Shown here: positions 1-64,000 of the stretch, in pieces | Layout: each line of letters starts with the position of its first letter | Numbering within the stretch: position 1 is the first letter of the stretch | From: a virus | Lineage: Duplodnaviria > Heunggongvirae > Uroviricota > Caudoviricetes | Virus record (IMG/VR): IMGVR_UViG_3300037467_000752 | Reading direction: 5' to 3' (one strand) | Length of the DNA stretch: 64,000 nucleotides | Program-made: the position numbers and the translations under genes | The notes under the pieces: generated by a model | Seen by the model: only the letters and a program-made list of their open reading frames with translations | What the model was told of the DNA's origin: nothing | Database searches by the model: none

Positions 1-245
1 TTGAGCGGCAGGCAATTGCAGAGGACTTGTGTATCCCGCACTGCACCATCCTGAAGCAAGACATGCTGCGCGACATCATCGGCTACAAGGAAGGTGATGA
101 CGTGGTGAAGAAGTGTCTGGAGTACGCAGAAGGCCCCGGCGATAACCCCGGCGTCATGCGTGAGGGCGTGGTGTTCAAAGCCATGAATCGAGACTTCAGC
201 TTCAAATGCATTAGTAACACCTACCTGTTGAACAAGAAGGACTGA
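1..245 (+). CDS. C-terminal fragment of an ATP-dependent RNA/DNA ligase-like protein; the 5' end lies outside the window
   Basis: Open frame from position 3 with no upstream start in the window. Contains an EGVVFK motif matching nucleotidyltransferase motif IV (EGxVxK) and a C-terminal FKxISNxYLL segment resembling RNA ligase C-termini. Confidence 0.3.
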   Translation, partial: ERQAIAEDLCIPHCTILKQDMLRDIIGYKEGDDVVKKCLEYAEGPGDNPGVMREGVVFKAMNRDFSFKCISNTYLLNKKD

Positions 246-802
246 TGCGAGCAAACGTAACCCCGTTGGCAGAGTTGCAAGCTGCCTTCGTGTACGATGA
301 AACCAGCAAAAGTTGCATTCGTTTGCGCGTGGCGAAATACAGGGGCAGATATCGCAACGTGCTTGTGGGAGCAGCGGGGGATGAAGTCGGCTGTTTGCAC
401 AAGGCCAGTGGCTACTACGTGACCCGTCACAAAGGGATGCAGTTGCAGTGTCATCGCATTGCGTATTGTCTTGCCAATGCTTGCGAGCTTGACGCTGACG
501 AAGAAGTGGATCATGCGGATGGTAATAGGGCCAACAACAGGGCCGGAAACCTCTGCAAAGTCACGGCTACAGGAAACGCCAAGAACAAAGCTCGTTATAA
601 AAACAACAGTTCTGGCGTCACAGGTGTGCGAAGGTTTGTAACCAAAACTGGTTTCGAATACTACGTAGCTAGAGTAGGAAACGACCCACCCCGCTACTTC
701 TCCATCTTGGTGTTAGGTGAGCAGGGGGCATTTAATGCTGCCGTGCGTTGGCGTGAAAGTGAAGCCGAGGCTGCGGCGTACACAGAAAGGCACGGAACAT
801 GA
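245..802 (+). CDS. HNH homing endonuclease with an AP2 DNA-binding domain
   Basis: HNH motif CHRIAYCLANACELDADEEVDHADGNRANNRAGNL, then an AP2-like segment SGVTGVRR...YYVARV. The ATGA start overlaps the upstream stop. Confidence 0.7.
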   Translation: MRANVTPLAELQAAFVYDETSKSCIRLRVAKYRGRYRNVLVGAAGDEVGCLHKASGYYVTRHKGMQLQCHRIAYCLANACELDADEEVDHADGNRANNRAGNLCKVTATGNAKNKARYKNNSSGVTGVRRFVTKTGFEYYVARVGNDPPRYFSILVLGEQGAFNAAVRWRESEAEAAAYTERHGT

Positions 803-1242
803 CCTTCAAAGCCCTGCTAGCTGGCTTCCTTCTAGCCTTCACACTCGTGGCCCAAGCTCCATTGGCTCCACGATATTCACCGCCGCCTAAGCCTCTGCCC
901 GACTTGAGACAGGTTGCGTGCATGGCTATGGCTGTGAAGCGTGAGGCTGGAGGCGAAAGCTTGGCCGGGCAAAGGGCCGTGTTGGATGTCATCTATTCTA
1001 GGATGCGTAGCAGGAAGCTGAAGCCGTGCCAAGTCATCGCTCAACCGGGACAGTTCAGTTTCTATCAAGGAAGGATACAAGCAAGCAAGGAGGACTTGCG
1101 CAGGCTGGAAAGAGTTGCTAGAATGCATCCTGTGCTTGTGAAGGCTACACACTTCCATACGTTGGATGTACAGCCTGCGTGGGCAGAAAAATTTCAACGC
1201 CTTGCCGTGATCGGCGGGCATGTTTTCTACAAGGGGAAGTAA
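799..1242 (+). CDS. SleB-like cell wall hydrolase with an N-terminal signal peptide
   Basis: Signal peptide MTFKALLAGFLLAFTLVAQAPLA. QPGQFSFY and GGHVFYKG motifs are typical of the SleB cell wall hydrolase family. Confidence 0.55.
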   Translation: MTFKALLAGFLLAFTLVAQAPLAPRYSPPPKPLPDLRQVACMAMAVKREAGGESLAGQRAVLDVIYSRMRSRKLKPCQVIAQPGQFSFYQGRIQASKEDLRRLERVARMHPVLVKATHFHTLDVQPAWAEKFQRLAVIGGHVFYKGK

Positions 1243-2228
1243 TGATCGTGATCGAAGGCAAGTTCGGCATCCGTGCAACCATTCTGGCGGACTCCATTTC
1301 CGCTATCACGCGCGACCGCATGGTGACGTATGAACTGGAATATCCGCGCATCGTGCACGCAGAACTACTCACGCACGGGATGCTACGGAGGAATAGCGCA
1401 AGCTCTCGCGCTATTCCGTTCGCCAAGATGCTTGAACAACTTACGGCAGTGCCCGTGCGTTTCGGGGCTGCGCAAAGAGGTATGCAAGACGCAGGAGAGC
1501 ATCGCGCATTGATCCAAGGGTACACGCCTGAGCAGTGGTGGGACTTGGCTAAGAAAAGTGCGGTTCGCTTTTCGGAAGAGTTTTATGAGGCAGGCTATGC
1601 GAAACAGGTTTTCAATCGCCTGACTGAAGCTTTCCAGATGATGAAGGTGGTCCTTAGTGGCACGGAGTACGACAACTTCTTCTGGCTGAGGAATGACGGC
1701 GCAGCCGATCCGACTTTGCATGAACTGGCTCGCGTCATGTGGGAGGCGCGTCAAGCGTCTGCGCCCGCAATGCTGCAGCCCGGCGAGTGGCATGTTCCAT
1801 ACGTAGAAACCGTGCGCAACTCTTCTGGTGCTGCGTTGGCCTACTACATTTGGGAAAAGACGGAAGACGGCTTCCCTGCCAAACAATGGCTGACTCCGAT
1901 GGACGCTGTGAAGGTGTCTGCTGCACGCTCTGCGGCTGTGTCGTTCCGCAACGAAGACTACGGCTACAACAAGTGCATGGAAGTGCATCAGCGGCTTGTG
2001 GGCGACGAGCGGAAGCACGCTAGCGCCTTTGAGCATCAGTGCACGCCGATGAAGGCCGCAGACTACGAGAGCGACACTTTCAAACACGCCAATATACCGG
2101 CGATGCCGTGGACGTGGGAAGAAGGCATCAGCCATATGGACCGCAATGGCAACCTGTGGAGCGGGCCGCTGAAGGGCTTTGTGCAATATAGAAAACTTAT
2201 CCCCGGCGAGAACTACGGTGGAGAATAG
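1241..2228 (+). CDS. Divergent ThyX-like protein (thymidylate synthase complementing fold)
   Basis: Segment VTYELEYPRIVHAELLTHGMLRRNSASSRAIP aligns with the ThyX core (P-I-F-V...RHR..S....S.R), but RHR is replaced by THG. The start at ATG 1241 is chosen to avoid the overlap present in the longer ORF call. Confidence 0.4.
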
Positions 2229-2254
2229 CCGCGACTACACGAAAGGAGCTTGAC

Positions 2255-2428
2255 ATGATTCGCTTAATCGTGGTATTCTTCGTTCTCTGGTTGCTAACTG
2301 CGCTGGGGATTCGAAGGGCGCATATGCTGAAGGGCCGCATGGCCCAAGTCGGCAAAGACTTCGGAGCCGCTTTCGTGGCAGCTTCCATCGTGACAGGGTT
2401 ACTGATCTTGTTCGTAGCTCTGTTTTAA
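2255..2428 (+). CDS. Small hydrophobic membrane protein (57 aa)
   Basis: An aaaggag RBS lies 6 nt upstream of the ATG. The hydrophobic N-terminal half, IVVFFVLWLLTALGI, is predicted as a TM helix. Below the ORF-track size cutoff. Confidence 0.35.
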   Translation: MIRLIVVFFVLWLLTALGIRRAHMLKGRMAQVGKDFGAAFVAASIVTGLLILFVALF

Positions 2429-2454
2429 ATCAACGTGTAAAGGAGAAAACACAC

Positions 2455-3264
2455 ATGTTCAAGAAAATCATCGCAGCCTTGGCAATGGCTGCAGCATTGC
2501 TGGTATCCACGGGCTGTACCCGTATCGAAACCGGGGAGGTTGGTCTGCGCGTCAACATGAGCAAGCAAGTGGAGGGCACGGAGCTTGTCGAGGGCTCGTG
2601 GAACCAGACGCTGGTAGGCAACGTTCTGACGTTTCCTGTGCGACAAGTGGGCATTGACGTGAACGACCGTCATCCGCAAACTGCCGACAATTCCACGCTG
2701 GCAGATTTCGATGCGTCGGTGACGTACAACATCAACCCCGCATTCGTGAGTGAGCTTTGGTCAAAGCAAAGCCGTGGCTTCCACAAGTACGACGAGAAGC
2801 GTGGAGACTGGCTCTTGATGGAGCGCCGTGTAGAAACCTTCGCCAACAACGCCATCTACAAAGTGGTTCGCAAGTACGAAGTGCTGAAGGTGATGGATGC
2901 CCGGCAGACGATGGAAGGTGAAATCAAGAACGCCATCGTGGAAGAACTGAAGCTGGCGAAGCTGGAGGATGCAATCAGCATCGACACCGTGACGATCCGC
3001 ACTGTGTTGCCCGCACCTGACATCATCGCCAGTGCCAATCGCGTCATCCAACTCCAGAACGAATTGAAGGCGAAGGAGAAGGAAACGCAGATCGCTGAGA
3101 AGGAAGCTGACCGTATGCGTGCCCTGTCTGCCAACGCCGAAAAGAGCATCGCCTACATGGATGCCGAAGCACGCCGCAACCTGTCCATCGCTGTGATGAA
3201 CGGCAAGGTGCAGACGATCATCGTCCCGTTCGACTTCAAGGGCATCATCGGGGCAGGCAAATGA
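2455..3264 (+). CDS. SPFH/band-7 (prohibitin-like) domain lipoprotein
   Basis: Lipobox LVSTGC after a signal peptide. Band-7-like core and a C-terminal coiled-coil segment (ELKAKEKETQIAEKEADRMRA). Strong aaaggag RBS. Confidence 0.55.
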   Translation: MFKKIIAALAMAAALLVSTGCTRIETGEVGLRVNMSKQVEGTELVEGSWNQTLVGNVLTFPVRQVGIDVNDRHPQTADNSTLADFDASVTYNINPAFVSELWSKQSRGFHKYDEKRGDWLLMERRVETFANNAIYKVVRKYEVLKVMDARQTMEGEIKNAIVEELKLAKLEDAISIDTVTIRTVLPAPDIIASANRVIQLQNELKAKEKETQIAEKEADRMRALSANAEKSIAYMDAEARRNLSIAVMNGKVQTIIVPFDFKGIIGAGK

Positions 3265-3437
3265 CGGTGCAGCAATTGAAAGCTGCGTTCGAAGCATGGG
3301 AGAACAACCAACGCAGCAACCCGGAAAGCTTCCTTTCCAAAGAGGAAGTGGCGCGAATGGAAGTGGCTGATATTAGCGAGCAGCGTGCGCTGTACATGGC
3401 TGGTATCCTACGCAGTCAGGGCATCGCGGTGACTTGA
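3261..3437 (+). CDS. Hypothetical small protein (58 aa)
   Basis: ATGA overlap with the upstream stop. No recognisable domain. Confidence 0.3.
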   Translation: MTVQQLKAAFEAWENNQRSNPESFLSKEEVARMEVADISEQRALYMAGILRSQGIAVT

Positions 3438-3462
3438 CGAACGAAGGAAGGGATGCTACAAT
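3434..3462 (+). promoter_or_regulatory. Sigma70-like promoter: TTGACG, 17-nt spacer, TACAAT
   Basis: Exact hexamers with a 17-nt spacer. Same architecture as four other promoters in the window. Confidence 0.45.
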
Positions 3463-3476
3463 CTTCCCTTTCTAAC

Positions 3477-3504
3477 GGCGGACCACGAGTCCGCCTTTTG
3501 TTTT
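3477..3504 (+). terminator. Intrinsic terminator or attenuator hairpin: GGCGGAC-cacga-GTCCGCC followed by TTTTGTTTT
   Basis: Perfect 7-bp GC-rich stem plus U-tract. Lies about 15 nt downstream of the -10 above and 12 nt upstream of the primase-helicase ATG. Confidence 0.55.
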
Positions 3505-3515
3505 GAAGGACATGA

Positions 3516-5324
3516 ATGAGCAATTGGTGGGAAAAGCACGGCATCGACCTGACGAGAGAACACAAGACAGCCTGCCCCCGCTGCAGGCGCAAGGGTGGCG
3601 ACACAGCGGGTAACAATCTGCACTGCTATGGTATTGATAGCAACGGCAAAGACCTCGGGGCATTCTGCTGGGCGTGCGAGTTGAAAATTCCCAACGCAGA
3701 GTTGCGGGCAAAGCTCGATGGAGTCGAGGAAGATGAGGCTGAAAAGGAGTTTGAAAGGCTTATGAGTACAAGAGAAAAAATCACCCCAGAAGAAAACGAA
3801 AAGATCAAGAGCTACACAGGCATCGACTGCAAGGGCTGGCGCGGCATCCGCAAGGAAACGAATGCCTTCTTCGGCATCCGCTACAGCTACGACGAAGAGA
3901 CGGGCAAACCGGATTGCATGTACGTCCCGACGACAATTGATGGTGAACTAGCAGGCTATCGTCGCCGCATCTTCCCGAAGGACTTCAGCAGCCCCGTAGG
4001 TCAGGTGGGCAAAGAATGCGACATGATCGGCGAGTTTCGCTTCAAGAGTCACCGCAACGTCTGCCTGATCGTCGGCGGCGAAACGAAGATGGCACTGGCC
4101 TATCAAATGATGCGCGACGACCAAATTGCCAAGGGCAAGGACGAAATGTTCGACTCTGTGGCAGTGGTGTGTTCCACGCTGGGGGAGCCCGGAGCACACA
4201 AGCAGGCGCAACTGCGCTACAGCTTCTTCGAACAATTCAAGAAGATTGTTGTGTGCATGGATAGCGACGAAGCAGGTAGGGAAGCAGCCCAAAAGCTGGC
4301 GGCTGTGCTGCCCAAAGGTCGCGTCCACATTATGACGATGCGGTACAAGGACGCCGACATCTACGTGGAGAAGAACAAGGAAAACGAATTCATTCGCGAC
4401 TTCTGGAATGCCAAACCCTACACCCCTGACGGCATCATTGCCTCCAGCGGACTCATGGAGAAGGTGAAGGAGGCTGCACGGACGAAGCGTATCCCCCTGC
4501 CCCCGTTCATGCACAAGGCTGAAGCCATGATGGCAGGCGGCATTCCTTTGGGTGTCATCGTGAACCTTGCTTCCGCATCGGGCACAGGCAAATCCACCAT
4601 CGTTGACGAGTGCACGTACTTCTGGATTTTCGAGAGTCCTCACCGCATTGGCGTGGTGTCTCTGGAGTCTGATGCAGGTCAGTACGGCACGAAAGTGTTG
4701 AGCCGACATGTAGGCGTCAAGATCGACCTGATTGCGAGCGACGAAGAACGCATTGCATTCCTTGAGCGTCCTGACATCGTAGAGAAGGCGGACGTACTGT
4801 GGAACAACGCAGACGGAACCCCGCGCTGGCACGTTGTGGACGAGCGTGACGGTGGTGTGGAGAGCTTGAAGAAACAGGTGGAGGAACTAATCATCGCCTG
4901 TGAGTGCAAGGTGATTCTGCTGGACCCCATCCAAGACATCTTCGAAGGCATGTCTACGGACGAACAAAGCGCGTTTATGAAGTGGCAGAAGGGGATGGTC
5001 AAATCCCACAAAATCAGTTTCATCAACGTCAATCACGTTCGGAAATCTTCACAAGGGCAGAAGGCCAATTCCACTGGAGCAGACATCCACGAGGAAGACA
5101 TGCACGGTACAGGCTCCATCCTGAAGTCTGGTGCTTGCAACATGCTGTTCACGCGGGACAAGGAAGCAGAAGACCCTATCGAGCGGAACACCACGCGCAT
5201 GAAGATGACGAAGTGCCGTTGGACTGGCAACACAGGGCCTGCGGGAGAGTTCTACTACGAAAACGAAACGCACAAAATGTTTGACAAGGAAGACTGGATG
5301 CGTCAGAATCCGTCTACGTTCTAA
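3516..5324 (+). CDS. Bifunctional DNA primase-helicase (T7 gp4-like)
   Basis: N-terminal zinc ribbon CPRCRRKGG...CWACE. TOPRIM region, then Walker A LASASGTGKST and a DnaB/RecA-like helicase core. Confidence 0.85.
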   Translation: MSNWWEKHGIDLTREHKTACPRCRRKGGDTAGNNLHCYGIDSNGKDLGAFCWACELKIPNAELRAKLDGVEEDEAEKEFERLMSTREKITPEENEKIKSYTGIDCKGWRGIRKETNAFFGIRYSYDEETGKPDCMYVPTTIDGELAGYRRRIFPKDFSSPVGQVGKECDMIGEFRFKSHRNVCLIVGGETKMALAYQMMRDDQIAKGKDEMFDSVAVVCSTLGEPGAHKQAQLRYSFFEQFKKIVVCMDSDEAGREAAQKLAAVLPKGRVHIMTMRYKDADIYVEKNKENEFIRDFWNAKPYTPDGIIASSGLMEKVKEAARTKRIPLPPFMHKAEAMMAGGIPLGVIVNLASASGTGKSTIVDECTYFWIFESPHRIGVVSLESDAGQYGTKVLSRHVGVKIDLIASDEERIAFLERPDIVEKADVLWNNADGTPRWHVVDERDGGVESLKKQVEELIIACECKVILLDPIQDIFEGMSTDEQSAFMKWQKGMVKSHKISFINVNHVRKSSQGQKANSTGADIHEEDMHGTGSILKSGACNMLFTRDKEAEDPIERNTTRMKMTKCRWTGNTGPAGEFYYENETHKMFDKEDWMRQNPSTF

Positions 5325-5343
5325 CCAAGAAAGGAAGCAAGCA

Positions 5344-5805
5344 ATGGATGAGAACACATTTTCCGGGGCTTATGCCCGTAACACGGACCCCAGCACGTCG
5401 CATTGGGCTGCAAAGACGGTGGATGTCACTTACCTTGAAGGCGTGGTGCTGAATGCAATCAAGAAGTACCCGACGCTGGGCCTGACGCAAGACGAGTTGG
5501 TGGAGGTCACTGGCCTGCCCACGAACACCATTACACCGCGTTTCGCTACATTGCTGTCGAAGGGCCTCATCACTGCCGAAGGCACCCGTAAGGGCATCAG
5601 TGGCCGCAATCAACGTGTCCACCGTGGCGTGGCTGGTATCGCCGTGAACATTGCCCCGGAGCCTGCCAACAGCATCGTGCGTGAAATCGAGAACCGCCGA
5701 CAGGTGCGTGAAGCTACGGAACGAATCTCCCGGCTGAAGGAGGCTGCAGCGGCTGCTACGAGCGAAGCTGAAGCACTGGCGAAGCGGTACAACATCACTC
5801 TATGA
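5344..5805 (+). CDS. Hypothetical winged-helix DNA-binding protein
   Basis: Helix-turn-helix-like segment LTQDELVEVTGLPTNTITPRFATLLSKGLI and a C-terminal coiled coil. RBS gaaaggaag. Confidence 0.4.
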   Translation: MDENTFSGAYARNTDPSTSHWAAKTVDVTYLEGVVLNAIKKYPTLGLTQDELVEVTGLPTNTITPRFATLLSKGLITAEGTRKGISGRNQRVHRGVAGIAVNIAPEPANSIVREIENRRQVREATERISRLKEAAAAATSEAEALAKRYNITL

Positions 5806-5820
5806 AGAAGGAAATAAAGA

Positions 5821-6336
5821 ATGGCTGTGGAAGAAGTGGAGAAAATGGCTGGAATCCAGTCTAAGCCGCCTACTCAACTTGGCGTTGGCATCAATCCGAA
5901 GCAAGGCGCAGGCTCTGTGCAGCTTCCCATGTCGCTCGTTACTCCGTTGCTTCGTGCCAACATCGCTCTGGCGAAGTACAACGGCAAAGAAAAGTACGGC
6001 CTTGCCAACTTCATCGGCACGGAAGTGCTGATGTCCACATATCTCGATGCCATCTACCGCCACCTTGACAAGCTGTGTATGGGTGAGGAAGTGGACGAAT
6101 TGGATGGTGTGCCTCATATCGGCGCTATTGGCGCTGGGCTGGACATCATCTGTGCTGCCCGCGCTGCAGGAACGCTGGTGGATGACCGTGGACGTTGCGA
6201 CGGGCAACTGGAAGCCTACAAGGCTCTCACGCCGCTCGTGAAGCAACTGAAGGAACTTCACGCTGGCAAGAACCCTTATCACTACTACATGGTGAACAAG
6301 GAGAAAGACTTGCAAACAAAGAAGCAAGTGTGCTAG
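5821..6336 (+). CDS. Hypothetical protein
   Basis: RBS gaaggaaa present. No confident domain. Confidence 0.45.
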   Translation: MAVEEVEKMAGIQSKPPTQLGVGINPKQGAGSVQLPMSLVTPLLRANIALAKYNGKEKYGLANFIGTEVLMSTYLDAIYRHLDKLCMGEEVDELDGVPHIGAIGAGLDIICAARAAGTLVDDRGRCDGQLEAYKALTPLVKQLKELHAGKNPYHYYMVNKEKDLQTKKQVC

Positions 6337-6392
6337 AATTCAAGCTCCCTACGAAAACTAGTCAAGTCCAACACAACGAAAGGAAAGACACC

Positions 6393-6629
6393 ATGAAGCA
6401 ATTCATCATCAACGCCATCAACGCCCGTCGCTATAACGTGGATACCGTGCTGGCAGCGTTCCAGAAGACCCAACGGAAGCTGGAAGCGGCCGTGACGCAT
6501 CACACGAACGTAGCTGACTCGGCTCTGGCGGCTGCGGAGCGTGCCCGCATTGCCGCAGGCATGGCGCAAGTGGAGGCGAATCGTGCCGCTCGTGCCAGCC
6601 AGAAGCTGCAAGATTTGTTCTTCGTTTAA
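6393..6629 (+). CDS. Hypothetical protein (78 aa)
   Basis: RBS gaaaggaaag. Internal ATG chosen over the longer overlapping ORF. Confidence 0.4.
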   Translation: MKQFIINAINARRYNVDTVLAAFQKTQRKLEAAVTHHTNVADSALAAAERARIAAGMAQVEANRAARASQKLQDLFFV

Positions 6630-6657
6630 TACCGTTAACACTTTAGGAGGGACTCAC

Positions 6658-6813
6658 ATGCGTTATGAAGTTCGATTCAACAATGGCTATTGGAAAGCGT
6701 TCGACACGGCAGCTTATCGCGACGTGGACAAGTTTGGCATGAAGATCGATGCGGAGGCGGCAGCGCGTGAACTGAACGCCAAGAAACCTTTCAACAAGCG
6801 GAAGGGGGTCTAA
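6658..6813 (+). CDS. Hypothetical small protein (51 aa)
   Basis: RBS taggagg located 7 nt upstream. Confidence 0.4.
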   Translation: MRYEVRFNNGYWKAFDTAAYRDVDKFGMKIDAEAAARELNAKKPFNKRKGV

Positions 6814-6816
6814 GCC

Positions 6817-6990
6817 ATGTTCTACAACGTGTTGACCCCCGTGTATCGCAAGACGGGTGAGAAGATGGAAGTGGCTCCGGGCACGTTCAAAGACGTGTGC
6901 GATGTCTCGTGGAAGAAGATTGGCGTGGCCGACAGCATGGAAGAAGCCAAGGAGCGTTTTGGCGGCTACCCGGTGCTGGAGAAGGCGTGA
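6817..6990 (+). CDS. Hypothetical small protein (57 aa)
   Basis: RBS ggaaggggg. Tightly packed after the previous stop. Confidence 0.35.
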   Translation: MFYNVLTPVYRKTGEKMEVAPGTFKDVCDVSWKKIGVADSMEEAKERFGGYPVLEKA

Positions 6991-7275
6991 CCGCGTTCCT
7001 GTGGAAGCTTCGTTTCGCACTGGAAATGAAGCGTCGCTCTGGCGTGTCCTTGCGTGACTCGTGGGGCTGTGCCGAGATAGCTTGGGGTGACAATGTGGGC
7101 TACAAGTTAGACATGACGCCATCGGAAGCAGTGCATGAAGAACTGTCATGCTGGACGGACTAGGGGTAGCAACGTGCAAGCACTTTTTCAGGAGGTTGCC
7201 GCCAACGGCTACTTTTGGGCTGGGGTGTTGCTGGGGTACGTCTTGGCTCGTATCTAACAAGCAACATACCCCACC

Positions 7276-7304
7276 TTGCAAGGAGTGTGGCTTCGTGCTA
7301 CACT
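7276..7304 (+). promoter_or_regulatory. Candidate promoter: TTGCAA, 17-nt spacer, TACACT
   Basis: Hexamers with a 17-nt spacer located 22 nt upstream of the HNH gene RBS. Confidence 0.35.
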
Positions 7305-7326
7305 CCTTTTTCATTTTGGAGGAAGC

Positions 7327-7869
7327 ATGGAAGAAGTGTGGAAGGATGTTGTTGGGTGGGAAGGTAGCTACGAAATCTCCAGCTTTGGAAGGCTCCGCTC
7401 CAAACCATTCCTGAAACGCGGCTGCGGACGTTCCGGGCCGTTCACATTCTGGACAAAGGAGCGCATACTAAAACCGTCCTTGAACGCAGACGGCTATGTA
7501 ATTTTCAGACTTCAGCGCGACGGTGTGAGGGAGAGTGAGGGAATACACAGACTGGTTGCCATTGCATTTTTGCCCAACCCGGACAACCTGCCAGAAGTCA
7601 ATCACAAGGACTCGGTAAGAAGCAACAATCATGCGGACAATCTGGAGTGGGTGACTAGCCAACAAAATGCGCGTCATGCATTCGACAGCGGTAATCGCAG
7701 TAACGCCAGAGAGCGTCATCCGAGGGCTGTGTTGAATGAGGACTTGGTGCGCAACATTCGTACCATGTATGCCGAGGGTGCGCGAGTTGTGGACATAGCT
7801 AGGGCGTTAGGGCTACAATACTGGACAGTAAGCCGGGTTGTACATAACAGAAATTGGAAGGAAAGATAA
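7327..7869 (+). CDS. HNH homing endonuclease (NUMOD4 plus HNH_3 type)
   Basis: NUMOD4-like segment WKDVVGWEGSYEISSFGRLRS. HNH motif NHKDSVRSNNHADNLEWVTSQQN. Its stop overlaps the polymerase ATG. Confidence 0.7.
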   Translation: MEEVWKDVVGWEGSYEISSFGRLRSKPFLKRGCGRSGPFTFWTKERILKPSLNADGYVIFRLQRDGVRESEGIHRLVAIAFLPNPDNLPEVNHKDSVRSNNHADNLEWVTSQQNARHAFDSGNRSNARERHPRAVLNEDLVRNIRTMYAEGARVVDIARALGLQYWTVSRVVHNRNWKER

Positions 7870-10316
7870 TGGGTCAACGATACGTATTCGACAGCGAGGC
7901 CACGGACCTCTTGAACAGCAACTCTGTTGACTATACGGCGTCCCCCTATGTCCTGAAACCAGACTTCCGCATCCACAGCATGGGATTCTTGGACGTGGAC
8001 AACGGCGAGTACCACGAATTCGTAGGCAAAGACGTTTACAAGCGTGTGCCTGAGTTCGTGATGGACTGCGCTGACGAGCTTATCAGCCACAACGGTATCA
8101 ACTATGACCATATGGTGATGAAGGCCGCGCTGGGGCTTGACTTCGAAATTGGTGTGCGCGAGGGCTACAAGACTGAGCAGTTTTACGACCGCTATCTTGA
8201 CACTATCAATGGCAAGCCCATTACGATCACGGATACGCTAGTCCTTAGCAAAACCCTGAACCCGGATAGAACGATGCACTCCATCGACTACTTCGGCAAG
8301 ATGATGGGGCTGGAGAAGATCGATTGGCGAGCCAAGGCTATCGAGCTTGGCCTGATTCCGCACGATGCACCGAAGGGCGCGGAGTTCAAGACCTTTCATC
8401 CTGAAATGCTCGTGTACATGCGCAGAGACATTGAGCTTGGCAAGAAGGTGTGGCAATTCCTGTTGAAGGAATGGGGTAAGTGGGACTGGAAGGAAGCCTA
8501 CGAGCTTGAGAAGGCTGTCGCTGAAATCATTGTGCGGCAGGAACACCGTGGCTTCTGGTTCGACAGGGAAAAGGCTCTGGAGAACGTCCGAGAACTGGAC
8601 GTGAAGATGGAAGAACTGCGTAAGGTGGTGGAGCCCCTGATTCCGCCTAAGCCTCTGACGAAGGGTGCACAGAAGGACTACATTCCGCCCAAGATTCAGT
8701 TTAAGAAGAACGGAGAGCCTTCCGCGCTGATGCACAAGTGGGTCGCCAAGCACGGCGGCACGTTGTTGCTGGATAGGGATTTGAACCACTACACGGAACT
8801 CTATGGTAAGGCGTATTACCTACCCATGCCGCTAGAGCCGATCCTCACGCACGGTCCTGCGAAGATCAACGACACCACGCACATCAAAGGCTGGCTCGTA
8901 GACCTTGGCTGGAAACCCAGCGCATACAAGGAACGTGACCTGACAGTGGACAGCAAGAAGAAAAAGCTGGAGCCCGATCAATTCCTAGCCGCTGTCAATC
9001 GGTACGTGGAGCAAACGCTCAATAGCCCGTTCAAGGCGGATCGTCTGGAACATCTGGAGTGCACGGAAGGAAACTTGCTAGGCAAGCTGTCAGCGTGGGA
9101 CATGAAGCGTCCGTTGAAGGTGTTGACGAATCCGACCCTCACGGTGGGCGTGGAAAAGGAAATCGACCCGCGCCTGTTGGACCTGAAGGATAAGTTCGCT
9201 TACGCAAAGGAAGTGTCCGAGTATCTGACGTATTCGCATCGTCGCAATTCCATCCTTGGCGGAGGCGTAGACCCGGATGACGTGGAGGATGATGACGAGT
9301 ACGCAGGCAAGGGCTGGCTGTCCGTAGATCGCATTCTGGAAGATCATCGTATTCCTACGCCTGCGGACACTTGCGGGGCGGGCACGAGTCGATTTAAGCA
9401 TCGTCTGGTGGCAAACATTCCTCGCGTCACATCCCTGTATGGTGACAAGATGCGTGCTCTGTTCGGCGTGGACGTGGCCGCAGGCTTCGTGCAGCTTGGC
9501 TATGACTTCGATTCTCTTGAAGCGAAGATCGAGGGGCACTACACGTGGAAGTATGACGACGAGCACAAGTCCTATGTGAATTCGTTGACGGCAGCAAAGC
9601 CCAATGACGTTCACACTGTGACTGCTGCGAAGATTGCTGCAACCATCGGACAACCTTTCACCCGTGCACCTGCGAAGAATGTCAAGTACGCCTGTAGCTA
9701 CGGTGCACGGCCTGCCCGAGTGGCTAAAACCGTGGGATGCTCACTAGAGCTTGGTGAAAAAATCTTCAATGCGTTCTGGGATGCTGCGAAGCCTCTGGCC
9801 CTGTTGACCGAAGCTGTCAAGAAGCATTGGGAAGACAACGGCAAGAAATACATCATCGGCATTGACGGACGCAAGGTGCCTACGCGCTCTGCTTCAGCCC
9901 TCATCAACAGCTTGTTCCAGAGTGGCGGGGTTATCTGTGCTAAGAAGGCGATGGTATTGCACGACCGGAAGCTGCGGGCTGAGAACCTTGTCGTGGACTT
10001 CTGGACGCAGGATTGGAGGAACAGCAGCTTCTGCCAGCAGCTTATTGCCTACCACGATGAGAGCCAGCTTGAGGTTGAGCGTAGCATGGTGAAGTGGAAG
10101 AAGTTTGCTTCAGAAGAGGAATGCAAGGCGTTCGAGTCCGACGATGGCAAGGTGTGGAGCGACCCGTACCATAACGAGAAGGGTTGGTTCCGTGGCTACT
10201 GTCGTGCGGGAGAACTGGCGACCATTGCGGTGCGTGAGGCTGGAGAACACTTCGGCCTGAATGTGGAACTGTCGGCTGGCTATATGCTTGGTACAAGTTG
10301 GGCCTCCTGTCATTGA
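7869..10316 (+). CDS. Family A DNA polymerase (T7 DNA polymerase-like, with a 3'-5' exonuclease domain)
   Basis: Exo I motif VFDSEATDL. Polymerase motif YHDESQLEV and the overall family A architecture. The start is set at the ATG at 7869, inside the longer ORF call. Confidence 0.9.
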   Translation: MGQRYVFDSEATDLLNSNSVDYTASPYVLKPDFRIHSMGFLDVDNGEYHEFVGKDVYKRVPEFVMDCADELISHNGINYDHMVMKAALGLDFEIGVREGYKTEQFYDRYLDTINGKPITITDTLVLSKTLNPDRTMHSIDYFGKMMGLEKIDWRAKAIELGLIPHDAPKGAEFKTFHPEMLVYMRRDIELGKKVWQFLLKEWGKWDWKEAYELEKAVAEIIVRQEHRGFWFDREKALENVRELDVKMEELRKVVEPLIPPKPLTKGAQKDYIPPKIQFKKNGEPSALMHKWVAKHGGTLLLDRDLNHYTELYGKAYYLPMPLEPILTHGPAKINDTTHIKGWLVDLGWKPSAYKERDLTVDSKKKKLEPDQFLAAVNRYVEQTLNSPFKADRLEHLECTEGNLLGKLSAWDMKRPLKVLTNPTLTVGVEKEIDPRLLDLKDKFAYAKEVSEYLTYSHRRNSILGGGVDPDDVEDDDEYAGKGWLSVDRILEDHRIPTPADTCGAGTSRFKHRLVANIPRVTSLYGDKMRALFGVDVAAGFVQLGYDFDSLEAKIEGHYTWKYDDEHKSYVNSLTAAKPNDVHTVTAAKIAATIGQPFTRAPAKNVKYACSYGARPARVAKTVGCSLELGEKIFNAFWDAAKPLALLTEAVKKHWEDNGKKYIIGIDGRKVPTRSASALINSLFQSGGVICAKKAMVLHDRKLRAENLVVDFWTQDWRNSSFCQQLIAYHDESQLEVERSMVKWKKFASEEECKAFESDDGKVWSDPYHNEKGWFRGYCRAGELATIAVREAGEHFGLNVELSAGYMLGTSWASCH

Positions 10317-10328
10317 AAGGAAAACAAA

Positions 10329-10526
10329 ATGGGTGAAAGTTACTGGCAGCACGGCTGCGAACATGGCAGGGCAGGCTTGCCCTTGAATGAAGACAAACGG
10401 CATCTGCCGGGCTACGAAGCAGGCTGGCTCTATGGTGTGGGAACGCCGCTGTACCACGCTGGCGGTGCGCTCTATGCTCAACCTCAACCCCGCAATGAGT
10501 GCCCCTGCTGTGGACGCCCCTACTAG
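10329..10526 (+). CDS. Hypothetical small Cys-containing protein
   Basis: RBS gaaaggaaa. C-terminal CPCCGRP. Confidence 0.35.
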   Translation: MGESYWQHGCEHGRAGLPLNEDKRHLPGYEAGWLYGVGTPLYHAGGALYAQPQPRNECPCCGRPY

Positions 10527-10560
10527 GCGCTACAAGCCCAAGAGCACTGTCCGTGACAAG

Positions 10561-10914
10561 ATGGACCCTGCCACCGCAGGTGACTATGAGCGGATGGCTG
10601 CAGCCTGCATCGAAGCACTCATAGCAGGCAACACAAACGTTTATTTCACGTTCCCTTACTTCCTGAAGTTCAAGAGCGAGGGCTTCCCGAAAGGGCAGAT
10701 TGTGGAGAAGACAGCCACAAGCAACCTGCACAAGATCAACGCTGAGAAGCTTCTAAATTGGCTGTACAAGCACGGTTTCAGCAGAACCGATGCCAAGGCT
10801 GTTAACGAAGCAAAACGGGTATTCGGTAAGAAGCTAACAATGTTGGAACGAAGCTTGGGTGTTGACTTAGACTATTATTTGTGCGACAATGCCGTTTCAC
10901 AAGGAGAAAGCTGA
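10561..10914 (+). CDS. Hypothetical protein; start uncertain
   Basis: Downstream part of ORF 10387-10914. The first in-frame ATG not overlapping the previous gene was chosen. Confidence 0.3.
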   Translation: MDPATAGDYERMAAACIEALIAGNTNVYFTFPYFLKFKSEGFPKGQIVEKTATSNLHKINAEKLLNWLYKHGFSRTDAKAVNEAKRVFGKKLTMLERSLGVDLDYYLCDNAVSQGES

Positions 10915-11018
10915 TTGCCATTCTACGTTGCAGCAATGATTTGGGTTAGCGTGTGGCAGGATGCCGTCGCTGACATGTTCGGGCTCTCAGCCCTTTACAA
11001 AGAAAAGGAGAAAGATTG

Positions 11019-11204
11019 ATGTACTTCCACAAATTGGAAAACACGAAACACGTCTACCACGAGTACAGCGACACCCACGTCACGGTGTACGTGGGCGATT
11101 CCCCCGTCTACACCTTCCCGTTGACGGAAGATGGCGTGGCTTCTGGTCATACGGTCGAAGCTGTCAAAGCAGTCGTCACTGCACTTGGCGGGACGTTCGC
11201 ATGA
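11019..11204 (+). CDS. Hypothetical small protein
   Basis: RBS aaggagaaag located 6 nt upstream. Confidence 0.35.
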   Translation: MYFHKLENTKHVYHEYSDTHVTVYVGDSPVYTFPLTEDGVASGHTVEAVKAVVTALGGTFA

Positions 11205-11542
11205 GCATTTCAAAGTTGATCGGCCTTACGCTTACCCGCGTGGACGTTGCCGATGAAGTTATCACGTTCACTTCGAACGATGGTCGTGTCTTCAAGATGC
11301 TCCACCATCAAGATTGCTGTGAGTGCGTCCGCGTAGAAGATGTGATAGGTGATGTTCTCGATTTAATCGACACGCCAATCGTGTATGCCGAGGAACGCTC
11401 CAACAGCGACGAAAGTGCAAGCGAATCGGGTACGTGGACGTTCTACGAACTGCGTACTATCAAAGGAAGTGTCACCATCCGCTGGTACGGTAGTTCCAAC
11501 GGCTACTACAGCGAGGATGTTGATTTCGAGGAAATTCAATGA
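11201..11542 (+). CDS. Hypothetical protein with an HQDCCECV motif
   Basis: ATGA overlap start. No confident domain. Confidence 0.4.
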   Translation: MSISKLIGLTLTRVDVADEVITFTSNDGRVFKMLHHQDCCECVRVEDVIGDVLDLIDTPIVYAEERSNSDESASESGTWTFYELRTIKGSVTIRWYGSSNGYYSEDVDFEEIQ

Positions 11543-11582
11543 GCAAAGTGCGGCTCGCAACAGTAACTAGAAAGGAAATGTA

Positions 11583-11888
11583 ATGAGAGGTTCCCATATA
11601 ACTATGAGCCACTTCGCCACACGGCGAGACTTCGAACAGGCGCAGGCCGATCACTCTGGCAAGAAGCTGGTGATGTATCATCCCCGTCCGGGTCTGGACT
11701 ACATCCAAGTGGGGCTGCGAGCTTCCGTGGTGCCTCTTGACCATCCGGACACTGTGTTCGTGACGAATGGGTACGAAGCCATCACGAGCGCCGTGCAATG
11801 GTACAACGAAGAAACGGGCGTGTTCGAAACGCTGAACAGCCGCTACGTTCCTAGCACTCTGGTGCAAGGGACGTTGGACCTTGGCTGA
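11583..11888 (+). CDS. Hypothetical protein
   Basis: RBS aaaggaaa. No domain assigned. Confidence 0.4.
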   Translation: MRGSHITMSHFATRRDFEQAQADHSGKKLVMYHPRPGLDYIQVGLRASVVPLDHPDTVFVTNGYEAITSAVQWYNEETGVFETLNSRYVPSTLVQGTLDLG

Positions 11889-12390
11889 CAGCGTACCCGC
11901 GTGGTTTGAACAGCTAGCAACTGACCGGCTGCGCTACGATGCAACATCCGGGCAGATACTGTTCAAGGTTGATTGCGGGAGGGCTAAGGCTGGAATAGTG
12001 GCAGACAAGCGGATGCCTAATGGATACCTGACGGTCAGGATTCAAAAAGATGGGGTCCGCGTTACAGTCTGTTCACACCGTATGGCTTGGTTCCTAGTTA
12101 CCGGAGCATGGCCCGCTGAAGAACTCGACCATATCAACAAGGTCCGGCACGACAACCGTATGGAGAATTTGCGCGAGTGCAACAGAAGTCTGAATGTAGT
12201 TCGGACTTTGCGCGAAGCAAGGACTCTCCCGCGAGGGGTTACGTGGGCAGGACACACGAACAAGACCAATCCGTATCTTGCTCAAATCGGCAACACGTAT
12301 ATCGGCTACTTCGGTACGCCAGAGGCTGCACATGCAGCGTATCTTGCTGCTTTTGAAAATAGGTATGGCTCTGAATGGAAGGAGTTTTGA
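11881..12390 (+). CDS. HNH homing endonuclease with an AP2 domain
   Basis: HNH_3 motif LDHINKVRHDNRMENLREC. AP2-like C-terminal segment RGVTW...YIGYFGTPEAAHAAY. Confidence 0.7.
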   Translation: MADSVPAWFEQLATDRLRYDATSGQILFKVDCGRAKAGIVADKRMPNGYLTVRIQKDGVRVTVCSHRMAWFLVTGAWPAEELDHINKVRHDNRMENLRECNRSLNVVRTLREARTLPRGVTWAGHTNKTNPYLAQIGNTYIGYFGTPEAAHAAYLAAFENRYGSEWKEF

Positions 12391-12571
12391 AATTTCTGAC
12401 ATAACAATGTGCAGTGGCGTGGGCTGTCGAATGGCAGACTCGTGCTACCGCTTCACAGCCCCCGTCAACCGCCTCAGGCAATCGTTCTTTGCTGTAGTTC
12501 CAGTGCAGGATGCTGGAACACGTTTTGAGCGTTGCCGGGAGTGGGTTAATAACGGAAGCAAGAGAGCAACC

Positions 12572-12600
12572 TTGACAAGCAAGGTAGGTAGTGGTACAAT
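12572..12600 (+). promoter_or_regulatory. Sigma70-like promoter: TTGACA, 17-nt spacer, TACAAT
   Basis: Consensus hexamers with a 17-nt spacer, about 70 nt upstream of the SSB-like gene. Confidence 0.55.
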
Positions 12601-12676
12601 GGATGTTCGTCTTGATGACGAAAAACACTGACGACTGAAGATTAACTGACAACAGACTGAAGATAGGAAAGATTGA

Positions 12677-13636
12677 ATGAGTTTCAAACCGAAGAACGCT
12701 GGCAAGCCCCGCAACGAAGGTGATTTCGAACGCGGCCCCCGCCCCGTTCCCAAGAGTGGCCCCCGCAAGGCCCGCGTGTCCCTCATCGTGGACTTGGGTG
12801 TGCAGAAGCGCGACGACTTCGAAGATGAGAAGACTGGAGAAACGAAGCCGCAGAAGCCCTGCGCACAGGTGGCGGTGTTCGCTGACCTCGTGCAAGACGT
12901 GGTGGACTACGGTGGCACCATTGGCAAGGCCCAATACCGCCTTTGCCTGAACAAGTCGTTCAAGGGTGATATCGAAGGCATCAACTTCACTGCAACGCCT
13001 CCGAAGGATGCCAAGGGCCAGATTATCAAAGGCAAGCCGTGGGGTTTCCACCCGCAGAACATGCTCACCAAGTTGGCAAAAGCTGTCGGCAAGCCCGAAA
13101 TTGCGTTGGATGAAGGCCCGAGTGGCATGGACATCAGCCTGCTTCTGAACGAGCCATTCATCGCTGACGTTGACGTGAAGGAAGTTGTGTCTGACACGAA
13201 GAAGGATGATGACGGCAATCCGATTGTCTACCGGAACGTGAACTTCAAAGGCCCGTCCAAGGTGCCGATGGTGGAAACGGACGAACTGGATGAAGACGGC
13301 AATGCCATCGAAAAGCCTGCCCCCGTGGCGGAACTGAAGACGCCTGCCCTGTGCATCACGTTCGACAACGCCAAGGCGGAAGACATCAAATTCATTCGTC
13401 GCAACCTTATCAACAAGATCAAGCTGGCCGAGAACTACGCTGGCTCGCAGATGCAGAAGGCTATCGAGGAATTCGAAGCTGGCAACGCTGGTAGCGGCGC
13501 TGCTGCAGACGATGACGGTGGCGAGCCTGAGTCGCAAGAGCATCCGAAGGAAAAGGTGACGAACAAGTCCCCGCGTGCCAAGCCTGCGGAGAAGAAGCCT
13601 GTTCCGAAGGATGACACGGAAGATACGCCGTTCTGA
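12677..13636 (+). CDS. Putative single-stranded DNA-binding protein (T7 gp2.5-like)
   Basis: Acidic C-terminal tail ending in DDTEDTPF, with a terminal aromatic residue as in gp2.5-type SSBs. Sits in the replication module next to a FEN-type nuclease. Confidence 0.4.
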   Translation: MSFKPKNAGKPRNEGDFERGPRPVPKSGPRKARVSLIVDLGVQKRDDFEDEKTGETKPQKPCAQVAVFADLVQDVVDYGGTIGKAQYRLCLNKSFKGDIEGINFTATPPKDAKGQIIKGKPWGFHPQNMLTKLAKAVGKPEIALDEGPSGMDISLLLNEPFIADVDVKEVVSDTKKDDDGNPIVYRNVNFKGPSKVPMVETDELDEDGNAIEKPAPVAELKTPALCITFDNAKAEDIKFIRRNLINKIKLAENYAGSQMQKAIEEFEAGNAGSGAAADDDGGEPESQEHPKEKVTNKSPRAKPAEKKPVPKDDTEDTPF

Positions 13637-13756
13637 TGGAAGTGCACGCTATCTGGCTGCTGGTGGCGTTTGCCATCGGCATCTTGTTGGGACTCTGCAC
13701 GCCTAGCGGCAGCACAGGCCCGCGATAAACAACACGGCTACTGCAGCCGTGAGATG

Positions 13757-13794
13757 AGCCCTGCATCCTTTGGGTGCGGGGCTTTAGTTTTTGG
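13757..13794 (+). terminator. Intrinsic terminator: AGCCCTGCA ... TGCGGGGCT with one G-U pair, followed by TTAGTTTTT
   Basis: 9-bp stem followed by a T-rich run. Lies downstream of the SSB-like gene and a 30-aa hydrophobic micro-ORF (13636-13728). Confidence 0.5.
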
Positions 13795-13803
13795 AAGAAT
13801 CGA

Positions 13804-14058
13804 GTGGAACTGACGGATTGTTTCTACTACGACCCTACTGGCGTTAGCCTACGTCAACACACTGTCGATGGAGTTGCATACGAACGCTGGGTAGCACAGT
13901 GGTATGAACTAGGAAGTAAGCAGCCTAAGAGCAAATCATTCGGAATACTCAAGTACGGAAATGAGAGAGCGTTTCAACTTGCTTGCGAGTATCGCGCGAA
14001 AGTTATCAAGCGGCTCAACGCGCAGGGCGCAAATTACACAGAAAGGCATGGGCAATAA
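13804..14058 (+). CDS. Stand-alone AP2-domain protein; possible homing endonuclease remnant
   Basis: AP2-like segment GVAYERWVAQWYELG...FGILKYGNERAFQLACEYRAKV with no attached HNH domain. GTG start chosen after the terminator stem. Confidence 0.35.
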   Translation: MELTDCFYYDPTGVSLRQHTVDGVAYERWVAQWYELGSKQPKSKSFGILKYGNERAFQLACEYRAKVIKRLNAQGANYTERHGQ

Positions 14059-14062
14059 TAAA

Positions 14063-15070
14063 ATGAAGCGATTAGTATTCGATTTTGACTACCTTAAATA
14101 CAGCATAGCTTCCGTATGTGAAACCCGTAGCATCATTGCTACGCACATCGCCAGCGGCAAACAGAGGGAATTCCCCACGCGGACAGCCTTCTACGGCCAC
14201 TACAAGAAGAAGGATGGGGGTTGGCTTAGGCAGCTTAACGACGAACGAGCTAAGGATGGAAAGAAGCCGTTCAAGGCCGAAGACTTCGACATCGCTGACA
14301 AGCAAGTGGCGCAACCTGTGTCGCACATGAACCAGATCGTGAAGCAGCACATTCACGGTATCTGCAATGCGCTGGGCACGTCAAGCTACTACGGCTACAT
14401 CGGCAAGGGCCAGTCGTGGCGAGTGAAGGCCAGCACGATCAAAGAGTACAAGGGCGACAGAAAAGAAACGCTCAAGCCTCTAATGCTGGATGAAATCGAG
14501 GACTATTTGAAACGAATGCACAAGGCCACGGAAGTGCGAGGGCTGGAGGCAGACGATCAAGTTGTCATTGATTGCACGGCAAATCAGAATCTTGTCCTTG
14601 TAGGCGTGGACAAGGATTACTACGGCTGCGACGGCATCACTCTGTACAACCCCGACAAGATGGATAGGCCGCAACGCATCGAAGGACTGGGCAAGCTGTG
14701 GGCTGACGGCAAGGGCAACGTGCGTGGAGAAGGCCGCAAGTTCTTCTACTTCCAAATCCTCTCTGGCGACGACTCCGACTGCTATTGGGCCAACTCGGCC
14801 TCCGACATTAAGTGGGCTGACAAGAGCGCGTTCAAGGTGCTGGACGAGTGCAAGACGGACAAGGAATGCTGGAACGCCATCCTTGATACCTACAAGATGC
14901 TCTACCCGGAGCCGAAGGAAATCACGGGCTGGCGTGGGGACAAGTTTACGGTGGATGCAAAGTATGTGCTGAAAGAAAACTGCACCATGGCACACATGTT
15001 GCGCAAGCCCGATGACAAGTTCGACCTTGACAAAGTGCTGGAGGAACACGGCCTTGCCCACAAACTCTAA
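14063..15070 (+). CDS. 5'-3' exonuclease or flap endonuclease (PIN-like 53EXO)
   Basis: N-terminal LVFDFDYLKY segment resembles the start of Pol I-type 5' nucleases. Acidic metal-site motif GLEADDQVVIDC. Start 14048 versus 14063 is uncertain. Confidence 0.55.
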   Translation: MKRLVFDFDYLKYSIASVCETRSIIATHIASGKQREFPTRTAFYGHYKKKDGGWLRQLNDERAKDGKKPFKAEDFDIADKQVAQPVSHMNQIVKQHIHGICNALGTSSYYGYIGKGQSWRVKASTIKEYKGDRKETLKPLMLDEIEDYLKRMHKATEVRGLEADDQVVIDCTANQNLVLVGVDKDYYGCDGITLYNPDKMDRPQRIEGLGKLWADGKGNVRGEGRKFFYFQILSGDDSDCYWANSASDIKWADKSAFKVLDECKTDKECWNAILDTYKMLYPEPKEITGWRGDKFTVDAKYVLKENCTMAHMLRKPDDKFDLDKVLEEHGLAHKL

Positions 15071-15644
15071 GCCGAAACCCAAGCCGTGGCTCATTGAAGG
15101 CAATCCGTGGAAGACGGAAGCCAAGTTTCTTGCGTGGGTGCGTGGAGTGCTGCGTAAGGGCTGGAGTCGTCACCCTATCAAGGTAATGTTCCTGAACGCT
15201 ACGCGAAAGCGTATCCCGAACCCAAGCCCGAAGAACGCTGTCCGCTTTCCTGAAGTGTGGGGGTGTCGGTGTGCAGAGTGTGGGGACATGTTTCCGCAGA
15301 AGGACATTGAGGTTGACCACATCGATGCAGCCGGGGGCTTCAAAGACCTTAGCCAGTTGGGTGAATGGGCAGAACGGCTCTACCTAGTGGACTTCGACAG
15401 CATCCGTGCAGTGTGCAAGCCCTGTCACAAAATCAAGAGCTACGCGGAACGCATGAACATTACGTTCGAAGAAGCCAGGGGAGTTAAGAAGGCTATCGAG
15501 TACATGAAGCAAGCTAGCAGCGCAAAACAGCTTGAGTTGCTTGCCAGATTCGCGTACAATGGAGCTTCAGTAAGCACGGTTGCAAAGCGACGTGTTTTGT
15601 TTGAAACCATCTTTAAGGAGAATCACAATGCAGACTGTGCCTGA
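15012..15644 (+). CDS. HNH-superfamily zinc-binding nuclease-like protein
   Basis: Motif CRCAECG...VDHIDA...CKPCHKIKS fits the CxxC...DH...CxxCH pattern. Overlaps the upstream gene by 59 nt, so the start is uncertain. Confidence 0.4.
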   Translation: MTSSTLTKCWRNTALPTNSKPKPKPWLIEGNPWKTEAKFLAWVRGVLRKGWSRHPIKVMFLNATRKRIPNPSPKNAVRFPEVWGCRCAECGDMFPQKDIEVDHIDAAGGFKDLSQLGEWAERLYLVDFDSIRAVCKPCHKIKSYAERMNITFEEARGVKKAIEYMKQASSAKQLELLARFAYNGASVSTVAKRRVLFETIFKENHNADCA

Positions 15645-16236
15645 TAAAAAATTCACCTTCACCGTAGACCGGGCGAGAGTGCCGATTTTTACGGCAATTC
15701 CGCAAGGGGACTACTGGCGTGTGGTGTGGAGCACGCTGGACGAAGAAAATAAGGAAGTGCAGTACCCGCATGCGATGGTGCAAAAGTTCGTGGCAAGCCA
15801 AGGCTGGCGCATCCAGCAAGTCATTCGTCGCACGGTGGACAGCTTGAAGGAAGCTGAAGGTTACAAGCTGGGCGACAAAGTGACAGTCAAGGACAAGTGG
15901 CTAACCTATAGATCGCTGGGACTCTGGGCTGAAGCCCACGACCTGAAGAACTGGCAAATGGACAAGACCCCGCAGAATGGTGACGTGCTGACCATCGTGG
16001 AAATCGGGCGGCAGCTTGACGCTTACATCACGCACGCGCTGTTCGGTTTGCAAGCGGCTGATGGGAGGACTTTCATCATGAATGCGCTTGGTTTCACCAA
16101 GGCTGATGCCCTGCAGGCCGAGGCTGAACTGAAGCGGCTCACAGACCTGCGCTCTGAACTGGCAAGCATCAACAAACAGATCGACGCTCTCGCAACCCGT
16201 GCGAAAAACATTCGTACACAGTTGACCGGAGAATAA
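15628..16236 (+). CDS. Hypothetical protein with a C-terminal coiled coil
   Basis: RBS taaggagaa located 7 nt upstream. Confidence 0.45.
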   Translation: MQTVPDKKFTFTVDRARVPIFTAIPQGDYWRVVWSTLDEENKEVQYPHAMVQKFVASQGWRIQQVIRRTVDSLKEAEGYKLGDKVTVKDKWLTYRSLGLWAEAHDLKNWQMDKTPQNGDVLTIVEIGRQLDAYITHALFGLQAADGRTFIMNALGFTKADALQAEAELKRLTDLRSELASINKQIDALATRAKNIRTQLTGE

Positions 16237-16243
16237 GGATTAC

Positions 16244-17092
16244 ATGAGCAGTAAGAAAACATGGCAGCAAGAGGCTGTCGCCTATCACGAGCAAGGGTTG
16301 TCGTGGCGAACGATTGCGGGGCTCTTGAACCTGCCGAAGTCCACCGTCAGTGACTACCTTCGTGGCTACGTGATTCTGAGCGACCGTTCAGGAAAGCTGA
16401 AGCTACAAGATGAAACGAAGGAAGACAATGGCCGTGTGCTGGTGCTGAGTGATATGCATATCCCTTACCATCATCCGAAGCTTCTTTCGTTCCTTGCTGG
16501 CTTGAAAGAGAAGTATCAGCCGACGCGGGTTATCAGCATCGGTGACGAACTGGACAAGCACGCGATGTCGTTTCATGACAGCGACCCGGATTTGGACAGC
16601 GCAGGCAAGGAACTGGACAAGGCTCGTGAGGTTGTGGCGAAGCTGGAGAAGATGTTTCCGCGTATGGACATCATTGACAGCAACCATGGCTCCATGCTGT
16701 ATCGCAAAGCGAAGCATCACGGCATCCCGCGCCAGTACCTGAAATCGTACAACGATGTTCTAGGCGTTGGTGAAGGATGGAAGTGGCACTACGATCTTAC
16801 GATCAAGTTGCCCGATGGGAACCCCGTGTACTTCCACCACGGGAAATCGAAGAACGGGCTGAGGTTGTCTCAGACGATGGGCATGTCGTGCGTTCAGGGG
16901 CATTACCACGAGGACTTCAATGTGCAATGGTGGGCGAATCCGCTGGGGTTGTACTTCTCAATGCAGGTTGGATGTTTGATCGACCCTGACAGCTTCGCCT
17001 TCGCCTATGCGAATGTGAACATCAAACGACAGATTATTGGCACTGGACTTATCATCAATGGACGACCTGTTCTTGAACCCATGCCACTCTGA
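16244..17092 (+). CDS. Calcineurin-like metallophosphoesterase with an N-terminal helix-turn-helix
   Basis: Motifs VLVLSDMHIPYHH, GDELD, SNHG and GHYHED. Confidence 0.65.
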   Translation: MSSKKTWQQEAVAYHEQGLSWRTIAGLLNLPKSTVSDYLRGYVILSDRSGKLKLQDETKEDNGRVLVLSDMHIPYHHPKLLSFLAGLKEKYQPTRVISIGDELDKHAMSFHDSDPDLDSAGKELDKAREVVAKLEKMFPRMDIIDSNHGSMLYRKAKHHGIPRQYLKSYNDVLGVGEGWKWHYDLTIKLPDGNPVYFHHGKSKNGLRLSQTMGMSCVQGHYHEDFNVQWWANPLGLYFSMQVGCLIDPDSFAFAYANVNIKRQIIGTGLIINGRPVLEPMPL

Positions 17093-17167
17093 CGGAATCC
17101 CTTGGGGGGAAGACAGCCCCTACGTGTTCAAGCGTGCTGGCTACACAGAAGATCACGGGGTACGAGA

Positions 17168-17290
17168 ATGAAGCTGGTGTATTGGTTCCGGCCCAATCAT
17201 CACTGGAACGTAGTGACGAAGGAGTGCTACGAGCAACTAATGAAGTGGGACTTCGGTGATTACCTGAGAGTGACGGAGGAAAAGCAGTGA
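17168..17290 (+). CDS. Hypothetical small protein (40 aa)
   Basis: Short ORF between two genes. Weak RBS. Confidence 0.25.
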   Translation: MKLVYWFRPNHHWNVVTKECYEQLMKWDFGDYLRVTEEKQ

Positions 17291-17574
17291 TCGCCGCACA
17301 ACTGATGTTCGCCAACTTGCCGCTGTATGTCATGGCTATCTCAGAGGGTAAAGAAGTTGCCATCGTGAGGGCTGGTTCATTTCACCCGTTTTGGGATGAC
17401 GGTGAGCCGCCTGCGTTGTTTGACCAAAGGGGCTTTTTCATAGGTGGCCTAGAAGATGGGCGGAGTTATGAGTACGACAAGACATACAAGCTGGACGAGT
17501 GCCCTGCACTTGAGCAGTGGCTCCGACGCCAACATTTTTCGTTGGTGAACATGAGCGAAGTAGTAAAGGTTTAA
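17287..17574 (+). CDS. Hypothetical protein
   Basis: GTGA overlap start. No domain assigned. Confidence 0.4.
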   Translation: MIAAQLMFANLPLYVMAISEGKEVAIVRAGSFHPFWDDGEPPALFDQRGFFIGGLEDGRSYEYDKTYKLDECPALEQWLRRQHFSLVNMSEVVKV

Positions 17575-17588
17575 AGAAAGGAAAGACG

Positions 17589-18095
17589 ATGAGTAAAATT
17601 TGCATGGAATCGCTGTGGGCTTCTTACGAGAACATCCGCACGATGAACACCATCACTGGAAATCTTTCCGCCAGTGCTGGAATCGAGAAGGGCTTTGACA
17701 ACAAGCTGGATAGCCAACTTAGCTTTGTGTTTGAAGAACTGACGGAAGGCATCGATGCGTTGGAGCAAGGGGATGCACACAACTTCGGCAAGGAAGTAGT
17801 AGACATTTGGGTGACGGTGTGCGGCTTGATGCAGATCGCAGAGGCTGCGGGCTATGACATTGAAGAAAACATGCGCTACGTGGACTCCAACAACCTCGCT
17901 AAGTTTCCTTCGGAAATGCCGCGTGAAGTGCCGGAAGATTGCCACCGTGTTGTGCACAACGAAGAATTCAACCGCTTCGCTATCCTGCGCCGGGATGGGA
18001 AGTTCCTGAAGCCGAGGGGTTGGAAGAAGATTGACCCGAAGACGCTGAAGGCACCTGAAGGTATTTTTGCAAATCGTGAAGGAGCGCAGGCATGA
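17589..18095 (+). CDS. MazG-like nucleoside triphosphate pyrophosphohydrolase
   Basis: Segment ELTEGIDALEQGDAHNFGKEVVDIWVTVCGLMQIAEAAGYDIE matches the MazG EExxE/D helical motif. RBS aaagaaaggaaag. Confidence 0.5.
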   Translation: MSKICMESLWASYENIRTMNTITGNLSASAGIEKGFDNKLDSQLSFVFEELTEGIDALEQGDAHNFGKEVVDIWVTVCGLMQIAEAAGYDIEENMRYVDSNNLAKFPSEMPREVPEDCHRVVHNEEFNRFAILRRDGKFLKPRGWKKIDPKTLKAPEGIFANREGAQA

Positions 18096-18700
18096 AAGCA
18101 ATCAGCGTCTATGACCTGAAGCGTATCCCGGCACTGTCGCACCTGACGTATTTCGATCTTGTGCACCCGGACAATGACAAGCTGGTGAATCCGTATCTGC
18201 ACGACATCGGCTTCAATCTGAACAAGGGTCTGAGCTACACGGTTAGCCAGCATCGCACGCTTGCGAATACCGTGGAAATCGGCTTCGTGATTCGTGGTGA
18301 AGTGAGAACTGACCGTGAATTCCTGAATAGCTCGCTTGCTACGCTGGAAGACAAAATGGCGGCAGCGGCTTTGACGGACATGAGCCTGTGTGCGGAACTG
18401 TGCCGAATGATGAATCAAGCATCCAGCATCGGTGCCTACAGTAGTGCAACTCGTGATGGTGAGCCTGATACGGACTTCCCGGAGAGCCTGACGAATCCCG
18501 ATGAAGCTGAAATCGTGAGCAAGATTCGGCAACTGGAACAAATTCTGGATGACATTCGGGGTAGCCAGCATAAGGAAGATGGAAGCCTGAAGCTGCCCGA
18601 GGATTACCAGAAGCAACCTGACATGAAGCTTGCAAGGAAGACCATCCGGCGACACAAGGAAGTGCTTACCAACTTGAGAATCGGTAAGCTTGACGACTAG
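18092..18700 (+). CDS. Hypothetical protein
   Basis: ATGA overlap start. No domain assigned. Confidence 0.45.
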   Translation: MKAISVYDLKRIPALSHLTYFDLVHPDNDKLVNPYLHDIGFNLNKGLSYTVSQHRTLANTVEIGFVIRGEVRTDREFLNSSLATLEDKMAAAALTDMSLCAELCRMMNQASSIGAYSSATRDGEPDTDFPESLTNPDEAEIVSKIRQLEQILDDIRGSQHKEDGSLKLPEDYQKQPDMKLARKTIRRHKEVLTNLRIGKLDD

Positions 18701-18718
18701 CTAGCTACGTGCTATAAT
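18690..18718 (+). promoter_or_regulatory. Sigma70-like promoter: TTGACG, 17-nt spacer, TATAAT
   Basis: Near-consensus hexamers about 80 nt upstream of the ribonucleotide reductase ATG. Confidence 0.55.
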
Positions 18719-18799
18719 TATCGTCCGGGTCGTGGAGAGCAATCTTCACGGCTCTTTCTTTTCTGGATCAACATAACACACAAGTAGTACAAGGAAAGC

Positions 18800-21613
18800 A
18801 TGGACATTTCCCAACAAGTCTTCAGTGACATCATCATTTACAACAAGTACGCCAAATACATTCCCGCCCTCAAGCGCCGCGAAACGTGGGAGGAAATCTG
18901 TGATCGCAATGCAGCGATGCACCTGAAGAAGTTCCCGCAGCTTGAGGACAGCATCCGAGCCGTGTATACGGATTACGTCAAGACTAAGAAGGTGCTCCCG
19001 TCCATGCGATCCATGCAATTCGGCGGGCGTCCCATTGAACTCAACCACACAAGAATCTACAACTGCTGCCTACTCCCCGTGGACAATGTAGTGGCCTTTG
19101 GTGAAACCATGTTCCTGCTGCTGGGAGGCACAGGCGTAGGCTACAGCGTGCAGAAGCATCATATTGAAAAGCTGCCCGTCATCCAAGGACCGAAGACCAC
19201 ACGCAGGCGCTACCTTGTCTCCGATTCGATTGAAGGCTGGGGCGACGCGGTGAAGATGCTCCTGAAGGCGTACGCAGAGGGCAGGGCCAACCCTGATTTT
19301 GATTTTCGCGATATCCGTCCGAAGGGTGCCACGCTGGTAACTGCTGGCGGCAAGGCTCCCGGCCCGGAACCCCTGCGCATCTGTCTGGAAAATCTCCGCA
19401 CGGTGTTGAATGGGGCTGTCGGTCGCAAGCTGACGACGCTGGAGTGCCATGATATGCAGTGTCACATTGCCGATGCTGTCCTTTCTGGAGGTATCCGCCG
19501 TGCAGCCATGATCGCGTTCTTCAGCCATGACGACCTTGACATGGTGACTTGCAAGAGCGGTGCATGGTGGGAACTGAACCCCCAGCGCGGGCGTGCGAAC
19601 AACTCCGCTGTGTTGCACAGGGATGAAATCGATCAAGACGCATTTCAACGTCTGTGGCAGAGAGTTGAAGAGTCTAACGCGGGGGAGCCGGGCGTCTATT
19701 GGACTAACGATAAGGAGATTCTGAGCAACCCGTGCTTTAGGGGCGATATGGAACTGCTTACCTCCGAAGGCTACAAACGAATCGATAGCCTCGTGGGTAA
19801 GGAATTCCTCAACGTCAATAAGGACGGCAACCTCACCGCTGGCAAGGTGTGGTCCACTGGCGTAAAGCCTGTTGTGGAAGTCCGCTTTCGTCACAGCAGG
19901 GCCGGAAGGAAGCCTAGCCTGTACGTCACACCCAATCACACATTCATGCTGAATGACGGAACGGAGTGCGAGGCTAAAGACTTGGCAGGTAAGCGGCTTA
20001 TGCCTTACTTTACCGGCAAGGCTATTCCTCGCGTTCAAGAAGATTTCAAAGCTGGCTTCATGCTCGGCGATGCGTGCCTGACGGACGCTGCAAATCCTGA
20101 CAAGGCTGGAATTGTGGTGTGCATTGGCGAGAATGACGTAGAAGTAGCGGACATTTTTGGGGTCACCCTGTCAGACAACCATCGGCATTACCTCCAATCT
20201 GCCAGATCGCTTGTGGACAAGTATGGCTTGCCCGTTACACAGACGTTTGATAGGCAGCTTGGTGATAACCGCAGTGACGACTTCCTCATGGGTCTGTACT
20301 CTGCAAACGGGTGTGTGATTGCATCTGGTAAACGTGTTGCTCTCAAGACGACATCTAAGTTGCTTGCACAGCAAGTAGTTGAGTGGCTGCAGGCCAAAGG
20401 AATGACGCCGTATGTGACGACAAATAAGGCGAAGCGGATTCAATGGCCTAACGGAGAATACGAAAGCCGGGAGAGCTATGACGTTAACCTCGCTGGGCTT
20501 GAGAACCTGATTCGGTTTGCGGAAGTCGTTTCGTTTGTGCATGGCTACAAGCGTGAAGCACTGGCACAAGCAATTCGCGAAAGCTCTCCTACTGTTTCGG
20601 CTGTTCTGTCGGCGGGGGAAGCTGAAGTGTTTGACTTCACTGAGCCTGAAACTCATTGGGGCATCGTCAATGGCGTTGTTGCGCACAACTGTGTCGAGGC
20701 TACGTTGCGAATGTTCTCGTTCTGCAACCTTACTACGGTTAACGCATCGGATGTCGAGACGCAAGATGAGTTGAACAAACGAGTAGCCGCTGCTACCCTC
20801 ATCGGCACTCTGCAAGCATCCTATACAGACTTCCACTATCTGCGGGATGAATGGAAGAAGGTTACGGAAGAAGACGCCCTTATCGGTGTGTCCATGACGG
20901 GCATCGGCTCTGGCAGGGTGTTGAAACTGGACTTGACGGAAGCCGCACGCATTGTGGTGACAGTGAACAAGGATGTGGCATCGCTAGTCGGCATTAATAC
21001 GGCTGCTCGGACCTCGCTTCTCAAGCCTGAAGGCACTGCCTCTATCGTGGTGGGCTCTTCATCTGGCATCCATGCATGGCACGCTCCGTTCTACCGTCGC
21101 CGTATGCGCCTTGGAAAGAACGAGCCGCTGTACGCCTACGTGAAGGCCAACTTCCCGGAGCTTGTGGAGGATTGCCACTTCAAACCGCACCTTGAAGCCG
21201 TGCTGACGATTCCGCAGAAAGCTCCCGAGGGCTCCATCTTGCGCGATGAGTCGTTCTTGGATTTGCTGGAGCGTGTTCGCAGGTTCAATCAGGAGTGGAT
21301 TGCTCCGGGCCATAATCGCGGCGTGCAGAAGCACAACGTATCTTGCACCATCAGCCTGAAGCCTGACGAGTGGGAAGCCTGCGGTGAGTGGATGTGGAAG
21401 CATCGCAACGAGTACAACGGCATCAGCGTGTTGCCTTATGACGGTGGGACGTACATCCAAGCGCCGTTCGAAGACTGCACGGAAGAAGAGTACAATGCGA
21501 TGATGTCGCTGCTTCATAGCATCGATCTTACGCAGGTGATTGAAACCGACGACGCTACGGGCTTTACGCAGGAAGCGGCCTGTGCTGGCGGCCAATGCGA
21601 GGTTATCCTGTAA
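18800..21613 (+). CDS. Ribonucleotide reductase large subunit interrupted by an intein
   Basis: RNR active-site context EPGVYWTND...SNPC, resuming as VEATL; the spliced product reads SNPCVEATL. C-terminal CAGGQC redox pair. No beta-subunit gene lies adjacent, so a class II single-chain enzyme is suggested. Confidence 0.75.
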   Translation: MDISQQVFSDIIIYNKYAKYIPALKRRETWEEICDRNAAMHLKKFPQLEDSIRAVYTDYVKTKKVLPSMRSMQFGGRPIELNHTRIYNCCLLPVDNVVAFGETMFLLLGGTGVGYSVQKHHIEKLPVIQGPKTTRRRYLVSDSIEGWGDAVKMLLKAYAEGRANPDFDFRDIRPKGATLVTAGGKAPGPEPLRICLENLRTVLNGAVGRKLTTLECHDMQCHIADAVLSGGIRRAAMIAFFSHDDLDMVTCKSGAWWELNPQRGRANNSAVLHRDEIDQDAFQRLWQRVEESNAGEPGVYWTNDKEILSNPCFRGDMELLTSEGYKRIDSLVGKEFLNVNKDGNLTAGKVWSTGVKPVVEVRFRHSRAGRKPSLYVTPNHTFMLNDGTECEAKDLAGKRLMPYFTGKAIPRVQEDFKAGFMLGDACLTDAANPDKAGIVVCIGENDVEVADIFGVTLSDNHRHYLQSARSLVDKYGLPVTQTFDRQLGDNRSDDFLMGLYSANGCVIASGKRVALKTTSKLLAQQVVEWLQAKGMTPYVTTNKAKRIQWPNGEYESRESYDVNLAGLENLIRFAEVVSFVHGYKREALAQAIRESSPTVSAVLSAGEAEVFDFTEPETHWGIVNGVVAHNCVEATLRMFSFCNLTTVNASDVETQDELNKRVAAATLIGTLQASYTDFHYLRDEWKKVTEEDALIGVSMTGIGSGRVLKLDLTEAARIVVTVNKDVASLVGINTAARTSLLKPEGTASIVVGSSSGIHAWHAPFYRRRMRLGKNEPLYAYVKANFPELVEDCHFKPHLEAVLTIPQKAPEGSILRDESFLDLLERVRRFNQEWIAPGHNRGVQKHNVSCTISLKPDEWEACGEWMWKHRNEYNGISVLPYDGGTYIQAPFEDCTEEEYNAMMSLLHSIDLTQVIETDDATGFTQEAACAGGQCEVIL
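19733..20689 (+). other. Intein (319 aa) with a LAGLIDADG homing endonuclease, inserted at the RNR active site
   Basis: Starts with the Cys of CFRGDMELLTSEGYK. Block B TPNHTFML. Ends VVAHN, followed by the +1 Cys. Two LAGLIDADG-like motifs (GFMLGDACL and FLMGLYSANG). Confidence 0.7.
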
Positions 21614-21867
21614 TGCTTACCGTCTATTCGACCCCGGCTTGTCCGGGCTGTACCGCAGTCAAAGCCCTGCTGCTTCGCTTCAACATTCCGTTTGAAGTGA
21701 AGATGGTAACGGAGGATGAGGGAGCGAAAGCTTTCTTCAAGGCCAAGGGCCATCGTTCCGTGCCACAGGTGTACGCTGGCGATGTCTACGTGGGCGACTT
21801 CGCTGCCGTATCCAAGACAGGGGCTGCAGACCTAATGGCTTTAGCAACGAAACAACAAAAGACTTGA
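21613..21867 (+). CDS. Glutaredoxin/thioredoxin-fold redox protein (NrdH/Grx-like)
   Basis: CPGC active site at the N-terminus of a roughly 85-aa thioredoxin fold. Immediately downstream of the RNR gene (TAATG overlap). Confidence 0.6.
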   Translation: MLTVYSTPACPGCTAVKALLLRFNIPFEVKMVTEDEGAKAFFKAKGHRSVPQVYAGDVYVGDFAAVSKTGAADLMALATKQQKT

Positions 21868-21880
21868 CACTACTGGACGG

Positions 21881-21918
21881 CTGAGGCACACTGCGTGCTT
21901 CAGTCGTTTTTTTTTTTT
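21881..21918 (+). terminator. Strong intrinsic terminator
   Basis: Stem CTGAGGCAC-actgc-GTGCTTCAG (9 bp with one G-U pair), followed by TCG and 12 T residues. Confidence 0.7.
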
Positions 21919-21946
21919 GCCCCAACCATCCTAGAAGGAGCAAGCA

Positions 21947-22255
21947 ATGGCAAAGCGCAAGATGCATGACGTGCTGTGGGAAGCAGCCAACACGTACCTT
22001 CCCTACAACGATGACTTCAATCATCGCCGCTGGAGTTGCAACTCTGCGCTGGCTGCGGAATTCGAGGGCTACGAAAACCCGAGAAATCGTCGCGCTGCAG
22101 CTACGGACAAGTTCCTGAAGTCGCTCGGCTGTGCCACGGGCGGTCTGAAGGGCAAGTTCCAGAACTACCCGGAAGGCCCGGAGCGCCAAGGTGTTCGCTA
22201 CATGTGGCTCATGCTTGCTGCAGCCGTTGCCAAGGACGAAGGAGTGACGCTGTGA
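21947..22255 (+). CDS. Hypothetical protein
   Basis: RBS gaaggagcaag. No domain assigned. Confidence 0.45.
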   Translation: MAKRKMHDVLWEAANTYLPYNDDFNHRRWSCNSALAAEFEGYENPRNRRAAATDKFLKSLGCATGGLKGKFQNYPEGPERQGVRYMWLMLAAAVAKDEGVTL

Positions 22256-22569
22256 AGCTGTCCGAAGCATTCCGCGAAGCAAAGACACTGATGCATTCCG
22301 AACGCAACGGCGGATTCATTTGCCTTGCTCTGGAAGACCTCGCTGTCGATGATCGAGTGACAGCCAAGGAAGCAGCCCTCATCGTACAGGCTCGCATCCG
22401 TGGATACTACACAGCAAACGAATACGTCGCCCGCACGGAGTACGGCTACGAAGGGAAGACAGGCGTTGCTCTGGAAACGTTCCTTCGTGTGAACGGTGTC
22501 AACATGACGAAGTGGCGCGAGGACTTTCTTGACCGTCTGATCTACGAATACGAAGCCAAAGGCCAATGA
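22252..22569 (+). CDS. Hypothetical protein (105 aa)
   Basis: GTGA overlap start within the longer ORF 22036-22569. Confidence 0.4.
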   Translation: MKLSEAFREAKTLMHSERNGGFICLALEDLAVDDRVTAKEAALIVQARIRGYYTANEYVARTEYGYEGKTGVALETFLRVNGVNMTKWREDFLDRLIYEYEAKGQ

Positions 22570-22580
22570 GGAAATGAGCA

Positions 22581-22742
22581 ATGAAGAAGGTCTTCGTCAC
22601 AATCATCAACCGTTGCCGCAAGTACACCTTCCTGTGTGATGCGTACTCGGAAAACGGCAAGTGGAAGATTCCGTTGGCCGCTTACGAGCAGTGCCTTCAC
22701 CGCTCCAACGTCCGTATCAGCGATACGTTCACAATGGGCTGA
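22581..22742 (+). CDS. Hypothetical small protein (53 aa)
   Basis: RBS gaggaaatgag. Cys-containing. Confidence 0.3.
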   Translation: MKKVFVTIINRCRKYTFLCDAYSENGKWKIPLAAYEQCLHRSNVRISDTFTMG

Positions 22743-22745
22743 CAC

Positions 22746-22913
22746 ATGAAAGGCGCTGTCATCTACAACGGCGTGTGGCTGTGCAAGGGCAGTGTTGCTC
22801 TGGAGCTACACCAGAAGGGTGAATGGAAGAAACTTGACACCCATATGAAGGAAGTGGAACAGAAGTACCGTACACTTCATGGCATAGCAACCAAACAAGG
22901 AGAGAAGCAATGA
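22746..22913 (+). CDS. Hypothetical small protein (55 aa)
   Basis: Tight packing. ATGA overlap with the next gene. Confidence 0.3.
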   Translation: MKGAVIYNGVWLCKGSVALELHQKGEWKKLDTHMKEVEQKYRTLHGIATKQGEKQ

Positions 22914-23239
22914 AAAATCTGCTTAGCAAGTACAGCCCCAGCGTTCACGCGGTGGCAGTGAAGCGGTTGATCGAACTGCGTGACGGTGCTACTGCCAGAA
23001 GCGCAACTGCTGGCATTTGCAAGGACATCGCGTTCGCCTTCATCGCCAATGGCATCCACCTTGGCGAAGAACCTGTGGACTCTGGCTACGACTACTGCCG
23101 AGACGTGTTCCGCGATATGGACCTGCCTGATGACCCGCTCGATTACGGTGTCCACCTTATGTGGGAAGGCGAAGCAGGGACAACTCGTCGTGCGTTTGCG
23201 GGCGAAATGGCTGCACATATTCAGGAGAACTACCTGTGA
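22910..23239 (+). CDS. Hypothetical protein
   Basis: RBS aaggagagaag. No domain assigned. Confidence 0.45.
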   Translation: MKNLLSKYSPSVHAVAVKRLIELRDGATARSATAGICKDIAFAFIANGIHLGEEPVDSGYDYCRDVFRDMDLPDDPLDYGVHLMWEGEAGTTRRAFAGEMAAHIQENYL

Positions 23240-24060
23240 TCGACCTGTACATCCACGGTCGCAAGGTGCCTGTCACGTGGAAGCGATTCCCCGGTGGCGA
23301 AACGCTCGTGCGTATCGAGACTCCGCAAGCTGGCGTGGACCTCGGCGCACGCATCGTCATGCGCTTCGAAGGCAACGATGACCTGTTCAATCTCGCCTTG
23401 CTCGTGGACGCCATCCGTCGCAATGTGAATGTGGGCCGAATCACGTTGGACATGCCCTACCTTCCCTACGCACGTCAGGATCGTGTGTGCAGCCCCGGCG
23501 AATCACTTAGCGTGAAAGTTGCGTGCGACTTCATCAACAGTCTTAAGTTCGATGCTGTGTTCGTGAAGGACATCCACTCTGAAGTTGGCGTTGCGTTACT
23601 GGATAATCTGCGGCACATGACCCAAGCGGATGCTGCCTTCTGGTTTACCGGAGCCCTGCGCCGCGATGAAACAGTGCTAGTGAGCCCGGATGCCGGGGCC
23701 AACAAGAAGGTGCTGACGTTCGCCAAGGAACACTCCTTCGATGACGTGGTGCGTGCAGACAAGCTGCGCGACACTCGCACGGGAGCAATCCTTGACACCA
23801 TCGTGTACAGCGAACATATCGGCAGCAGAAACTTCCTCATCTTGGACGACATCTGCGATGGCGGCAGAACGTTCGTGGAACTTGCGAAGAAGCTGCGACC
23901 TCTGACGGAAGGGAAGATTTTCCTGTACGTCACGCACGGCATCTTCTCGGCTGGCGTGGATGTTTTCAACGGCATCGTTGATCGCATCTACGTCACGAAC
24001 TACATGGGCAAGGCTGCAGACTCCCTGCATCCACTCATCATCAGCAACCACAACAAGTAA
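23236..24060 (+). CDS. prs: Ribose-phosphate pyrophosphokinase (PRPP synthetase)
   Basis: Motif ITLDMPYLPYARQDRV matches the diagnostic Prs motif. PRPP-binding loop ILDDICDGGRT. GTGA overlap start. Confidence 0.8.
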   Translation: MIDLYIHGRKVPVTWKRFPGGETLVRIETPQAGVDLGARIVMRFEGNDDLFNLALLVDAIRRNVNVGRITLDMPYLPYARQDRVCSPGESLSVKVACDFINSLKFDAVFVKDIHSEVGVALLDNLRHMTQADAAFWFTGALRRDETVLVSPDAGANKKVLTFAKEHSFDDVVRADKLRDTRTGAILDTIVYSEHIGSRNFLILDDICDGGRTFVELAKKLRPLTEGKIFLYVTHGIFSAGVDVFNGIVDRIYVTNYMGKAADSLHPLIISNHNK

Positions 24061-24075
24061 GAAAGGACAGAAACA

Positions 24076-25731
24076 ATGTTCAACATCTTCCCTCCCCACG
24101 CCTGTGACTTCTACAAGACCGGGCATATCTACCAATACGTGCCCGGCACGCAACAGGTGTACTCCAACTTCACGGCCCGAGCAGCAACGCACGCACGGAT
24201 GCCCAAGGAGTGGGACGGCAAAGTGGTGTTCTTCGGCCTGCAGGCAATGGTCAAGGGCTTCTTGATCGACCAGTGGAACCGCGAGTTCTTCGACAAGCCC
24301 AAGCACAAAGTCGTCGCACGCTACACCCGTCGCATGGACGCGGCGCTGGGTGCTGGCGTGGTGACTTCCGAACACATTGCAGCCCTGCACGATCTTGGCT
24401 TCCTGCCTGTCATCGTCAAGGCCCTGCCGGAAGGCTCCCGTGTGAACCTGAAGGTGCCGCTGTTCACGGTGACGAACCATCCCAACTACCCGGAGTTCTT
24501 CTGGCTGACGAACTATCTGGAGGATGCGTTCTCGGCTGAATGCTGGAAGCCTATCACTGTGGCTACCATCGCCTACGAGTTCCGCCGAATCCTACGCAAG
24601 TGGCAGGAAATCACGGGCTCTGCCCCGCAGTTCGTGGATTGGCAGCTTCACGACTTCTCCATGCGTGGACTCGATGGCCTGATGGCGGCTGGCCCCACGG
24701 GCGGTGCACACATGGCTGCAACGGGCTACGGCACGGACAACATCCTTGCCCTCGATTGGCTGGAGGAATACTACAACGCCGATGCGGAGTTCGAACTGCT
24801 TGGCGGGGGCGTTCCGGCTACGGAGCACAGCGTCATGTGCATGGGTGGCAAGGAAGATGAGAAGGAAACTTTCCGCCGCCTGATGGCTCGCTACCCCACT
24901 GGCATCTTGTCTATCGTGTCCGACACGTGGGACTTCTGGAAAGTCATCACGCAAACGGCGCTGGAACTGAAGGATGAAATCCTCGCACGACAACCCGATG
25001 CGCTGGGCAATGCCAAGCTGGTGTTCCGCCCCGATTCGGGCGACCCGGTGAAGATCATCACGGGCCTGACGTACAAGGAAATCCAAAGCCTTGACGACTA
25101 CGATGATGTCAATGGCGAGGAAGTGGTGAAGTACGAAGGCAAGTTCTACGAGTACGAAGTGGATTACCACTACAGCTATGACGACTCGTGGCCCACGGGT
25201 ATCACACTCGGCAAGGAAGTGCCTGAGCATGTCGTCAAGGGTGCTGTGGAGTGCCTGTGGGACATCTTCGGTGGTGACACCAATGAGAAGGGCTACAAGA
25301 CGCTGAATCAGCGTGTGGGCCTCATCTACGGTGACAGCATCACGTTGGACCGGGAGGAAGCCATCCTCAGCCGCCTTGCGGCCAAGGGCTTCAGCGCAGG
25401 CAACCTCGTGTTCGGCATCGGCAGCTTCACGTACCAATACGTGACGCGGGACACCTTCGGCATGGCAATGAAGGCAACGTTCGGCGTGGTGGAGGGTGAA
25501 GACCGCGAACTGTTCAAAGACCCAGCTACGGGTGACGGCATGAAGAAGTCTGCTAAGGGCTTGCTGCGTGTGGAGAAGGAGGGCGACAACTTCGTCCTCT
25601 ACGACCAGCAGACGCGAGAGCAAGAAGCGCAAGGCGCACTGGAAACCGTCTTCTACTGCGGCTCGCTGCACAGGGATGAGAAGTACGAAACCATTCGGTA
25701 TCGGCTTGGCATCACCACTATCAAGTTTTAA
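24076..25731 (+). CDS. nadV: Nicotinamide phosphoribosyltransferase (NAMPT, NadV-like)
   Basis: 551 aa with the NAMPT/PBEF family architecture. N-terminal DFYKTGH, GTDNIL, TEHSVM and C-terminal GSLHRD-type regions. RBS gaaaggacag. Confidence 0.8.
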   Translation: MFNIFPPHACDFYKTGHIYQYVPGTQQVYSNFTARAATHARMPKEWDGKVVFFGLQAMVKGFLIDQWNREFFDKPKHKVVARYTRRMDAALGAGVVTSEHIAALHDLGFLPVIVKALPEGSRVNLKVPLFTVTNHPNYPEFFWLTNYLEDAFSAECWKPITVATIAYEFRRILRKWQEITGSAPQFVDWQLHDFSMRGLDGLMAAGPTGGAHMAATGYGTDNILALDWLEEYYNADAEFELLGGGVPATEHSVMCMGGKEDEKETFRRLMARYPTGILSIVSDTWDFWKVITQTALELKDEILARQPDALGNAKLVFRPDSGDPVKIITGLTYKEIQSLDDYDDVNGEEVVKYEGKFYEYEVDYHYSYDDSWPTGITLGKEVPEHVVKGAVECLWDIFGGDTNEKGYKTLNQRVGLIYGDSITLDREEAILSRLAAKGFSAGNLVFGIGSFTYQYVTRDTFGMAMKATFGVVEGEDRELFKDPATGDGMKKSAKGLLRVEKEGDNFVLYDQQTREQEAQGALETVFYCGSLHRDEKYETIRYRLGITTIKF

Positions 25732-25747
25732 CAACGAAAGGAAGAAA

Positions 25748-27064
25748 ATGACGAAGCAATTCAAGAATTATGTCGGCTTTGCCGATGACCACTCGGGTTC
25801 GATGGGGACGCTGGCAAATGCTGCCATCCGCGATTCCAACGCGAACACTCAAGCCATCCGCGAAGCTGCCAGCCGTGAAATGCTGGATACCATCGTATCG
25901 GCTGTGGACTTCGGCAGTAAGGTTACTCGTCGCATTGTCAACAGCAACCCGCACGTGCTGAAGCCTGTGACGCAATGGCCTGTTGCTGGCATGACAGCGA
26001 TGTACGATGCCATTGGCGACCTCATCACTCTGTTTGAATCCCTGCCGGATGCAAACGAGCCCCACGTGTCGTTCCTTATCATGGTGACGACTGACGGGCA
26101 AGAGAACCAATCGGTGCGTTGGAACCGCTCGATGCTGGCCCGCAAGATCGCAGAGCTTCAGCAGACGGAGCGTTGGACTTTTGTGTTCCGTGTTCCGCGT
26201 GGTGCACGCGGGTATCTTGAGGGCCTGAACATCTATCCCGGCAACATCCAAGAGTGGGATACAACGGATGCAGGCATGGCGCAATCTACCGTGCAGACGA
26301 AGACGGCTATCGACACGTTTTATGCGACTCGTGCGGCTGGCAAGCGCGGCTCCAACGTGTTCTACGCTGACGCTCAGAGCGTGACGGCACAAACCGTCCA
26401 AGCCACGCTCACGGACGTTTCCAAGGAAGTGAGCATTTGGGGTGTGCTGCCTACTGAAGACGGCGAGGAAATCCAACCGTGGGCTATGAAGCGCCTTGCC
26501 GGTGCGCCGTTCCTGAAGGGTGCTGCGTTCTACCAACTGACGAAAACGGAAGCCCGCGTGCAAGACGGCAAGCTCATTGCCATCCGCGACAAGGCCAACG
26601 GCAAGGTGTACAGCGGTGACGCAGCACGCCAACTGCTGAACATGCCTGTGCGTTCGCCCAAGGGTTATGTGCGCCTGCATCCCGACGCCACGCCACAGTT
26701 CGACATCTTCATCCAGTCCACGTCTATCAACCGCAAGCTGGTAGCAGGCACGAGCGTGCTGTACTGGCCTGCCAAGGGTACGGGCTTCACGGCTGCGGAC
26801 TTCCCGTGGCTGGCTAACGGTCAAGCCAAGCCGGACGATGCGCTGACGCAACGCGCTGTGGCACTCGTGGGCCAGTCTGCCGTGGCCGCTGTGCAAGCAA
26901 CTGCCCCGGCGAGCAGCCCGGTGAAGCTGGCGTTGGCTGCGGCTTTGCAACGGAAGTTCTTCACCACGCGGGACGAAGGGCGCGACCATGCTCGAAAGAC
27001 TGGCAAGGTACTCCGGGATGCTGGTCCTACGGCTCCCCGTAACCTTCGCTGGTACGTGATTTAA
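25748..27064 (+). CDS. vWA-domain protein with a C-terminal region of unknown function
   Basis: vWA MIDAS motifs DHSGSMGT, TAMYDAI and VTTDGQEN in the N-terminal 200 aa. About 230 aa of unassigned C-terminal sequence. RBS gaaaggaagaaa. Confidence 0.6.
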   Translation: MTKQFKNYVGFADDHSGSMGTLANAAIRDSNANTQAIREAASREMLDTIVSAVDFGSKVTRRIVNSNPHVLKPVTQWPVAGMTAMYDAIGDLITLFESLPDANEPHVSFLIMVTTDGQENQSVRWNRSMLARKIAELQQTERWTFVFRVPRGARGYLEGLNIYPGNIQEWDTTDAGMAQSTVQTKTAIDTFYATRAAGKRGSNVFYADAQSVTAQTVQATLTDVSKEVSIWGVLPTEDGEEIQPWAMKRLAGAPFLKGAAFYQLTKTEARVQDGKLIAIRDKANGKVYSGDAARQLLNMPVRSPKGYVRLHPDATPQFDIFIQSTSINRKLVAGTSVLYWPAKGTGFTAADFPWLANGQAKPDDALTQRAVALVGQSAVAAVQATAPASSPVKLALAAALQRKFFTTRDEGRDHARKTGKVLRDAGPTAPRNLRWYVI

Positions 27065-27067
27065 TTC

Positions 27068-27096
27068 TTGACAAGCTCGGCAGGCAGTGCTACACT
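27068..27096 (+). promoter_or_regulatory. Sigma70-like promoter: TTGACA, 17-nt spacer, TACACT
   Basis: Lies immediately after the vWA gene stop. Same architecture as the other promoters. Confidence 0.5.
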
Positions 27097-27122
27097 GCTT
27101 GCTTCTTACAAAGGAAGAAAAG

Positions 27123-27284
27123 ATGTTTGGACTGTTCAAGAGCGTCACAGACGTAGTGGCGAAGGTGGCTGAAGTGGCCCTTACCCCTGTGGAAGTGGTT
27201 GCTGACGTTGCCAACGCCGTACTGGAGCCCGTGGTGGATGCAGCCCGTGTTGTCAAGGACGAAGTGAAAGAACTTACGAAGTAA
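27123..27284 (+). CDS. Hypothetical small protein (53 aa)
   Basis: RBS aaaggaagaaaag. Val/Ala-rich and helical. Confidence 0.35.
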   Translation: MFGLFKSVTDVVAKVAEVALTPVEVVADVANAVLEPVVDAARVVKDEVKELTK

Positions 27285-27285
27285 G

Positions 27286-27534
27286 GTGTCCTACTACCAA
27301 CTCGCAACGGACTTGCTTCTTAAGGGCGTCCGGGTTGCTGCAATCGAGGCCGACTACGGCCTTGTGTTCAGGCAGGGTAAGGGTGTAGACGACATTCTGC
27401 ACGCTGTCAAGAAGGTTCGTGACCCCAAGATCGGGCGAGCGAAGATCGAAACTGAAATTGGGATGTTGGAGGTCTACTTGAAGAGTATCCTCAAGCATCC
27501 GAAGAAGGAAGGTAATGGCTCTGAAGATCGTTGA
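27286..27534 (+). CDS. Hypothetical protein (82 aa)
   Basis: GTG start after the previous stop. Confidence 0.4.
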   Translation: MSYYQLATDLLLKGVRVAAIEADYGLVFRQGKGVDDILHAVKKVRDPKIGRAKIETEIGMLEVYLKSILKHPKKEGNGSEDR

Positions 27535-27973
27535 GGGCGACTTATTCGCTAACGTGAAGCCGCCTGCGCTAATCGTGCACGGCTGCAACGCACAAGGGAA
27601 GATGGAGAGTGGGTTTGCAGGCAAGCTGCGGAACAAGTTCCCCGATGCCTACAAAATCTACAAGACGGCTGAAGAGGCCCACGGGTTGATGCTGGGTGAC
27701 ATCAACGGCTACACGGACACGGACGGCCACATCATCGTCAACGCCATCACGCAAGAGTTCTACGGCAACGACAAGAGCATTGTCTACGTAGACTACGAAG
27801 CAGTGGAAAAGGCCCTGAGCACTGTGGCCCGATTCGCTGCCCAACTGCCGGGAGGCATTCCCATCCATCTACCGTTCATCGGTGGCGGGCTGGCGAATGG
27901 CAACCGGGACAAGCTGCTAGAGATTTTCGAACGTGTCTTCAAAGACTCCGACGCAACACTCTGGCTTCAATAA
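27515..27973 (+). CDS. Macrodomain protein (ADP-ribose binding or hydrolysing; MacroD/YmdB-like)
   Basis: N-terminal GDLFANVKPPALIVHGCNAQGKMESGFAGKL and C-terminal HLPFIGGGLANG match macrodomain signature regions. RBS gaagaaggaagg. Confidence 0.6.
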   Translation: MALKIVEGDLFANVKPPALIVHGCNAQGKMESGFAGKLRNKFPDAYKIYKTAEEAHGLMLGDINGYTDTDGHIIVNAITQEFYGNDKSIVYVDYEAVEKALSTVARFAAQLPGGIPIHLPFIGGGLANGNRDKLLEIFERVFKDSDATLWLQ

Positions 27974-27993
27974 CTGTACAAGAAAGGAAACTT

Positions 27994-28236
27994 ATGCTCT
28001 TTTTTATCATGCTGGGCGTGGTTGTCGCCCTTACCATCCTCTTTGGCTTCGCAGGGGCCGAAGCAGGCTTAGGGGGCTGCCTCATCGGTCTTTGGACCGC
28101 TGGAATTGTCGGCTGGGTAGCGAACATCGTTGCCATCTGGCACGGCCCTGCGTTGGCTGCGTTTGGCGTACAGGACATTCTTCGCGTCATCGGCATTGTC
28201 GTTGCGCCGATTGGCGTTGTGCTGGGTTACATCTAA
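27994..28236 (+). CDS. Small integral membrane protein (two TM helices)
   Basis: Almost entirely hydrophobic 80-aa protein. RBS aaagaaaggaaa. Confidence 0.45.
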   Translation: MLFFIMLGVVVALTILFGFAGAEAGLGGCLIGLWTAGIVGWVANIVAIWHGPALAAFGVQDILRVIGIVVAPIGVVLGYI

Positions 28237-28376
28237 CCCACTACCACCAATCAACCAGACCTGTCAATAGGTCAGTTTACTAGGAGTTTCAAATCAGCAA
28301 CGAAAACGTAACAGTTGGCGATGTCACCATTGTCCCAGCAGAGCTAAGGAGCTACACTGACGACAGTTTCCGAATC

Positions 28377-28574
28377 TTGAACGCGGCAGAGTCCTACAAA
28401 ACCGAGTTCAAGGAAATGATAACGGCAGCGTCTGAAAAGACGGGTCTTCCTAAGAAGGTCTTGTCCAAGTATTTCAAAGCCCGCTTCAAGGAAGCGACCA
28501 AAGAAGCAGCGGAAGAAGGCGAAGTTTTTGCAGCCCTTGACCGCGTACTCGATGGTGACACCACACCGACCTGA
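28377..28574 (+). CDS. Hypothetical small protein; TTG start uncertain
   Basis: Lys/Glu-rich helical protein. The start codon is ambiguous. Confidence 0.3.
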   Translation: MNAAESYKTEFKEMITAASEKTGLPKKVLSKYFKARFKEATKEAAEEGEVFAALDRVLDGDTTPT

Positions 28575-28628
28575 AATTTCCTCGCAAGAGGAACCCTGAA
28601 ACAACAACCTTTAAGGAAGACCCAAACC

Positions 28629-28892
28629 ATGAACCTGCAAATTATTTCCGCCGTCCTGAGCATCACGCCCAAAGTCATCGCTGTCATTCGTGAACTGGAG
28701 GAAATCGATTCCACCAGTGGAAAAGGCGCTGCCAAAAAGGCGCTGGCGCTGAAACTCGTGGAAGCTGCATACAACGCAACGAAACCCACCATCCCGTTCG
28801 CCGACATCGCCGCTGCCATCAGCACCACGATTGACGCGGCGGTGGAGTTCTTCAACAGCATCGGCACTTTTGTGAAGGGCCTTAAGAAGTAA
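28629..28892 (+). CDS. Hypothetical protein, possibly Holin_LLH-like
   Basis: Hydrophobic N-terminus NLQIISAVLSITPKVIAVI, then an amphipathic Ala/Lys-rich region. RBS taaggaaga. Confidence 0.3.
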   Translation: MNLQIISAVLSITPKVIAVIRELEEIDSTSGKGAAKKALALKLVEAAYNATKPTIPFADIAAAISTTIDAAVEFFNSIGTFVKGLKK

Positions 28893-28987
28893 TGTGATGG
28901 TCAGCACAACCTTGTTTCCGGCGCTAGTGTACCACGGGCACTCAGCAATTAAAACAGGGTTGGCGACGGCTCACCGCTTCTGAATCG

Positions 28988-29023
28988 AAAAAAAAAAAAG
29001 ACGCACCCCCGAAGGAGTACGTC
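28988..29023 (-). terminator. Strong intrinsic terminator for the minus-strand operon
   Basis: On the minus strand the stem is GACGUACUCC-UUCG-GGGGUGCGUC (10 bp with two G-U pairs and a UUCG tetraloop), followed by 12 U residues. Marks the convergence point of the + and - transcription units. Confidence 0.7.
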
Positions 29024-29134
29024 CAAAGCTCTACCACGAGCTAAAACTTACACTTAATTGTGGCCGTCAGGCCATCGACCTCGCTCAGCTTGACCATGAC
29101 TAAATCGTGGGCTTGACTGGCGAGGTCTTTTACG

Positions 29135-29587
29135 TTATCCGCCAGCTTTTCCGTACTGGTCAACTTCCTGCTGTCGGAGCCAAGCGGCGGCTCGCTCACG
29201 TGTGGCGTCATCGACACGTGGCACTGAACCCCCTGCGGGAGCCACGGAAACGGGCTGTGGGGCACTTTCTCGTGCTGGCTGAGGGCTAGGCATAGGCTCG
29301 GCATCGGGCTCGCCTGCGGGCTGCAATCCATTGACACCGATGGTGCGGCTTGTAACGAGTGTGCCGACAACGTTAATGATAGCGATAGCGCCAGTGCCGA
29401 TAGCATCCGCCGTGCTTTGATCGAGGGGGAGGTCATGGCCTGTGAATGCCTTGTAGACGTGTGCAAGGGCGAGCAGTACGCCCGCGATGACCGTTGCCGT
29501 CAGTTGCACGGCCTTGCCCTTGCCGGGGTTTGCGATAGCGGAACCTACTTTGAAAAGTTCCCAAACCGCTGCGATCTTATCTTTCAT
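29135..29587 (-). CDS. Holin-like membrane protein
   Basis: Two hydrophobic helices (VIAGVLLALAHVY and GAIAIINVVGTLV). Sits directly downstream of the endolysin. The Pro-rich C-terminus and an overlapping alternative frame (29041-29466) make the 3' end uncertain. Confidence 0.4.
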   Translation of the reverse strand: MKDKIAAVWELFKVGSAIANPGKGKAVQLTATVIAGVLLALAHVYKAFTGHDLPLDQSTADAIGTGAIAIINVVGTLVTSRTIGVNGLQPAGEPDAEPMPSPQPARESAPQPVSVAPAGGSVPRVDDATRERAAAWLRQQEVDQYGKAGG

Positions 29588-29597
29588 AGGTAGCTCC

Positions 29598-30140
29598 TTA
29601 AATGACTACGCGGTTCAAAACCCAACCGAAGAAGAATTCCTCATTGGCTGGCCGCTTCTCTGATATTTCCAAGTAGCGCACGCACTGCAGGGAGTTCAAC
29701 ACTCGCAGCAAAACTGCTTCGCCGTCTTTCCCCCGCTTAGCGAGGAAGGTAGCCAAAGCACTTAGTGTGCCGGGGCCAATTTGTCCGTCTGTAGCAATGT
29801 CCGCGAAGTCGCGGCCTTGTCGGTTGAGCGCATTGAGCGCCCGCTGCAACATCGGTTTGGCTGCATTCACTCCGCAGTTCACCCCCGTGTCGCACACTTC
29901 TTCAGCAATCGCTTCCGACAACTGCGCTACCTTGTCCAAGCCCGGCTCAAGCCAATACGTCTGTAGGTAGATGTTGTAGGCCAAATCACGCGGCAAGTCT
30001 TTCATATCTCCTGTGTAGCCATGCGCCCTAGCGACCTTCTCCGTGATGCCGTATTTCGTTGCACCGCCCGTATCTGCCGGGTTATTGGAATAGCCGCCTT
30101 CAGTACGAATGATGCCGTCAATGATTTGTTCTACCTTCAC
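29598..30140 (-). CDS. Endolysin: GH108 lysozyme-like domain plus a C-terminal peptidoglycan-binding domain
   Basis: Segment EGGYSNNPADTGGATKYGIT matches the GH108 signature. C-terminal PG_binding_3-like region. Confidence 0.7.
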   Translation of the reverse strand: MKVEQIIDGIIRTEGGYSNNPADTGGATKYGITEKVARAHGYTGDMKDLPRDLAYNIYLQTYWLEPGLDKVAQLSEAIAEEVCDTGVNCGVNAAKPMLQRALNALNRQGRDFADIATDGQIGPGTLSALATFLAKRGKDGEAVLLRVLNSLQCVRYLEISEKRPANEEFFFGWVLNRVVI

Positions 30141-30149
30141 ACTTCTTCC

Positions 30150-30452
30150 TTAATTCGTCTTGTCGGCCTTCTGGTCCAGTTTGTCATAAACCCTCTTACT
30201 GAAGTCCTTGAAGTCTTCAGAGAGGGTCACGATTTGGCGACTCATGCCGCCCAATACCTCCTTGATGCCATTCATCGCATCCGCAAGGTCATTGTGGTTA
30301 ACATACTTCTCTGCCACATGAAGCTTGAAATCTGCCAAGTCTTTCGCCGTCTCGTCCATCTTTTTGCTAGCCTGCTGGTATAACCACCACATGACAGCGC
30401 ACAACGCGCCAATCAGCGGCAGTGCCCACGTCCTCAACGTTTCAAAATCCAT
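30150..30452 (-). CDS. Single-TM membrane protein; i-spanin or holin candidate
   Basis: N-terminal TM helix WALPLIGALCAVMWWLY followed by a charged coiled-coil region. Confidence 0.4.
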   Translation of the reverse strand: MDFETLRTWALPLIGALCAVMWWLYQQASKKMDETAKDLADFKLHVAEKYVNHNDLADAMNGIKEVLGGMSRQIVTLSEDFKDFSKRVYDKLDQKADKTN

Positions 30453-30465
30453 TTACTACTCCCCC

Positions 30466-30996
30466 TCAAGTACCTTCATCGTTTTTGTCGTTCAGGACCA
30501 GATACACAGGGTATCCGCTCTCCTGTGCCTTCTCCACTACAGCGGCAGGCGTCGCCTTCGGCCCTAAATCAAGTCCGGACAAGCGACGCATTACCACAGT
30601 AAGCTCCGCACACATCCAAAGCTCATCTTCACCGATCTTTAGCACCCCAAACTGACCGAGCACGGCTTCCACCTTCGAATACTCTCCAAGGCCAACCCGC
30701 GCCAAACCGAAGCGCAATTCTTCTTCTGTCATCGGATAATCTTCGCCAACAGGCATCCAGTAGAAGCCGTGATCTTGAAGATTGGACAGCGGGAAGATTC
30801 GCACAACAGGCGTCACCGACTCGATAACGAACACACGTCCAGCGACTACCCAAGCCACACAGACGTGGCAATACTCGCTTTCCGTTCCAATGCGAACAGC
30901 TTGAACCTGCAAGTCATACAGGCTGTTCCACGACTTGTGCGTCAGGGCAATCAAATCACCTGACTTGATTCGTCCTCGTACTTCTGCATAGTTCAT
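30466..30996 (-). CDS. Hypothetical protein, possibly a permuted papain-fold or NlpC/P60-like peptidase
   Basis: Segment GDLIALTHKSW...ESEYCHVCVAWVV carries conserved Cys and His residues reminiscent of C92/YiiX-type enzymes. Weak assignment. Confidence 0.3.
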   Translation of the reverse strand: MNYAEVRGRIKSGDLIALTHKSWNSLYDLQVQAVRIGTESEYCHVCVAWVVAGRVFVIESVTPVVRIFPLSNLQDHGFYWMPVGEDYPMTEEELRFGLARVGLGEYSKVEAVLGQFGVLKIGEDELWMCAELTVVMRRLSGLDLGPKATPAAVVEKAQESGYPVYLVLNDKNDEGT

Positions 30997-31006
30997 GATG
31001 TTTGCG

Positions 31007-31579
31007 TTACCAGCTAATTGCTGCTACCTGCTCTGGCGTTGTTGCAGAGGCAAGCGCAGACTTCAGTTGCTGGGCCTTGGCGAAGTTGGCTGCACCCTGT
31101 GCCCACATACTGGAGTAGAAAGCTTTCCAGTCAGCAATTGTGCTGATTGTTAGGAAGCCTCCGTCTAATGTTTTCCAGCCCCCGGGCCAACCCGAGGGGA
31201 ACGCACCGTTGTTTGTCACTTCGCCGTTAGTGCCGTCAATGTCGCTGCGACTTAGCGAGTCGCACGCAATCTTGTGACCTAGATGCATGAAGTAGGTGCA
31301 GTTGGCAGCGAGCCGGGCTTTGTTAATCTCTTCCTCTTTGGAAGACTTCAACCCAGCTAGGACTGTTTCGTCGTGAATTGCTTTGGTGGCTTCATCGAAC
31401 TGGAGTGTATTCCCCACTCGTGTCATACCTCCGAGAACGATGTCACCGGCTAAAGGTCCATCGACTGCGGTGTCCCAAACTACCAACGACTGAGCGAAGT
31501 AGGCGGGCTGATCTACAGGCACATCCACTTCCAACAGTGCTTGTTCACCTGTCGGAGTGTTGACAAGCAGCGTTCGCAT
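31007..31579 (-). CDS. Hypothetical tail-associated protein
   Basis: Positioned in the tail module. No domain assigned. Confidence 0.45.
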   Translation of the reverse strand: MRTLLVNTPTGEQALLEVDVPVDQPAYFAQSLVVWDTAVDGPLAGDIVLGGMTRVGNTLQFDEATKAIHDETVLAGLKSSKEEEINKARLAANCTYFMHLGHKIACDSLSRSDIDGTNGEVTNNGAFPSGWPGGWKTLDGGFLTISTIADWKAFYSSMWAQGAANFAKAQQLKSALASATTPEQVAAISW

Positions 31580-32415
31580 TACAGGCCTACCTTACGGATA
31601 GAGAACAACACCGAGGCTGTCGTGGCGTTCGGCTGGCCGTCTGTGTGTGGACGAACTACATCACCGCTGAAAAGGCGCACAGTTCGTGTAACGCAAGCAG
31701 GGAATGCTGCACCCCCCGGCCCAGCCCCAAACACAATCCTGTTGGCAACAGGTGTAGCGTTGACGGATGTGGTTAGGTTGGTAGCGTTCACCGTCACACC
31801 GATCAAGAAACTACTAGCAGTGTTGTACACGTCTGTGTAGTTAACCTCATACAGCCCGGCATCCACGATGGTGAAAGTCGCACCGTTCACTGCGTCATCT
31901 ACGTACTGCACTGCCGTGCCAGCTTGCCGAAGAGTTGTTGTGAAGCGCCTAATCTTCGTGTTTGTCGAACCGTAGCCATTACCTGTGTGCACGGTAATCT
32001 CGTGATCCCCTATAACGTTAGCAACGAAGCCGGATTGAGAGATAGTCCAAGCATTGAGTGTGCTACTGCCGAGTGCATACTTAACGTCCACTACCAAATT
32101 ACCTGTGGTTGCGTTGTAGCTTGTAACCAGCGCGGTCATATTTAGGGTATTGGGCGCAGGTGTGTTAGCAATACTAACCCACATCCCGGGCTGGAAACTC
32201 TTGTTAGGAGAGACAGTAAACGTCTTAGTTCCCGTACCAATCGTAACGCTTGTGGTGCTGGTGTCGTTCGTTGCGTTGAGGGTCATTGCCGTAGCAACTG
32301 CATTAGTCTCAGTCACGAACGTAGGCAGTGCAGCTAGAAAGGCATCAGCGGTCGGGGTGAACGTGCTTTGCGGCATACTCCGATTAGGGGGTGTGGGCAG
32401 TGCAGTGATTGTCAT
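31579..32415 (-). CDS. Hypothetical tail protein (Thr/Asn-rich, beta-rich)
   Basis: Composition typical of tail tip or fibre-like proteins. Confidence 0.45.
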   Translation of the reverse strand: MTITALPTPPNRSMPQSTFTPTADAFLAALPTFVTETNAVATAMTLNATNDTSTTSVTIGTGTKTFTVSPNKSFQPGMWVSIANTPAPNTLNMTALVTSYNATTGNLVVDVKYALGSSTLNAWTISQSGFVANVIGDHEITVHTGNGYGSTNTKIRRFTTTLRQAGTAVQYVDDAVNGATFTIVDAGLYEVNYTDVYNTASSFLIGVTVNATNLTTSVNATPVANRIVFGAGPGGAAFPACVTRTVRLFSGDVVRPHTDGQPNATTASVLFSIRKVGL

Positions 32416-32427
32416 ATTGATTCCTTA

Positions 32428-33582
32428 TTAAGTCAGACCTTCAACCTCAAGCGAACACGTAGATGTGCCGTCTGAGTAGCCGATGTCAATTTCAAATGTC
32501 TTGTAAAAACCGTACACCAGCGTAGCCCCATAAAGCTCCGTTCCAATGTAGAGAATCGGCGTTGCCCTGTACAATGCCAGCAGATTTTGCGTTTGATCTA
32601 CAAGTTTCGATTCCAACGTAACAGTGAAGCTGGCTCGCTTGCTATAAGCACGTTGTACGATTGTGTAGTTGCCGAAGTTATCTTGGCTCTTGATTGAATA
32701 ATCTTGCACACCGACCTTTGCACCAACCTCTGTGTCGCCAATGTTAAGTGCATGACCTAGAATCATTTCGCCACAGTAAACAGGTGACCCCAGTTCGTTC
32801 GTAAGTGTCAACGTCAGCGTGCCACTCGCGTAGGGAGGAATGTCAGCAAAGGTGATGTCAGTGACGTAAGCAATGGGCTCAAAAAAGTAGGCGTACATGT
32901 CGTCCACTCCCTCCACTGCCCGAGTCTGCGCAGTCACGTTGTACACAACACCGTCCACCGTCGTGAACACACACGAAGCTGTCGTTGCACCACTGATGTT
33001 TAGCAATGCCACTGTGTCAATTACCTCAGTGATCGCAATGCTTACTTCAATCGTGCCATCTGCCCCAACAGTCTGTGCTTGCACACGTGCATCAAACATC
33101 TTCCAGCGATTTTCCGCACCAGTATCCAACCACGCGGTAGGGTTGCTATCGGGCTGTTGATTGTAGGGACCTGCGGTCGCAGTTATGGGGGCTGAACCAG
33201 TGTTGGCGGTGGAACCCGGGTTTGTAACTGAGGCGCCAGCTTGAGTCGTAATTTGAAAAGAATCTGCCAAAAGATTCGCACTAGCAATCAGATACACAGT
33301 ACCGGCGGTAACACCTGTAGGTGTTGTGCCACTAAAAATCACCGCAGTGCCTGCAGCTAATCCGTGTGCGGTCCAATTGATCGCAAACGGACTTCCGTTT
33401 GAAACGCCTGCAAAAGTCACGGTCCCGGATTTACCCGATAGTGCTTCGTAGATGTGTGTGTCATAGAGAACCTGCTGACCAGCGACATACACAGTTGTAG
33501 CGTCATAGGCTGGTGCGGCATCGTCAGGAATATTACTCGTCAGGCCAGCGTCAATCACTGTAAAGGGTCGAATGATTTTCAT
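32428..33582 (-). CDS. Minor or distal tail protein
   Basis: First gene downstream of the tape measure protein. 384 aa and beta-rich. Confidence 0.45.
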   Translation of the reverse strand: MKIIRPFTVIDAGLTSNIPDDAAPAYDATTVYVAGQQVLYDTHIYEALSGKSGTVTFAGVSNGSPFAINWTAHGLAAGTAVIFSGTTPTGVTAGTVYLIASANLLADSFQITTQAGASVTNPGSTANTGSAPITATAGPYNQQPDSNPTAWLDTGAENRWKMFDARVQAQTVGADGTIEVSIAITEVIDTVALLNISGATTASCVFTTVDGVVYNVTAQTRAVEGVDDMYAYFFEPIAYVTDITFADIPPYASGTLTLTLTNELGSPVYCGEMILGHALNIGDTEVGAKVGVQDYSIKSQDNFGNYTIVQRAYSKRASFTVTLESKLVDQTQNLLALYRATPILYIGTELYGATLVYGFYKTFEIDIGYSDGTSTCSLEVEGLT

Positions 33583-33601
33583 TAGCTAAACCTCAATTCT
33601 T

Positions 33602-33627
33602 AAAAGAAGAAAAGGGGCCGAAGCCCC
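33602..33627 (-). terminator. Hairpin attenuator after the tape measure gene
   Basis: On the minus strand the stem is GGGGC-UUCG-GCCCC, followed by UUUUCUUCUUUU. Lies between the tape measure stop and the next tail gene. Confidence 0.45.
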
Positions 33628-36600
33628 TTATTCAGTACGTGTGACCGGCATTCCATCCGAATCCCAGCGTTGGAAGATTTTGTACAAATCTTTCGTCTTC
33701 TGGACGTTGGCAAGGTCACCATCTTTGATGATTGACTTCAAATCCTCGATAGCATCCTTCAGGTCTTTTTGGGCCTGTGCAGATTCATCGGGACTCTTCA
33801 GACGCCGCATCAACTCTACGTTATCCGCAGCCGGGATGATTCGTTCACCCGTGTGGATTTGCGCGAGCATGTCTTCCGGCACGTCATTTGTACCAACAGC
33901 AAACTTCGGCACAAGACCAGTAATCGTCGCAACTTGGTCCTGCGTGAACGTAGCGCCCATCGCTTCACCAGCCGTCTGATTAACCATTGTCTGGATGTCA
34001 TCGGGCGACATTGCGGCCCACTGTTCAACCGTCAGCGATGTTGCCGCACCCTTCACCAAGTCTGGGAGTTTCCCGTACTGTGCAAGGAACGCATTGGTGT
34101 ACGCTACCTCGTTGTTCAGCGAAGAACCGATTTGGGCCACACGTTCTGCGTTGACGTAAGTGCTACCATCCCCTACAGCGTAGCCACCCGAGGAATCAAA
34201 GCCCGGAGCAAATGTGCCCGGAGAACTGATCTTGGAAATAGCTCCGTTGCCGAAGTTGTTGGTAGTGATGCCGCTTCCGCCTGCACCACCGCCCGCGCTA
34301 GTTGTGGAGCCCGTAGCCCCCACAGCCGGGAGTCCGTGAGCCACGAAGGCTGCGGACAGTGCCGTTTGGAAGTTAGCCAGAGCCGTAGAGATAGACTTGA
34401 CAGAAGTGTCAATGCCGTTCAATGCATCAATCTGCGATTGCGCAGCGTCCACGATTGCATCCAGCCTGTCGAGGTCTGCCTGATGGCTGTCCGCGAGGGC
34501 CTTAAGCTGGTCTTCAGACGTTTGCTTAATAGCATCAATTGTATCATTGATAGCATCGATTGTCAACTGCGCCTTATCCACTTCGCCCTTAGACTTACCA
34601 GACAACGAAGCCAGTAACATACTGGTACGTGCTTGATCGCGTTGGTAGTCTTCAAGCGTAGAAAAGAAGCCTTCGCTGGGCTTAGAAACGTTCGTAAGGG
34701 CGTCCTTGAACCCAGCCACATCCGACAGATTACCTGCCTTTACTGCACCAGCTAAGAGGTTTTGAGCCTCCTTGCGGCGGGCGATGTCCAGCGCCTGTGT
34801 CTCCACGACAGTAGACTTGATCGCACTCTGAATCGCGTCAAAGATCGACTGAGCATCTTTCAACACCTGTTGGGCGGGCTTGAGCTTGGCCTGTTCGGCT
34901 TTGGTAGCCAAATCAGCTTGCTTCTTAATCGCCTCAACCTGTGCATTGTAGATACCCGTCAGACGCTTCTTTTCAGCATCCACCGAACGCTTCAAACCAT
35001 CCAGCGCAGCACTCAAGGTTTTGTCAGCCGTTTCCTTAGCAGTATCTGCCAAAGTCTTCGTGGTATCCGTCAGGTCCGAGAACGTCCCCGAGAGAGTCAG
35101 CAACTTACCGACCAGCGCATCACCCGCAGCCGTACCGTCATCCAGACTAATCACCAGAGCCTTGAATTCCTCCTTCGTCTTCGGCAATTCCAGCCCGAGA
35201 GCATGGAATTGATCCGTCAAAGTTTGCTTCAGCATCGAGTTCTTCTCCGCATCCGTGAAGAAGTTATCCACGAAGTCAGACATGCCTGTGCTCAGAGCGT
35301 CCAGTCCACCGGCACCACGGATGGTGTCAACGGACAGGTTGCTACCGTTTAGGCCAGTCTGATTGAACTGATTGCGCAGCGTCGTGAGTTGCTTGTACAC
35401 GCCAGCGATGTCGTCGGCAGAGCCCTGCAGCGTTTCAACGATATCGCCGATGTTGCTGTTAAAGCCTTCCGCAGCGACGATACTGTCACGCACCAATTCC
35501 GCAGAAACATCTCCTTGTTTGTTCTGGATATCCGAGTACGCCACTGCTTGAATGCCGAGTTGCTCAAGGACATACTGCCCCTTCTCAACTCCGGACGACA
35601 CACGAACAATGGTTTCGAAGTAGCCTTCACCGACCTTCTGGAATTCCTTCAGACCGGGCATGACTGCTTCCGCCATCACGTCACCAGCTTTGCTGAACGC
35701 AGCTTCCAATTCCTTTTGAACATCCGCGCCCGACAAACCCTTCAAGCTGATTTTCGTCAGCCCGAGTTCGTCAAGGTTCAGAGCCTTCAGGAGGTTTTCT
35801 GCAACGTCGCGGTTCACCCCGAATTGCGTACCAGCTTCAAGCACGCTGTTGAACATCGACACCAACGTGCGGGCCATGCCTTCTTTCAACGCGGGGTCGA
35901 GAGCCGACATTTGCGATTCGTTGGAGCTATCGCTGAACAGGCCGAAGAAGCTGGAAGACTCCTTGTGGATGTCTGCGTAGCCTTGGGCGTTAATACCGCC
36001 CGACAACACGTCGCCGAGCGTTTGTGCACGTGTCGGCGCGACGAGTGAGCCGCCCCTTGCCTGAAACATAGGGTTGCCATCTGCGTCTGTCAGTGGTTGC
36101 GGGGTTGACAACGCAATGCGGTCAAACGAGATACCCGAGTCTTGCAACTCAGTTGAGGACTTGCTGAAACCGAGGAAGCTCTTAGAACTACCAACACCGA
36201 TCTTCATCAGGTCCGCAGACGTGCCACGAAGACCCGCCGTAGAGGAAACGGTAGCAGCCATACCAGCGATGCCGTTGTTGATGCCGCGCAGTTGCACCAG
36301 CATTTGCGACGAGTGCGTCAGTTCGATACTGGAGTTGTTGGACAGGATGTCGAGAGCCTTGGAGAGCGATTCAGACTTAGCCGACTCGTCACCAAGGACG
36401 GTGCCGGTGCCTTGCACCGCTTGACGCTCTTTTGCAACGTCAACCGAAGCACCGCTACCACCGACAGCGAAGCCGAGCGCGGCCATAATTGCAGCCATTG
36501 CGGCGATACGAGCAAACGCTGTGTAGGGGTCGCCGCCGCCCTGATTGGTAACGGCTACGCCTGCGTTCGCCATCGACTTTGCAAAGGCAGCTTGAACTTC

Positions 36601-39600
36601 GACATCTGTACTCAGCACAGTCGATGCCGTCATTTCCTCATTACCCGCCACAGTCGCCGAAGTCACAGCTTGGGTGAAGAAGATTTTGCGAATCATCGAC
36701 TCGTAGGCCAGAGCCATTTCCATTGTGCGGTAGGTCTTCTCCAGCGCCGACAACACCTTGTAGCCTGTCGTTCCTTCCTTGAAGAAGCTCTTGGCAGCAC
36801 CAGCCATGTTCGCATAGGACTTCATTTGGCTTTGAGCAAGGTCCGATTGGGCTTGCTGTTCAACCTTCAGCGCCTTTGCGTTGTCGCCCTTAGCACGAAG
36901 CTCATTAACAATTCGCAGAGAATCCGCGTATTGCGTTTGCGCTTGCACCAGCCCGGACATAGCCGTGACCATGCCACCGATGGCCGTACCAGCAGAACCG
37001 AAGGTGTCTGTAAGAGTTTGACCGAGAGTTTGAGACTGCTGTGTGAGCGTTTCCATGTCCTTCACGAGGCCACGGCTCATACCGCCTTCGGTTTGCTTAT
37101 CCAACTCACTCAGCGCGTTCGCGCGAGCGGTCATGGCCTTTTCGAAAGCTTCTTGCACTTCCTGCGTGACGTTGCCCTCAAGGACAGCGGCTTGGAAAGC
37201 AGCGTCAGCTTGTTGGCTGTAGAAGTCGATTGTCTTCAGCGTTGCTTGACGCCGCGCTTCAACCTTTTCTGTCTCCGATGTCAGGACGGATGCAACATCA
37301 TCCGCAAGCTGCTTCTCGTTGGAGTTGTACAGGTCAGAACCAATCTTGCCAAGCTCTTTGTAGGAACTACCAAGATCGTGCAGTGCAGCCGCAGCAAGAC
37401 GGGCGCTGATGATCGTGGCTTGAGTGCTGGGGTCAAGCTCGTTCTGTGCAATCTGCAATTGAGCAAGTTGCAATGCTGTCTGCTTGCCCTTACGGCCATA
37501 GTCCGCAACGGCATCGCCGGCCTCAACGAGACTACGAGCTTCAGTCATCAAATTATCTGTGGCCTTATTGAACTTCGCTGCACGCTCCTGAGCAACAGTC
37601 ACTTCCCCGATAGCTTTCGCAATCGCCATCAGACGGTTGTAGCGGTCAGAGCCTTCTTCCACGCCCCATTGCTTAAGTAGTGCGGCAGTTTCAGCTTCCA
37701 CAACGGAAGTGAACTTGCTGTGACCTGCGTTCGCTTCTGCAAGACTTGCCGTTTCCACAGCCATCTTCTTTTGCAAGGATTCTGTCAACTCACGGAGTGC
37801 AACTTCCTTGTCATACGCAAACTTGTTGGCGTCAGCTTCAGCGGCTGCGTTCAATAGTTGTTGTTTTGTGGACTCAGAAATGGCATGTGCATACTTAGGC
37901 TCCAGCAGCAAGGCTTGCATACGCGCGGCATTGGAGTCAGCAACCACACGGGAGCCAATGGCTTCACTTTGCACGAGAGCATCAGTTTTAGCCTTGTACG
38001 CTGCGGCAGATTCATGCAACGATGCGATTTCACTCGCAATAGTGTTTTGCACGGTCTTGCTGCCTTTCACGGCCAGTTGACCGTCCTTCGCGTCCGCAAG
38101 AGCCTTAGCGCGGGCCGCTTCAGCTTGCGCAGCTTGGATCGCAGCTTGGGTGCGGGCCTCAGAACGGTTACGCGAGATAGCAATTTCCACGGCGGCCATT
38201 TGCTGATCTGCCGTGGCAGTGGCTTGCTGGAGATTGCGCATAGCGGCATCCAGTTCAACCTTGGCACGCACGCGACTGTAGCTTTGCTCGCCGTTGATCG
38301 AGAACCGACCGGGCGCAGCATCATCGTAGTTCTTTTGAGCTTCTTTGACCTTTGCTTGTGCAGCTTCGATGGCGGCTTGCTTGTTCTTCTCAGCCAACGC
38401 CAGAGCTTCACGCTCCGTTGCCGTAGCACTAGCTTCGCGGGCAGTTTTACCTTCCAACATCAGGCGGTTAACTTCTGCCATACGCTCTGCCTCCTTAGTA
38501 AGAGACTTCGCATACTCGTCCAATGTTGTCAACGCAGCACGTTGCTTCGTGTCATTCTGGTCATCCTTCTGTGTATTGTAATAAGCCCATGCAGCACCAG
38601 CCGCCAGCAATACAATACCGATGACACCCAACGAAGCTTGGAATGCGATAGCGCCAAGCCGGGCCGCAATCATGGCTTCGTTCAGGGCGACGAACGCCGT
38701 AGAGATAGACTTGATAGTTTCGATGACGAACATCGCGCTCTTGAACGCGAGGATTGCCGTCACGATGGCAGTCAGCTTGCCAATGTTGTCAGCCAACACA
38801 ACAGCCAAGTCAGCCAGCGACGTTGCAATGGACTGAATAGCTGTCTTGAACGTGTCAGACTGGAAGATTTCCTTCAGACGTGCCGAGAACACCAGCAACT
38901 GCGGCTGGATGCCATCGAACGCTGCCACAAAGGAAGTGCTGAGGGTATTCTTAACAGACTTGAATTGGTTCTCCACTGTCAGCGACATTTGCGCAGCACC
39001 GAGTGCCGTAAAGGCGTAGGAATCCGCGATACGATCCCGGAAATCCTTCAGCGCATTGCCAGCATCGTCCGTCTTCTTACGGTACATGTCCAACACTTCA
39101 ACAAGCGTCTTCAGTCCGCGCTCGTTCGCCAGTGCATCCATAGCCAGCTTCTGGTTTGCCGGGGAAAGCTGGTTCAGCCCGTCTGAAAGCTTACCAACTA
39201 CGGTTACCATGTCGAGGAAGTTGCCGTTCGCATCCTTCAGGTCTTTTTGGCTCAAGCCAATCGACTTGAACACGTTTTGCACCTTGTCTGCATTGGATGC
39301 TAATTCCTTGTAGAAGTTCTTCAGCGAAGTACCTGCAGCGGAACCTTGGATACCAAGCTGCGACAGGGCGGCGAGTCCAGTACCGATGTCCACCAGCGAA
39401 GCACCATACAGTTTGCCAACAGCGGACGCCGACTTAAAGGCTTCAGACAGAGATTCAACCGACGACATCGACACAGCCGCCGTTTTGGCGATCACGTCAC
39501 CCACGCGACCAAAACCTTCAGCGGTGTACCCCAGCGAGGTAGAAACCTGCACGAGCGTGCCAGCGGCCTTCTCAATCGAAGTACCGCCCACTGTAGCGAG

Positions 39601-40299
39601 GTTCAGCGCATCTCGAACGCCCGCCATAGCCTGCTTGGCGTTTAGGCCAGCGAGGATGAGGGTTTCAAGCGCCTTGGCGACTTCCTGTGGCCCGTACATG
39701 CCTTTGCCAAGCTCCATGACGGTAGCACGTAGTGCATCAATCGAGGCATAGGATTCTTCACCCTTCACGCGGATACCTTCCAGCGTGTTTTCAACATCCT
39801 TGCCCTGCTTCACGATGGCCGCAAAAGAAGCGCCCACGGCAATGCCCAGCGCCATCGGAACGGCACGGCCATACGTCACCCACAGTGCACCCAGCGAACC
39901 AGCGAGCCCACGGGCCATAGCATGGGCATCCTTCATGGCATCGGTGTGCGTGCGAATGGCACGAGTTTGATTCTGGATAGCGGGAGTGACCGCATTGAAG
40001 CTTGTCGTCAACTTGCCCACGGCAGAGGCGAGGGTAGCCATCGCTTGCGTGAGGGCCGTGGTCGTCGCGTTGTGACCTCCAACTTGACGATTGGCGTTCG
40101 CAACAGCTTGTTGATAGGCAATAGCGGACGCTGAACCTTTTGTAAAGGCTTGGGAAAGTTTTTCAACAGACGCTGTGAGTGTGGTGACGCGACGGTCGGC
40201 CTTACCAGCTTCCACGAACAGCTTGTTTAGCTCTGTACTGGTTTCCTTAATGCCTGTGGACCGTACCTCGACTGCGAGGGTGCTGACATCAATGCTCAT
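33628..40299 (-). CDS. Tail tape measure protein (2223 aa)
   Basis: Very long Ala/Gln/Lys-rich coiled-coil protein with internal hydrophobic segments. Located immediately downstream of the chaperone G/GT pair. Confidence 0.85.
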   Translation of the reverse strand: MSIDVSTLAVEVRSTGIKETSTELNKLFVEAGKADRRVTTLTASVEKLSQAFTKGSASAIAYQQAVANANRQVGGHNATTTALTQAMATLASAVGKLTTSFNAVTPAIQNQTRAIRTHTDAMKDAHAMARGLAGSLGALWVTYGRAVPMALGIAVGASFAAIVKQGKDVENTLEGIRVKGEESYASIDALRATVMELGKGMYGPQEVAKALETLILAGLNAKQAMAGVRDALNLATVGGTSIEKAAGTLVQVSTSLGYTAEGFGRVGDVIAKTAAVSMSSVESLSEAFKSASAVGKLYGASLVDIGTGLAALSQLGIQGSAAGTSLKNFYKELASNADKVQNVFKSIGLSQKDLKDANGNFLDMVTVVGKLSDGLNQLSPANQKLAMDALANERGLKTLVEVLDMYRKKTDDAGNALKDFRDRIADSYAFTALGAAQMSLTVENQFKSVKNTLSTSFVAAFDGIQPQLLVFSARLKEIFQSDTFKTAIQSIATSLADLAVVLADNIGKLTAIVTAILAFKSAMFVIETIKSISTAFVALNEAMIAARLGAIAFQASLGVIGIVLLAAGAAWAYYNTQKDDQNDTKQRAALTTLDEYAKSLTKEAERMAEVNRLMLEGKTAREASATATEREALALAEKNKQAAIEAAQAKVKEAQKNYDDAAPGRFSINGEQSYSRVRAKVELDAAMRNLQQATATADQQMAAVEIAISRNRSEARTQAAIQAAQAEAARAKALADAKDGQLAVKGSKTVQNTIASEIASLHESAAAYKAKTDALVQSEAIGSRVVADSNAARMQALLLEPKYAHAISESTKQQLLNAAAEADANKFAYDKEVALRELTESLQKKMAVETASLAEANAGHSKFTSVVEAETAALLKQWGVEEGSDRYNRLMAIAKAIGEVTVAQERAAKFNKATDNLMTEARSLVEAGDAVADYGRKGKQTALQLAQLQIAQNELDPSTQATIISARLAAAALHDLGSSYKELGKIGSDLYNSNEKQLADDVASVLTSETEKVEARRQATLKTIDFYSQQADAAFQAAVLEGNVTQEVQEAFEKAMTARANALSELDKQTEGGMSRGLVKDMETLTQQSQTLGQTLTDTFGSAGTAIGGMVTAMSGLVQAQTQYADSLRIVNELRAKGDNAKALKVEQQAQSDLAQSQMKSYANMAGAAKSFFKEGTTGYKVLSALEKTYRTMEMALAYESMIRKIFFTQAVTSATVAGNEEMTASTVLSTDVEVQAAFAKSMANAGVAVTNQGGGDPYTAFARIAAMAAIMAALGFAVGGSGASVDVAKERQAVQGTGTVLGDESAKSESLSKALDILSNNSSIELTHSSQMLVQLRGINNGIAGMAATVSSTAGLRGTSADLMKIGVGSSKSFLGFSKSSTELQDSGISFDRIALSTPQPLTDADGNPMFQARGGSLVAPTRAQTLGDVLSGGINAQGYADIHKESSSFFGLFSDSSNESQMSALDPALKEGMARTLVSMFNSVLEAGTQFGVNRDVAENLLKALNLDELGLTKISLKGLSGADVQKELEAAFSKAGDVMAEAVMPGLKEFQKVGEGYFETIVRVSSGVEKGQYVLEQLGIQAVAYSDIQNKQGDVSAELVRDSIVAAEGFNSNIGDIVETLQGSADDIAGVYKQLTTLRNQFNQTGLNGSNLSVDTIRGAGGLDALSTGMSDFVDNFFTDAEKNSMLKQTLTDQFHALGLELPKTKEEFKALVISLDDGTAAGDALVGKLLTLSGTFSDLTDTTKTLADTAKETADKTLSAALDGLKRSVDAEKKRLTGIYNAQVEAIKKQADLATKAEQAKLKPAQQVLKDAQSIFDAIQSAIKSTVVETQALDIARRKEAQNLLAGAVKAGNLSDVAGFKDALTNVSKPSEGFFSTLEDYQRDQARTSMLLASLSGKSKGEVDKAQLTIDAINDTIDAIKQTSEDQLKALADSHQADLDRLDAIVDAAQSQIDALNGIDTSVKSISTALANFQTALSAAFVAHGLPAVGATGSTTSAGGGAGGSGITTNNFGNGAISKISSPGTFAPGFDSSGGYAVGDGSTYVNAERVAQIGSSLNNEVAYTNAFLAQYGKLPDLVKGAATSLTVEQWAAMSPDDIQTMVNQTAGEAMGATFTQDQVATITGLVPKFAVGTNDVPEDMLAQIHTGERIIPAADNVELMRRLKSPDESAQAQKDLKDAIEDLKSIIKDGDLANVQKTKDLYKIFQRWDSDGMPVTRTE

Positions 40300-40311
40300 T
40301 TGTGTTTACCT

Positions 40312-40809
40312 TTATTTTCTCTTGAATGTCGCGAGAACACTCATCACCTTGGCTGCAACTGCCTCCCGCACTTCTTCAGTAGGAATTTCAATCACAGCTT
40401 GATACGGAGCTTTGCGGAGCCTGTCCGAGGCACGCGCGTATTCAGCACAATAGGCTTCGCTCATCTTCCTAATCACACGGAGTTCCCACGGTGTGACACT
40501 TGCCTGTGTGCATTTCACAAAGGCTTCAATCTCTTGCCAGCTAAGAGGTATAAGTCCCATCCCTGTTTGCGTAGCAACACCCGCAGAATGAAAAAGAGCC
40601 ACAAGATACTCAGCCCCCGCTGGTATTTCAGGGTACGGAATCTCTTGTGGCTCTGTCGGTTCTGCAGCGTCTGGATTTTCTTCGTCAACCGGGACAGGCT
40701 GACGCATACGTTCCAGACGGCTAATCTTATCCCCTTCGGGAACTGCGGCAAGCCATGCGGTTTGCCGAGCGTGAAGGATTAGCTGGTCTTCTACGCTTAG
40801 ATGAAATTT
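40312..40809 (-). CDS. Tail assembly chaperone T-like extension, reachable by a -1 frameshift from the G frame (G-T fusion)
   Basis: Slippery A_AAT_TTC lies at 40803-40809 (minus strand), just before the G stop. The -1 frame stays open into MRQPVPVDEENPD...KRK. This frame also has its own ATG at 40707. Confidence 0.45.
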   Translation of the reverse strand, partial: KFHLSVEDQLILHARQTAWLAAVPEGDKISRLERMRQPVPVDEENPDAAEPTEPQEIPYPEIPAGAEYLVALFHSAGVATQTGMGLIPLSWQEIEAFVKCTQASVTPWELRVIRKMSEAYCAEYARASDRLRKAPYQAVIEIPTEEVREAVAAKVMSVLATFKRK

Positions 40810-41189
40810 GCCACGTCCCCGAGGGCTTCATCCACCTGAGACTTGACCCACGAGAAGGAGTCGTTCGTGTACAGGTCGCGGATGGTTTCTTCGTTGTCAG
40901 CCGCCGCACCGTTCACGGAGAGATTGTTGAACTTCTGTGTGCAGGCTACGAGCAGGGCAACGCCTTCTTCACGCATCACTTCCGCGCTGGCTTGCTTCTT
41001 GCCACGCTTCAGTTGCCGGTTTTGCATCGCGTTGATGGCAGCGCGGTATTGTTTGGAGCTTGTGCCATAGAGCACGGCTTCCACGGGTTGAGTCTTGGCC
41101 TCGTCCGCGAACAGAAGTTCGTCGCTGACAGGGTGACGGAGTTGCACGGTCACGGAGTCACGGATGGCGAGAGTGTTGATGTCAAACAT
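40797..41189 (-). CDS. Tail assembly chaperone (gpG-like)
   Basis: 130-aa ORF immediately upstream of the tape measure gene. Ends at a slippery heptamer. Confidence 0.5.
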   Translation of the reverse strand: MFDINTLAIRDSVTVQLRHPVSDELLFADEAKTQPVEAVLYGTSSKQYRAAINAMQNRQLKRGKKQASAEVMREEGVALLVACTQKFNNLSVNGAAADNEETIRDLYTNDSFSWVKSQVDEALGDVANFI

Positions 41190-41321
41190 GGTAGAGATTC
41201 CTTTTCTTTGGTTTGGTTGAGGGTTGGAGTCGAATGCTCCATTGGGTTAAGATGCTATGCACCTTTCTAAGCCAATCCTGTGAGCCAGCTTAGAAAGAGG
41301 CACAAACCTCTTTCAGTGGGA

Positions 41322-41768
41322 TTAGACTTCCACGATGTCTTCTGTCACTTCCAGATCGACCGTTGCGGACGTGATCGTGTCCACCGAACCGATTTCAGTC
41401 GTGTACGACATGACTTCAGCTTGGAAGTAATTGATCGTGCCGTTCTGCAGCGTCACGCGGCAGGAGATACCAGCGTCCGATGCAAGACCCGTCAGGATAA
41501 TCGCTTGACCGGCGTTCGCAGGGACGCGAGCCATCTTGACAGACAGCGTACCGTTGTTGTACGAGCCCTTACGCTTGACGGTCTTACGATCATCAATGGG
41601 GTTATGCGAGACGAGGTTGTACTTCTTGCCGTAGGAGCCGAGGTCCACAACTTCGCCAACCTTCGTCCACGCAAGAGCCGTAAAGCCCGCCGCGTCGTTG
41701 GTAGCAGGGAGGGACGCAGACACGTACAGTGTGGTGCCAGCGGAAGTAAATGCTTGAGAGACTGCCAT
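41322..41768 (-). CDS. Major tail (tube) protein candidate
   Basis: 148-aa beta-rich protein directly upstream of the chaperones, the typical position and size for a siphovirus tube protein. Confidence 0.45.
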   Translation of the reverse strand: MAVSQAFTSAGTTLYVSASLPATNDAAGFTALAWTKVGEVVDLGSYGKKYNLVSHNPIDDRKTVKRKGSYNNGTLSVKMARVPANAGQAIILTGLASDAGISCRVTLQNGTINYFQAEVMSYTTEIGSVDTITSATVDLEVTEDIVEV

Positions 41769-41801
41769 TATGTTTCCTTAGAGAGTTTGTTGGCGGTTGG
41801 T

Positions 41802-42146
41802 TTAGTAGACGATGTGGGCAGTGACGCCAACGCCGCCAGTGACAGCCACGGTGCCTTGCAGGAACGCGGCAATAGAATCGAGGTTCACGTAGACTGTGCT
41901 AGAGGCCGGGACCACGATGGCCTTGCCTGCAGACACGTCCACGGTTCCGCCGAAGCCGGAAGGGGAGATAGTTGTAGAACCCGAGCCGTCAATCGTGACG
42001 GTCACAGGAGACGCTGTGGTGTTGAACAGTTCCAGCATCGCGCCGGGCGTATACACCAGAGTGTCGGAAGCAGACAACACTGTGCGAGTGATTGTTGTCG
42101 GCCCACTTGTTGCCTTGTTGAAGGCTGTTTGAGCAATGACTGCCAT
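41802..42146 (-). CDS. Hypothetical structural protein (Ig-like, Thr/Ser/Gly-rich)
   Basis: Location in the head-tail region. Composition only. Confidence 0.4.
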   Translation of the reverse strand: MAVIAQTAFNKATSGPTTITRTVLSASDTLVYTPGAMLELFNTTASPVTVTIDGSGSTTISPSGFGGTVDVSAGKAIVVPASSTVYVNLDSIAAFLQGTVAVTGGVGVTAHIVY

Positions 42147-42199
42147 TTAGTTTCCTTTGAAGAAAAGATAGAATTGGGCGGATTGCCCTTCGGTACTGC

Positions 42200-42595
42200 T
42201 TACCGCTCTTGTCGATAGCTGAAAGAAACCGGAGTTACGAAGAAACCATCCGTCCGGTTGAATCCGCCACTGACGTTTGCGGGACGCTCGATGGAAACAG
42301 TTCCAGTCTTCGGCAGCACAGGAAAGAGGGCACGTAGCGCCGCTATCAAGTCTGTAGCCTTCTTCGACCCAGTGTTCTGAGGAACACAGATATTTATTTG
42401 GAAGATGCCTGTTTCACGCTCCCGTTCAGCCGCTACGTCAGGGTTGACAACAGCGGGTGTAAGGAAGAAAATTTGCAAGTAAGACCCTGTGGTAGGTTTG
42501 GCGAAGTCTTTGTTCTCGTATGCCACAGGGATAGGCGGAACCTGCGAAGCAGCCCATGCGTCTAGCTTCGATTCGATTTCAGTCCTGAGACTCAT
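42200..42595 (-). CDS. Tail terminator or tail completion protein candidate
   Basis: Position between the head-tail connectors and the tail tube gene. About 130 aa. Confidence 0.4.
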   Translation of the reverse strand: MSLRTEIESKLDAWAASQVPPIPVAYENKDFAKPTTGSYLQIFFLTPAVVNPDVAAERERETGIFQINICVPQNTGSKKATDLIAALRALFPVLPKTGTVSIERPANVSGGFNRTDGFFVTPVSFSYRQER

Positions 42596-42604
42596 GCACG
42601 CTCC

Positions 42605-43072
42605 TTAAGGCTGGCGGGGGCCGACAAACGGACCCACGCTATGCTTGTATTTCGCTGCTACCTGCGTTAGACTGACGCGCATAAAGCCCGCAGGGGCTTT
42701 ACGTTCGCTCCAGCCTTCGTATTCGATACGGTAGGCGTAGGGGACGCTCGTGCTGAATGAAAGGAAGCCGTCTTTCCCGTAGAACGTACCAGCATCCTTC
42801 TCGTCGCGGATGCGGCTGATTGAGCCGGAACCCGTCTTGTCGGAGTGGGGTTGGTAGTCACTTTGACCTTCAGCGTCTACGACCGTTTGCACGGTGTAGT
42901 TGTAGCTGTTAGAGGCAGGCCAGAAGTCGTTAATCAGGTTGCCGCGTAAGACCGGGCAGTTGTAGACGACCGTTTGGGCTAGATCTGTGAAGATGGCAAA
43001 ACATGCCACATCCACTTCCTTCTTCACCCTGTCGATGTTCCGCTGTAGGCTTGCTAGGAAACTACCAGCCAT
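42605..43072 (-). CDS. Head-tail joining protein candidate (HK97 gp10-like)
   Basis: Position and size only. Confidence 0.4.
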   Translation of the reverse strand: MAGSFLASLQRNIDRVKKEVDVACFAIFTDLAQTVVYNCPVLRGNLINDFWPASNSYNYTVQTVVDAEGQSDYQPHSDKTGSGSISRIRDEKDAGTFYGKDGFLSFSTSVPYAYRIEYEGWSERKAPAGFMRVSLTQVAAKYKHSVGPFVGPRQP

Positions 43073-43123
43073 AGCGTTATTTCACTTTCAGGATTATAGC
43101 ACCAAAGCTGCTGTTGTCAAGGC

Positions 43124-43495
43124 TTACGCCCTTACCAGCAGTTCGATAAGCGTGTTGTCTGCGGTTGTGGGATTGGTTTCCTTGTAGGTAACAACCTTGT
43201 ACCGCTTGTCTCCCAGCACCACGAAGTCACGTTCAGCCCGCAGCCGGGGAACGTCCGCTGTGGGCTGGAGGAACACCTGTTTGTCGCCCACTTGCACCAA
43301 TGTGCCGGGCGCAGTCTGTGCGCCATTCGATTGCAGGGTGAAGTCAAACACCATGCCGGGCACGATGTACTGTGTTTCCACGGGGACGCTTTCGGATGTC
43401 GCTGGGTTGTACACAGCGTCACCACAGACGATCACGGTCAGCGTCGTGCCATACCGAGTCATCATGTTTTGCACTACGCGCTTAAAAGAATCCAT
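43124..43495 (-). CDS. Head-tail connector or head closure protein candidate
   Basis: ATG at 43495 lies within the longer ORF call. Overlaps the upstream gene by 14 nt. Confidence 0.4.
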   Translation of the reverse strand: MDSFKRVVQNMMTRYGTTLTVIVCGDAVYNPATSESVPVETQYIVPGMVFDFTLQSNGAQTAPGTLVQVGDKQVFLQPTADVPRLRAERDFVVLGDKRYKVVTYKETNPTTADNTLIELLVRA

Positions 43496-43916
43496 ACGGG
43501 TCCATTCCCCGCACAGCCTGCAAGTGCGTTTGCTCCGACGCTGTACCGCCGATGTACATCTTGTTCCAGTCGTCCCGGAACTGCAACAGCGGGTGTGTAG
43601 CGTCAAGTTCAGCCCCATACGGCAGCGGGGCTACTTCCATCATGTTCGGATTCAAGATCGTAGTCTTGAGGAACTTTACGTAGTTATCCACGTACTGATT
43701 GCCGTACACTTCAAGCTGGGCCATCTTCTCGTGCACGCGCATGGTGAGCGTAGCGAGGATGTATTGCGCCATCAGCTTAGAAGCACGAAGTACATTGTTA
43801 TCGCAATCATTCAACGTTGCGATGTAGACTGCATCGGGGAAGATTGGCAAGTCCAGGAAGTCGCCCACGCGAAGCCGTACTTTGCCTAGGTTGGTTGTCG
43901 GGTCGATTGTGGGCAT
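43482..43916 (-). CDS. Head-tail adaptor candidate
   Basis: Position downstream of the capsid genes. Confidence 0.4.
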   Translation of the reverse strand: MPTIDPTTNLGKVRLRVGDFLDLPIFPDAVYIATLNDCDNNVLRASKLMAQYILATLTMRVHEKMAQLEVYGNQYVDNYVKFLKTTILNPNMMEVAPLPYGAELDATHPLLQFRDDWNKMYIGGTASEQTHLQAVRGMDPYGFF

Positions 43917-43928
43917 GTCTTCCTCCTA

Positions 43929-44594
43929 TTACGCCTGCCAAGCAGTGAAGCCCGCAGGTAGAGCCGCAGCGAAGGCGCTGCCGCCAGCATTGAGAGTTAC
44001 CACCGCAGCAGGATCACCACTGAACGTAGAAACCAGCACAAGCGGGGATAGCGGTGTGTGCGGAGTGAACGTGAACGCTTCTCCAGTGCCCGCGCCCGGG
44101 TTTCCAGCATAGCCGCCTGCCGCTGTGCCGAACCACATCTTTCCAGCGTCGAAATCGACAGCCACGGTCACAACATCACCATCCGTATACGTTGGCCCTG
44201 TAACAGGACCGGAGACATCGTTATGGTAAGTAGTTCCATCGAAAGGCAGGTAGGCCCAACTGTTCGCATCTTGTCCTGCGTAGCTCGTTGTCTCTGTGCC
44301 GTCCAAGCTCTGCGTACAAATACCCAACTGCATATCTATCGTCGCAGCAATGGCACTCAATTCATAAACGCGCTTGCCTGTGGATTGGAATGGTGATGCA
44401 ATAGCTTTCGGGAAGGAACCGATGTTCTGCGGTATGGTAACGGTAAGCCCGCCGTTTGAAATCACAGCCCCGGCTGCGTGGTTAGTTGCGTCCCAAGTCA
44501 CCATTGCGGGGGCAGGAGCTTGAGCAACGCCCTGCGGATTCTTCAGCACTTCCAGAGTAAAGAATGCCGAGAATGTAGTGTTAAAGTAACTCAC
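43929..44594 (-). CDS. SPRY/concanavalin-like domain protein (structural accessory)
   Basis: Segment VAVDFDAGKMWFGTAAGGYAG resembles the SPRY core. Located between the major capsid gene and the connector genes. Confidence 0.4.
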   Translation of the reverse strand: MSYFNTTFSAFFTLEVLKNPQGVAQAPAPAMVTWDATNHAAGAVISNGGLTVTIPQNIGSFPKAIASPFQSTGKRVYELSAIAATIDMQLGICTQSLDGTETTSYAGQDANSWAYLPFDGTTYHNDVSGPVTGPTYTDGDVVTVAVDFDAGKMWFGTAAGGYAGNPGAGTGEAFTFTPHTPLSPLVLVSTFSGDPAAVVTLNAGGSAFAAALPAGFTAWQA

Positions 44595-44655
44595 GTTGTT
44601 TTCTCCTTATCTGTTATTCATCGTAGGTCTACTCAGACCACAGCAAACCCACCAT

Positions 44656-44679
44656 GAATAACAGCCCCCGAAGGGGCTG
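44656..44679 (-). terminator. Hairpin attenuator after the major capsid gene
   Basis: On the minus strand the stem is CAGCCCC-UUCG-GGGGCUG, followed by UUAUUCAU (weak U-tract). Confidence 0.35.
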
Positions 44680-44695
44680 CGGAAGCATCGAAGGA

Positions 44696-45709
44696 TTAGT
44701 TCGATGTCGTGAATTCGATCACCATCGCGGGACGCAGGAGCGCGTTCACGAAGTTGGATTCGGATTCGATGTCGATGCGCGTGCCGTTGGGTGCAGGCGT
44801 TTCGAACATGTAGACTTGTTCGCCCAGTGTGTTCACCAGACCGAAACGGTTGGCAGGGGAGAAGTAAGTCTTGAAGATGTCCGAGCCAGTGGGCACGAGA
44901 TATGCCTTGTTGGCCGGGATCAGACGGTTGCCAGCCAGCGTGTCGCGCATTTCCACGAAACGTGTGCCGCCGTGGATGAACTCACGGTGCAGAGTGCCTG
45001 CGCCGCCGAGGCGTTGACGCAAGGGCTCTTGCGTGGACGTGTAGTACGTATACGCAGACTTAACGTTAGCGTGAGCGATCAGCTTGGCGAAGAACTCAGG
45101 CGATGTGAGGACCACAGTACCCGAGAAGCTTGCGCCGCCCGTGTTGTCCTGCATGTGCGCCAGACCCTGTTCGATACAGGCAATGATGTCCGTCGTGCTG
45201 GTGCCGAGGGTGAAGTCCACCGACAGGCGCGTCACGCCGAACTCAGTGTTCCAGTCCTGCGTCACAGTGCCCGAAGGAGCGTACACCGTGCCAGCCGTGA
45301 TAACTTGAGCACGTGCCACTTCCAACGTCCATGCGTGGTTCTGGCGGATGCGCTCCATCTTGCGAGTACGCACGGCTTCCAGCGTTTCCGCTTCCGAGGC
45401 GCTGCCATAAGCACGCTTGCCTTGAATGTCTTGCGGGCTGATGTAGTCGTCATACGGGAAGTGGGGCACGGCGAAGACGTGCAGCTTGCGGCTGGCGTCC
45501 TTACCTTGCGTTGCACGATCACCACGCACGCGGTCCACGATCAGAGCACCGTCACGAGTGATTTCCTCAAACGTCACGGTGTGTTCAGCCACCGATTCGG
45601 TAGCGAAGATGCCAAGTTGGCCGATGGTGCCCCACTGGTTGGGGACCACGTTGATTTCTTCAGTCCAGTCAGTGACTTCGAAACCGTTGCCGAAACTACG
45701 GATAATCAT
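44696..45709 (-). CDS. Major capsid protein (lambda gpE-like fold family)
   Basis: 337 aa. Preceded by decoration, scaffold and protease genes in the canonical order. Strong attenuator downstream. Confidence 0.7.
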   Translation of the reverse strand: MIIRSFGNGFEVTDWTEEINVVPNQWGTIGQLGIFATESVAEHTVTFEEITRDGALIVDRVRGDRATQGKDASRKLHVFAVPHFPYDDYISPQDIQGKRAYGSASEAETLEAVRTRKMERIRQNHAWTLEVARAQVITAGTVYAPSGTVTQDWNTEFGVTRLSVDFTLGTSTTDIIACIEQGLAHMQDNTGGASFSGTVVLTSPEFFAKLIAHANVKSAYTYYTSTQEPLRQRLGGAGTLHREFIHGGTRFVEMRDTLAGNRLIPANKAYLVPTGSDIFKTYFSPANRFGLVNTLGEQVYMFETPAPNGTRIDIESESNFVNALLRPAMVIEFTTSN

Positions 45710-45746
45710 TTGTTGTTTCCTTTTTGGGTTAGGTTACTGCTTTGAA

Positions 45747-46163
45747 TTAGGCAGCGGATTCGCACAGGATGCCAAGCGCCTTAAGGGCGTCGTACACAGC
45801 TTGCTTCTCTGCATCGAGGTTCGTGCCAGCACCCATCGTGAGAGCGTCTTTCGACACGATCACCGGGCCGCGAGTGAGAACCAACACCTTCGTGTCAGTG
45901 GCGTTCGCCAGAGTGATGTCACCCGAGAGGCCAGCCGAATCGGCAATCAGCACAGCGGCAGCGTTTTGCGAACCATCGGCTGCAGCGGCGTCTTGCACCT
46001 TATATTTGCCAGTAGCAGTGACCTTGCCGAGCACCGTACCGACCTTGAGGGTCTGAGCAGCGTCGTTCACAGTCACAACATCGCGGCAGTAGCCCAGTTG
46101 CGGTTCATATTCGTGCTTCACAACGGCGCTGAAGCGAGTGGAGTCAGTTGCAATGACAGTCAT
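45747..46163 (-). CDS. Head decoration protein candidate (gpD-like)
   Basis: 138-aa protein between the scaffold and the major capsid gene. Confidence 0.45.
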   Translation of the reverse strand: MTVIATDSTRFSAVVKHEYEPQLGYCRDVVTVNDAAQTLKVGTVLGKVTATGKYKVQDAAAADGSQNAAAVLIADSAGLSGDITLANATDTKVLVLTRGPVIVSKDALTMGAGTNLDAEKQAVYDALKALGILCESAA

Positions 46164-46189
46164 TTTCTTTCCTTGTTTGCTTGTGACGC

Positions 46190-46765
46190 TTACTTAGCGT
46201 CGGTTCCTTTGTACTTTTCACGCAGGAGTTTCATTTCCTTCGATTCGGTACGGGCAGGGTTCGTGGCATCGACTTGACCGTCAACACCGACTTCCGTGAA
46301 AAGAGCAGAGGTTGCCTCAGCAGCAGCCTTACCCGTGAGAGCCGAAGCCACAGCTTGGAAAGCTGCGTCGTCAAGACCCTCAGTGGCAGCGAGGAACGAT
46401 TCAGCTTTCGCATCACCGATCACGTCCACCACAGCCGCTTTGCGAGCGGTCATTTTGCGTGCGTGGGCTTCTGCTTCCGCAGCGGCCTTTGCAGCATTCG
46501 TAGCATCAACGGCAGCTTGTGCAGTTGCGAGTTGTTCATTCGCAGCCGTGAGCTTGGCGTTGGTTTCGTCCAGCAGTTCGGTCGCGGCCTTCAGGTCAGC
46601 AGCGAGCGAGTCGTGCGCGGCCTTAAGCGTACCGAAATCGGACAGGAGTTGTTTAAATTCTTCGGTATCAGTGACGCTCACAGCGAGCGACACAGCATCC
46701 GAAGCGTCTGCTTGCGGGGCCGCGTCTTGAGTGACTCCCAGCTTCTTTTTCAGTGCATCCAGCAT
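46190..46765 (-). CDS. Scaffold protein
   Basis: Ala/Glu/Lys-rich coiled-coil protein between the protease and the decoration and capsid genes. Confidence 0.55.
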   Translation of the reverse strand: MLDALKKKLGVTQDAAPQADASDAVSLAVSVTDTEEFKQLLSDFGTLKAAHDSLAADLKAATELLDETNAKLTAANEQLATAQAAVDATNAAKAAAEAEAHARKMTARKAAVVDVIGDAKAESFLAATEGLDDAAFQAVASALTGKAAAEATSALFTEVGVDGQVDATNPARTESKEMKLLREKYKGTDAK

Positions 46766-47611
46766 TTACAGTCCTTGTGTCTGAGTTGCGATGTAGTCGA
46801 TAAACTCTGCACGAGTCATCACCTTGTTAACCAGACCCAGCTTCAAGGCTTCTTCCGCCATGAACATCTTTGCCTGTGTGCCGCGCACGTCTTCTTCAGA
46901 CATGCCCGTGTTTTTGGACACGTGAGCGACAAATTGCGCGTACATCGCATCCACCTTTGCCTGCAATCCGGCAAGGAAGTCAGGCTTCCACTCACCGTCT
47001 GCATCGAAGGGAATCTTCGACTCGCCTGCCGAAATGAAGGTACGTGTGTAGCCATTCATTTCCAGCGCCTTGCTGTTGTTCACGAGAGCGATCAGCACAC
47101 CGATGGAGCCCGTTTCCGCCGCAGGGTTGGAGATAACTTCGTCAGCCGCACATGCTAGAGCGTAGCAGGCAGAGGCCGTGACACCATCGTTGTAGGCGAT
47201 CCAACGAACGCCAGCTTCGTCGCACATCTTACGAAGTTCGTCGGCTGTTTCAAAGGCACCGTAGCCCTCGCCACCACCACTGTCACAGTCCATGACGATA
47301 AGCTTCACGCCCATGTCAATCAGTTCGCTCGCGTCAGCCAGAAGTTGTTCGTAGCTCGTACCAACTGCACCGCACATGCCCATGACAGGCTTGTAGGTAA
47401 GGGCTCCGTGCACGTTCAGCAGGCCGACCTTGCCGGTAGCTTGCGGCTTCGGGGTGACATACTCAACACCCTCTTCGTCGCCCATGAGGATGATCCCCAT
47501 GTTGCGGCTGTCAAGGTAGTGCGAGATTGCAGCGAAGCCTGCATCGCTAATCAGGTGCGGACGGGAGTAGATAGACTCCGTGAGCCGCAGTAGTTTGTTC
47601 TTGTTGCTCAT
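46766..47611 (-). CDS. Prohead maturation protease (S49/ClpP family)
   Basis: Motifs LIVMDCDSGGGEGYGA and TASACYALACAADEV match the SppA/ClpP-type serine protease core. Confidence 0.6.
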   Translation of the reverse strand: MSNKNKLLRLTESIYSRPHLISDAGFAAISHYLDSRNMGIILMGDEEGVEYVTPKPQATGKVGLLNVHGALTYKPVMGMCGAVGTSYEQLLADASELIDMGVKLIVMDCDSGGGEGYGAFETADELRKMCDEAGVRWIAYNDGVTASACYALACAADEVISNPAAETGSIGVLIALVNNSKALEMNGYTRTFISAGESKIPFDADGEWKPDFLAGLQAKVDAMYAQFVAHVSKNTGMSEEDVRGTQAKMFMAEEALKLGLVNKVMTRAEFIDYIATQTQGL

Positions 47612-47625
47612 TTTTCGGTCCTTCC

Positions 47626-49122
47626 CTAAGCAGCGTTCTCGTTGTTTCCAGCGGAGCTATCCTTACCGGAACCCTTACCGCCGATCTTGGCCGTACCGTT
47701 TCCAGAGCGGCCAACTTCCATGCCCTTTCCGCTATTCGAGGAAGCGCCCGTAAGCTTTTCCTTGTCAACGGGAGCGTCATCAGGCAGCGGCTCGATACCA
47801 GCCACTTCACGAATCTTGTTCAGCCAAGGCCGATCAATTTCAACCAGACCCACGGAGGCAACGCGCTGCACCAGCTTGGAAAATTCTTCCATGCTGACTT
47901 CTTCGATATCTCCAGCCTTGAACTTCGGCAGTTCTTCGTCTGTCCAGCCGTTAAGGGCGAACAGTTGCGGAACCAAGTCCGTATTCAACACTTCGGCAAT
48001 CTCCCCGAGTCGGTGACTCAGGGCAAGCGTCAACATGTTGGTTTTGCTATCCGCAAGACTGAAGGAACCCCCCTCGTCTTGTCCCATGGCGATGACATCA
48101 ACGCACAGGGCTTGCAGAATCTCCATCCGATAGCGTTGGATAACCGCGTCTAGGTTTACGCCCGAACCCTTACGCTCAAGCAGAGACACTTTGAACAGTT
48201 CAAGCTTACTCTCGGGGTCTGCCATCTTAGGGAAGACCAGACCACGTTGCTCACCATTAGCGAGGTTATCAACGATACGCTTGCACATGTCATACACAGC
48301 CTTATCTTCCGGGGAAGCGTTCGGGTCCATGTACTTAGGCGGAATCTCGATTAACGGGATGCCCGCGAGGTCTTTAGCGATGCTAAGCAGTTCTTGGTCC
48401 TGCAGCAGTTCCAGTCGCTTGTAAGCGAGATAGATCGGCTTCAGGAGGCTTCGCCCTTGCGGATTGCCCTTTGTCGCGTCAGCCGTGAAAAGCAAAAACT
48501 TCACACGGGGAATTTCAATCACGCCGTTTTCGTTCGTGACAAGATTCTTGTATCGGAACGAATTTTCAAGATTGACTGTTGACTGTCCAATTGCCATCAG
48601 ATCACGGCCATCGTCAGAGAAAATCCAGTCCTTGATTGTGTCTTGGCCCCGTGGTGCGAGCTTGCGCAAACCCACCAGACCATCGTTATATTTGCTACCA
48701 TTGTTGCGCAGGCGACGACGGAACACCTTTTCCTGCACCGAATGCCCGTACTCCAGATACGTTAGCACTTCACTGATAAACGAACCCCAGCTACCTTCCA
48801 TATCATGCATACATTGCTGCACGAATTTGGCGCGGGCTTTTTGATCATCCGTGGCGTTCTCGGGAGGTTCCACAGTCCACTTCACACGGGAAATCAACAT
48901 CCGGTAGACATTGAATGCGGCGGCAACCGTAGGGTTAGCCCGCATTTCCGAGACTGTCTTTAGGAAGGCCGGGAATTGGAAAACGCGGTTGGCTTCTTCT
49001 AAGATTTGTTTATTTGTAACTCTGAGCCCGGAGAAGCCTTGCTCGCTGAAGCGCACGCGGGGCAGGGAGGCGTCGGAGTCGGCTGAAAGACCAGCCGAAT
49101 TGTCTGTGCTGTCTTCAGCCAT
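47626..49122 (-). CDS. Portal protein
   Basis: 498 aa located between the terminase and the protease. Gly/Ser-rich C-terminal tail. Confidence 0.7.
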   Translation of the reverse strand: MAEDSTDNSAGLSADSDASLPRVRFSEQGFSGLRVTNKQILEEANRVFQFPAFLKTVSEMRANPTVAAAFNVYRMLISRVKWTVEPPENATDDQKARAKFVQQCMHDMEGSWGSFISEVLTYLEYGHSVQEKVFRRRLRNNGSKYNDGLVGLRKLAPRGQDTIKDWIFSDDGRDLMAIGQSTVNLENSFRYKNLVTNENGVIEIPRVKFLLFTADATKGNPQGRSLLKPIYLAYKRLELLQDQELLSIAKDLAGIPLIEIPPKYMDPNASPEDKAVYDMCKRIVDNLANGEQRGLVFPKMADPESKLELFKVSLLERKGSGVNLDAVIQRYRMEILQALCVDVIAMGQDEGGSFSLADSKTNMLTLALSHRLGEIAEVLNTDLVPQLFALNGWTDEELPKFKAGDIEEVSMEEFSKLVQRVASVGLVEIDRPWLNKIREVAGIEPLPDDAPVDKEKLTGASSNSGKGMEVGRSGNGTAKIGGKGSGKDSSAGNNENAA

Positions 49123-49218
49123 CTTTCGCTCCTATTTTCTTAATACGCGGATTGTAGCATAAAAACAACTAACTGTCAAGGGTTTTTAACTACTTTCTTG
49201 ACAATTTTTGAATATTTG

Positions 49219-50655
49219 CTATTTAGAGAGCCTTGGAAGCGGACTTGCTTGGCTCATATCAGGGATACGGAACGTAGGAAGCACCACTTGCTTGCAAAGC
49301 TGGTTGAACGCATCGGACGTGGCGTCCACCATGTCATCGTGTTGATTTCGCTCGCCAGTGAAGGTTTCCAGTTCGGTAAAGTATTCATCGTTCCACTCTC
49401 CACGGACACAACGCACAAGACCGGCCTCGCACATAGCAGCGAAAGGCAGGAAGCGTTGTACCTTGCCAGAGTGCCCTGACATCGTGACGGAGCGTACAAT
49501 AAAGCCACGCTCTGCCAAATATCTTACGAAGAAGGTATTAGCTGCCTTGCCACCAGCACCTGCATCCCGAGGAATGGTCAGCGGCACGTCCATGCCGTCT
49601 TCCGTGCCTGTTGCAGCAATATCCGTCAGCACGCCGTCCGTCAATTTGCGGAAGCGTTTTACATGCTCGATGTAGTAGATGCCGTTTTTATCGCGAGATA
49701 AGAGGACGCCCGCCGTGTAGTCAGGATCGGGATTCACTTCTGATGGCACGGATGCCGCCAAGTCCCATGACCGTACACGTGTAGCATCCACCGGGGGCGC
49801 ACCGACGATTGGCACCCAAGCACGTTGAAAGTAGCTGGAGCCTTCCACCACAGCAGTCCACGAGCCGTGCAGGAATCTAAGTTGGGCCACGCGAGTTTGC
49901 GCAAGCAGGTTGGCGAGATAACTTGGGTTGTTTTTCAGCAGGACGGGGTTGTCATAAACCGTCATAGGGATAAAACGGAAAGACATCGGAATGAAGTCTT
50001 TTCCTAATTTGTATCCTGCTCCATGCTCTGCGTACAATGCCTCTGGTGACTCCCCCCACTTCACCTTACCCGTCAGAATAACGAACCAGCGCGTGATGTT
50101 TTCTGTGCCAGACACCGGAACGCCAGTAGTCTTATCGAGACACCACTCAACCCACGAATACAGCCACGATTGGCGGCTGGGGTTGCACGTAATGGTGACA
50201 CTGAGTTTGCCCTTGTAGCGTGCACCGCGAAGACGACCAATCAAGGCAAGGATGTCTTCCATCTGAAATTCAGCGCCTTCGTCCACGATGATGTTCGTAG
50301 CCTGCCAGCCTTGCACGTCTTTGCGATCAGCGGGCATAGCTACGAATTTAATAACAGCGCCGTTCGGAAACACCCATTCCAATGGTTGGACTCTCCATTC
50401 AGCCCCAAAATGCGGGTAAATATGCTTAGCCTCATCCACCAGCCCGCCAATAGCCTTAATCAGCGGGTAGGTAAGACGGACAATAAGAACTTTAGCGTTA
50501 GGGTCTTGGCAATATTTAAGCGCCTTCAATAGCGCCATGTAAGACTTCCCTCCCCCCGCTCCACCGCCTACTAACAACACATCTGTTTCATCGTCCGTAA
50601 GGACTAGACGCTGCTTTTCGCTACAGGGCCGGGTGTCGAATTGTTCTTCGGACAT
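49219..50655 (-). CDS. Terminase large subunit
   Basis: Walker A LLVGGGAGGGKS near the N-terminus. Nuclease-domain acidic residues. RBS AGGAGGG lies 4 nt upstream of ATG 50655, giving a start inside the longer ORF call. Confidence 0.85.
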   Translation of the reverse strand: MSEEQFDTRPCSEKQRLVLTDDETDVLLVGGGAGGGKSYMALLKALKYCQDPNAKVLIVRLTYPLIKAIGGLVDEAKHIYPHFGAEWRVQPLEWVFPNGAVIKFVAMPADRKDVQGWQATNIIVDEGAEFQMEDILALIGRLRGARYKGKLSVTITCNPSRQSWLYSWVEWCLDKTTGVPVSGTENITRWFVILTGKVKWGESPEALYAEHGAGYKLGKDFIPMSFRFIPMTVYDNPVLLKNNPSYLANLLAQTRVAQLRFLHGSWTAVVEGSSYFQRAWVPIVGAPPVDATRVRSWDLAASVPSEVNPDPDYTAGVLLSRDKNGIYYIEHVKRFRKLTDGVLTDIAATGTEDGMDVPLTIPRDAGAGGKAANTFFVRYLAERGFIVRSVTMSGHSGKVQRFLPFAAMCEAGLVRCVRGEWNDEYFTELETFTGERNQHDDMVDATSDAFNQLCKQVVLPTFRIPDMSQASPLPRLSK

Positions 50656-51333
50656 GTTGCCCTCCTGTTTTGTTTCTTCCAACGACAAAAGCCCAAGCCT
50701 CCACTGAAGGCTTAGGCATTGAGCTTTTGCGACCCCGTGCCACGCTACAAACATGCTCCGGGGTGTTGGCTGGTCATTGCTACCAGCCCTCTCCACAATT
50801 AGTCCCCGCTGTTGTTTCTGCACGCATACGGGCCGCGTGTGCCGTTTGTTTAGACAGGACGCGCTCCTGTTCTTCCCATCCCACGAGAATCGAATTAGTG
50901 CTGGGTTATCGCCAGCGAGAATTCCCTACAGCCTAGCGTCCTAGACCTTCACACGTAAATCCGTGATGTCGCACTCCCCACAGTGGAGAGCCCTGTCATT
51001 TCAGACCGAGACAGGTTTGACGGGATACTCTTTATGTTCGTCCCGCTTACCATCCATGCGGGTCTGCTGTTTCGTCGCAGAGGTATTTTCTCGCTTCACA
51101 GCGGTACTCGTTTTTAACGTCCCCAAGGTAGGTGATAGTTTTCGCCCACAGCCAAATGTGTAAGGGCTGTGTCGCGGGCTATGCCCTAGAAGCGAAAATT
51201 GCTTGTGGTTTGTCGTAGCCCCTGAAAGGAGGAAAGGCAGGGCAGGCATGGTTCACCCACGCTTCTCAATGCATACGCATGTACCTGAAGCCCTACGAGG
51301 TTGATCGCTGTAGGCGACATCAGGCCGACTCAC
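50656..51333 (-). other. 678-nt ORF-free region where a small terminase and cos/pac site would be expected
   Basis: All three minus-strand frames are broken by stops; the only ORF is 82 aa of low complexity. Carries repeated GCGTATGC and ACTAATT motifs. Confidence 0.4.
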
Positions 51334-51720
51334 TCAGTAGCTCTTACCGTCTGCGTATCGTTGACGGCGAGAGTGTCTTCCGTTCCCCTTGTTCTTCGCT
51401 TTGTATGTTGGCGTTTGACTGTGGCAGTTTGGACACAAGCAAAGGTTGGAAGGCTGATTGTTGGACGAGTTACCGTCCTTGTGTTCTAATTCCAATGTCA
51501 GTGGTTTTTCGCACCACTCTGACAAGCCGCAGCACGAACACTTGTAGCCGTCACGCCGGATAACTGCCTTCTTGGCAGAACGCGGGTCTGTAAGCGTTGT
51601 CTCACCAGCTAAGAACTTCTCATACTTCTTGCGAAAAGAGAACTCGTGCTGACACGATATGCTGCAATAGCTGTTTCTCGATAGCGACGTTGGTTCGCCG
51701 CAAGTACGGCAACCCGACAT
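51334..51720 (-). CDS. HNH endonuclease (terminase-associated type)
   Basis: Motif CSCCG...LELEHKDGNSSNNQPSNLCLCPNCH. Located one gene upstream of the large terminase, as in HK97 gp74-type packaging HNH proteins. Confidence 0.75.
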   Translation of the reverse strand: MSGCRTCGEPTSLSRNSYCSISCQHEFSFRKKYEKFLAGETTLTDPRSAKKAVIRRDGYKCSCCGLSEWCEKPLTLELEHKDGNSSNNQPSNLCLCPNCHSQTPTYKAKNKGNGRHSRRQRYADGKSY

Positions 51721-51735
51721 CTACTTTCTTTCTTT

Positions 51736-51811
51736 TGGTGCCGCAGAAAGGAATCGAACCCTTGACCCACTGATTACAAATCAGTTGCTCTGCCAACTGA
51801 GCTACTACGGC
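51736..51811 (-). tRNA. tRNA-Thr (anticodon UGU)
   Basis: Manual fold: acceptor GCCGUAG, D-arm GCUCAGUUGGCAGAGC, anticodon arm ACUGA-UUUGUAA-UCAGU, T-arm GGGUUCGAUUCC. CCA encoded. Confidence 0.8.
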
Positions 51812-51812
51812 G

Positions 51813-51887
51813 TGGCTCCCCAGCATGGTATCGAACCACGGACCTAGCGGTTAACATCCGCTCGCTCTGCCTCTGAGCTACTAGGGA
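51813..51887 (-). tRNA. tRNA-Asn (anticodon GUU)
   Basis: Manual fold: D-arm GCUC-AGAGGCA-GAGC, anticodon arm AGCGG-AUGUUAA-CCGCU, T-loop UUCGAUA. U1-A72 pair. CCA encoded. Confidence 0.7.
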
Positions 51888-51946
51888 AAATAAGGCAAGC
51901 AACCGAAGTTGCCGCGTCTGCCAGCCGGAAGCTAGCAGGGATGTTC

Positions 51947-52022
51947 TGGTACACCTACAGGGAGTCGAACCCATGATTGACCGCTCGAAAGGCGATTGTC
52001 CTAACCGTTAGACGATAGGTGC
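51947..52022 (-). tRNA. tRNA-Glu (anticodon UUC); weak T-stem
   Basis: Manual fold: acceptor GCACCUA/UAGGUGU, anticodon loop CUUUCGA, T-loop UUCGACU with only 3 T-stem pairs. Confidence 0.5.
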
Positions 52023-52285
52023 ATGACAAGGTGTTTACGTGCCCTCGATACTCACGACACGAAGCTATTTTCCCTGACGGACTTACGTGTGTACTAGCGC
52101 CTTGGCAAACGGGGTGGGATTCAAACTCACAACGCACGGATTTGGAGCCCGGCCCTTTATCAGTTAAGTGTACCCGCCTGTATTCTTGGCCCCTGTGACG
52201 CGGGGCCGTGCGACCTGTTTATGACTCTTGGTAGCAGGCTACCGCAGGGCTGTTAGATTTAAGCCCATAGCTTCCGCTTAGATTC

Positions 52286-52362
52286 TGGTCCGTCTAGCAC
52301 GATTCGAACATGCGACCCTCTGGCCCCTAACCAGTAGCTCTGCCGGGCTGAGCTATAGACGG
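52286..52362 (-). tRNA. tRNA with an ambiguous anticodon loop (UUAGGGG; anticodon AGG?)
   Basis: Clean acceptor (CCGUCUA/UAGACGG), D-arm GCUC...GAGC, T-arm GCAUG-UUCGAAU-CGUGC and CCA. The anticodon stem has one mismatch. Confidence 0.5.
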
Positions 52363-52366
52363 CAAA

Positions 52367-52445
52367 TGGTAGCAACGCCTTGGAGTCGAACCAAGCACCT
52401 TCGCCTTATGAGGGCGCTGCTCTAACCGCTGAGCTAGCCTGCTAT
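52367..52445 (-). tRNA. tRNA-like gene with anticodon CAU (Met or Ile2 type) and an irregular acceptor stem
   Basis: Perfect D-arm (GCUC-AGCGGUUA-GAGC), anticodon loop CUCAUAA and T-arm CUUGG-UUCGACU-CCAAG. The acceptor pairs poorly, with an extra nucleotide before CCA. Confidence 0.4.
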
Positions 52446-52635
52446 GTTTGTACGAGCCTTTCACTCGATAGGACGGCCTTGGACAAGGTGCCATCTACCT
52501 TACCGGGGCGCGACCCCAGCGTCGTTTCGCACTACGGCTCTTACGTCCGCCAAGCTCCGTGCCAGAGCGATGAATATGGGGAAGCCTCGCACTACCTCGG
52601 ACGTTCCACGCGCGGTATACGTCTAACTTAAACTC

Positions 52636-52711
52636 TGGTGGACCTGACAGGACTTGAACCTGCAACCTTCTGCATGCAAAGCAGTTGCTCTCCCATTTGA
52701 GCTACAAGCCC
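52636..52711 (-). tRNA. tRNA-Ala (anticodon UGC)
   Basis: Manual fold: acceptor GGGCUUG, D-arm GCUC-AAAUGGGA-GAGC, anticodon loop UUUGCAU, T-loop UUCAAGU. CCA encoded. Confidence 0.75.
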
Positions 52712-52765
52712 TGCGTTGTTTCCATACTTCGTATTGTACAGGTTTTACGCAGCTTGTCAACTGTT

Positions 52766-53359
52766 TTACAGCTTATCTGCCGCAATGAACAACGCATCGA
52801 GTGTTGCATCATCCAGTCCGAGTGGTCCTGCGAGCATGGCAATGAGAGGATTGCTACGCTCCACAGCCGAAGACTTCTCCCACGTAATTTGGGCCGACAT
52901 GCGTTGCGTCACGTCCGGGATAGCTGCGATAGCTGCGTCCACGGCATCCAGCTTGCCAGCCGCCAAGAGGGCGAGTTGGGCTTGCCGCATAGTGACACGC
53001 TGAGGCACACCATTCACCGTCGCGGGCACTTCGTATTTGTCTCTAAGTGCCTGAATCTCAGTCTGTGCACTGGTCAAGGCACCATTGGCAGTATTAAGGT
53101 CTGCTTGCAGTTGCGCAATCTGAGCGTCCTTGTCACTCAGGCTTGCGAGGGCTGCGAGATTGATGGCGTTGCCAATGTCCCCGAGGGCTGTAGCGTCCTG
53201 CACACTGACTCCGCGAGGGGAGAGAATGCGGCTAGAGATTTCCACGCCATCACTTTGAATTGCTTCACGTTCCGAGACATGAACGCCTTGGACGTTTGTG
53301 CCATCATCGGTTAATCGGACGAAAAACTCGTTCAGTGTTTTGGTTTGTGTCAGTGCCAT
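52766..53359 (-). CDS. Hypothetical tail-associated protein (possible fibre assembly or chaperone)
   Basis: Immediately downstream of the tail fibre gene. Ala/Leu-rich with a coiled-coil segment. Confidence 0.4.
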   Translation of the reverse strand: MALTQTKTLNEFFVRLTDDGTNVQGVHVSEREAIQSDGVEISSRILSPRGVSVQDATALGDIGNAINLAALASLSDKDAQIAQLQADLNTANGALTSAQTEIQALRDKYEVPATVNGVPQRVTMRQAQLALLAAGKLDAVDAAIAAIPDVTQRMSAQITWEKSSAVERSNPLIAMLAGPLGLDDATLDALFIAADKL

Positions 53360-53363
53360 ATGA

Positions 53364-54656
53364 TTAGCCTACTTTCCAGTTTGTCCCGTCAGAGTAGACG
53401 GGGGTTGATACGGTGCCACCACCGGACACAGTTGCGCCGAATGTTGGTGCGGATGCGTCAGAAACGTGGGAACGTGCGCCGTTACCAGCCGTGGAAGCAC
53501 TAGGTAGTGTAGCCACCGTAAAGACTTGCGGCTTCAGGTTGCGAAGTTTCAAATCCGCGAACGATCCTGCAGAACCATTGTTGACTTCAAGCACATTAGA
53601 GGCACTCCACGACAGTCCTGCGGTGAGCGTCAGCGACGTTTGTGCACCGTCCGTCCACTTGAGGCCGTGCCCTGTGCTGCCCGCTAAAATAGGCCCGGAC
53701 GTTCCAAACGCGAAGCGGTCGGAGCCGTTGACGTATACGAAAATTCGCCCAGAGTCCGACGCAGCGTTATAGCGCAAACCGGAGTTGCTGCCAAAAAATC
53801 TGAAACCCGGCGCTGATGAGCTATCATTAGCAACAAACTGTGCGGAATACAACTTGCCAGTTGTATCGTCAAAGCTGAGTGCTGCATCAGCGAAGAATGC
53901 ACCAGCCTTGTTGTACTGGACTTGCGTGGTAGCACCAGCCGGTGTGGCAGCGACAGCGATGTTACCAGCACCGAGAACGGAATTCCCATTGACGGTCTTA
54001 ATGTTCGTTCCAGACACCAGCGTATCTTGCTTGGCATTCAATGCGGCTTGTTGAGCCGTCGAAACTGGCTTGCTGGCATCACTGGTGTTATCAACGTTTC
54101 CAAGGCCCACATCAACCTTGCCGAGCGTCACTGCGCCAGTCTTCCCAGCTACGGATTGCACGGGAGCCGCAGAAGCAGCCTCGGACGCTGTTGTGTACTG
54201 CGGGTGTGGGTCAAGGGCTGCTTCATGAGCAGCTACGGCGGCTGTAGCTGCTCCCACTGCATCTTTGCCATCGAGGGCAGCCTGCTGAGCTGTGGAAATG
54301 GGCTTCTCTGCGTCACTCGTGTTGTCTACACTACCAAGCCCCACACTGGCCTTGGTGAGCCCCGCAACAGCGGCAGCGGCTGTCCCTGCAGCTTCCTTTC
54401 CATCGAGTTCGGCTTGTAACCCAGTAACGTCCGCAATCTGGTGCGTGTGGGCGCTAGGAGGAAACGTAGCGGGCTTACCCTGCAACGTGTCCCACGTGGC
54501 ACCCCCGAGAGAATCCAGCCATTCTTGCTCAGTGCCCACAAAACCATTATCGACAGCAACGTCATATGCACTCTTGGCAACGCCCTGCGGGCCGGGGCTA
54601 GCCACTTCAATGACCGCAGGTTGAACTTCCCGCACCACGAGTGTAGTATCAGTCAT
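53364..54656 (-). CDS. Tail fibre protein
   Basis: Duplicated segment VGLG(S/N)VDNTSDA(E/S)KP(I/V)STAQQAAL(D/N), of phage tail-fibre repeat type. Gly/Thr/Ser-rich C-terminal receptor-binding-like domain ending GTNWKVG. Confidence 0.65.
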   Translation of the reverse strand: MTDTTLVVREVQPAVIEVASPGPQGVAKSAYDVAVDNGFVGTEQEWLDSLGGATWDTLQGKPATFPPSAHTHQIADVTGLQAELDGKEAAGTAAAAVAGLTKASVGLGSVDNTSDAEKPISTAQQAALDGKDAVGAATAAVAAHEAALDPHPQYTTASEAASAAPVQSVAGKTGAVTLGKVDVGLGNVDNTSDASKPVSTAQQAALNAKQDTLVSGTNIKTVNGNSVLGAGNIAVAATPAGATTQVQYNKAGAFFADAALSFDDTTGKLYSAQFVANDSSSAPGFRFFGSNSGLRYNAASDSGRIFVYVNGSDRFAFGTSGPILAGSTGHGLKWTDGAQTSLTLTAGLSWSASNVLEVNNGSAGSFADLKLRNLKPQVFTVATLPSASTAGNGARSHVSDASAPTFGATVSGGGTVSTPVYSDGTNWKVG

Positions 54657-55003
54657 CGCGTCACTTCCTTCGTTACTAACACGCTTCCGGCGATGAGACG
54701 AACAACATCCCCACCTGACATCACGATTTCAAGATCATACACCCCGTACTCCCAAGTAAACCCACTGGTTGTCACGTCGTCTAAGACAAGAGAAATGGTG
54801 CCATCAGCACCGCCAAGGGTGATGCTGCCATCTTCAGTCGTAAGGGAAGCCAGCACCGTGTTGGAGCTAGCCGTGCTTCTGACTTGCATTCTGGCTGCGC
54901 AACCTGTCAAGTCTACCGGGCTTAGCGGGTTTCCCGCCTTCCAAACCAAAGACTGCCGGAATGTCTCTCCTTGGTTGATTGTGATGTTGACGGCTGCTAC
55001 CAT
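54653..55003 (-). CDS. Hypothetical structural protein (Ig-like)
   Basis: Beta-rich 116-aa protein upstream of the tail fibre gene. ATGA overlap. Confidence 0.4.
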   Translation of the reverse strand: MVAAVNITINQGETFRQSLVWKAGNPLSPVDLTGCAARMQVRSTASSNTVLASLTTEDGSITLGGADGTISLVLDDVTTSGFTWEYGVYDLEIVMSGGDVVRLIAGSVLVTKEVTR

Positions 55004-55022
55004 CTTTCTTCCTTTTGTCTTT

Positions 55023-55400
55023 TTAGACTTGACGCACGTTGTCGAAGTCCAGCTTCGGCCCCGGCAAGGTGTTCGTGGGCTTGCCGCCTTCGCCTAAGGG
55101 GATGGGTTGACCCTTTGCCCCACCCAGCTTCGCTTGGGCTATCAGCCGTGCCATGTTGTCATCGTTGATTTGCTTGTTTGCAGCCAGCACAAAGGTCAGA
55201 ATTCTCTCTGCCGCTTGCTGACGCCGCAGGCTATCCGCCTTCTCGTCTTCTAGCACGGAAGTCAGGAAGTCAACTGCCTTCTTCGATGCCTTGTCCAATG
55301 CCTTTGCCAGCTTTGTCAGTTCATGCTCGTCCTTCAGGAACGTAATCACGGCTGTGGTAGTGCTGTCTGCGTTCGGCACGGTAACTTCTGTTTGACTCAC
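55023..55400 (-). CDS. Hypothetical protein; first gene of the minus-strand late operon
   Basis: RBS AAGGAGG lies 5 nt upstream of the GTG at 55400, inside the longer ORF call. Confidence 0.4.
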   Translation of the reverse strand: MSQTEVTVPNADSTTTAVITFLKDEHELTKLAKALDKASKKAVDFLTSVLEDEKADSLRRQQAAERILTFVLAANKQINDDNMARLIAQAKLGGAKGQPIPLGEGGKPTNTLPGPKLDFDNVRQV

Positions 55401-55433
55401 TCTAACCTCCTTACTTGCACAGTTAAAGTCTCT

Positions 55434-55461
55434 AGTGTAGCACATAAACAACAGTTGTCAA
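55434..55461 (-). promoter_or_regulatory. Leftward promoter for the structural operon: TTGACA, 16-nt spacer, TACACT on the minus strand
   Basis: Hexamers read on the minus strand, about 35 nt upstream of the GTG start. Confidence 0.45.
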
Positions 55462-55488
55462 GCGGTAAGCTTGATTCCTAGGTTGTTT

Positions 55489-55712
55489 GCTATGCTTAAG
55501 CATACGCTACAGCAGGGCTAGGCCACTATTTACTAACCAAACTGACAATCCAGAGAACTGCTGTAGCGTATGCTTAAGCAGGCTGAAGCAGATGTTTCAG
55601 TAAGCTTCTTGTTAGAAGCTAGGTTAGAAGTAATGGTGGGCTTAGTTGTACGCTGAAGCATACGGCTGCAGCAGATGCTTAAGCAGGGGCTTAGTTGTGC
55701 GGTGCTGAAACG
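55489..55712. repeat. Cluster of palindromic operator-like repeats in the divergent control region
   Basis: Perfect 14-bp palindrome TATGCTTAAGCATA (55491-55504). 23-bp inverted repeat 55493-55515 / 55559-55581. Core GCTTAAGCA occurs three times. Direct repeats GGGCTTAGTTGT at 55638 and 55688. Confidence 0.6.
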
Positions 55713-55767
55713 TCATTATACAGGGCTGAAAAATCGTGTCAAGGCCGTTCGTCGGTGTAGGGGTATT

Positions 55768-55787
55768 ATGTTGTTTTCATACAACAT
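55768..55787. promoter_or_regulatory. Inverted repeat ATGTTGT-tttcat-ACAACAT abutting the -35 of the rightward promoter
   Basis: Perfect 7-bp arms located 12 nt upstream of TTGACT. Confidence 0.45.
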
Positions 55788-55799
55788 ATGGTTCGTTGC

Positions 55800-55828
55800 T
55801 TGACTTGTAGGACTACTCCGACTACAAT
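55800..55828 (+). promoter_or_regulatory. Rightward sigma70-like promoter: TTGACT, 17-nt spacer, TACAAT
   Basis: Consensus hexamers, followed by RBS aaaggag and a TTG-initiated small ORF. Confidence 0.55.
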
Positions 55829-55856
55829 CATAGGTAGCTAGAAAGGAGCTAAGCAA

Positions 55857-56018
55857 TTGAACGTATACTGGAGAAACAGCAGAGGCACTCTGTCACAGGC
55901 TGAAGTGGCAACGTCAGACCACTTTGAGGGCATTTTGGAAGTCAAGGAGTTCCTTGTTCAGAGCGGCGAAGGCTACAACGAACCCGTGCTAGCCGTCATT
56001 CGTGGAGGCAAAGCATGA
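55857..56018 (+). CDS. Hypothetical small protein (53 aa; TTG start)
   Basis: RBS aaaggag lies 8 nt upstream of the TTG. First gene after the regulated promoter. Confidence 0.35.
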   Translation: MNVYWRNSRGTLSQAEVATSDHFEGILEVKEFLVQSGEGYNEPVLAVIRGGKA

Positions 56019-56113
56019 GCCCCTACCGCGACGATGAGGACGATACCAACCCCCAACCCGATTATGACCGCTTGCAAGAGTGGTTTGAAACCAAAGAAGG
56101 AGAGAATGAATGA
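56015..56113 (+). CDS. Hypothetical acidic micro-protein (32 aa)
   Basis: ATGA overlaps on both sides. Asp/Glu-rich. Confidence 0.25.
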   Translation: MSPYRDDEDDTNPQPDYDRLQEWFETKEGENE

Positions 56114-56391
56114 GCGAAGCAAAAACGCTGGTGGATCACAACTACACGGGCATCATCCGCCAATTCCAAGCCCATGTGCAGCACGGCTGGGAAATCGACC
56201 CCAGCAACCCGCCCGACATCTGGGGCGTCGCCTATGAAGTGCACATCGTCCGCAACGACAAGACGTTGGCCGCAATGGCAAGCCGGGTGCCGGGTGCTGA
56301 ACCGAAGATGTCCCGCGAGGAAACTCTACGCATTGCACGAGAAGCCAAGGCTGCCAAGCGGGCGCAAACGGGGCAGGCAAATGGGGATTGA
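56110..56391 (+). CDS. Hypothetical protein (93 aa)
   Basis: RBS aaagaaggagag. No domain assigned. Confidence 0.45.
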   Translation: MSEAKTLVDHNYTGIIRQFQAHVQHGWEIDPSNPPDIWGVAYEVHIVRNDKTLAAMASRVPGAEPKMSREETLRIAREAKAAKRAQTGQANGD

Positions 56392-56728
56392 CCCCACCGA
56401 AAACCTGCCGAATGGCCTTGCGGGCATTGATCGAGTTCTGGCGGACCTCGATAACGGCAAGGAACTTAACATGCTCATGGTGCGCAACTTGCTCGTGGCT
56501 TGCCGGGATGCACTTAGGGAACTTGGCAACCACTGTAAGGAGCTTGACATTAGCCTTACGGCGGCTGTTACAGGGGAGTTACCCGAGCGATATACGCTGA
56601 ATCAGCTTCTTTTGGCGCGGAGGGCTAAAGCGTACATAAACTGGCTGAATACGACGAAAGATGTGCGTGATAAAAGTCGCCCAGAAGGCAGTAACGATGC
56701 GATGATTCCACCTAGCAAGCGTAGTTAG
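56381..56728 (+). CDS. Hypothetical protein (115 aa)
   Basis: Overlapping start. No domain assigned. Confidence 0.4.
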   Translation: MGIDPTENLPNGLAGIDRVLADLDNGKELNMLMVRNLLVACRDALRELGNHCKELDISLTAAVTGELPERYTLNQLLLARRAKAYINWLNTTKDVRDKSRPEGSNDAMIPPSKRS

Positions 56729-56822
56729 GTTGACTTTCTATGGTTATCCTGTACAATGGTTTAGAAAGATGGTAAGCGGTTTGCCATCTATATAACCAAT
56801 AAAGCATAAGGGGTGATGCTTC

Positions 56823-57569
56823 ATGCGCCATAAGGCACGGGACAACCGTAGGAAAGAACAAAGACAAGAACAAGAGCGGGCTATAAAAGACAAGTTTCAA
56901 GACATTCGCCGCGAACAGGTAGCCGCCCAAGCCATCACACCCCTAAACGACCGCCAAGCGGAGTACATGAATGCCATTCGCACCAAAGACCTTGTGATCG
57001 CCACGGGGTACGCGGGCACGTCAAAGACGTTCGTGGCAACCTGCATGGCCGCTGACGCCTTCCGGTTGAACGAGTGCAAGCGCATTGTGCTAGCCCGGCC
57101 CGCCGTATCAAATTCCCAAAGCCTCGGATTCTTTTCTGGTGATGCCAATGAGAAGATGACGAATTGGCTCATGCCCATGCTGTCGGTGCTTTACAAGCGC
57201 CTCGGCAAAGCTGTGGTGGACATCGCCATCATGGAAGGCAACATCGTTCTCCAACCCCTTGAAACGATCAAGGGCATGAGCTTCGGGAAAGATACGTGGG
57301 TTATCGCAGACGAAGTGCAGGACTGTGAAATCGAGGAAATCAAGAGCATTGCTACCCGCTCCGGTGGATGCAAGATGATCTTGTGCGGGGACATTCGCCA
57401 GTCAGCCCTTGCTGGTGACAGCGGACTGCGCATCTTCGCCGACATCGTTGCGAACAACCACCGTCTGCAGGAAAGTGTGGCACTTATTGATTTTGACGAG
57501 CACGAGCACATCGTGCGAAGTCGCCTGTGCCGTGAGTTGATTATAGCCTTCGATAAGTCAGGCTACTAA
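56823..57569 (+). CDS. PhoH-like ATPase
   Basis: Walker A-like GYAGTSKTF, Walker B VIADEVQ and GDIRQ motifs in the PhoH order. Confidence 0.6.
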   Translation: MRHKARDNRRKEQRQEQERAIKDKFQDIRREQVAAQAITPLNDRQAEYMNAIRTKDLVIATGYAGTSKTFVATCMAADAFRLNECKRIVLARPAVSNSQSLGFFSGDANEKMTNWLMPMLSVLYKRLGKAVVDIAIMEGNIVLQPLETIKGMSFGKDTWVIADEVQDCEIEEIKSIATRSGGCKMILCGDIRQSALAGDSGLRIFADIVANNHRLQESVALIDFDEHEHIVRSRLCRELIIAFDKSGY

Positions 57570-57584
57570 GGGAGTGAAGTAATA

Positions 57585-58235
57585 ATGTACGATTACAAAC
57601 GGCCTATTCGTCGTAATGACGATGAAGACGATGAAGACGAGGGCACTGGCCCGAAGCCCTTCAAAATCAAGTTCGCTCCGGTTGCGACGGCATACAAAGC
57701 GTTTGTGAACCAACCGTTTGCTGATTCACGTCAATTCGAAGACCTTGTGGAAGTGCTGGACGTAGCTGGTCCCAACGATGTTGTTGAAATCAAGCTTACC
57801 ACTCCGGGCGGTTCTTTGCAAGCCGTGCTTCCTGTGCTAGCTGCTATAGACGCTACGAACGCCTCTGTGTTCGTGCACGCTGTGTCGGACGTGGCAAGCG
57901 CCGGAACGTTCCTTTTGATGATGGCGGATGACGTGTACATCAACCCGCATGTCACCATCATGTTCCATCAGGTGACGTTCGGAGCCTTCGGACAGGGTAA
58001 CCACGTTGAAGACCGTGTGCAACACGTGCAAGGCGCTTCCAAGGCGTTGCTTTCGCAGATGTATGACGGCTTTTTCAACCCTGAAGAGTTGGCTGCTATG
58101 TTCAATGGCAAAGAGTTCTGGATGGGAAAGGAAGAATTCGACAGGCGATATGCCGCTCGCACAGCCTATCGAGAGGCTGCTATGGCAGCTTCGATAGTGG
58201 AAGAACCTCCGAAACGACAACGTAAGAAAGCTTGA
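57585..58235 (+). CDS. ClpP-like serine protease
   Basis: Segments TPGGSLQAVLPVLAAID, ASAGTFLL and MFHQV correspond to the ClpP Ser/His catalytic regions. Confidence 0.55.
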   Translation: MYDYKRPIRRNDDEDDEDEGTGPKPFKIKFAPVATAYKAFVNQPFADSRQFEDLVEVLDVAGPNDVVEIKLTTPGGSLQAVLPVLAAIDATNASVFVHAVSDVASAGTFLLMMADDVYINPHVTIMFHQVTFGAFGQGNHVEDRVQHVQGASKALLSQMYDGFFNPEELAAMFNGKEFWMGKEEFDRRYAARTAYREAAMAASIVEEPPKRQRKKA

Positions 58236-58240
58236 CGATG

Positions 58241-58273
58241 AGCCTACTGCTTCGGCGGTAGGCTTTTTTTTTG
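58241..58273 (+). terminator. Strong intrinsic terminator
   Basis: Stem AGCCTACTGC-TTCG-GCGGTAGGCT (10 bp with one G-U pair and a UUCG loop), followed by nine T residues. Confidence 0.75.
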
Positions 58274-58308
58274 CTTAAGCCTTGCTTTCCTTACTTGCTG
58301 TGGTATGA

Positions 58309-58366
58309 TGCACGCATTGGGCGGGTGAAGCTGGGACAAGTGCACATGGCGGGTTCGATTCCCGTC
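58309..58366 (+). ncRNA. Truncated tRNA-like element: acceptor stem plus T-arm plus CCA, with no D or anticodon arm
   Basis: Segment GGGCGGG...GCGGG-TTCGATT-CCCGT-CCCGTCC-A-CCA. Only 58 nt between the acceptor 5' strand and CCA. Confidence 0.35.
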
Positions 58367-58397
58367 CCGTCCACCAACATTGAAAAGGAGAGACACT

Positions 58398-58622
58398 ATG
58401 GCGAAAGCACACACTGAAATCATCCGAAGGGTTTGGCTGGAGGGCGAACCGGGCGGGGAGTTGACCATCGGCCCAGACTGCGACGGGCTTGGCATGGTCC
58501 GACTGCACACTGAAGGCAAGAAGGCTGAAGAATACTTCAGCAAGATTGATCTTGTGCTGGACCCTGAAGTGGCCCGGCAAGTTGGACTGGCCTTGATCGC
58601 TGCTGCAGAAGAGGTCAACTGA
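58398..58622 (+). CDS. Hypothetical protein (74 aa)
   Basis: RBS aaaggagag lies 6 nt upstream. Confidence 0.45.
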   Translation: MAKAHTEIIRRVWLEGEPGGELTIGPDCDGLGMVRLHTEGKKAEEYFSKIDLVLDPEVARQVGLALIAAAEEVN

Positions 58623-58623
58623 A

Positions 58624-59400
58624 ATGGATTGGTTCACGAGTGACCTCCATTTCGGCCATAGGCTGATGATTGACACGGAGCGATATGACAGCCCACATCG
58701 TGTCCGTGCAAGCGTGGAAGCACACGACGCTGCGATCATTGACGGACTCAATAGGTGCGTGAAGCCGGAAGATACCCTCTACATCATTGGCGACTTCAGC
58801 TTTCACAAGCCTGAAGCTACGGCGGACATCCTCGCATCCATCCGTGGTAGGAAGGTACTTGTGAAGGGCAACCACGACCACCGCACGAAGAACGCTGAAG
58901 GGGCTTTGCTGCCCACGCAGGTGAGGATTTACCTGACGGAGTTCCACCACTATCTGGAGCGCACGTTCACCATCAATCCTGAGGGACCGGGACAGCTTGT
59001 GTGCATGTTCCACTTCCCGATCATGCACTGGCATAAGCAGCACTACGGCTCGTGGCACCTTCACGGGCATTTGCACGGCAACCCTTCTGGCGTGCCCGGC
59101 AAGGCGCTTGACGTGGGCTGGGATGCTCATGGCAAGCCGCTGAACATCATGGAGATTAAGGCGCTTATGGACAAGCTCCCTGCGCGTGCCAACCACCATG
59201 AACCGCAGGTTGATTACAAAAAACTTTTGAAGTGGTACATCAACCACGTTGGGGAGTGCGAGGGCGTGAGCTTCCTGAGCGACGTTGGCACGAAGTGGGG
59301 TAACACAGACCCTCTGACGGATGCTGAGAAGGCTGCGTTGCTGGAGGCTGCGCAAAATCAAACACCAATCTTTTCCAAGGTCACTACGTATATCCCGTAG
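58624..59400 (+). CDS. Calcineurin-like metallophosphoesterase (second copy)
   Basis: Motifs FTSDLHFGH, GDFSF, GNHD and GHLHG. Confidence 0.65.
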   Translation: MDWFTSDLHFGHRLMIDTERYDSPHRVRASVEAHDAAIIDGLNRCVKPEDTLYIIGDFSFHKPEATADILASIRGRKVLVKGNHDHRTKNAEGALLPTQVRIYLTEFHHYLERTFTINPEGPGQLVCMFHFPIMHWHKQHYGSWHLHGHLHGNPSGVPGKALDVGWDAHGKPLNIMEIKALMDKLPARANHHEPQVDYKKLLKWYINHVGECEGVSFLSDVGTKWGNTDPLTDAEKAALLEAAQNQTPIFSKVTTYIP

Positions 59401-59762
59401 TGCTCGGCCTCATCGGGTTCTTGCCCGCGCACGTACTCAAGAAACCGTTTGGCGTCTTCTACACCGCCCTGTTGAATCTCATTGCCGAAGGCGTAAATGC
59501 ACAGTGGGCTATCCGGCTTCTCGGGATACCGGGCAATGTGTTCGCCATCATCCCCGTGGGGTCTTCAAAGAATCCCCGCGTGGAGCAGGCTAGGCTGTGG
59601 GACGAGCTAGATAGAGAGACGGACCCTTACTTCTTTGAGTTCGTAGTGCTTCACAACGAGAGGCCGGATGCAGACCATGATGGTCCTAAGTGGTGGAAGC
59701 CCTGCGGAGATTGGCTGGAGTTTGATCTTACGCCTGACCAATACAGCGACCTAATGAAATAG
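59400..59762 (+). CDS. Hypothetical protein
   Basis: GTG start overlapping the previous stop. Confidence 0.35.
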   Translation: MLGLIGFLPAHVLKKPFGVFYTALLNLIAEGVNAQWAIRLLGIPGNVFAIIPVGSSKNPRVEQARLWDELDRETDPYFFEFVVLHNERPDADHDGPKWWKPCGDWLEFDLTPDQYSDLMK

Positions 59763-59784
59763 CAACACAACGAAAAGGAAACAA

Positions 59785-60009
59785 ATGAGCAATAACCAAC
59801 TCCCCGCACAGCCTAGCAACATCCTCGATGGCTTGCTGAAAATGCCCGCACCAAAAACCGCGTCGTTCACCTTCATTTGCGAAAATGCCGCGTTCAAGGA
59901 CGAGGGATTCGTTCCTTCCATCACTGCAAGCCAATACCAACGCATCAAAGCTATCCTTAGCGAGCAGGGCAAGCCCGAAATCATTCTTCCGGGTCAAGAC
60001 CGTGCCTAA
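59785..60009 (+). CDS. Hypothetical protein (74 aa)
   Basis: RBS aaaaggaaacaa. No domain assigned. Confidence 0.4.
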   Translation: MSNNQLPAQPSNILDGLLKMPAPKTASFTFICENAAFKDEGFVPSITASQYQRIKAILSEQGKPEIILPGQDRA

Positions 60010-60238
60010 GCCGACGAACGAGCCCACGCTGCAGGAGAAGTACGATTGGCTGTGTGCCAAGTTCTACGTGCACAACATCTGTGCATGGGAAAACGATGGC
60101 CTGCTTGCTGTCCGCTCTAGCACGTCTATGTACTTCCAATTTTCTCCGCAAGAGCCCTTGCCTATGAGCGTTGACCGTGCTATCGTCTTCGCTATGCAAG
60201 AAGAAACCAACAAACGAAAGGAAACTACCACATGCTGA
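60002..60238 (+). CDS. Hypothetical protein; start uncertain
   Basis: Downstream part of ORF 59885-60238. GTG chosen. Confidence 0.3.
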   Translation: MPKPTNEPTLQEKYDWLCAKFYVHNICAWENDGLLAVRSSTSMYFQFSPQEPLPMSVDRAIVFAMQEETNKRKETTTC

Positions 60239-60609
60239 AACCAAATCAACTTCAAAGCCTCATCGCCCGCAACAGCAGGGATATTGCATCCGTCTACCGG
60301 GAAATCCATGCCACGGCTGCGATGCTGTCCCCTTACAAGGACCACTACGAACTGGTGGATGGCAGCCACAGCCTCTACTACAAGGTGACGCCTGATGAAT
60401 ACAACAAGCCCTTCTATGCTATTTTGTCCAAGCTCCAGTCGAAGCGCAAGCAATTGGAAGACCTTCAGCGTTCGCTCAAGCGTGAACTGAGGTCAGCGCA
60501 GCGCGTTGTGCGTGCTGCGAAAATCGTTGCTGCGGCTGGCATCGACAAAATGCTCGTTGCGGACCTCTCGCATCAGACCTACGTGAACGAAAACGGCAAG
60601 ATGTTCTGA
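60232..60609 (+). CDS. Hypothetical protein
   Basis: Overlapping start. Basic, helical. Confidence 0.45.
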   Translation: MLKPNQLQSLIARNSRDIASVYREIHATAAMLSPYKDHYELVDGSHSLYYKVTPDEYNKPFYAILSKLQSKRKQLEDLQRSLKRELRSAQRVVRAAKIVAAAGIDKMLVADLSHQTYVNENGKMF

Positions 60610-60916
60610 TGAAACTGATCGTCGCAGGGAGCCGCAGCATCAAAGACTACGGCATCGTGCGGCAGGCAATCATTGACAGTGGACTTTGGGCCTTGCACTC
60701 TGCCTCGCTGGAGATTGTTTCTGGCTGTGCTGGGACCGCAAGGGCAAACCGTACAACGCTGCAGCGGGGCACTGGCGCAACGGAGATATGGCAAGATTTG
60801 CTAATGCTCTGGTGGCGGTGTGGGACGGGCACAGTAACGGTACAAGGGACATGATCGAGCAAGCCTACCGGCACAGCCTGTTTGTCTACGTGCATAACCT
60901 GAAGGAGAAAAGATGA
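60609..60916 (+). pseudogene. DUF2493/SLOG-like (DprA-like Rossmann) gene split across two frames by an internal deletion or frameshift
   Basis: Frame 1 (KLIVAGSRSIKDYGIVRQAIIDSG...EIVSG) matches the N-terminal half of the family. Frame 2 (AAAGHWRNGDMARFANALVAVWDGHSNGTRDM) matches the C-terminal half. The intervening GxxGADxxAxxWA segment is missing. Confidence 0.4.
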
Positions 60917-61092
60917 ATTGGTTTGTGATGTTGAACATGGCGAACGGCTGGATTACTCCGTTGGTGGACGACAATGGGGTGGCGATGTTCGAAACCTACC
61001 AAGAAGCTAAGAAAGCAGCCCATGATAACCTACTCGGGCGTGCTTACGGAGCTATTGTATTTAACACGTTAGATGATGGGCACGACGTATGA
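60913..61092 (+). CDS. Hypothetical small protein (59 aa)
   Basis: RBS gaaggagaaaag. ATGA overlaps. Confidence 0.35.
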   Translation: MNWFVMLNMANGWITPLVDDNGVAMFETYQEAKKAAHDNLLGRAYGAIVFNTLDDGHDV

Positions 61093-61628
61093 GCAACGAA
61101 AAATGGGATAAGCGGTTTCTGGACCTTGCTGTGCTAGTGGCATCGTGGTCCAAAGACCCTAGCACGCAAACCGGGGCTGTGATCGTCACTGCCGACCGTA
61201 AGGGTGTCTTCATCGGCTACAACGGCTTCCCGCGTCCGATGTTTGACATGGAGCACCTGTACGCAGACCGCGAGCAAAAGTACAGCCGCATCATCCACTG
61301 CGAAATGAACGCACTGCTGCAGGCTGGTCCTGCCGCTGAAGGAGCTACGCTGTACACGTGGCCGTTTGCTTCCTGTGATCGTTGTTTCGTACACATGGCA
61401 CAAGGCGGCATCAAACGCTTCGTCGCGCCGAGGCTGACGGGGGAGCGGGCCGAACGGTGGGAGCCCTCTCTGCGCAAGACGCGGATGTATTCCGTGGAAA
61501 TGGGCCTGCAACTGGATGAGATTGAGTATGAGCCTCAAGTCAAGGTGGACGTTGCTGGCGTGCAGGAAAACCAGAGGGCATGGGACAAGTACCAAGCCTC
61601 TCGCAACATCATCTTAGGTGGAAAGTGA
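61089..61628 (+). CDS. dCMP deaminase (cytidine/deoxycytidylate deaminase family)
   Basis: Zinc-binding motifs HCEMNAL and SCDRC. Confidence 0.7.
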   Translation: MSNEKWDKRFLDLAVLVASWSKDPSTQTGAVIVTADRKGVFIGYNGFPRPMFDMEHLYADREQKYSRIIHCEMNALLQAGPAAEGATLYTWPFASCDRCFVHMAQGGIKRFVAPRLTGERAERWEPSLRKTRMYSVEMGLQLDEIEYEPQVKVDVAGVQENQRAWDKYQASRNIILGGK

Positions 61629-61634
61629 GAAACA

Positions 61635-61892
61635 ATGAATCTACGCGATGAATTCGAAATCGATTGCTTGTTCGGTATGCCGGGGCTCCCGGCTAGGCCG
61701 GGCATGCTGAAAAAGGGTGTTGAAGGCAAGTACAGGAAGGACGTGGAAGTGGTGTTTCAGACGTGGGCTCGTGGGCATAGGTCTTGCACCGTGGATGTTC
61801 GCAACTTCTTCCGTCGCACGTGGCCTGATACTGATCCCGTGCCCGCAGCCATTCTCCGTGTCCTGCAAGAAGAAGGGTTGGCATCGAAATGA
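61635..61892 (+). CDS. Hypothetical protein
   Basis: Compact ORF. No domain assigned. Confidence 0.4.
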   Translation: MNLRDEFEIDCLFGMPGLPARPGMLKKGVEGKYRKDVEVVFQTWARGHRSCTVDVRNFFRRTWPDTDPVPAAILRVLQEEGLASK

Positions 61893-62134
61893 GTCTCAGA
61901 GCCCTACGCAAGCTGCGTACAGCAATGCACGGCTACCCGGACACAGTTAAGTTTCCGGTGAAGGACAAAGGCTACGACCCTTTTACCGGGCAGTGCTGGA
62001 AGCCGCGTAAACGGCCCATCGCGTGGTGTCGCATCACAACGTGGCATGCAAAGGCATGGAGGAAGCTGCAAAAGGTGTACGTGAATGAACGTTTCGGCCT
62101 CGTTTCCGACATCTTCTGGAGGATCAAGACATGA
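61889..62134 (+). CDS. Hypothetical basic protein
   Basis: ATGA overlap. Trp/Lys-rich. Confidence 0.4.
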   Translation: MSLRALRKLRTAMHGYPDTVKFPVKDKGYDPFTGQCWKPRKRPIAWCRITTWHAKAWRKLQKVYVNERFGLVSDIFWRIKT

Positions 62135-62325
62135 GCATCACCGTCCGCGACCTCGTTTCGTGCACACCACGAATCAACGGCTGCACCGCCGACGAGCCCA
62201 ACCTTCGGGACATCCTTATTAGCTACTATTTGTCTTTCTTCACCACGAACGAAGCAGAGAGACGGGCAGACCAATACCTGTATGCCCTGAAGAATCACTT
62301 GAACATGGCACGGAGGCTCGTGTGA
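62131..62325 (+). CDS. Hypothetical protein
   Basis: ATGA overlap. Confidence 0.35.
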   Translation: MSITVRDLVSCTPRINGCTADEPNLRDILISYYLSFFTTNEAERRADQYLYALKNHLNMARRLV

Positions 62326-62573
62326 TGGCTCAGTCTCTGATGTCCCACAAAGCTTGCGTAGATTGCAAACACGCTGTAGTGCTGGATTGGTCGCAGATAG
62401 AGTGTATGCATCCTAAGACTGGGACACCCAACCTCGTTCATGGAGGGTTCAAATATTCCCCCGCTTCGATGATGCGTCATTCGTACCGTTGTGGACCCGA
62501 TGGAAAACTGTGGGAGCCGAAGGAAGTTCCTGTTCCTGTGAGTTTCTTCAGACGGCTTTGGAGGAAGCAATGA
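62322..62573 (+). CDS. Hypothetical Cys/His-containing protein
   Basis: Motif CVDCKH...CMHP suggests a possible zinc-binding protein. Confidence 0.35.
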   Translation: MMAQSLMSHKACVDCKHAVVLDWSQIECMHPKTGTPNLVHGGFKYSPASMMRHSYRCGPDGKLWEPKEVPVPVSFFRRLWRKQ

Positions 62574-62577
62574 CCTT

Positions 62578-62772
62578 ATGAAAAATATGCCCAAAGGCGG
62601 TTGGCCCACTCACTACTCCGCTGCAGCCCGTAGCTTTGGCCCTCAGCGGGACAAACGTGGTAGAATCGTCTGCAACTGTGGAGGCTATTGGTTTCCTCAT
62701 CGCAAAGGCGGGGGAGCCTGCGACCATAGCAAGACGTGCATGGAGCACAGGATGAAACGCTATGGAGAGTGA
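62578..62772 (+). CDS. Hypothetical zinc-ribbon-like protein
   Basis: Motif CNCGG...CDHSKTC. Confidence 0.35.
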   Translation: MKNMPKGGWPTHYSAAARSFGPQRDKRGRIVCNCGGYWFPHRKGGGACDHSKTCMEHRMKRYGE

Positions 62773-63262
62773 CGACGAACAGCTAGCCTGCAAACACTGC
62801 GGCAAACCCATCCTGCCGGGCGAGCCTTGGCACACTGTGTCGCAAATGCATTGGGAGTGCCACGAAGAAGCGTACCCTCCGTTGGACAAGTTGATTGCAA
62901 AGCTGGATGCGAAGTTCTACGGCCCCGATTACGTTCCTCCGAAGCCACGGAAGCGCCCATGCCGACCCGGCGACGGGCCGACAGCCCGCAAGCTTGCTAA
63001 GCGCCTTGCCGTTCTCGTGCGTGACAAGCTCGGGTACGATGTCCCTGAGGAAGACTTCTGGTTTTGGGTGCAGCCTCCCGAATATCGCGGCCCCCGCTGG
63101 GACTTGGCTGTGTGGGGCTGTCACGTCAAGAGCCCGGACATTCCGGGCGGGATGCTGATGCTCAACTCGTGGGACACGATGACCAACCTGCTGAAGGCGA
63201 AACACCTTGGCCTGACCCATGATGGCGGAATGGAATGGGGCGTGGGCGAGACGGCAGGCTAG
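62762..63262 (+). CDS. Hypothetical protein with N-terminal CxxC...H...C
   Basis: Segment CKHCGKPILPGEPWHTVSQMHWECHEE. Confidence 0.4.
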   Translation: MESDDEQLACKHCGKPILPGEPWHTVSQMHWECHEEAYPPLDKLIAKLDAKFYGPDYVPPKPRKRPCRPGDGPTARKLAKRLAVLVRDKLGYDVPEEDFWFWVQPPEYRGPRWDLAVWGCHVKSPDIPGGMLMLNSWDTMTNLLKAKHLGLTHDGGMEWGVGETAG

Positions 63263-63385
63263 CACGTAATAACCCTACAATCAGTGTGGAAATATAGGCC
63301 CGCTATGGCATCTGCTGTAGCGGGCTTTGCTGCATTTGAAGCTCAAACGAGCTACGAATGCTACTCCAATGTAGCTTTTCACAGG

Positions 63386-63521
63386 TTATCCACAGGAAGG
63401 AAGGGAGCAACGAAGTTATCCACAGGATGTCCACAGGCAAGCGGTAGCAGGCTTACGCTAGGCAGGAAAGAAGCAAAAATATAGCGGGAAGCCGCATAGA
63501 TACTGGATAAGCTGTGGATAA
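63386..63521. promoter_or_regulatory. Cluster of DnaA-box-like 9-mers
   Basis: TTATCCACA occurs twice in direct orientation (63386 and 63416), followed by TGTCCACAG. TGTGGATAA (63513) and CTGGATAA (63503) lie in inverted orientation. Confidence 0.5.
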
Positions 63522-63792
63522 GTTTCTACTTCGTAGGGGCAAATATCGAGCGAGGTTGAGAGGTTGGTTTAGTAGGGCGGCAAACGGCCCGGAATGCCCC
63601 AGCGGAGCCGATAAAGTATCGTTTAGGGCTCGTTTCAGGGCATCGGCAAGGGGTAGTGTACTCCTGTGGCCGCGCGAGCGTGTAGGGCCTCTAATCGCGT
63701 CCTGTGCCAGCCTACAAAACATCATTGGACCCTTTGCTGTTTTGATTTTTGGCCTATAATGGCCCCTTCGATCATTCATCGGAGGTGTTCCC

Positions 63793-64000
63793 ATGCGTCC
63801 CGCATTCGCCTATTACCGTGTTTCCACTCGTGAGCAGGGTGACAGCCGCAACGGCCTAGAGGCACAGGCTAAGGCCGTCCAAGCATTCGCACAGGGGGCA
63901 GGCTACAGCCTGCAGGGTGAATCCGTAGAGGTCGCCAGTGGGGGCCTGCCCCTGCCCGGGCGTCCCATCCTGCAGCGGCTGCTATTCCAAGCCCGGCACG
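63793..64000 (+). CDS. Serine recombinase (resolvase/invertase-type catalytic domain), 5' portion; continues beyond the window
   Basis: Motif AYYRVSTREQ, the Y-x-R-V-S-T-x-x-Q serine recombinase active-site pattern. Confidence 0.6.
   Translation, partial: MRPAFAYYRVSTREQGDSRNGLEAQAKAVQAFAQGAGYSLQGESVEVASGGLPLPGRPILQRLLFQARH

Follow-up and report, generated by a model that had tools for sequence, protein, structure and literature searches.

A conserved two-hairpin RNA element between a tRNA cluster and the large terminase gene in an uncultured phage lineage

In a 64,000-nucleotide stretch of viral DNA (Caudoviricetes; IMG/VR record IMGVR_UViG_3300037467_000752; hereafter the window) the 678 nt that separate an HNH endonuclease gene from the large terminase gene (terL) end in a conserved RNA element, which we refer to as module C. 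The core of this element is made up of AGUGGAGAGGG, two hairpins and a terminator, and it takes up the final ~125 nt of the region. Sequence comparison indicates that module C is a conserved RNA family of an uncultured ~80-90-kb phage lineage that is not represented in Rfam 15. With a probability that we put at roughly 55%, the 678 nt as a whole belong to a tRNA/ncRNA operon as its non-tRNA 3' part, and represent neither a packaging site nor a gene that has been lost. The original prediction had offered three candidates for this region, namely a packaging site with terminase-binding repeats, a structured ncRNA or intron-derived element, and a degraded small terminase gene (terS); only a structured ncRNA is supported, in the form of a covarying two-hairpin and terminator element that recurs at about 40 related loci. 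Features of the region are listed in Table 1, and related loci are designated by L numbers.

Table 1. Features in and around the 678-nt region (window coordinates)
Feature	Position	Strand	Evidence or remarks
Candidate TerS, 125 aa, helical, upstream of tRNA cluster	55023..55400	minus	conserved, syntenic; weak phrog_641 terS match, E 0.007
Sigma-70-like promoter TTGACA-16-TACAAT, 11/12	52733..52760	minus	consensus match only; heads tRNA/ncRNA cluster
tRNA array Ala, Met, Pro, Trp, Glu, Asn, Thr	51736..52711	minus (terL orientation)	Rfam 7, ARAGORN 5 of them
HNH endonuclease gene, 128 aa, 15 nt after tRNA-Thr	51334..51720	minus	PHROG HNH families, E 2e-21; weak Pfam HNH_3
Spacer after HNH gene, 135 nt, lineage-specific	51199..51333	minus	no nucleotide homologue in fetched loci, no blastx match
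Block A: UUCUAGGGC-AUA-GCCCGCGACA and 7-bp hairpin (51171-51147)	51106..51198	minus	nhmmer E 2e-5 to L032 79-166
Blocks i-iii: CUACCUUGGGGACGUUA, GUGA-tetraloop hairpin, H-ii (51082-51063), H-iii and ACGAAC (51062-51036)	51036..51134	minus	
Window-specific expansion, 146 nt, predicted branched hairpins	50890..51035	minus	no homologue found
Blocks iv-vi: UCGUGGGAUGGGAAG, covarying hairpin, CUAAACAA	50842..50893	minus	L031+L117 profile E 0.002 over whole window
Module C: GUGGAGAGGG (50796-50787), P1 (50788-50768), P2 with loop AUG..GUG (50764-50732), UCGCA, terminator	50678..50800	minus	
Intrinsic terminator, 12-bp stem (7 G-C), 3-nt loop, tail UUUUGUCGUU	50681..50717	minus	consensus match; 26 nt before terL ATG
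terL, 478 aa, Terminase_6N/6C, Shine-Dalgarno AGGAGGG 50666-50660	49219..50666	minus	

The lack of a credible protein gene between 50656 and 51333, from which the original prediction set out, was borne out, and these bounds are exact, since the minus-strand HNH reading frame ends at 51334 and the terL ATG lies at 50655. No ORF within the interval has family support. The claim that all three minus-strand frames are closed was overstated, as an 82-aa ORF with an ATG start runs from 51249 to 51001 on that strand. This ORF has no match in Pfam or PHROG, and when 1.84 billion representatives were searched its one match was an artefact of tandem repeats and not a true homologue; these results speak against a TerS inside the 678 nt. 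The gap is large, as had been remarked, but it is one of several stretches of 500-720 nt that contain no ORF of 70 aa or more on a crude map of the window. One further reading of this DNA was discarded, namely that stop-codon recoding conceals a gene closed by a single stop type: all three stops occur in the frames, and neither of the two extra tRNAs is a suppressor, their anticodons, which we read by hand from the sequence, being CAT (Met) and CCA (Trp).

The case for a structured RNA rests on covariation within module C. MAFFT and RNAalifold missed the helices when applied to the raw sequences, because the stems differ in sequence and length, and a covariance-model alignment was used instead. 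Across 29 distinct sequences 89% of cells are paired and 14 of the 16 base pairs have changed on both sides; for 13 of these 16 pairs, however, the alignment had been fitted to the model, so that pairing is inflated. P1 is 98% paired. The three outer P2 pairs, absent from the first model, are weaker and each have 7-11 unpaired cells. The covariation score of 0.685 compares with 0.20 for shuffled alignments, none of 500 of which reached 0.685, and with at most 0.12 for slid controls. A structured-RNA signal, on which the original prediction had made its RNA candidate depend, is therefore detected as compensatory changes beyond both kinds of control, in an alignment that is itself model-fitted. 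The module C helices contain 47 G-U against 6 A-C oppositions, which indicates that pairing has been selected on the terL-sense strand, at the RNA level. Folding Z-scores for the region as a whole (-1.8 for the sense and -3.6 for the antisense strand) are uninformative. The conserved AUG in the P2 loop was considered as the start of a leader peptide and rejected: it is in the terL frame in the window only, is followed by UGA in L030 and meets a stop after 15 codons in L026, and no conserved reading frame begins from it in the L026 and L030 sequences that were read.

Module C closes with a G+C-rich stem-loop and a U tract (tail TTTTGTCGTT), the hallmarks of a Rho-independent terminator. Most members of the family possess equivalent hairpins in which the stem sequences differ and a tail of the UUUUGUCGUU type is kept, a conservation that goes beyond what a plain U tract needs; four variants (L128, L135, L140 and L143) have no adjacent terminator. 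In 18 of 33 loci no more than 66 nt separate the terminator from terL, and this tight spacing fits a cis-regulatory role equally well.

A scan of the window detected a single copy of module C, which scores 94 bits with model R1 and 88 bits with model R2; a recurring promoter-like GUGGAGAGGG motif elsewhere in the window was considered and rejected, as its counts are at chance and R1 finds the single copy. In a limited sample of uncultured relatives, with TerL proteins 32-88% identical, we encountered about 40 copies, 31 instances being aligned and R2 adding more. All copies lie on the terL strand, and wherever the contig is long enough (24 of 33 loci) tRNAs precede the element on that strand. 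A further, independent search of IMG/VR by exact pattern yielded 22 matches, 13 of which adjoin a co-oriented terL homologue. Neither of the two cultured relatives examined, which have the same tRNA-terL synteny, carries the element. More generally, no similar DNA was found among GenBank phages, and no TerL above ~43% identity was found in cultured phages with three different family members as queries. Genome and metagenome scans with window TerL peptides recovered only distant loci or one incomplete locus, and a search for strain variants of the window genome through the TerS-candidate protein recovered only short contigs that end before the region.

The tRNA array and module C are preceded by a sigma-70-like promoter; the equivalent place in the closest relative, L026, which has an identical tRNA order, carries the same 11/12 promoter, and that in L145 carries TTGACA-17-TATTAT. 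On the favoured reading host RNA polymerase would start at this promoter, at 52760, cross the seven tRNAs and the inserted homing-type HNH gene and go on to transcribe a multi-hairpin RNA some 520 nt long (51198-50681), the more 5' blocks of which would form a less conserved, expandable domain. Processing of the tRNAs would free module C as a stable RNA ending at its own terminator, and the terminator would shield the packaging and head operon (terL, portal, protease and capsid) from early transcription. In L123 and L132 module C begins 3 nt past a tRNA, and in L117 two tRNAs lie between the 5' blocks and module C, arrangements that fit co-transcription with tRNAs and release by their processing. 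We infer that the RNA is transcribed, processed and stable, and that it may act in trans.

The element may be likened to a functional 3' external transcribed spacer of a tRNA operon, such as 3'ETS-leuZ of Escherichia coli, and to the "species 1/2" RNAs of the T4 tRNA cluster, which are small stable RNAs of a tRNA operon. By their general description these are likewise non-tRNA RNAs at the 3' end of a tRNA unit, and as in a 3'ETS the 5' end of module C would come from tRNA processing and its 3' end from the operon terminator. We know of no sequence relationship between module C and any of these RNAs. Our best guess is that the tRNA operon yields a stable 3' RNA whose terminator insulates terL, the main rival being an antitermination leader of the nut type.

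Known RNA families do not account for the region. The Rfam and intron scans that the original prediction had proposed as a check returned no family beyond tRNAs and no group I or II intron: with Rfam 15 only tRNAs reach the gathering thresholds in the window and seven relatives, and at E values up to 10 the interval 50400-51600 yields three chance-level matches of 14-17 bits. A survey of IMG/VR intergenic sequences (Comput Struct Biotechnol J 2023, PMC10690425) reports 8495 predicted covarying motifs of 29-151 nt from viral contigs, termed candidate structured RNAs (csRNAs), which include terminators and elements upstream of genes. As far as its description of these motifs goes, module C is like them in size and in its presence in IMG/VR contigs.

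Upstream of module C the region is a mosaic, in which two blocks have statistical support as shared with near relatives, one could be matched only by eye, and ~280 nt are specific to the lineage. The counterpart of block A in L032 directly follows a tRNA and keeps the hairpin with changed stem bases. Blocks i-iii were matched by eye to L031 and L117, and their hairpins fold in all three sequences; a profile built without the window did not detect these blocks, and their homology to L031 and L117 is put forward tentatively. At the site of the 146-nt expansion L031 and L117 have only a 3-bp mini-hairpin, and the expansion includes a 13-nt complement of the 5' motif of module C (repeat I2). The profile that identified blocks iv-vi is non-circular, the window having been left out of it; these blocks are also common to L026 and L032, and their hairpin is present with different stems in five loci. 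The 5' domain as a whole is defined from three to five sequences, with the part from 51134 to 51036 matched by eye. At least seven hairpins in the region are positionally conserved, and for about 41% of the 678 nt there are no homologues among the fetched loci.

The foremost alternative to a stable product of the tRNA operon, and considerably less probable, is that module C acts in cis as a leader that gates the late packaging operon, in which case a phage or host factor loaded onto RNA polymerase would permit read-through late in infection and transcription would stop at the terminator early. Antitermination sites of this sort include lambda nut, with its boxA and boxB, and the two-hairpin put RNAs of HK022. 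Module C is reminiscent of their layout in having a conserved single-stranded linear motif at its 5' end, hairpins with conserved loops and a terminator before essential genes, and the unusually conserved terminator tail would suit such a role; where the terminator lies 66 nt or less from terL there is also no room for a standard promoter between the two. In contrast to nut and put, with which it shares no sequence similarity, module C follows the tRNA cluster and not terL upon insertions: where endonuclease genes of 0.7-1.6 kb are inserted it stays beside the tRNAs. A start as close as 3 nt to a tRNA, the four variants without a terminator and the lack of the element in cultured relatives with the same synteny also count against a leader, and no antiterminator protein (an N-like or Q-like gene) was identified.

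We regard as unlikely a second alternative, that the whole ~520 nt (51198-50681) form one large ornate RNA of the GOLLD/ROOL kind, an RNA-only particle. GOLLD and ROOL are phage or prophage RNAs found near or inside tRNA islands and are probably co-transcribed with the tRNAs, and GOLLD has a conserved 3' region and a variable 5' region, sometimes with tRNAs in the linker. The window parallels this published context and architecture, as its RNA lies beside a same-strand tRNA cluster and combines a conserved 3' module with variable 5' blocks, the tRNAs of L117 recalling the linker tRNAs of GOLLD; the positionally conserved hairpins could also be accommodated. However, the GOLLD and ROOL models miss the window and its relatives at E values up to 10, and the core here measures ~75-125 nt and has two hairpins. 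Only ~125 nt of the ~520 nt are widely conserved, the 5' domain being confined to a handful of near relatives and module C standing alone at most loci. Long-range or pseudoknot pairing and multistem junctions are not established, and the 41% of the region that is unique to the window fits poorly with a single ornate RNA.

It is very unlikely that the region is a DNA-level packaging site, whether cos, pac or a terminal-repeat boundary recognised by the terminase, as implied by the HK97-like order HNH-cos-terS-terL on which the original prediction relied. The position just upstream of terL and the lack of a strong TerS match in Pfam or PHROG speak for such a site, and an HNH gene upstream of terL is shared with the HK97 module. 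The window TerL belongs instead to Terminase_6N/6C and not to Terminase_1, which we take to be the Pfam family expected for an HK97-type large terminase; the portal is of the Mu type (Portal_Mu), and the HNH gene, a sporadic member of a homing-type family, is not conserved. Of the characterised TerL clades, the nearest (PaP1-like) shows a terminal redundancy of 1190 bp, which contains two unrelated genes, and not cos ends. The helices of module C covary and only its loops and flanks are conserved, which together with the G-U excess is the signature of an RNA and not of protein-binding DNA repeats. Not even the relative with an 88% identical TerL shares the ~280 nt of lineage-specific sequence. 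The repeats proposed as terminase-binding sites (GCGTATGC, present twice, and others) are ordinary and at chance level: a repeat search found two-copy families only, of 10-26 nt, and by a rough estimate chance alone would produce several repeated 8-mers in a sequence of 678 nt.

The statement that no ORF looks like TerS holds for the 678 nt, but a weak candidate of 125 aa exists elsewhere in the window (Table 1), and in L026, L029 and L031 no other called gene lies between it and the tRNA cluster. A structure-based check, which had been suggested for small ORFs, was applied to this candidate: its AF2 model has four helices and a disordered conserved tail at low confidence (pLDDT 64), and neither Foldseek against the PDB and BFVD nor a PDB profile search gave a significant match.

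Slightly less probable still is a wrecked protein gene, either a degraded terS or a decayed homing-endonuclease gene. The frame common to HNH and terL has only four stops in 226 codons, where the other frames have 10-13, and stays open from 50823 on into terL; moreover, the junction is an endonuclease hot spot, at which L029 keeps an ORF for an N-terminal fragment of TerL. Nevertheless, no trace of a degraded terS or of any other gene is apparent, as a blastx comparison of the region with the inserted endonucleases and with 120 HNH homologues and 120 TerL proteins gave nothing below E 0.2, the 82-aa ORF lacks Pfam and PHROG matches, and conservation falls on hairpins and not on a reading frame.

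The HNH gene had been labelled a packaging endonuclease, a description that is not supported. Its homologues number more than 1300, the best being 63% identical, and belong to a very large family of free-standing endonucleases that includes an entry from Agrobacterium phage Atu_ph07 named "homing endonuclease". The gene occurs at the same site in L029 and is absent from L026, L031, L032 and L117; the absence from L026, the closest relative (TerL 88% identical), comes despite the same tRNA order. Other relatives have unrelated HNH genes or other endonuclease genes at the same junction. We interpret the gene as an inserted free-standing homing-type endonuclease, and together with the ~280 nt of lineage-specific sequence it is probably a trace of homing-endonuclease traffic at a hot-spot junction. 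An HNH-type endonuclease and a structured non-coding stretch near terL are typical features of phage introns, and the window has both, its endonuclease being of the HNH_3 type; even so, a group I intron or other mobile RNA bearing the HNH ORF is the least probable reading and can be practically dismissed, given that no group I intron (Intron_gpI), group II or HEARO match was found at E values up to 10, that terL is complete and colinear with intron-less relatives, that the upstream tRNA-Thr is intact at 70 bits and so offers no split exons, and that L026, which has no HNH gene, still possesses blocks iv-vi and module C.

If the operon reading is upheld, a well-supported and fairly widespread RNA family would join the few phage RNAs of tRNA islands, GOLLD and ROOL, from which it differs in its small core of two hairpins and a 10-nt motif. 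Its site would be a regulatory point between a sigma-70-like tRNA operon and the first packaging and head gene, and the small core and defined site bring the element within reach of mutagenesis, of termination assays in vitro and of structure probing. For annotation there is a trap, in that an HNH gene and a gap before terL need not mean an HK97-like cos module; in the window they mark a homing-endonuclease hot spot. A more speculative prospect, to which we attach a small probability, is that module C and the 5' domain are a new class of tRNA-operon RNA acting on the packaging or late programme, either as a switch for read-through into terL, portal and capsid that responds to a phage or tRNA-related signal, or as a cofactor or particle for a terminase without a conventional small subunit. 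Were this so, the split layout of terS candidate, tRNA/RNA operon and terL would be functional and not accidental.

The 678-nt interval between the HNH ORF and terL (51333-50656, minus strand) belongs to a run of minus-strand features in which a tRNA array (52711-51736) is followed by the HNH ORF, the interval itself, terL, a Mu-type portal and an S49 protease; its limits are exactly those of the original prediction. The accompanying description as ORF-free holds in so far as no ORF with family support is present, although an 82-aa ATG ORF (51249-51001, minus strand) does exist. This ORF has no match in Pfam or PHROG, and a search of 1.84 billion representative proteins gave a single match, a tandem-repeat artefact. 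The frame common to the HNH ORF and terL carries only four stops across the interval and is open from 50823, and the G+C content equals that of the flanking genes.

Features of the window and of relatives (L-numbers denote fetched loci of uncultured relatives with TerL homologues)
Feature	Position	Strand	Remarks
TerS candidate, 125 aa	55400-55023	minus	conserved; weak PHROG small-terminase match, E 0.007
Predicted sigma-70-type promoter	52760-52733	minus	TTGACA-16-TACAAT, 11/12 consensus match; directly before first tRNA
HNH ORF, 128 aa	51720-51334	minus	
Unmatched piece	51333-51199	minus	directly after HNH gene
Shared block	51198-51106	minus	matches sequence directly after tRNA in L032-L034, E 2e-5
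By-eye block	51134-51036	minus	three short blocks and two hairpins like L031 and L117
Unmatched piece	51035-50890	minus	146-nt branched expansion
Shared block	50893-50844	minus	UCGUGGGAUGGGAAG, hairpin, CUAAACAA; profile of L031 and L117 alone matches, E 0.002 over whole window
terL	ATG at 50655	minus	
Apparently split terL frame	L005 5861-7320; L010 5974-7497; L012 5490-7035		
Endonuclease-type insertion between module C and terL	L142, L129, L131, L141, L054, L055, L135, L137, L041, L140		

The window TerL is of the Terminase_6N/6C type. Identity to cultured phages is at most ~43%, the nearest TerLs being those of Pseudomonas myoviruses of the PAK_P1/PaP1, Nankokuvirus and UAVern type, and metagenomes contain hundreds of relatives with 58-88% TerL identity, many of them on contigs of 80-93 kb. 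terL lies downstream of a tRNA array in uncultured relatives and also in the cultured phages UAVern and RP11. The closest relative, L026 (TerL 88%), has the identical seven tRNAs in identical order; it lacks the HNH gene, and terL follows tRNA-Thr after only 300 nt. In a distant clade (~37% TerL identity) the terL frame is apparently split into two ORFs, 140-210 nt apart, possibly through introns, inteins, frameshifts or assembly errors.

As a nucleotide query, the complete interval gave almost no matches. Alignment of the terL-proximal sequence revealed a conserved block of ~130 nt, termed module C, in every near relative. Module C opens with the motif AAAAGUGGAGAGGG, followed by hairpin P1 (7 bp, with a loop ending in UG), hairpin P2 (6-10 bp, apical GC-AUG...GUG-GC), UCGCA and an intrinsic terminator with the tail UUUUGUCGUU, which ends 26 nt before the terL ATG. 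A covariance model built from eight sequences (R1) detects module C once in the window (50800-50678, 94 bits) and 31 times in TerL-linked loci; seven further copies come from a second model (R2). IMG/VR was also scanned for the exact pattern without recourse to TerL, which gave 22 matches; in 13 of these a terL homologue follows in the same orientation, and TerL identity reaches down to 32%. Across 29 distinct sequences standard pairs occupy 89% of cells, compared with 60% in shuffles, and P1 is 98% paired; changes on both sides occur in 14 of 16 pairs, 13 of which were already in the model that built the alignment, and the three outer P2 pairs absent from that model are weaker. The covariation score is 0.685 in these sequences versus 0.20 in shuffles, none of 500 shuffles reaching this value, and sliding the partners by 1-3 columns lowers it to 0.12 or less. 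The helices contain 47 G-U and only 6 A-C combinations, and are therefore selected on the terL-sense strand, that is, as RNA.

The structure of module C is well supported, and in kind it is a phage RNA tied to tRNA islands with a terminator at its end. We found no report in the literature of such a motif beside terminase; a 2023 study predicted 8495 unnamed candidate RNAs from IMG/VR (PMC10690425), among which module C could be included. The motif probably extends beyond the 116 modelled positions. In a more distant clade (L057, L131, L141, L142, L128, L135) the ~70 nt upstream of module C carry a conserved extension, CUAAUACUCGUAACAAAUUUGCUC..GGGACUAGCUCC, and a tetraloop hairpin (GAAA, UUCG, UAAG) with covarying stems, and are preceded by a small ORF of ~60 aa. 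The AUG conserved in the P2 loop (50753-50755) is, in the window alone, in frame with terL with no stop before 50655, allowing a possible 33-aa N-terminal extension of TerL; this frame is probably fortuitous, given the early stops in relatives.

The best-supported reading takes the interval to be that 3' part of a tRNA/ncRNA operon which holds no tRNAs; the operon would be transcribed by the host polymerase. Processing of the tRNAs would free the interval's conserved 3' module as a structured RNA, ended at its own terminator, which may also insulate the packaging and head operon. The L026 cluster is headed by the same predicted promoter as that of the window, and the L145 cluster by a predicted TTGACA-17-TATTAT promoter with an upstream TG. 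Within 50400-53000, no terminator-like site is stronger than that of module C. The chief competing reading is a nut- or put-like leader, acting in cis, that would promote polymerase read-through into terL late in infection. The over-conserved terminator tail favours this alternative, as does the tight spacing: in 18 of 33 loci terL starts at most 66 nt beyond module C. Elsewhere this distance is 130-1577 nt, with an endonuclease-type ORF inserted in 10 of the 11 loci where it exceeds ~700 nt. In L123 and L132 a tRNA ends 3 nt ahead of module C, and the fact that module C stays by the tRNAs, not terL, when genes are inserted argues against a leader. A single large GOLLD/ROOL-like RNA is possible, since published descriptions of these RNAs (tRNA islands, a conserved 3' and a variable 5' region, tRNAs in the linker) fit the layout, but no Rfam 15 family, including the GOLLD and ROOL models, matches module C in the window or in the seven relatives scanned; the 5' domain upstream is poorly sampled. 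Among the identities originally proposed, a structured non-coding RNA is borne out by the covariation, whereas a cos or pac packaging site is made improbable by the covariation, the G-U excess over A-C, the 1190-bp terminal redundancy of PaP1-type relatives and the supposed binding repeats, which are two-copy matches at chance level; a degraded terS is contradicted by an empty blastx of the interval against all proteins fetched in the analysis; and an intron-derived element by the proposed Rfam and group I/II intron scans, which gave no Rfam family besides tRNAs.

Upstream of module C the interval is a mosaic. The first shared block keeps its hairpin despite changed stem bases, and the second also occurs in L026 and L032. 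The block likened by eye to L031 and L117 is missed by a profile built from these two loci without the window. The two unmatched pieces, together ~41% of the interval, have no homologue in any fetched locus; in L031 and L117 a 3-bp mini-hairpin takes the place of the branched expansion. L117 carries two tRNAs between the 5' blocks and module C, and the blocks are therefore separable units within the tRNA cluster. Within the expansion, CAGGGCUCUCCAC (50983-50995), adjoined by a GUGGGGAG copy, is 85% complementary over 13 nt to GUGGAGAGGGCUG of module C (50784-50796), which could reflect alternative pairing or partial duplication. The tRNA array itself has unusually long spacers of 192 nt (52444-52635), 106 nt (52180-52285) and 83 nt (52023-52105), all on the minus strand, which may hold further small RNAs; the Pro-Trp spacer shows weak similarity to the syntenic L026 spacer and to L035 (E 5e-4 to 7e-3), and the other long spacers have no match. 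The tRNA-Met (CAT) and tRNA-Trp (CCA) genes (52370-52443 and 52106-52179, minus strand) score 45 and 33 bits with the Rfam tRNA model and are both missed by ARAGORN.

The HNH gene, originally regarded as a packaging endonuclease, is absent from L026 and is not a conserved packaging gene. Its family comprises over 1300 small endonucleases (best match 63% identical), among them one from Agrobacterium phage Atu_ph07 named "homing endonuclease". L029 (TerL 81%) has an intact homologue, uncalled in the source, 15 nt after tRNA-Thr at the same site as in the window. Other relatives possess unrelated genes of 205-480 aa between module C and terL, and the three representatives scanned all match PHROG HNH or endonuclease families; L119 carries a PD-(D/E)XK nuclease within its tRNA array (L119:139-558). 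The tRNA-terL junction therefore represents a hot spot for endonuclease genes that are free-standing and of several unrelated types, the window HNH being one of them. A separate 126-aa ORF in L029 (4610-4990) corresponds to a divergent N-terminal piece of TerL and may be a scar left by homing-associated recombination.

The original prediction that no ORF resembles TerS is correct for the interval, but a weak candidate is encoded further upstream. Its model comprises three short helices, a long helix and a disordered yet conserved C-terminal tail (pLDDT 64); a structure-based search of the kind originally proposed, run on this protein, gave no significant fold or PDB match, and we regard it as a candidate TerS only. 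A crude map shows other 500-720-nt stretches without an ORF of at least 70 aa at 22289-22876, 17364-17875, 15071-15579 and 55452-56173, the last (722 nt) directly upstream of the candidate. In L026, L029 and L031 no called gene lies between the candidate and the tRNA cluster, and in L026 the cluster promoter follows the candidate within a few bases. The window differs from L026 in gene order here, with three ORFs (116, 430 and 197 aa; 52766-55003, minus strand) between the candidate and the tRNA cluster that have tail-fibre-related or unannotated PHROG matches. If the candidate is indeed TerS, the RNA operon would split terS from terL, and in the window tail-fibre genes would do so too.

Follow-up and report, generated by a model that had tools for sequence, protein, structure and literature searches.

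Genome setting and promoters of the intergenic region

The window (the whole 64-kb stretch of DNA that was analysed) represents most of one phage genome, and a contig of 87,099 bp has the same protein set. The locus described here, of which identical copies are present in three SRA assemblies, is the transcription hub of an uncultivated tailed phage of roughly 87 kb. Genes are directed rightward from position 1 to approximately 28000, leftward from approximately 28000 to 55400, and rightward again from 55857. The genes identified in the leftward block include a 2223-aa ORF, the large terminase (49219-50823), a tRNA cluster, a tail fibre and an LtfC-like chaperone; the rightward block comprises small early genes and genes for PhoH, a ClpP-like protease, nucleotide metabolism and replication. 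No lysogeny functions were seen within the 64 kb examined. A DNA similarity search with the window gave zero matches to sequenced phages, and the nearest cultured phages, which have Pseudomonas and Acinetobacter as hosts, share just 42-48% protein identity, so the literature has no direct application to this phage.

The intergenic region extends from 55401 to 55856. The first leftward gene encodes a 125-aa helical protein; the same sequence was called on five other contigs, and homologues have 46-88% identity. Its structure model is all-helical with low confidence (pLDDT 58), a sequence search of the PDB returned designed helical bundles only, and the protein has neither a terminase, HTH or other DNA-binding signature nor a homologue in sequenced phages. 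The first rightward gene encodes a protein of 53 aa with a conserved N-terminal VYW(K/R) motif, and alignment of its homologues favours TTG at 55857 as the start codon over the GTG at 55905 chosen by the gene caller. Neither gene flanking the locus encodes a DNA-binding domain.

Three promoters of the sigma-70 type are predicted at the locus by pattern matching, and their transcription start sites are likewise predictions (Table 1). The promoter scan returned four promoter-like sites in 1.3 kb compared to 0.7 expected. The best match of the region is the distal leftward promoter PL1, with a predicted start near 55708; it stands back-to-back with the rightward promoter PR, with 57 bp separating the two -35 boxes, and a second leftward promoter, PL2, lies closer to the leftward genes. 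From left to right the locus thus consists of PL2, the repeat array, PL1, an inverted repeat and PR, and the position of PL1 places the whole array inside a leader of approximately 250 nt between tandem leftward promoters. The initial annotation had described two promoters facing away from each other; PL2 and PR are indeed such a pair, but PL1 had been missed and the count was therefore wrong. About 12 similar promoters with the pattern TTGACx-N16/17-TAnAnT are distributed across both gene blocks, and the phage appears to use the host sigma-70 RNA polymerase throughout. The evidence supports reading the region as one of divergent control, with the structural genes transcribed leftward from it and the early and nucleotide-metabolism genes rightward.

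Table 1. Features of the divergent region in order of position in the window.
Feature	Position	Strand	Basis or remark
Start of first leftward gene: GTG 55400-55398, RBS GGAGG 55410-55406	55398..55410	-	sequence
PL2, proximal leftward promoter, TTGACA-16-TACACT, TG extended -10	55461-55434	-	pattern scan
Site S1, 14-bp palindrome TATGCTTAAGCATA, core TGCTTAAGCA at 55493-55502	55491..55504		sequence
23-nt perfect inverted repeat, left arm TGCTTAAGCATACGCTACAGCAG	55493..55515		repeat search
23-nt perfect inverted repeat, right arm, includes S2	55558..55580		repeat search
Site S2, TGCTTAAGCA	55571-55580		in right arm of 23-nt repeat
Degenerate site GGCTGAAGCA, 8/10 matches	55581..55590		sequence; directly adjoins S2
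Short inverted repeat AGCTTCT-TGTT-AGAAGCT	55603..55620		sequence
First GGGCTTAGTTGT copy	55638..55649	+	sequence
Composite, roughly symmetric unit (degenerate site, palindrome and S3)	55651..55685		sequence
Degenerate site CGCTGAAGCA	55651-55660		left part of composite unit
Palindrome GCTGCAGC	55665-55672		part of composite unit
Site S3, TGCTTAAGCA	55676-55685		part of composite unit
Second GGGCTTAGTTGT copy	55687..55698	+	sequence; 49 bp from first copy
PL1, distal leftward promoter, TTGACA-16-TATAAT	55742-55715	-	pattern scan, 12/12 consensus
Conserved block GGCCGTTCGTCGGTGTAGGGGTATT, PL1 -35 to inverted repeat	55743..55767		conserved in 7/8 lineages
Inverted repeat ATGTTGT-TTTCAT-ACAACAT, conserved core TGTTGT-N6-ACAACA	55768..55787		sequence and 8-lineage alignment
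PR, rightward promoter, TTGACT-17-TACAAT	55800-55828	+	pattern scan; conserved in 8 lineages
Start of first rightward gene: RBS AAGGAG and TTG at 55857	55843..55859	+	protein alignment A4

The palindrome array between PL1 and PL2

The array of TGCTTAAGCA and GCTNNAGC motifs spans 55491-55685. The repeats and promoters of this locus are real and much denser than chance. GCTNNAGC occurs eight times in 221 bp compared to 0.17 occurrences expected (P about 1e-11), three of the four copies of GCTTAAGC in 64 kb fall at the locus, and in the whole window the top-ranking local repeats, direct as well as inverted, are both found here. A search for the motifs elsewhere, which the initial annotation had proposed for the 14-mer, found none of the array motifs in the rest of the window except one 9-mer at 58272, and nothing relevant to TGCTTAAGCA was found in the literature. 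The centre of S1 is at about -70.5 from the predicted start of PL2 (the site extends from about -66 to -75), and that of S3 is at about +27.5 from the predicted start of PL1 (about +23 to +32); no TGCTTAAGCA site at the locus overlaps any -35 or -10 hexamer. A spacer of 42 nt separates the arms of the 23-nt inverted repeat. The 14-bp palindrome and the third TGCTTAAGCA core that had been noted previously were found at 55491-55504 and 55676-55685, and the 23-bp inverted repeat is real and perfect, with a second arm at 55558-55580 rather than 55559-55581. The GGGCTTAGTTGT copies, which had been considered tandem repeats, begin at 55638 and 55687 and thus lie 49 bp apart, and the second is absent in the closest relative.

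That relative, the lineage L027+L030, shares 81% identity with the window across the array, and the evidence for conservation within the array consists of this one pairwise comparison (window versus L027). All three ATGCTTAAGCA sites are located inside perfectly conserved runs of 12-16 nt, in an alignment where perfect conservation is limited to 13% of 11-nt windows, so that the probability of finding three such sites by chance is about 0.002. S1, S2 and S3 are thus invariant, while the left part of the composite unit has diverged and the other GCTNNAGC motifs have drifted. The 23-nt repeat has undergone, in its outer part, three substitutions in the left arm and four in the right arm, none of the seven being compensated, leaving 18 pairs and one G-U out of 23. 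The short inverted repeat keeps its arms with a 1-nt insertion in the loop; the first GGGCTTAGTTGT copy is TGGCTAAGCTGT in L027, and the second is missing from L027/L030 owing to a deletion of approximately 14 nt. The spacings between successive sites are 78 and 105 nt in the window and 77 and 102 nt in L027. Compared to the window, L027 has S3 about 15 nt nearer to PL1 and S1, the palindrome proximal to PL2, 4 nt further from PL2, which implies that the register is not strict. The array is not coding, given indels of 1, 1, 2 and 2 nt between the window and L027; two ORFs of 42 aa that had been candidate genes, at 55533-55661 on the minus strand and 55675-55803 on the plus strand, were rejected on account of frameshifting indels in L027/L030.

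Related lineages and the conserved hub

Starting from the two flanking proteins, relatives of the locus were reached by way of homologues and the contigs that encode them. Eight metagenome lineages were compared: the window, L027+L030, L025, L021, L020, L029, L037 and L038, in which the adjacent proteins have 46-88% (125-aa protein) and 40-64% (small rightward protein) identity to those of the window. The core common to all eight consists of PL1, the GACGTT that follows its -10 box (invariant in 8/8), the inverted repeat TGTTGT-N6-ACAACA and PR, and the back-to-back arrangement of the predicted promoters PL1 and PR is kept throughout. The sequence AATGACGTT, which runs from the PL1 -10 box into the start region, is also invariant in 8/8 lineages (alignments A3, A8). 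PL2 is kept in L027, and an equivalent proximal promoter is present in seven of the eight lineages.

The TGCTTAAGCA array is present in only two of the eight lineages, the window phage and L027+L030, between which the adjacent protein is 88% identical. Five lineages have no array of any kind, and L037 has a different palindrome in the same place. With this distribution the array does not count as a conserved component of the switch. The array-bearing relative derives from SRR20363635, the CTCCGGAG lineage from JGI 3300053229 (Ga0537299_0000571), and lineages without an array from contigs of JGI 3300072490 and from GCA_040384025.1 and GCA_040384425.1. The distance from the PL2 -35 box to the PL1 -10 box is a short 40-43 nt with no array in L021, L029 and L038, and 69 nt in L025, where the gap is AT-rich; it is not applicable to L020, which has no PL2. 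With the TGCTTAAGCA array the distance is 253 nt in the window and 238 nt in L027+L030, and with three CTCCGGAG palindromes it is 269 nt in L037. The CTCCGGAG copies of L037, at positions 1984, 2043 and 2111 between PL1 and PL2, have related flanks, and this array precedes a homologue of the LtfC-like gene of the window with 50% identity. The distance from the proximal palindrome to the PL2 -10 box is 58.5 nt in both the window and L037. The parallel with L037 suggests that the gap between PL1 and PL2 may be a recurrent slot for operator arrays.

Wider searches yielded no further members of this family of loci. Scanning viral contigs for paired TGCTTAAGCA motifs gave 14 loci, all without DNA or protein similarity to the window, and the same scan of GTDB genomes returned ten loci, in Nostoc, Bacteroidota and Gallionella, without window-like proteins; these ten are unrelated tandem or otherwise repetitive sequences that give no clue to a host regulon. 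Scans of viral and metagenome collections with the PL1-core pattern found nothing or two unrelated bacterial contigs, protein-based scans of IMG/VR found nothing or a distant locus (L015) with an unrelated intergenic region, and a search with P0024 led to a different type of phage in which the divergent region is absent.

In the inverted repeat of the hub, four pairs (GTTG/CAAC) are invariant among the eight lineages, the 6-nt centre varies freely, and no pair is altered on both sides. Invariant half-sites together with the lack of two-sided changes give it the appearance of a protein-binding palindrome and lend no support to an RNA stem. Seven lineages place the centre of the repeat 35.5 nt from the PL1 -35 box; in L037 the spacing is 25.5 nt, shorter by one helical turn, whereas the distance from the centre to the PR -35 box is variable (9.5, 12.5, 17.5 or 22.5 nt). 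The fixed spacing to PL1 as opposed to the variable spacing to PR suggests that the hub palindrome is in register with PL1, at about -70, or about -60 in L037. The repeat had previously been described as touching the -35 box of PR; it exists as described, but 12 nt separate it from that box in the window, and five of the seven relatives have a gap of 0-3 nt.

Within the conserved block between the hub palindrome and PL1, the 9-mer CCGTTCGTC at 55745-55753, 2 nt upstream of the PL1 -35 box, is the sole exact copy in 64 kb and has one to three changes in the relatives. It is identical to the published core consensus of AlgR (PMC4064291), a match that was noticed post hoc against one among many known motifs. 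AlgR is a LytTR-family protein of Pseudomonas, and the likeness extends to position, as the RB3 site of algD is also at about -45. The nearest cultured relatives of the phage infect Pseudomonas and Acinetobacter, and its own host may or may not encode AlgR. The link to AlgR is a lead and not a result. Readings of the conserved block as a sigma-32, a sigma-54 or an extra sigma-70 promoter were checked by eye and rejected, as the spacings do not fit.

Interpretation of the array and comparison with known systems

As phage control regions go, the locus is of an ordinary kind; its architecture of three promoters, one conserved palindrome and one lineage-specific array is better resolved than in the initial annotation, and its mechanism can only be inferred. 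PL1 is predicted to fire leftward into the operon of tail-fibre, tRNA, terminase and structural genes, and PR rightward into the small early genes and those for PhoH, the ClpP-like protease, nucleotide metabolism and replication. The hub palindrome TGTTGT-N6-ACAACA would be bound by a dimeric regulator that affects chiefly PL1 and, to a lesser degree, PR. In most relatives PL2 lies approximately 40 nt downstream of PL1; in the window phage and its closest relative the gap has widened to approximately 240-250 nt and contains three TGCTTAAGCA palindromes, two degenerate copies and further GCTNNAGC palindromes. These sites may be operators for a second, lineage-specific dimeric protein, encoded by either the phage or the host. 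It would bind from +12 to +28 relative to PL1 and near -70 relative to PL2, and the DNA between bound sites, spaced 78 and 105 bp, might loop. Binding could control how much of the transcription that begins at the very strong PL1 continues into the structural operon, adjust the activity of PL2, or do both. The motifs, how enriched they are and how they are kept or lost among lineages are observed, while protein binding, the nature of the binder and the direction of its effect are inferred. The view that a conserved promoter hub has here gained a lineage-specific cluster of operators for a dimeric DNA-binding protein is held tentatively, at slightly short of an even chance. Against it stand the dispensability of the array for this group of phages, five of the eight lineages being without it, the loosely kept geometry of its sites in the two lineages that have it, and the absence of any overlap with a core promoter.

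If the array instead acted as RNA, it would form a structured leader of approximately 300 nt on the PL1 transcript, with a 23-bp hairpin, and could be cut by RNase III or otherwise affect the stability of the structural-operon mRNA or its translation. The whole array is predicted to be transcribed from PL1, and a perfect stem of 23 bp is long enough for RNase III. The AGCTTCT/AGAAGCT loop tolerates a 1-nt change, which suits a stem better than a protein site of fixed spacing. Folding is far above that of shuffled sequence (z = -5.1), but the other strand folds equally well (z = -5.2), and the folding signal is therefore that of DNA symmetry. None of the seven substitutions of the long stem in L027 is compensatory; the 11-nt palindromes were kept and the pairing was not; no Rfam match rose above noise, the noise-level microRNA hits being due to the hairpin; and a leader of this kind is missing from most relatives. 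Invariant ATGCTTAAGCA sites, uncompensated changes in the stem and equal folding of both strands favour short palindromic protein-binding sites over an RNA element, and a role of the array in RNA is considered quite improbable.

The initial annotation also offered an origin of replication with iterons as an alternative. In its broader form, this explanation holds that the array is an iteron-like origin, or a terminase site resembling pac or cosB, at the point where the coding strand switches, activated by transcription from PL1. The cluster of repeats is located where the gene blocks diverge and near the minimum of cumulative GC skew, although that minimum falls at the change of gene orientation. 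Strong promoters read into repeats at some phage origins (T7, T4, lambda), lambda cosB is defined by three R sites beside the small terminase gene, and the equivalent gap in L025 is a very AT-rich stretch of approximately 60 nt. The units of the array are palindromic or inverted, however, and direct iterons are absent; no AT-rich unwinding element is present (the maximum AT content of any 40-nt window is 65%, and that of the array overall is 54%); and neither a DnaA box (within one mismatch) nor an IHF consensus was found. As for packaging, the large terminase gene is 4.5 kb away and nothing in the adjacent 125-aa protein points to a terminase or to DNA binding. An essential site should not be absent from five of eight related lineages, and both forms of this explanation are very unlikely.

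The array might also have no function, being either a recombination scar at the edge of an often-exchanged tail-fibre module or a locally duplicated, selfish MITE-like palindromic insertion. Such an origin would account for the occurrence of the array in just two of eight lineages, the rearranged gene order on the left side (in some relatives the 125-aa gene precedes the tail-fibre module, in others it follows), the 88-bp unit that ends in perfect 23-bp terminal inverted repeats, and the free drift of the long inverted repeat and of the GCTNNAGC and GGGCTTAGTTGT motifs. The presence of four or more HNH endonuclease genes in the window also indicates that mobile DNA is active in this genome. 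On the other side, the three ATGCTTAAGCA sites are perfectly conserved against a background of 81%, and L037 has independently obtained three copies of another palindrome in the same position; for a MITE, moreover, a target-site duplication is absent (the flanks are TA and GG) and there is no second copy in 64 kb. An array without function is considered unlikely.

The operator reading would call for a binding protein. The small HTH proteins that had been put forward as binders do not appear well suited to this role: the product of 16244-17092 is for the most part a metallo-phosphoesterase (phrog_221, residues 47-281), and only a short stretch at its N-terminus is HTH-like (HTH_23); that of 5281-5805 has a winged-helix match that is sub-threshold only. 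The sole HTH-like ORFs in the window are either weak or parts of enzymes, and neither these nor the flanking genes yielded a regulator. The multi-operator switch proposed from the first examination of the sequence holds in so far as the region is divergent and its palindromes resemble protein-binding sites; the picture of two promoters flanking a single field of operators does not.

Several short sites occur between and around the promoters of phi29/Nf (A2c, A2b, A3), the closest studied system. The central region of these phages contains tandem early promoters, a divergent late promoter, sites for the phage protein p4 and boxes for the host protein Spo0A, the number and position of which differ between related phages (PMC2731898). 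The likeness consists of a pair of tandem promoters and one facing the opposite way in a lytic phage, of sites that vary in number and position by phage group and so change behaviour, and of the combined use of a phage regulator and a host regulator, which may hold here. The late promoter of phi29 has no -35 box and needs p4, whereas all three promoters here have good -35 and -10 boxes; the tandem pair here faces the structural genes, unlike that of phi29/Nf; and the motifs, sequences and proteins are unrelated. The locus resembles the switches of lambdoid phages and Mu in that a trio of related palindromes occupies a region of divergent promoters and that sequence specificity differs between related phages. 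In those switches (OR1-3/OL1-3 of lambdoid phages and O1-O3 of Mu), the operators overlap core promoters and repressor genes flank them. The locus described here differs in that no site lies on a -35 or -10 box, no flanking gene resembles a repressor, and the 64 kb contains no lysogeny functions.

A further step would be to regard the TGCTTAAGCA and CTCCGGAG arrays as an exchangeable specificity cassette, with unrelated three-copy palindrome arrays inserted into one slot in related lytic phages; this is considered unlikely, though not negligible. If it is true, the regulators of the cassette may be host transcription factors, and expression of late and tail-fibre genes would be coupled to a particular host or physiological state. 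Almost nothing is known of how uncultivated lytic phages regulate their genes, and this locus is a well-defined, conserved hub of three promoters with one conserved palindrome and one variable palindrome array. Unless the variable arrays serve different regulators, it is a normal intergenic control region of a phage; if they do, they would show how closely related lytic phages rewire the control of their late genes.

The control region in relatives of the phage

In the related metagenomic lineage L037 (JGI 3300053229), three CTCCGGAG palindromes with similar flanks lie at positions 1984-2118 between tandem leftward promoters, in the slot equivalent to that of the window's array, the cluster of palindromes between its two leftward promoters; L037 also has an additional stretch of approximately 190 nt separating the rightward promoter PR from the first rightward gene. 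When window positions 53364-55400 were compared, the gene encoding a 125-aa protein was found at the head of the leftward operon in the window and in the relatives L025, L029 and L038, but after the tail-fibre module in L020 and L021, and this difference in gene order indicates that the module boundary adjoining the control region is rearranged among lineages.

The 9-mer CCGTTCGTC, located 2 nt upstream of the -35 element of the distal leftward promoter PL1, exactly matches the published core binding consensus of Pseudomonas AlgR (PMC4064291), which makes it at most a candidate AlgR site. It is the single exact copy in the 64-kb window, and the block that holds it is kept in most relatives with one to three changes.

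Palindrome arrays in unrelated phages

Arrays built on the same palindrome core recur in other phage groups. On viral contigs unrelated to the window, TTTTGCTTAAGCAAAA and TTGCCTAAGCAA are densely arrayed between genes in L002, L005 and L007-L013 (GC 0.34-0.43), and L001 and L006 (GC 0.56) have three copies of AAGCATGCTTAAGCAT adjoining a tandem repeat of CACTATAGTGACCATG.

Other features of the window

Features of the window (positions in nt; minus strand marked)
Feature	Position	Detail
AlgR-like 9-mer	55745-55753	
Near-consensus sigma-70 promoters	3434, 12572, 18690, 27068, 34566, 43120, 49179, 52760, 56730	TTGACx-N16/17-TAnAnT
HNH endonuclease ORFs	245-802, 7276-7869, 11881-12390, 51334-51720 (-)	
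Nucleotide-metabolism set (large)	5821-6336, 17517-18095, 18092-18700, 21595-21867, 23161-24060, 61089-61628	
Additional cluster tRNAs	52106-52179 (-), 52370-52443 (-)	
Strong terminator	58240-58265	First element of 58240-58377
-10-like element	Within 58240-58377	TGGTATGAT, after terminator
tRNA-like acceptor and T-arm	Within 58240-58377	CCA end (GGCGGGTTCGATTCCCGTCCCGTCCACCA), after TGGTATGAT

The tRNA-like element was not called by ARAGORN, and its Rfam tmRNA match of 14 bits is below threshold; the two additional tRNAs of the tRNA cluster were called by Rfam and are absent from the ARAGORN output. The nucleotide-metabolism genes encode a dATP/dGTP diphosphohydrolase N-terminal domain, MazG-like and thymidylate-synthase-like proteins, glutaredoxin, PRPP synthetase and dCMP deaminase. 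It is conceivable that a modified base is present; there was no PurZ-like match among the window ORFs tested. The presence of four HNH endonuclease ORFs, one of which has NUMOD4 and HTH_38 domains, suggests that homing elements are active in the genome. Predicted near-consensus sigma-70 promoters are located on both gene blocks, including the interior of the structural region, which suggests that the phage depends on the sigma-70 polymerase of its host throughout.

What the first reader, a model, noticed from the sequence alone, without database searches (positions are those of the whole stretch)
63386..63521. Cluster of consensus DnaA boxes upstream of a serine recombinase gene
TTATCCACA is the E. 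coli-type DnaA box consensus. Two exact copies and one near copy (TGTCCACAG) occur in direct orientation within 50 bp. Two more copies (TGTGGATAA and CTGGATAA) lie in inverted orientation 80 bp downstream. In a phage context this suggests a DnaA-dependent origin (phage-plasmid lifestyle), DnaA-titrated regulation of the recombinase, or proximity to the host-prophage junction.
Basis: partly seen in the sequence, partly recalled or inferred. Interest (0 to 1): 0.55.

Follow-up and report, generated by a model that had tools for sequence, protein, structure and literature searches.

The report
DnaA-box array in a lytic phage
A 136-base non-coding stretch of an uncultured 85-kb phage carries a non-random array of five binding sites for DnaA, the bacterial replication initiator. 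It is built like the arrays in phage T5's injection-stop region, it is not tied to the recombinase gene next to it, and its function is unproven.

Summary
Exact TTATCCACA occurs at 63386(+), 63416(+) and 63513(-). These are the only three copies in the whole 85-kb phage contig, where 0.37 are expected.

Two weaker boxes, 63427(+) and 63502(-), each lie 2 nt from a strong box. The result is two inward-facing strong-then-weak pairs inside a 21-nt inverted repeat, plus one upstream box. The strong boxes match E. coli oriC R1 over 12 nt.

- **Prophage junction:** refuted. About 17 kb of further phage genes follow, with no host DNA.
- **Phage-plasmid origin:** unsupported. There is no rep or par gene, no AT-rich unwinding element and no iterons. 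The site lies in a transcription-convergent zone about 21-25 kb from the replication genes.
- **Recombinase control:** unsupported but not excluded. The boxes lie about 235-370 nt upstream of the predicted -10, and 80 homologous recombinase genes have no such boxes.

The same double-box composite recurs in unrelated virulent phages. It appears in T5-like injection-stop regions and 340 nt from the left end of Microbacterium Squashvirus genomes. More loosely, DnaA-box pairs in IMG/VR contigs lie near contig ends more often than expected.

My best reading (confidence 0.4) is a host-DnaA docking array of the T5 type, acting as an anchor or barrier. I classify it as a new member of a known, functionally unresolved kind.

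The parts
62762..63262 (+). Last gene (166 aa, unknown function) of the rightward PhoH / ClpP / phosphoesterase / dCMP-deaminase block
   Evidence: ORF list. No Pfam or PHROG family. Homologues at 34-64% identity sit in unrelated contexts without DnaA boxes.
63298..63325 (+). Hairpin (13-nt arms, 2-nt loop) followed by TTTG. Probable end of the rightward transcription unit, though the T-tract is weak.
   Evidence: Inverted repeat I16 (L003 10537-10564). The terminator scan did not list it because its T-run criterion was not met.
63386..63394 (+). DnaA box 1, exact TTATCCACA. The extended unit GTTATCCACAGG (63385-63396) is identical to E. coli oriC R1.
63416..63424 (+). DnaA box 2, exact, with the same 13-nt unit GTTATCCACAGGA as box 1. 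Outer, strong member of the left pair.
63427..63435 (+). DnaA box 3, ATGTCCACA (2 mismatches), 2 nt after box 2 (11-nt period). Inner, weak member of the left pair.
   Evidence: The 22-mer spanning boxes 2 and 3 recurs in other phage and metagenome contigs.
63436..63501 (.). 66-nt spacer between the two inward-facing pairs. About 50% G+C with one short A-rich patch (GGAAAGAAGCAAAAATATAG). No unwinding-element-like AT tract.
63502..63510 (-). DnaA box 4, TTATCCAGT on the minus strand (2 mismatches). Inner, weak member of the right pair.
   Evidence: Part of the 19-mer GGATAAGCTGTGGATAAGT, which is shared exactly with more than 100 T5-like phages.
63513..63521 (-). DnaA box 5, exact TTATCCACA on the minus strand. 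Outer, strong member of the right pair.
63413..63524 (.). Inverted repeat that carries the two double boxes (21-nt arms at 63413-63433 and 63504-63524, 81% complementary, 70 nt apart). As single-stranded DNA it can form a hairpin or cruciform.
   Evidence: I2. DNA fold z = -3.15, with 0 of 200 shuffles folding as well.
63755..63760 (+). TATAAT, the only good -10 element upstream of the recombinase gene (weak -35). RBS GGAGG at 63781-63785.
   Evidence: Read from the sequence. It did not pass the promoter scan's spacing rule.
63793..64000 (+). Start of a 221-aa small serine recombinase gene. It runs 458 nt past the window end. It is neighbouring context, not shown to belong to the box array.
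   Evidence: Pfam Resolvase. Full length has Resolvase plus a weak Recombinase domain. PHROG DNA invertase 7.5e-33. 54% identical to the recombinase of Sphingopyxis plasmid pSM103mini.

Best explanation
The element is a genuine docking site for the host replication initiator DnaA, carried by a virulent-type phage of about 85-87 kb that is distantly related to the Pseudomonas Otagovirus/Pakpunavirus-like myophages.

**Anatomy (shown).** There are three R1-type high-affinity boxes and two weaker boxes. One strong box lies upstream. The rest form two strong-then-weak pairs with a 2-nt gap, facing each other across a 66-nt spacer inside a 21-nt inverted repeat.

**Proposed mechanism (inferred).** DnaA nucleates on the outer strong boxes and spreads cooperatively onto the adjacent weak boxes. 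This would form two short, opposed DnaA oligomers that bend or bridge the spacer.

**Position (shown) and its meaning (inferred).** The array sits in non-coding DNA just after the last gene of a long rightward block, where two large transcription blocks converge. In the related phage vB_PseuGesM_254 the physical genome ends lie in the syntenic zone.

**Proposed function (inferred).** I propose it works like the DnaA-box pairs of the T5-family injection-stop region. That is, a DnaA-DNA complex acts as a physical anchor or barrier on phage DNA. It could tether DNA to membrane-associated DnaA, or block DNA or RNA-polymerase translocation at a module or terminus boundary. I do not think it is an oriC-like unwinding origin or an operator of the neighbouring recombinase gene.
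For: **Non-random.** All three exact boxes in 85 kb fall within 136 nt; the expected number of such clusters is 6.5e-8.

**Match to known DnaA sites.** Boxes 1 and 2 are identical to oriC R1 over 12 nt and to R4 over 11 nt. Each weak box lies 2 nt from a strong box, giving an 11-nt period.

**Inverted-repeat design.** The boxes sit in an inverted repeat with cruciform potential.

**Same composite in unrelated phages.**
- The right arm, GGATAAGCTGTGGATAAGT, is an exact 19-mer in more than 100 T5-like genomes. There it lies in the non-coding injection-stop region, as read in slur09 and compared with T5. That region is described as holding DnaA-box pairs within inverted repeats around a 52-bp spacer (bioRxiv 10.1101/866236).
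- The left pair matches Microbacterium Squashvirus phages about 340 nt from their left genome end.
- The exact 22-mer occurs in two podovirus-like IMG/VR contigs, inside clusters of about 10-13 boxes, and in 6 metagenome contigs with G+C from 45 to 68%.

**Wider pattern in viral contigs.**
- More than 120 IMG/VR contigs have box pairs.
- 74 of the 120 fetched have at least 3 boxes.
- 62 of those 74 are intergenic.
- The flanking genes include terminases, ocr and primase-helicases.
- The pairs lie near contig ends more often than expected: 16 of 33 within 700 nt, against 6.3 expected.

**Position in this genome.** The array follows a hairpin at an operon end, as in T5, where the boxes follow the last terminal-repeat gene and its terminator. 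Gene order matches ventosus and PseuGes_254. In PseuGes_254 the syntenic convergent zone holds the 628-bp terminal repeats (PMC11512268).

**No phage-encoded alternative binder found.** A search with E. coli DnaA found no homologue in the phage.
Against: - DnaA binding was not tested. The host is unknown.
- The physical ends of this genome are unknown. The terminus argument rests on synteny with relatives that are only 42-52% identical in protein sequence.
- Those relatives lack any DnaA-box cluster. PseuGes_254 has none in its whole genome, and ventosus has none in the first 50 kb, which includes the syntenic zone. The element is therefore lineage-specific, not a conserved family feature.
- There are no homologues of T5 A1, A2 or dmp. 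The dense direct repeats and palindromes of the T5 injection-stop region are absent.
- The role of DnaA boxes in T5 injection stop is itself an untested hypothesis (10.1101/866236; PMC13250531).
- No relative of this phage with a comparable locus was found, so purifying selection on the boxes could not be measured.
Confidence: 0.4

Rival explanations
1. DnaA-dependent replication origin. Host DnaA bound to the opposed arrays opens nearby DNA, or recruits a helicase, to start phage replication.
For: Opposed arrays anchored by outer high-affinity boxes follow the general logic of oriC (for R1 and R4; the array layout is from established knowledge of oriC). The site is non-coding and is the only box cluster in the genome. 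No alternative iteron or AT-rich origin was found in the 85-kb contig. In other viral contigs some clusters flank primase/helicase genes, and in L001 the cluster lies between the packaging and replication modules.
Against: There is no AT-rich unwinding element, no 13-mers and no DnaA-trio-like repeats within or beside the array; local G+C is 45-55%. The site is in a transcription-convergent zone at a local maximum of cumulative GC skew (strand map). It is about 21-25 kb from the primase-helicase and DNA polymerase genes. The phage encodes its own primase-helicase. In the relative PseuGes_254 the proposed origin is an AT-rich iteron region beside the primase-helicase gene, and it contains no exact or one-mismatch match to TTATCCACA (PMC11512268). 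About 1.8 kb of the genome may be missing from the contig and could hold the true origin.
Confidence: 0.2
2. Regulatory or insulating element for the recombinase gene. DnaA bound upstream would couple recombinase expression to host DnaA status, or block read-through from the upstream operon. A DnaA-box roadblock to RNA polymerase is known from the asnC-mioC region (Schaefer and Messer 1988-89; cited from my own knowledge, not checked here).
For: The array lies between the hairpin at the operon end and the recombinase gene. Boxes in both orientations could block transcription from either side. Both the boxes and the recombinase gene are absent from the cultured relatives PseuGes_254 and ventosus, so they could have arrived together.
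Against: The boxes end about 235 nt upstream of the only good -10 element, and no promoter overlaps them. None of 80 homologous recombinase genes (45-60% identical) has box enrichment within 700 nt upstream: 7 one-mismatch hits in 55 kb, close to background. The homologous plasmid gene has no boxes either. The same box composite occurs in phages that have no recombinase nearby.
Confidence: 0.15
3. DnaA sink. Like chromosomal datA or the Bacillus DnaA-box clusters, the array would titrate DnaA as the phage genome amplifies, shutting down host initiation.
For: Three R1-grade boxes per genome, multiplied by hundreds of copies, would be comparable to the chromosomal high-affinity sites (inference from established E. 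coli numbers). There is no DnaA-box match anywhere else in the genome. Box clusters are widespread in viral contigs regardless of neighbouring genes.
Against: A sink needs no inverted-repeat geometry, no 11-nt phasing and no fixed position, yet these recur across phages. Five sites is a small number compared with the clusters of about 10-13 boxes in L001 and L002. No IHF-site or datA-like layout was tested. Close relatives do without it.
Confidence: 0.1
4. Functionless passenger. The boxes would be a remnant of horizontally acquired DNA (for example a plasmid-origin fragment that arrived with the recombinase) and are not used by the phage.
For: The element is absent from cultured relatives. 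The recombinase is most similar to genes in plasmids and high-G+C elements. The recombinase gene has 61% G+C against 54.6% for the surrounding phage region, L003.
Against: Three perfect 9-mers with identical 12-13-nt extended units and a symmetric paired layout argue against decay. The intergenic region is identical in five assemblies from different samples, which is weak evidence because these strains are at least 99.7% identical overall. No plasmid or other record shares the non-coding DNA. The same composite recurs independently in other phages.
Confidence: 0.08
5. Binding sites for the serine recombinase itself (a res- or hix-like site) or for another phage-encoded protein, resembling DnaA boxes only by coincidence.
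For: Recombinase target sites often lie just upstream of resolvase genes. The gix and hix half-sites begin TTATC (own knowledge).
Against: The layout consists of direct 11-nt repeats, with arms 70 nt apart. It is not a pair of 12-14-nt inverted half-sites around a 2-4-nt core. The motif is absent upstream of 80 homologues. The identical motif occurs in phages without the recombinase, infecting hosts from different phyla. It also equals oriC R1.
Confidence: 0.05
6. Host-prophage junction or plasmid-prophage replicon.
For: A recombinase gene next to DnaA boxes is superficially reminiscent of P1- or N15-type plasmid prophages.
Against: The contig continues for 17 kb of phage genes and returns towards the replication module. 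There are no rep, par or large-integrase genes. The recombinase is a 221-aa small serine recombinase. The exact 22-mer spanning boxes 2-3 occurs in only 2 of 185,579 species genomes; I read the surrounding sequence at both sites and saw nothing phage-like, though only the first was examined for ORFs. I did not search those genomes for the phage itself.
Confidence: 0.02

Closest known systems
DnaA-box pairs of the T5-family injection-stop (iss) region in the left terminal repeat (Heusterspreute 1987; Davison 2020, bioRxiv 10.1101/866236)
   Same: Both are non-coding arrays in a virulent, tRNA-carrying, polymerase-encoding phage. Both pair a strong box with a weak box a few nt apart, inside inverted repeats separated by a 50-70-nt spacer. 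Both lie just after the last gene and terminator of a transcription unit. There is an exact shared 19-mer, GGATAAGCTGTGGATAAGT.
   Different: There are 5 boxes in one inverted-repeat unit here, against about 8 in two units in T5-like phages. The surrounding forest of direct repeats and palindromes is absent. There are no A1, A2 or dmp homologues. A terminal-repeat location is not shown here. The phage is unrelated to Demerecviridae; its terminase, portal and primase resemble those of Otago/Pakpuna-like myophages.
E. coli oriC DnaA-oligomerisation region (R1, R4 and the arrays of weak sites spaced 2 nt apart)
   Same: The extended box sequence is identical to R1 (12 nt) and R4 (11 nt). Weak sites lie 2 nt from strong sites. 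There are two opposed arrays anchored by the outer strong boxes.
   Different: There is no unwinding element, no 13-mers, no IHF/Fis layout was tested, and only one weak site per array. The arrows point inward here, whereas R1 and R4 point outward in oriC. The site is in a convergent-transcription zone far from replication genes.
Non-origin chromosomal DnaA-box clusters (E. coli datA and DARS; Bacillus subtilis DnaA-box clusters)
   Same: These are small clusters of 3-5 consensus boxes outside an origin that act by binding DnaA rather than by unwinding DNA.
   Different: Their box arrangements differ (own knowledge; not compared base by base here). They regulate the cell's own initiation, whereas here the element sits on a lytic phage.
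Plasmid-prophage and plasmid origins with DnaA boxes (P1 oriR, F, pSC101, RK2)
   Same: Consensus DnaA boxes on a mobile element.
   Different: Those origins combine the boxes with Rep iterons, an AT-rich region and adjacent rep and par genes. None of these is present here.
res, hix and gix sites of small serine recombinases
   Same: Repeated short motifs in the non-coding DNA next to a small serine recombinase gene.
   Different: The geometry is wrong and the motif is not conserved with the recombinase family.

Membership tests
High-affinity (R-type) DnaA box cluster | 9-mer matching TTATCCACA (or TTWTNCACA) | tested here: met
   Three exact matches, plus two sites with 2 mismatches.
High-affinity (R-type) DnaA box cluster | Flanking bases as in proven strong boxes | tested here: met
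   GTTATCCACAGG equals oriC R1 over 12 nt, and GTTATCCACAG equals R4 over 11 nt, read from NC_000913.3.
High-affinity (R-type) DnaA box cluster | Clustering beyond chance | tested here: met
   0.37 boxes expected in 85 kb. Expected number of 3-box clusters is 6.5e-8. 0 of 300 simulations had 2 or more boxes within 136 nt.
High-affinity (R-type) DnaA box cluster | DnaA protein binds the site | not testable with these tools
   Needs EMSA, footprinting or ChIP.
oriC-type or DnaA-dependent origin | AT-rich unwinding element, 13-mers or DnaA-trios adjacent to the boxes | tested here: not met
   G+C is 42-55% in every 60-nt window across and beside the array, with only a 20-nt A-rich patch. No tandem repeats.
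oriC-type or DnaA-dependent origin | Next to replication-initiation genes, or at a strand-switch minimum of GC skew | tested here: not met
   The zone is convergent and at a local skew maximum. The primase-helicase and polymerase genes are about 21-25 kb away.
oriC-type or DnaA-dependent origin | Supports autonomous or phage replication | not testable with these tools
   Needs an origin-cloning assay or replication-intermediate mapping.
Plasmid-prophage replicon (P1/N15-like) | rep gene with iterons, and partition genes | tested here: not met
   No such Pfam or PHROG hits in the 20 kb around the site or in the rest of the small-gene block. No iterons.
Prophage-host junction | Host genes, or att site plus integrase, beyond the boxes | tested here: not met
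   Phage genes continue for 17 kb, and the contig heads back to the replication module.
T5-type iss DnaA-box array | Box pairs a few nt apart, lying in inverted repeats around a 50-70-nt spacer | tested here: met
   2-nt gaps; 21-nt arms, 81% complementary, 70 nt apart. Compared with T5 and slur09 sequence.
T5-type iss DnaA-box array | Located in a terminal repeat, near the first-injected end | tested here: inconclusive
   The termini are unknown. Synteny with PseuGes_254 places the ends in this convergent zone (PMC11512268). There is no repeat copy in the contig.
T5-type iss DnaA-box array | Accompanying A1/A2 second-step-transfer proteins | tested here: not met
   phmmer with T5 A1, A2 and dmp against all ORFs found no hit better than E = 0.1.
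Serine-recombinase target site (res/hix) | Inverted 12-14-nt half-sites around a short core, co-varying with the recombinase family | tested here: not met
   Geometry. 80 homologues plus one plasmid homologue lack the motif.

The most novel reading that the evidence does not exclude
Paired DnaA boxes (a strong box, a 2-3-nt gap, then a weak box, often in inverted repeats) may be a widespread, convergently evolved cis-element of virulent phages, from hosts ranging from Actinobacteria to Proteobacteria. It would be placed near genome ends or module boundaries. It would use the universally conserved, membrane-associated initiator DnaA to pause, anchor or insulate incoming or replicating phage DNA. 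That would generalise the still-unproven T5 injection-stop idea well beyond T5. This window would be one independent instance, in a Pakpuna/Otago-like phage.
Probability: 0.2. Interest if true: 0.75.

Novelty: new member of a known kind. Interest (0 to 1): 0.45.

Why it matters
How phage T5 stops and restarts DNA injection has been open for about 60 years. DnaA boxes in its stop region are the main unexplained clue. An unrelated phage lineage carries the same paired-box design, down to a shared 19-mer. Similar arrays turn up near the ends of Microbacterium phage genomes and of many viral contigs. Together these suggest a general way in which lytic phages exploit the host initiator, and they offer several independent systems to test it. 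If the array is instead an origin or a DnaA sink, it would still be a compact, easily assayed example of a phage co-opting DnaA. For this window alone the practical result is modest: the boxes are real, they are not a prophage boundary or plasmid origin, and they are not coupled to the recombinase family.

Tried and rejected
**Relatives with a comparable locus: none found.**
- Megablast and tblastn of the locus against cultured phages gave nothing.
- Back-translated scans of IMG/VR with the 166-aa gene and the phosphoesterase gave nothing, or only distant AT-rich phages.
- Homologues of the 166-aa protein (34-64% identical) lie in unrelated contexts, are followed directly by other genes, and have no boxes.
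- Conservation of the boxes therefore could not be measured.

**Recombinase linkage: rejected.** 80 homologues and a Sphingopyxis plasmid homologue have no boxes upstream.

**RNA element.** There is no Rfam hit. The recombinase upstream region folds no better than shuffles, z = -1.7.

**Phage-encoded DnaA-like protein or T5 A1/A2/dmp.** None found, using single-sequence phmmer, which has limited sensitivity.

**Iterons or an AT-rich origin elsewhere.** None in the 85-kb contig.

**Invertible segment.** There are no long inverted repeats around the recombinase.

**Is the 22-mer an oriC hallmark that could name the host?** No. It occurs in only 2 of 185,579 species genomes, and I did not establish that either site is an origin.

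**Dead ends.**
- A crude greedy ORF map for intergenic gaps was too noisy to use.
- A repeat look-up of P0001 added nothing.
- The context of the look-alike array in the 96-kb contig L232 was uninformative.
- The JGI 87,099-nt contig that might close the genome could not be retrieved.
Full report
**1. The observation.**

- Exact TTATCCACA lies at 63386 (+), 63416 (+) and 63513 (-).
- ATGTCCACA lies at 63427 (+), 2 nt after box 2.
- TTATCCAGT lies on the minus strand at 63502-63510, 2 nt from the 63513 box.

These are the only exact boxes in the window and in the complete 85,260-nt source contig that I reassembled. They are also the only matches to the relaxed consensus TTWTNCACA. A first-order Markov model expects 0.37 exact boxes per genome and 6.5e-8 three-box clusters. 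None of 300 simulated genomes had even two boxes within 136 nt.

Boxes 1 and 2 share a 13-nt unit, GTTATCCACAGGA. I fetched E. coli oriC for comparison. GTTATCCACAGG is identical to box R1 over 12 nt, and GTTATCCACAG to R4 over 11 nt.

**2. Anatomy.**

The array has one upstream strong box and two pairs. Each pair is a strong outer box, a 2-nt gap, then a weak inner box. The pairs face each other across a 66-nt spacer. They form a 21-nt inverted repeat (63413-63433 and 63504-63524, 81% complementary). As single-stranded DNA the region folds far better than shuffled controls, z = -3.15.

The array begins about 60 nt after a hairpin (63298-63325) that follows the last gene of a rightward block. 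It ends about 235 nt before the only good -10 element (TATAAT, 63755-63760) of the recombinase gene, whose ATG is at 63793.

Nothing in the array or its flanks is AT-rich enough to be an unwinding element. There are no tandem repeats, no Rfam match, and no significantly structured RNA upstream of the recombinase.

**3. The genome.**

An exact-protein look-up recovered the source, a Logan contig of 85,261 nt in which the window occupies roughly 3560-67559.

The phage encodes:
- primase-helicase, DNA polymerase A and ribonucleotide reductase;
- DNA ligase and RNA ligase;
- NAMPT, large terminase, portal and a 2223-aa tape measure;
- PhoH, a ClpP-like protease, a phosphoesterase and dCMP deaminase;
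- five tRNAs.

Its nearest cultured relatives are Pseudomonas Otagovirus/Pakpunavirus-like myophages. Identity is 42% for terminase, 45-47% for portal and 52% for primase-helicase. Gene order is the same as in phages ventosus and vB_PseuGesM_254.

Beyond the window lie the rest of a 221-aa small serine recombinase gene, 914 nt of non-coding DNA, and then about 17 kb of small minus-strand genes. Several of these match phage protein families (PHROGs) of unknown function. There are no host genes and no rep, par or large-integrase genes. The prophage-junction and phage-plasmid readings are therefore not supported.

The box array sits where a rightward block and a leftward block converge. This is a local maximum of cumulative GC skew. 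It is about 21-25 kb from the replication genes.

**4. Is the array tied to the recombinase?**

No.
- Among 80 viral contigs encoding 45-60% identical recombinases, there is no enrichment of boxes in the 700 nt upstream.
- The 54%-identical gene on Sphingopyxis plasmid pSM103mini has no boxes either.
- The geometry does not fit a res or hix site. It consists of direct 11-nt repeats, with arms 70 nt apart.

**5. Is it conserved in relatives?**

This could not be tested properly.
- The same phage occurs in several samples with an identical intergenic region. Those strains are at least 99.7% identical overall, so this says little.
- No moderately diverged relative with a comparable locus was found.
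- The distant cultured relatives have neither a box cluster nor a recombinase gene at the syntenic position. PseuGes_254 has none in its whole genome. Ventosus has none in the first 50 kb, which includes the convergent zone.

The element is therefore lineage-specific within its family.

**6. The same composite elsewhere.**

- *Exact 22-mer.* The sequence spanning boxes 2 and 3, TTATCCACAGGATGTCCACAGG, occurs in two unrelated podovirus-like IMG/VR contigs. There it lies inside clusters of about 10-13 boxes, in a divergent region between the packaging and replication modules. It also occurs in six metagenome contigs with G+C from 45 to 68%. One of these is a 96-kb contig with a closely similar layout: a box, 43 nt, then three boxes in a row. 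It occurs in only two of 185,579 bacterial species genomes.
- *T5-like phages.* A blastn of the array against cultured phages showed that the right arm, GGATAAGCTGTGGATAAGT, is an exact 19-mer in more than 100 T5-like genomes. In slur09 it lies in the non-coding stretch homologous to the T5 injection-stop region. Davison (bioRxiv 10.1101/866236) describes that region as holding about eight DnaA boxes, in pairs 3 nt apart, within inverted repeats around a 52-bp spacer. He proposes that membrane-bound DnaA stops first-step DNA transfer. A 2026 paper still treats the mechanism as unresolved (PMC13250531).
- *Microbacterium phages.* The left pair matches Squashvirus phages 24 of 26 nt, about 340 nt from their left genome end. 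A further box lies at the end of the leftward operon.
- *Viral contigs at large.*
  - 74 of those contigs have at least three boxes within 250 nt.
  - 62 of the 74 are intergenic by a crude ORF criterion.
  - The flanking genes include terminases, ocr, primase/helicases and ParB.
  - In the 33 contigs held whole, the pair lies within 700 nt of a contig end in 16, against 6.3 expected (p about 0.008). Contig ends are not necessarily genome ends.

**7. Interpretation.**

Three lines make host DnaA by far the most economical binder:
- the sequence is identical to proven high-affinity boxes;
- the same composite recurs in phages of hosts from different phyla;
- a search with E. coli DnaA found no homologue in the phage.

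What the complex does is inferred, not shown. I favour a T5-type anchor or barrier role, at about 0.4. The reasons are the shared paired-box, inverted-repeat design, the shared position just after an operon end, and synteny. In PseuGes_254 the corresponding convergent zone holds the 628-bp terminal repeats (PMC11512268).

Against this reading:
- the T5 accessory genes are absent;
- the T5-style repeat forest is absent;
- the termini of this phage are unknown;
- close family members lack the array;
- the T5 mechanism itself is unproven.

The other readings and my confidence in each:
- An oriC-like origin (0.2) is weakened by the missing unwinding element and the convergent, replication-distal position.
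- Control or insulation of the recombinase gene (0.15) is weakened by the distance to the promoter and the lack of co-occurrence.
- A DnaA sink (0.1) does not explain the conserved geometry.
- A functionless passenger (0.08) is hard to square with three perfect, symmetric units.

**8. Verdict.**

The boxes are real and highly non-random, and almost certainly a DnaA-binding array. The element is a new member of a known but functionally unresolved kind: DnaA-box arrays in the non-coding DNA of virulent phages, with the T5 injection-stop region as the best-known case. Interest is moderate for the window itself. It would be higher if the cross-phage pattern proves general.

Noticed in passing
L003 12252-12601 (about 1.0-1.4 kb beyond the window end): A near-consensus sigma-70 promoter (TTGACA-17-TACAAT, with TG) points into about 300 nt that has no called gene. 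The stretch ends at a strong bidirectional terminator hairpin. This is a candidate non-coding RNA in the 914-nt gap after the recombinase gene. It has no Rfam match.
   Followed up: partly
window 55493-55580 and 55662-55687; related copy at L003 12342-12367: A perfect 23-nt inverted repeat, TGCTTAAGCATACGCTACAGCAG, with arms 42 nt apart, plus a third copy. It lies in the divergent intergenic region between the structural/tRNA block and the PhoH block. It looks like an operator for a phage regulator. A related palindrome lies inside the candidate ncRNA region.
   Followed up: no
L003 14015, 17548, 19125, 20119 and L003 17100, 17505, 18344: Two motifs, GGGACAAACCCTAA and GGGTGTACTGTAA, recur in the block of small minus-strand genes after the recombinase, apparently between genes. 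They are probably phage-specific promoter or terminator signals.
   Followed up: no
window 63401 and 63884 (record 66960 and 67443): Independent assemblies from other samples break at these points. Two contigs (L006, L007) end at exactly the same base, 92 nt into the recombinase gene. One (L008) ends between boxes 1 and 2. This hints at population heterogeneity or a coverage drop around the recombinase. A JGI variant is 99.72% identical and then diverges after record 72958.
   Followed up: partly
whole contig (record 1-85260): The relaxed DnaA consensus TTWTNCACA occurs nowhere outside the cluster. I estimate about 3 matches would be expected by composition (8 x the 0.37 exact-box expectation), so this may be mild avoidance of stray DnaA boxes.
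   Followed up: partly
record ends (record 1 and about 85200-85260): The contig ends 60 nt into a plus-strand gene that has its own TTGACA-17-TAGGAT promoter. Three assemblies break within about 350 nt of this point. A JGI contig of 87,099 nt exists, so about 1.8 kb of the genome may be missing. That stretch lies in the divergent region where a relative's proposed AT-rich origin sits.
   Followed up: partly
window 33628-40299 (-): The tape-measure gene encodes 2223 aa, about three times the 777 aa of the relative vB_PseuGesM_254. This implies a much longer tail or an extended multi-domain protein.
   Followed up: no
L001 about 1950-2130; L002 2670-2850; L230 2470-2650: Unrelated podovirus-like contigs (about 40-45% G+C) carry very dense DnaA-box clusters, about 10-13 boxes at an 11-nt period in both orientations. 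The clusters lie in the divergent region between the packaging and replication modules. They are stronger origin or DnaA-sink candidates than the array in this window.
   Followed up: partly
window 245-802 and 7276-7869: HNH homing-endonuclease genes are inserted beside the RNA ligase/hydrolase genes and directly upstream of the DNA polymerase gene.
   Followed up: no
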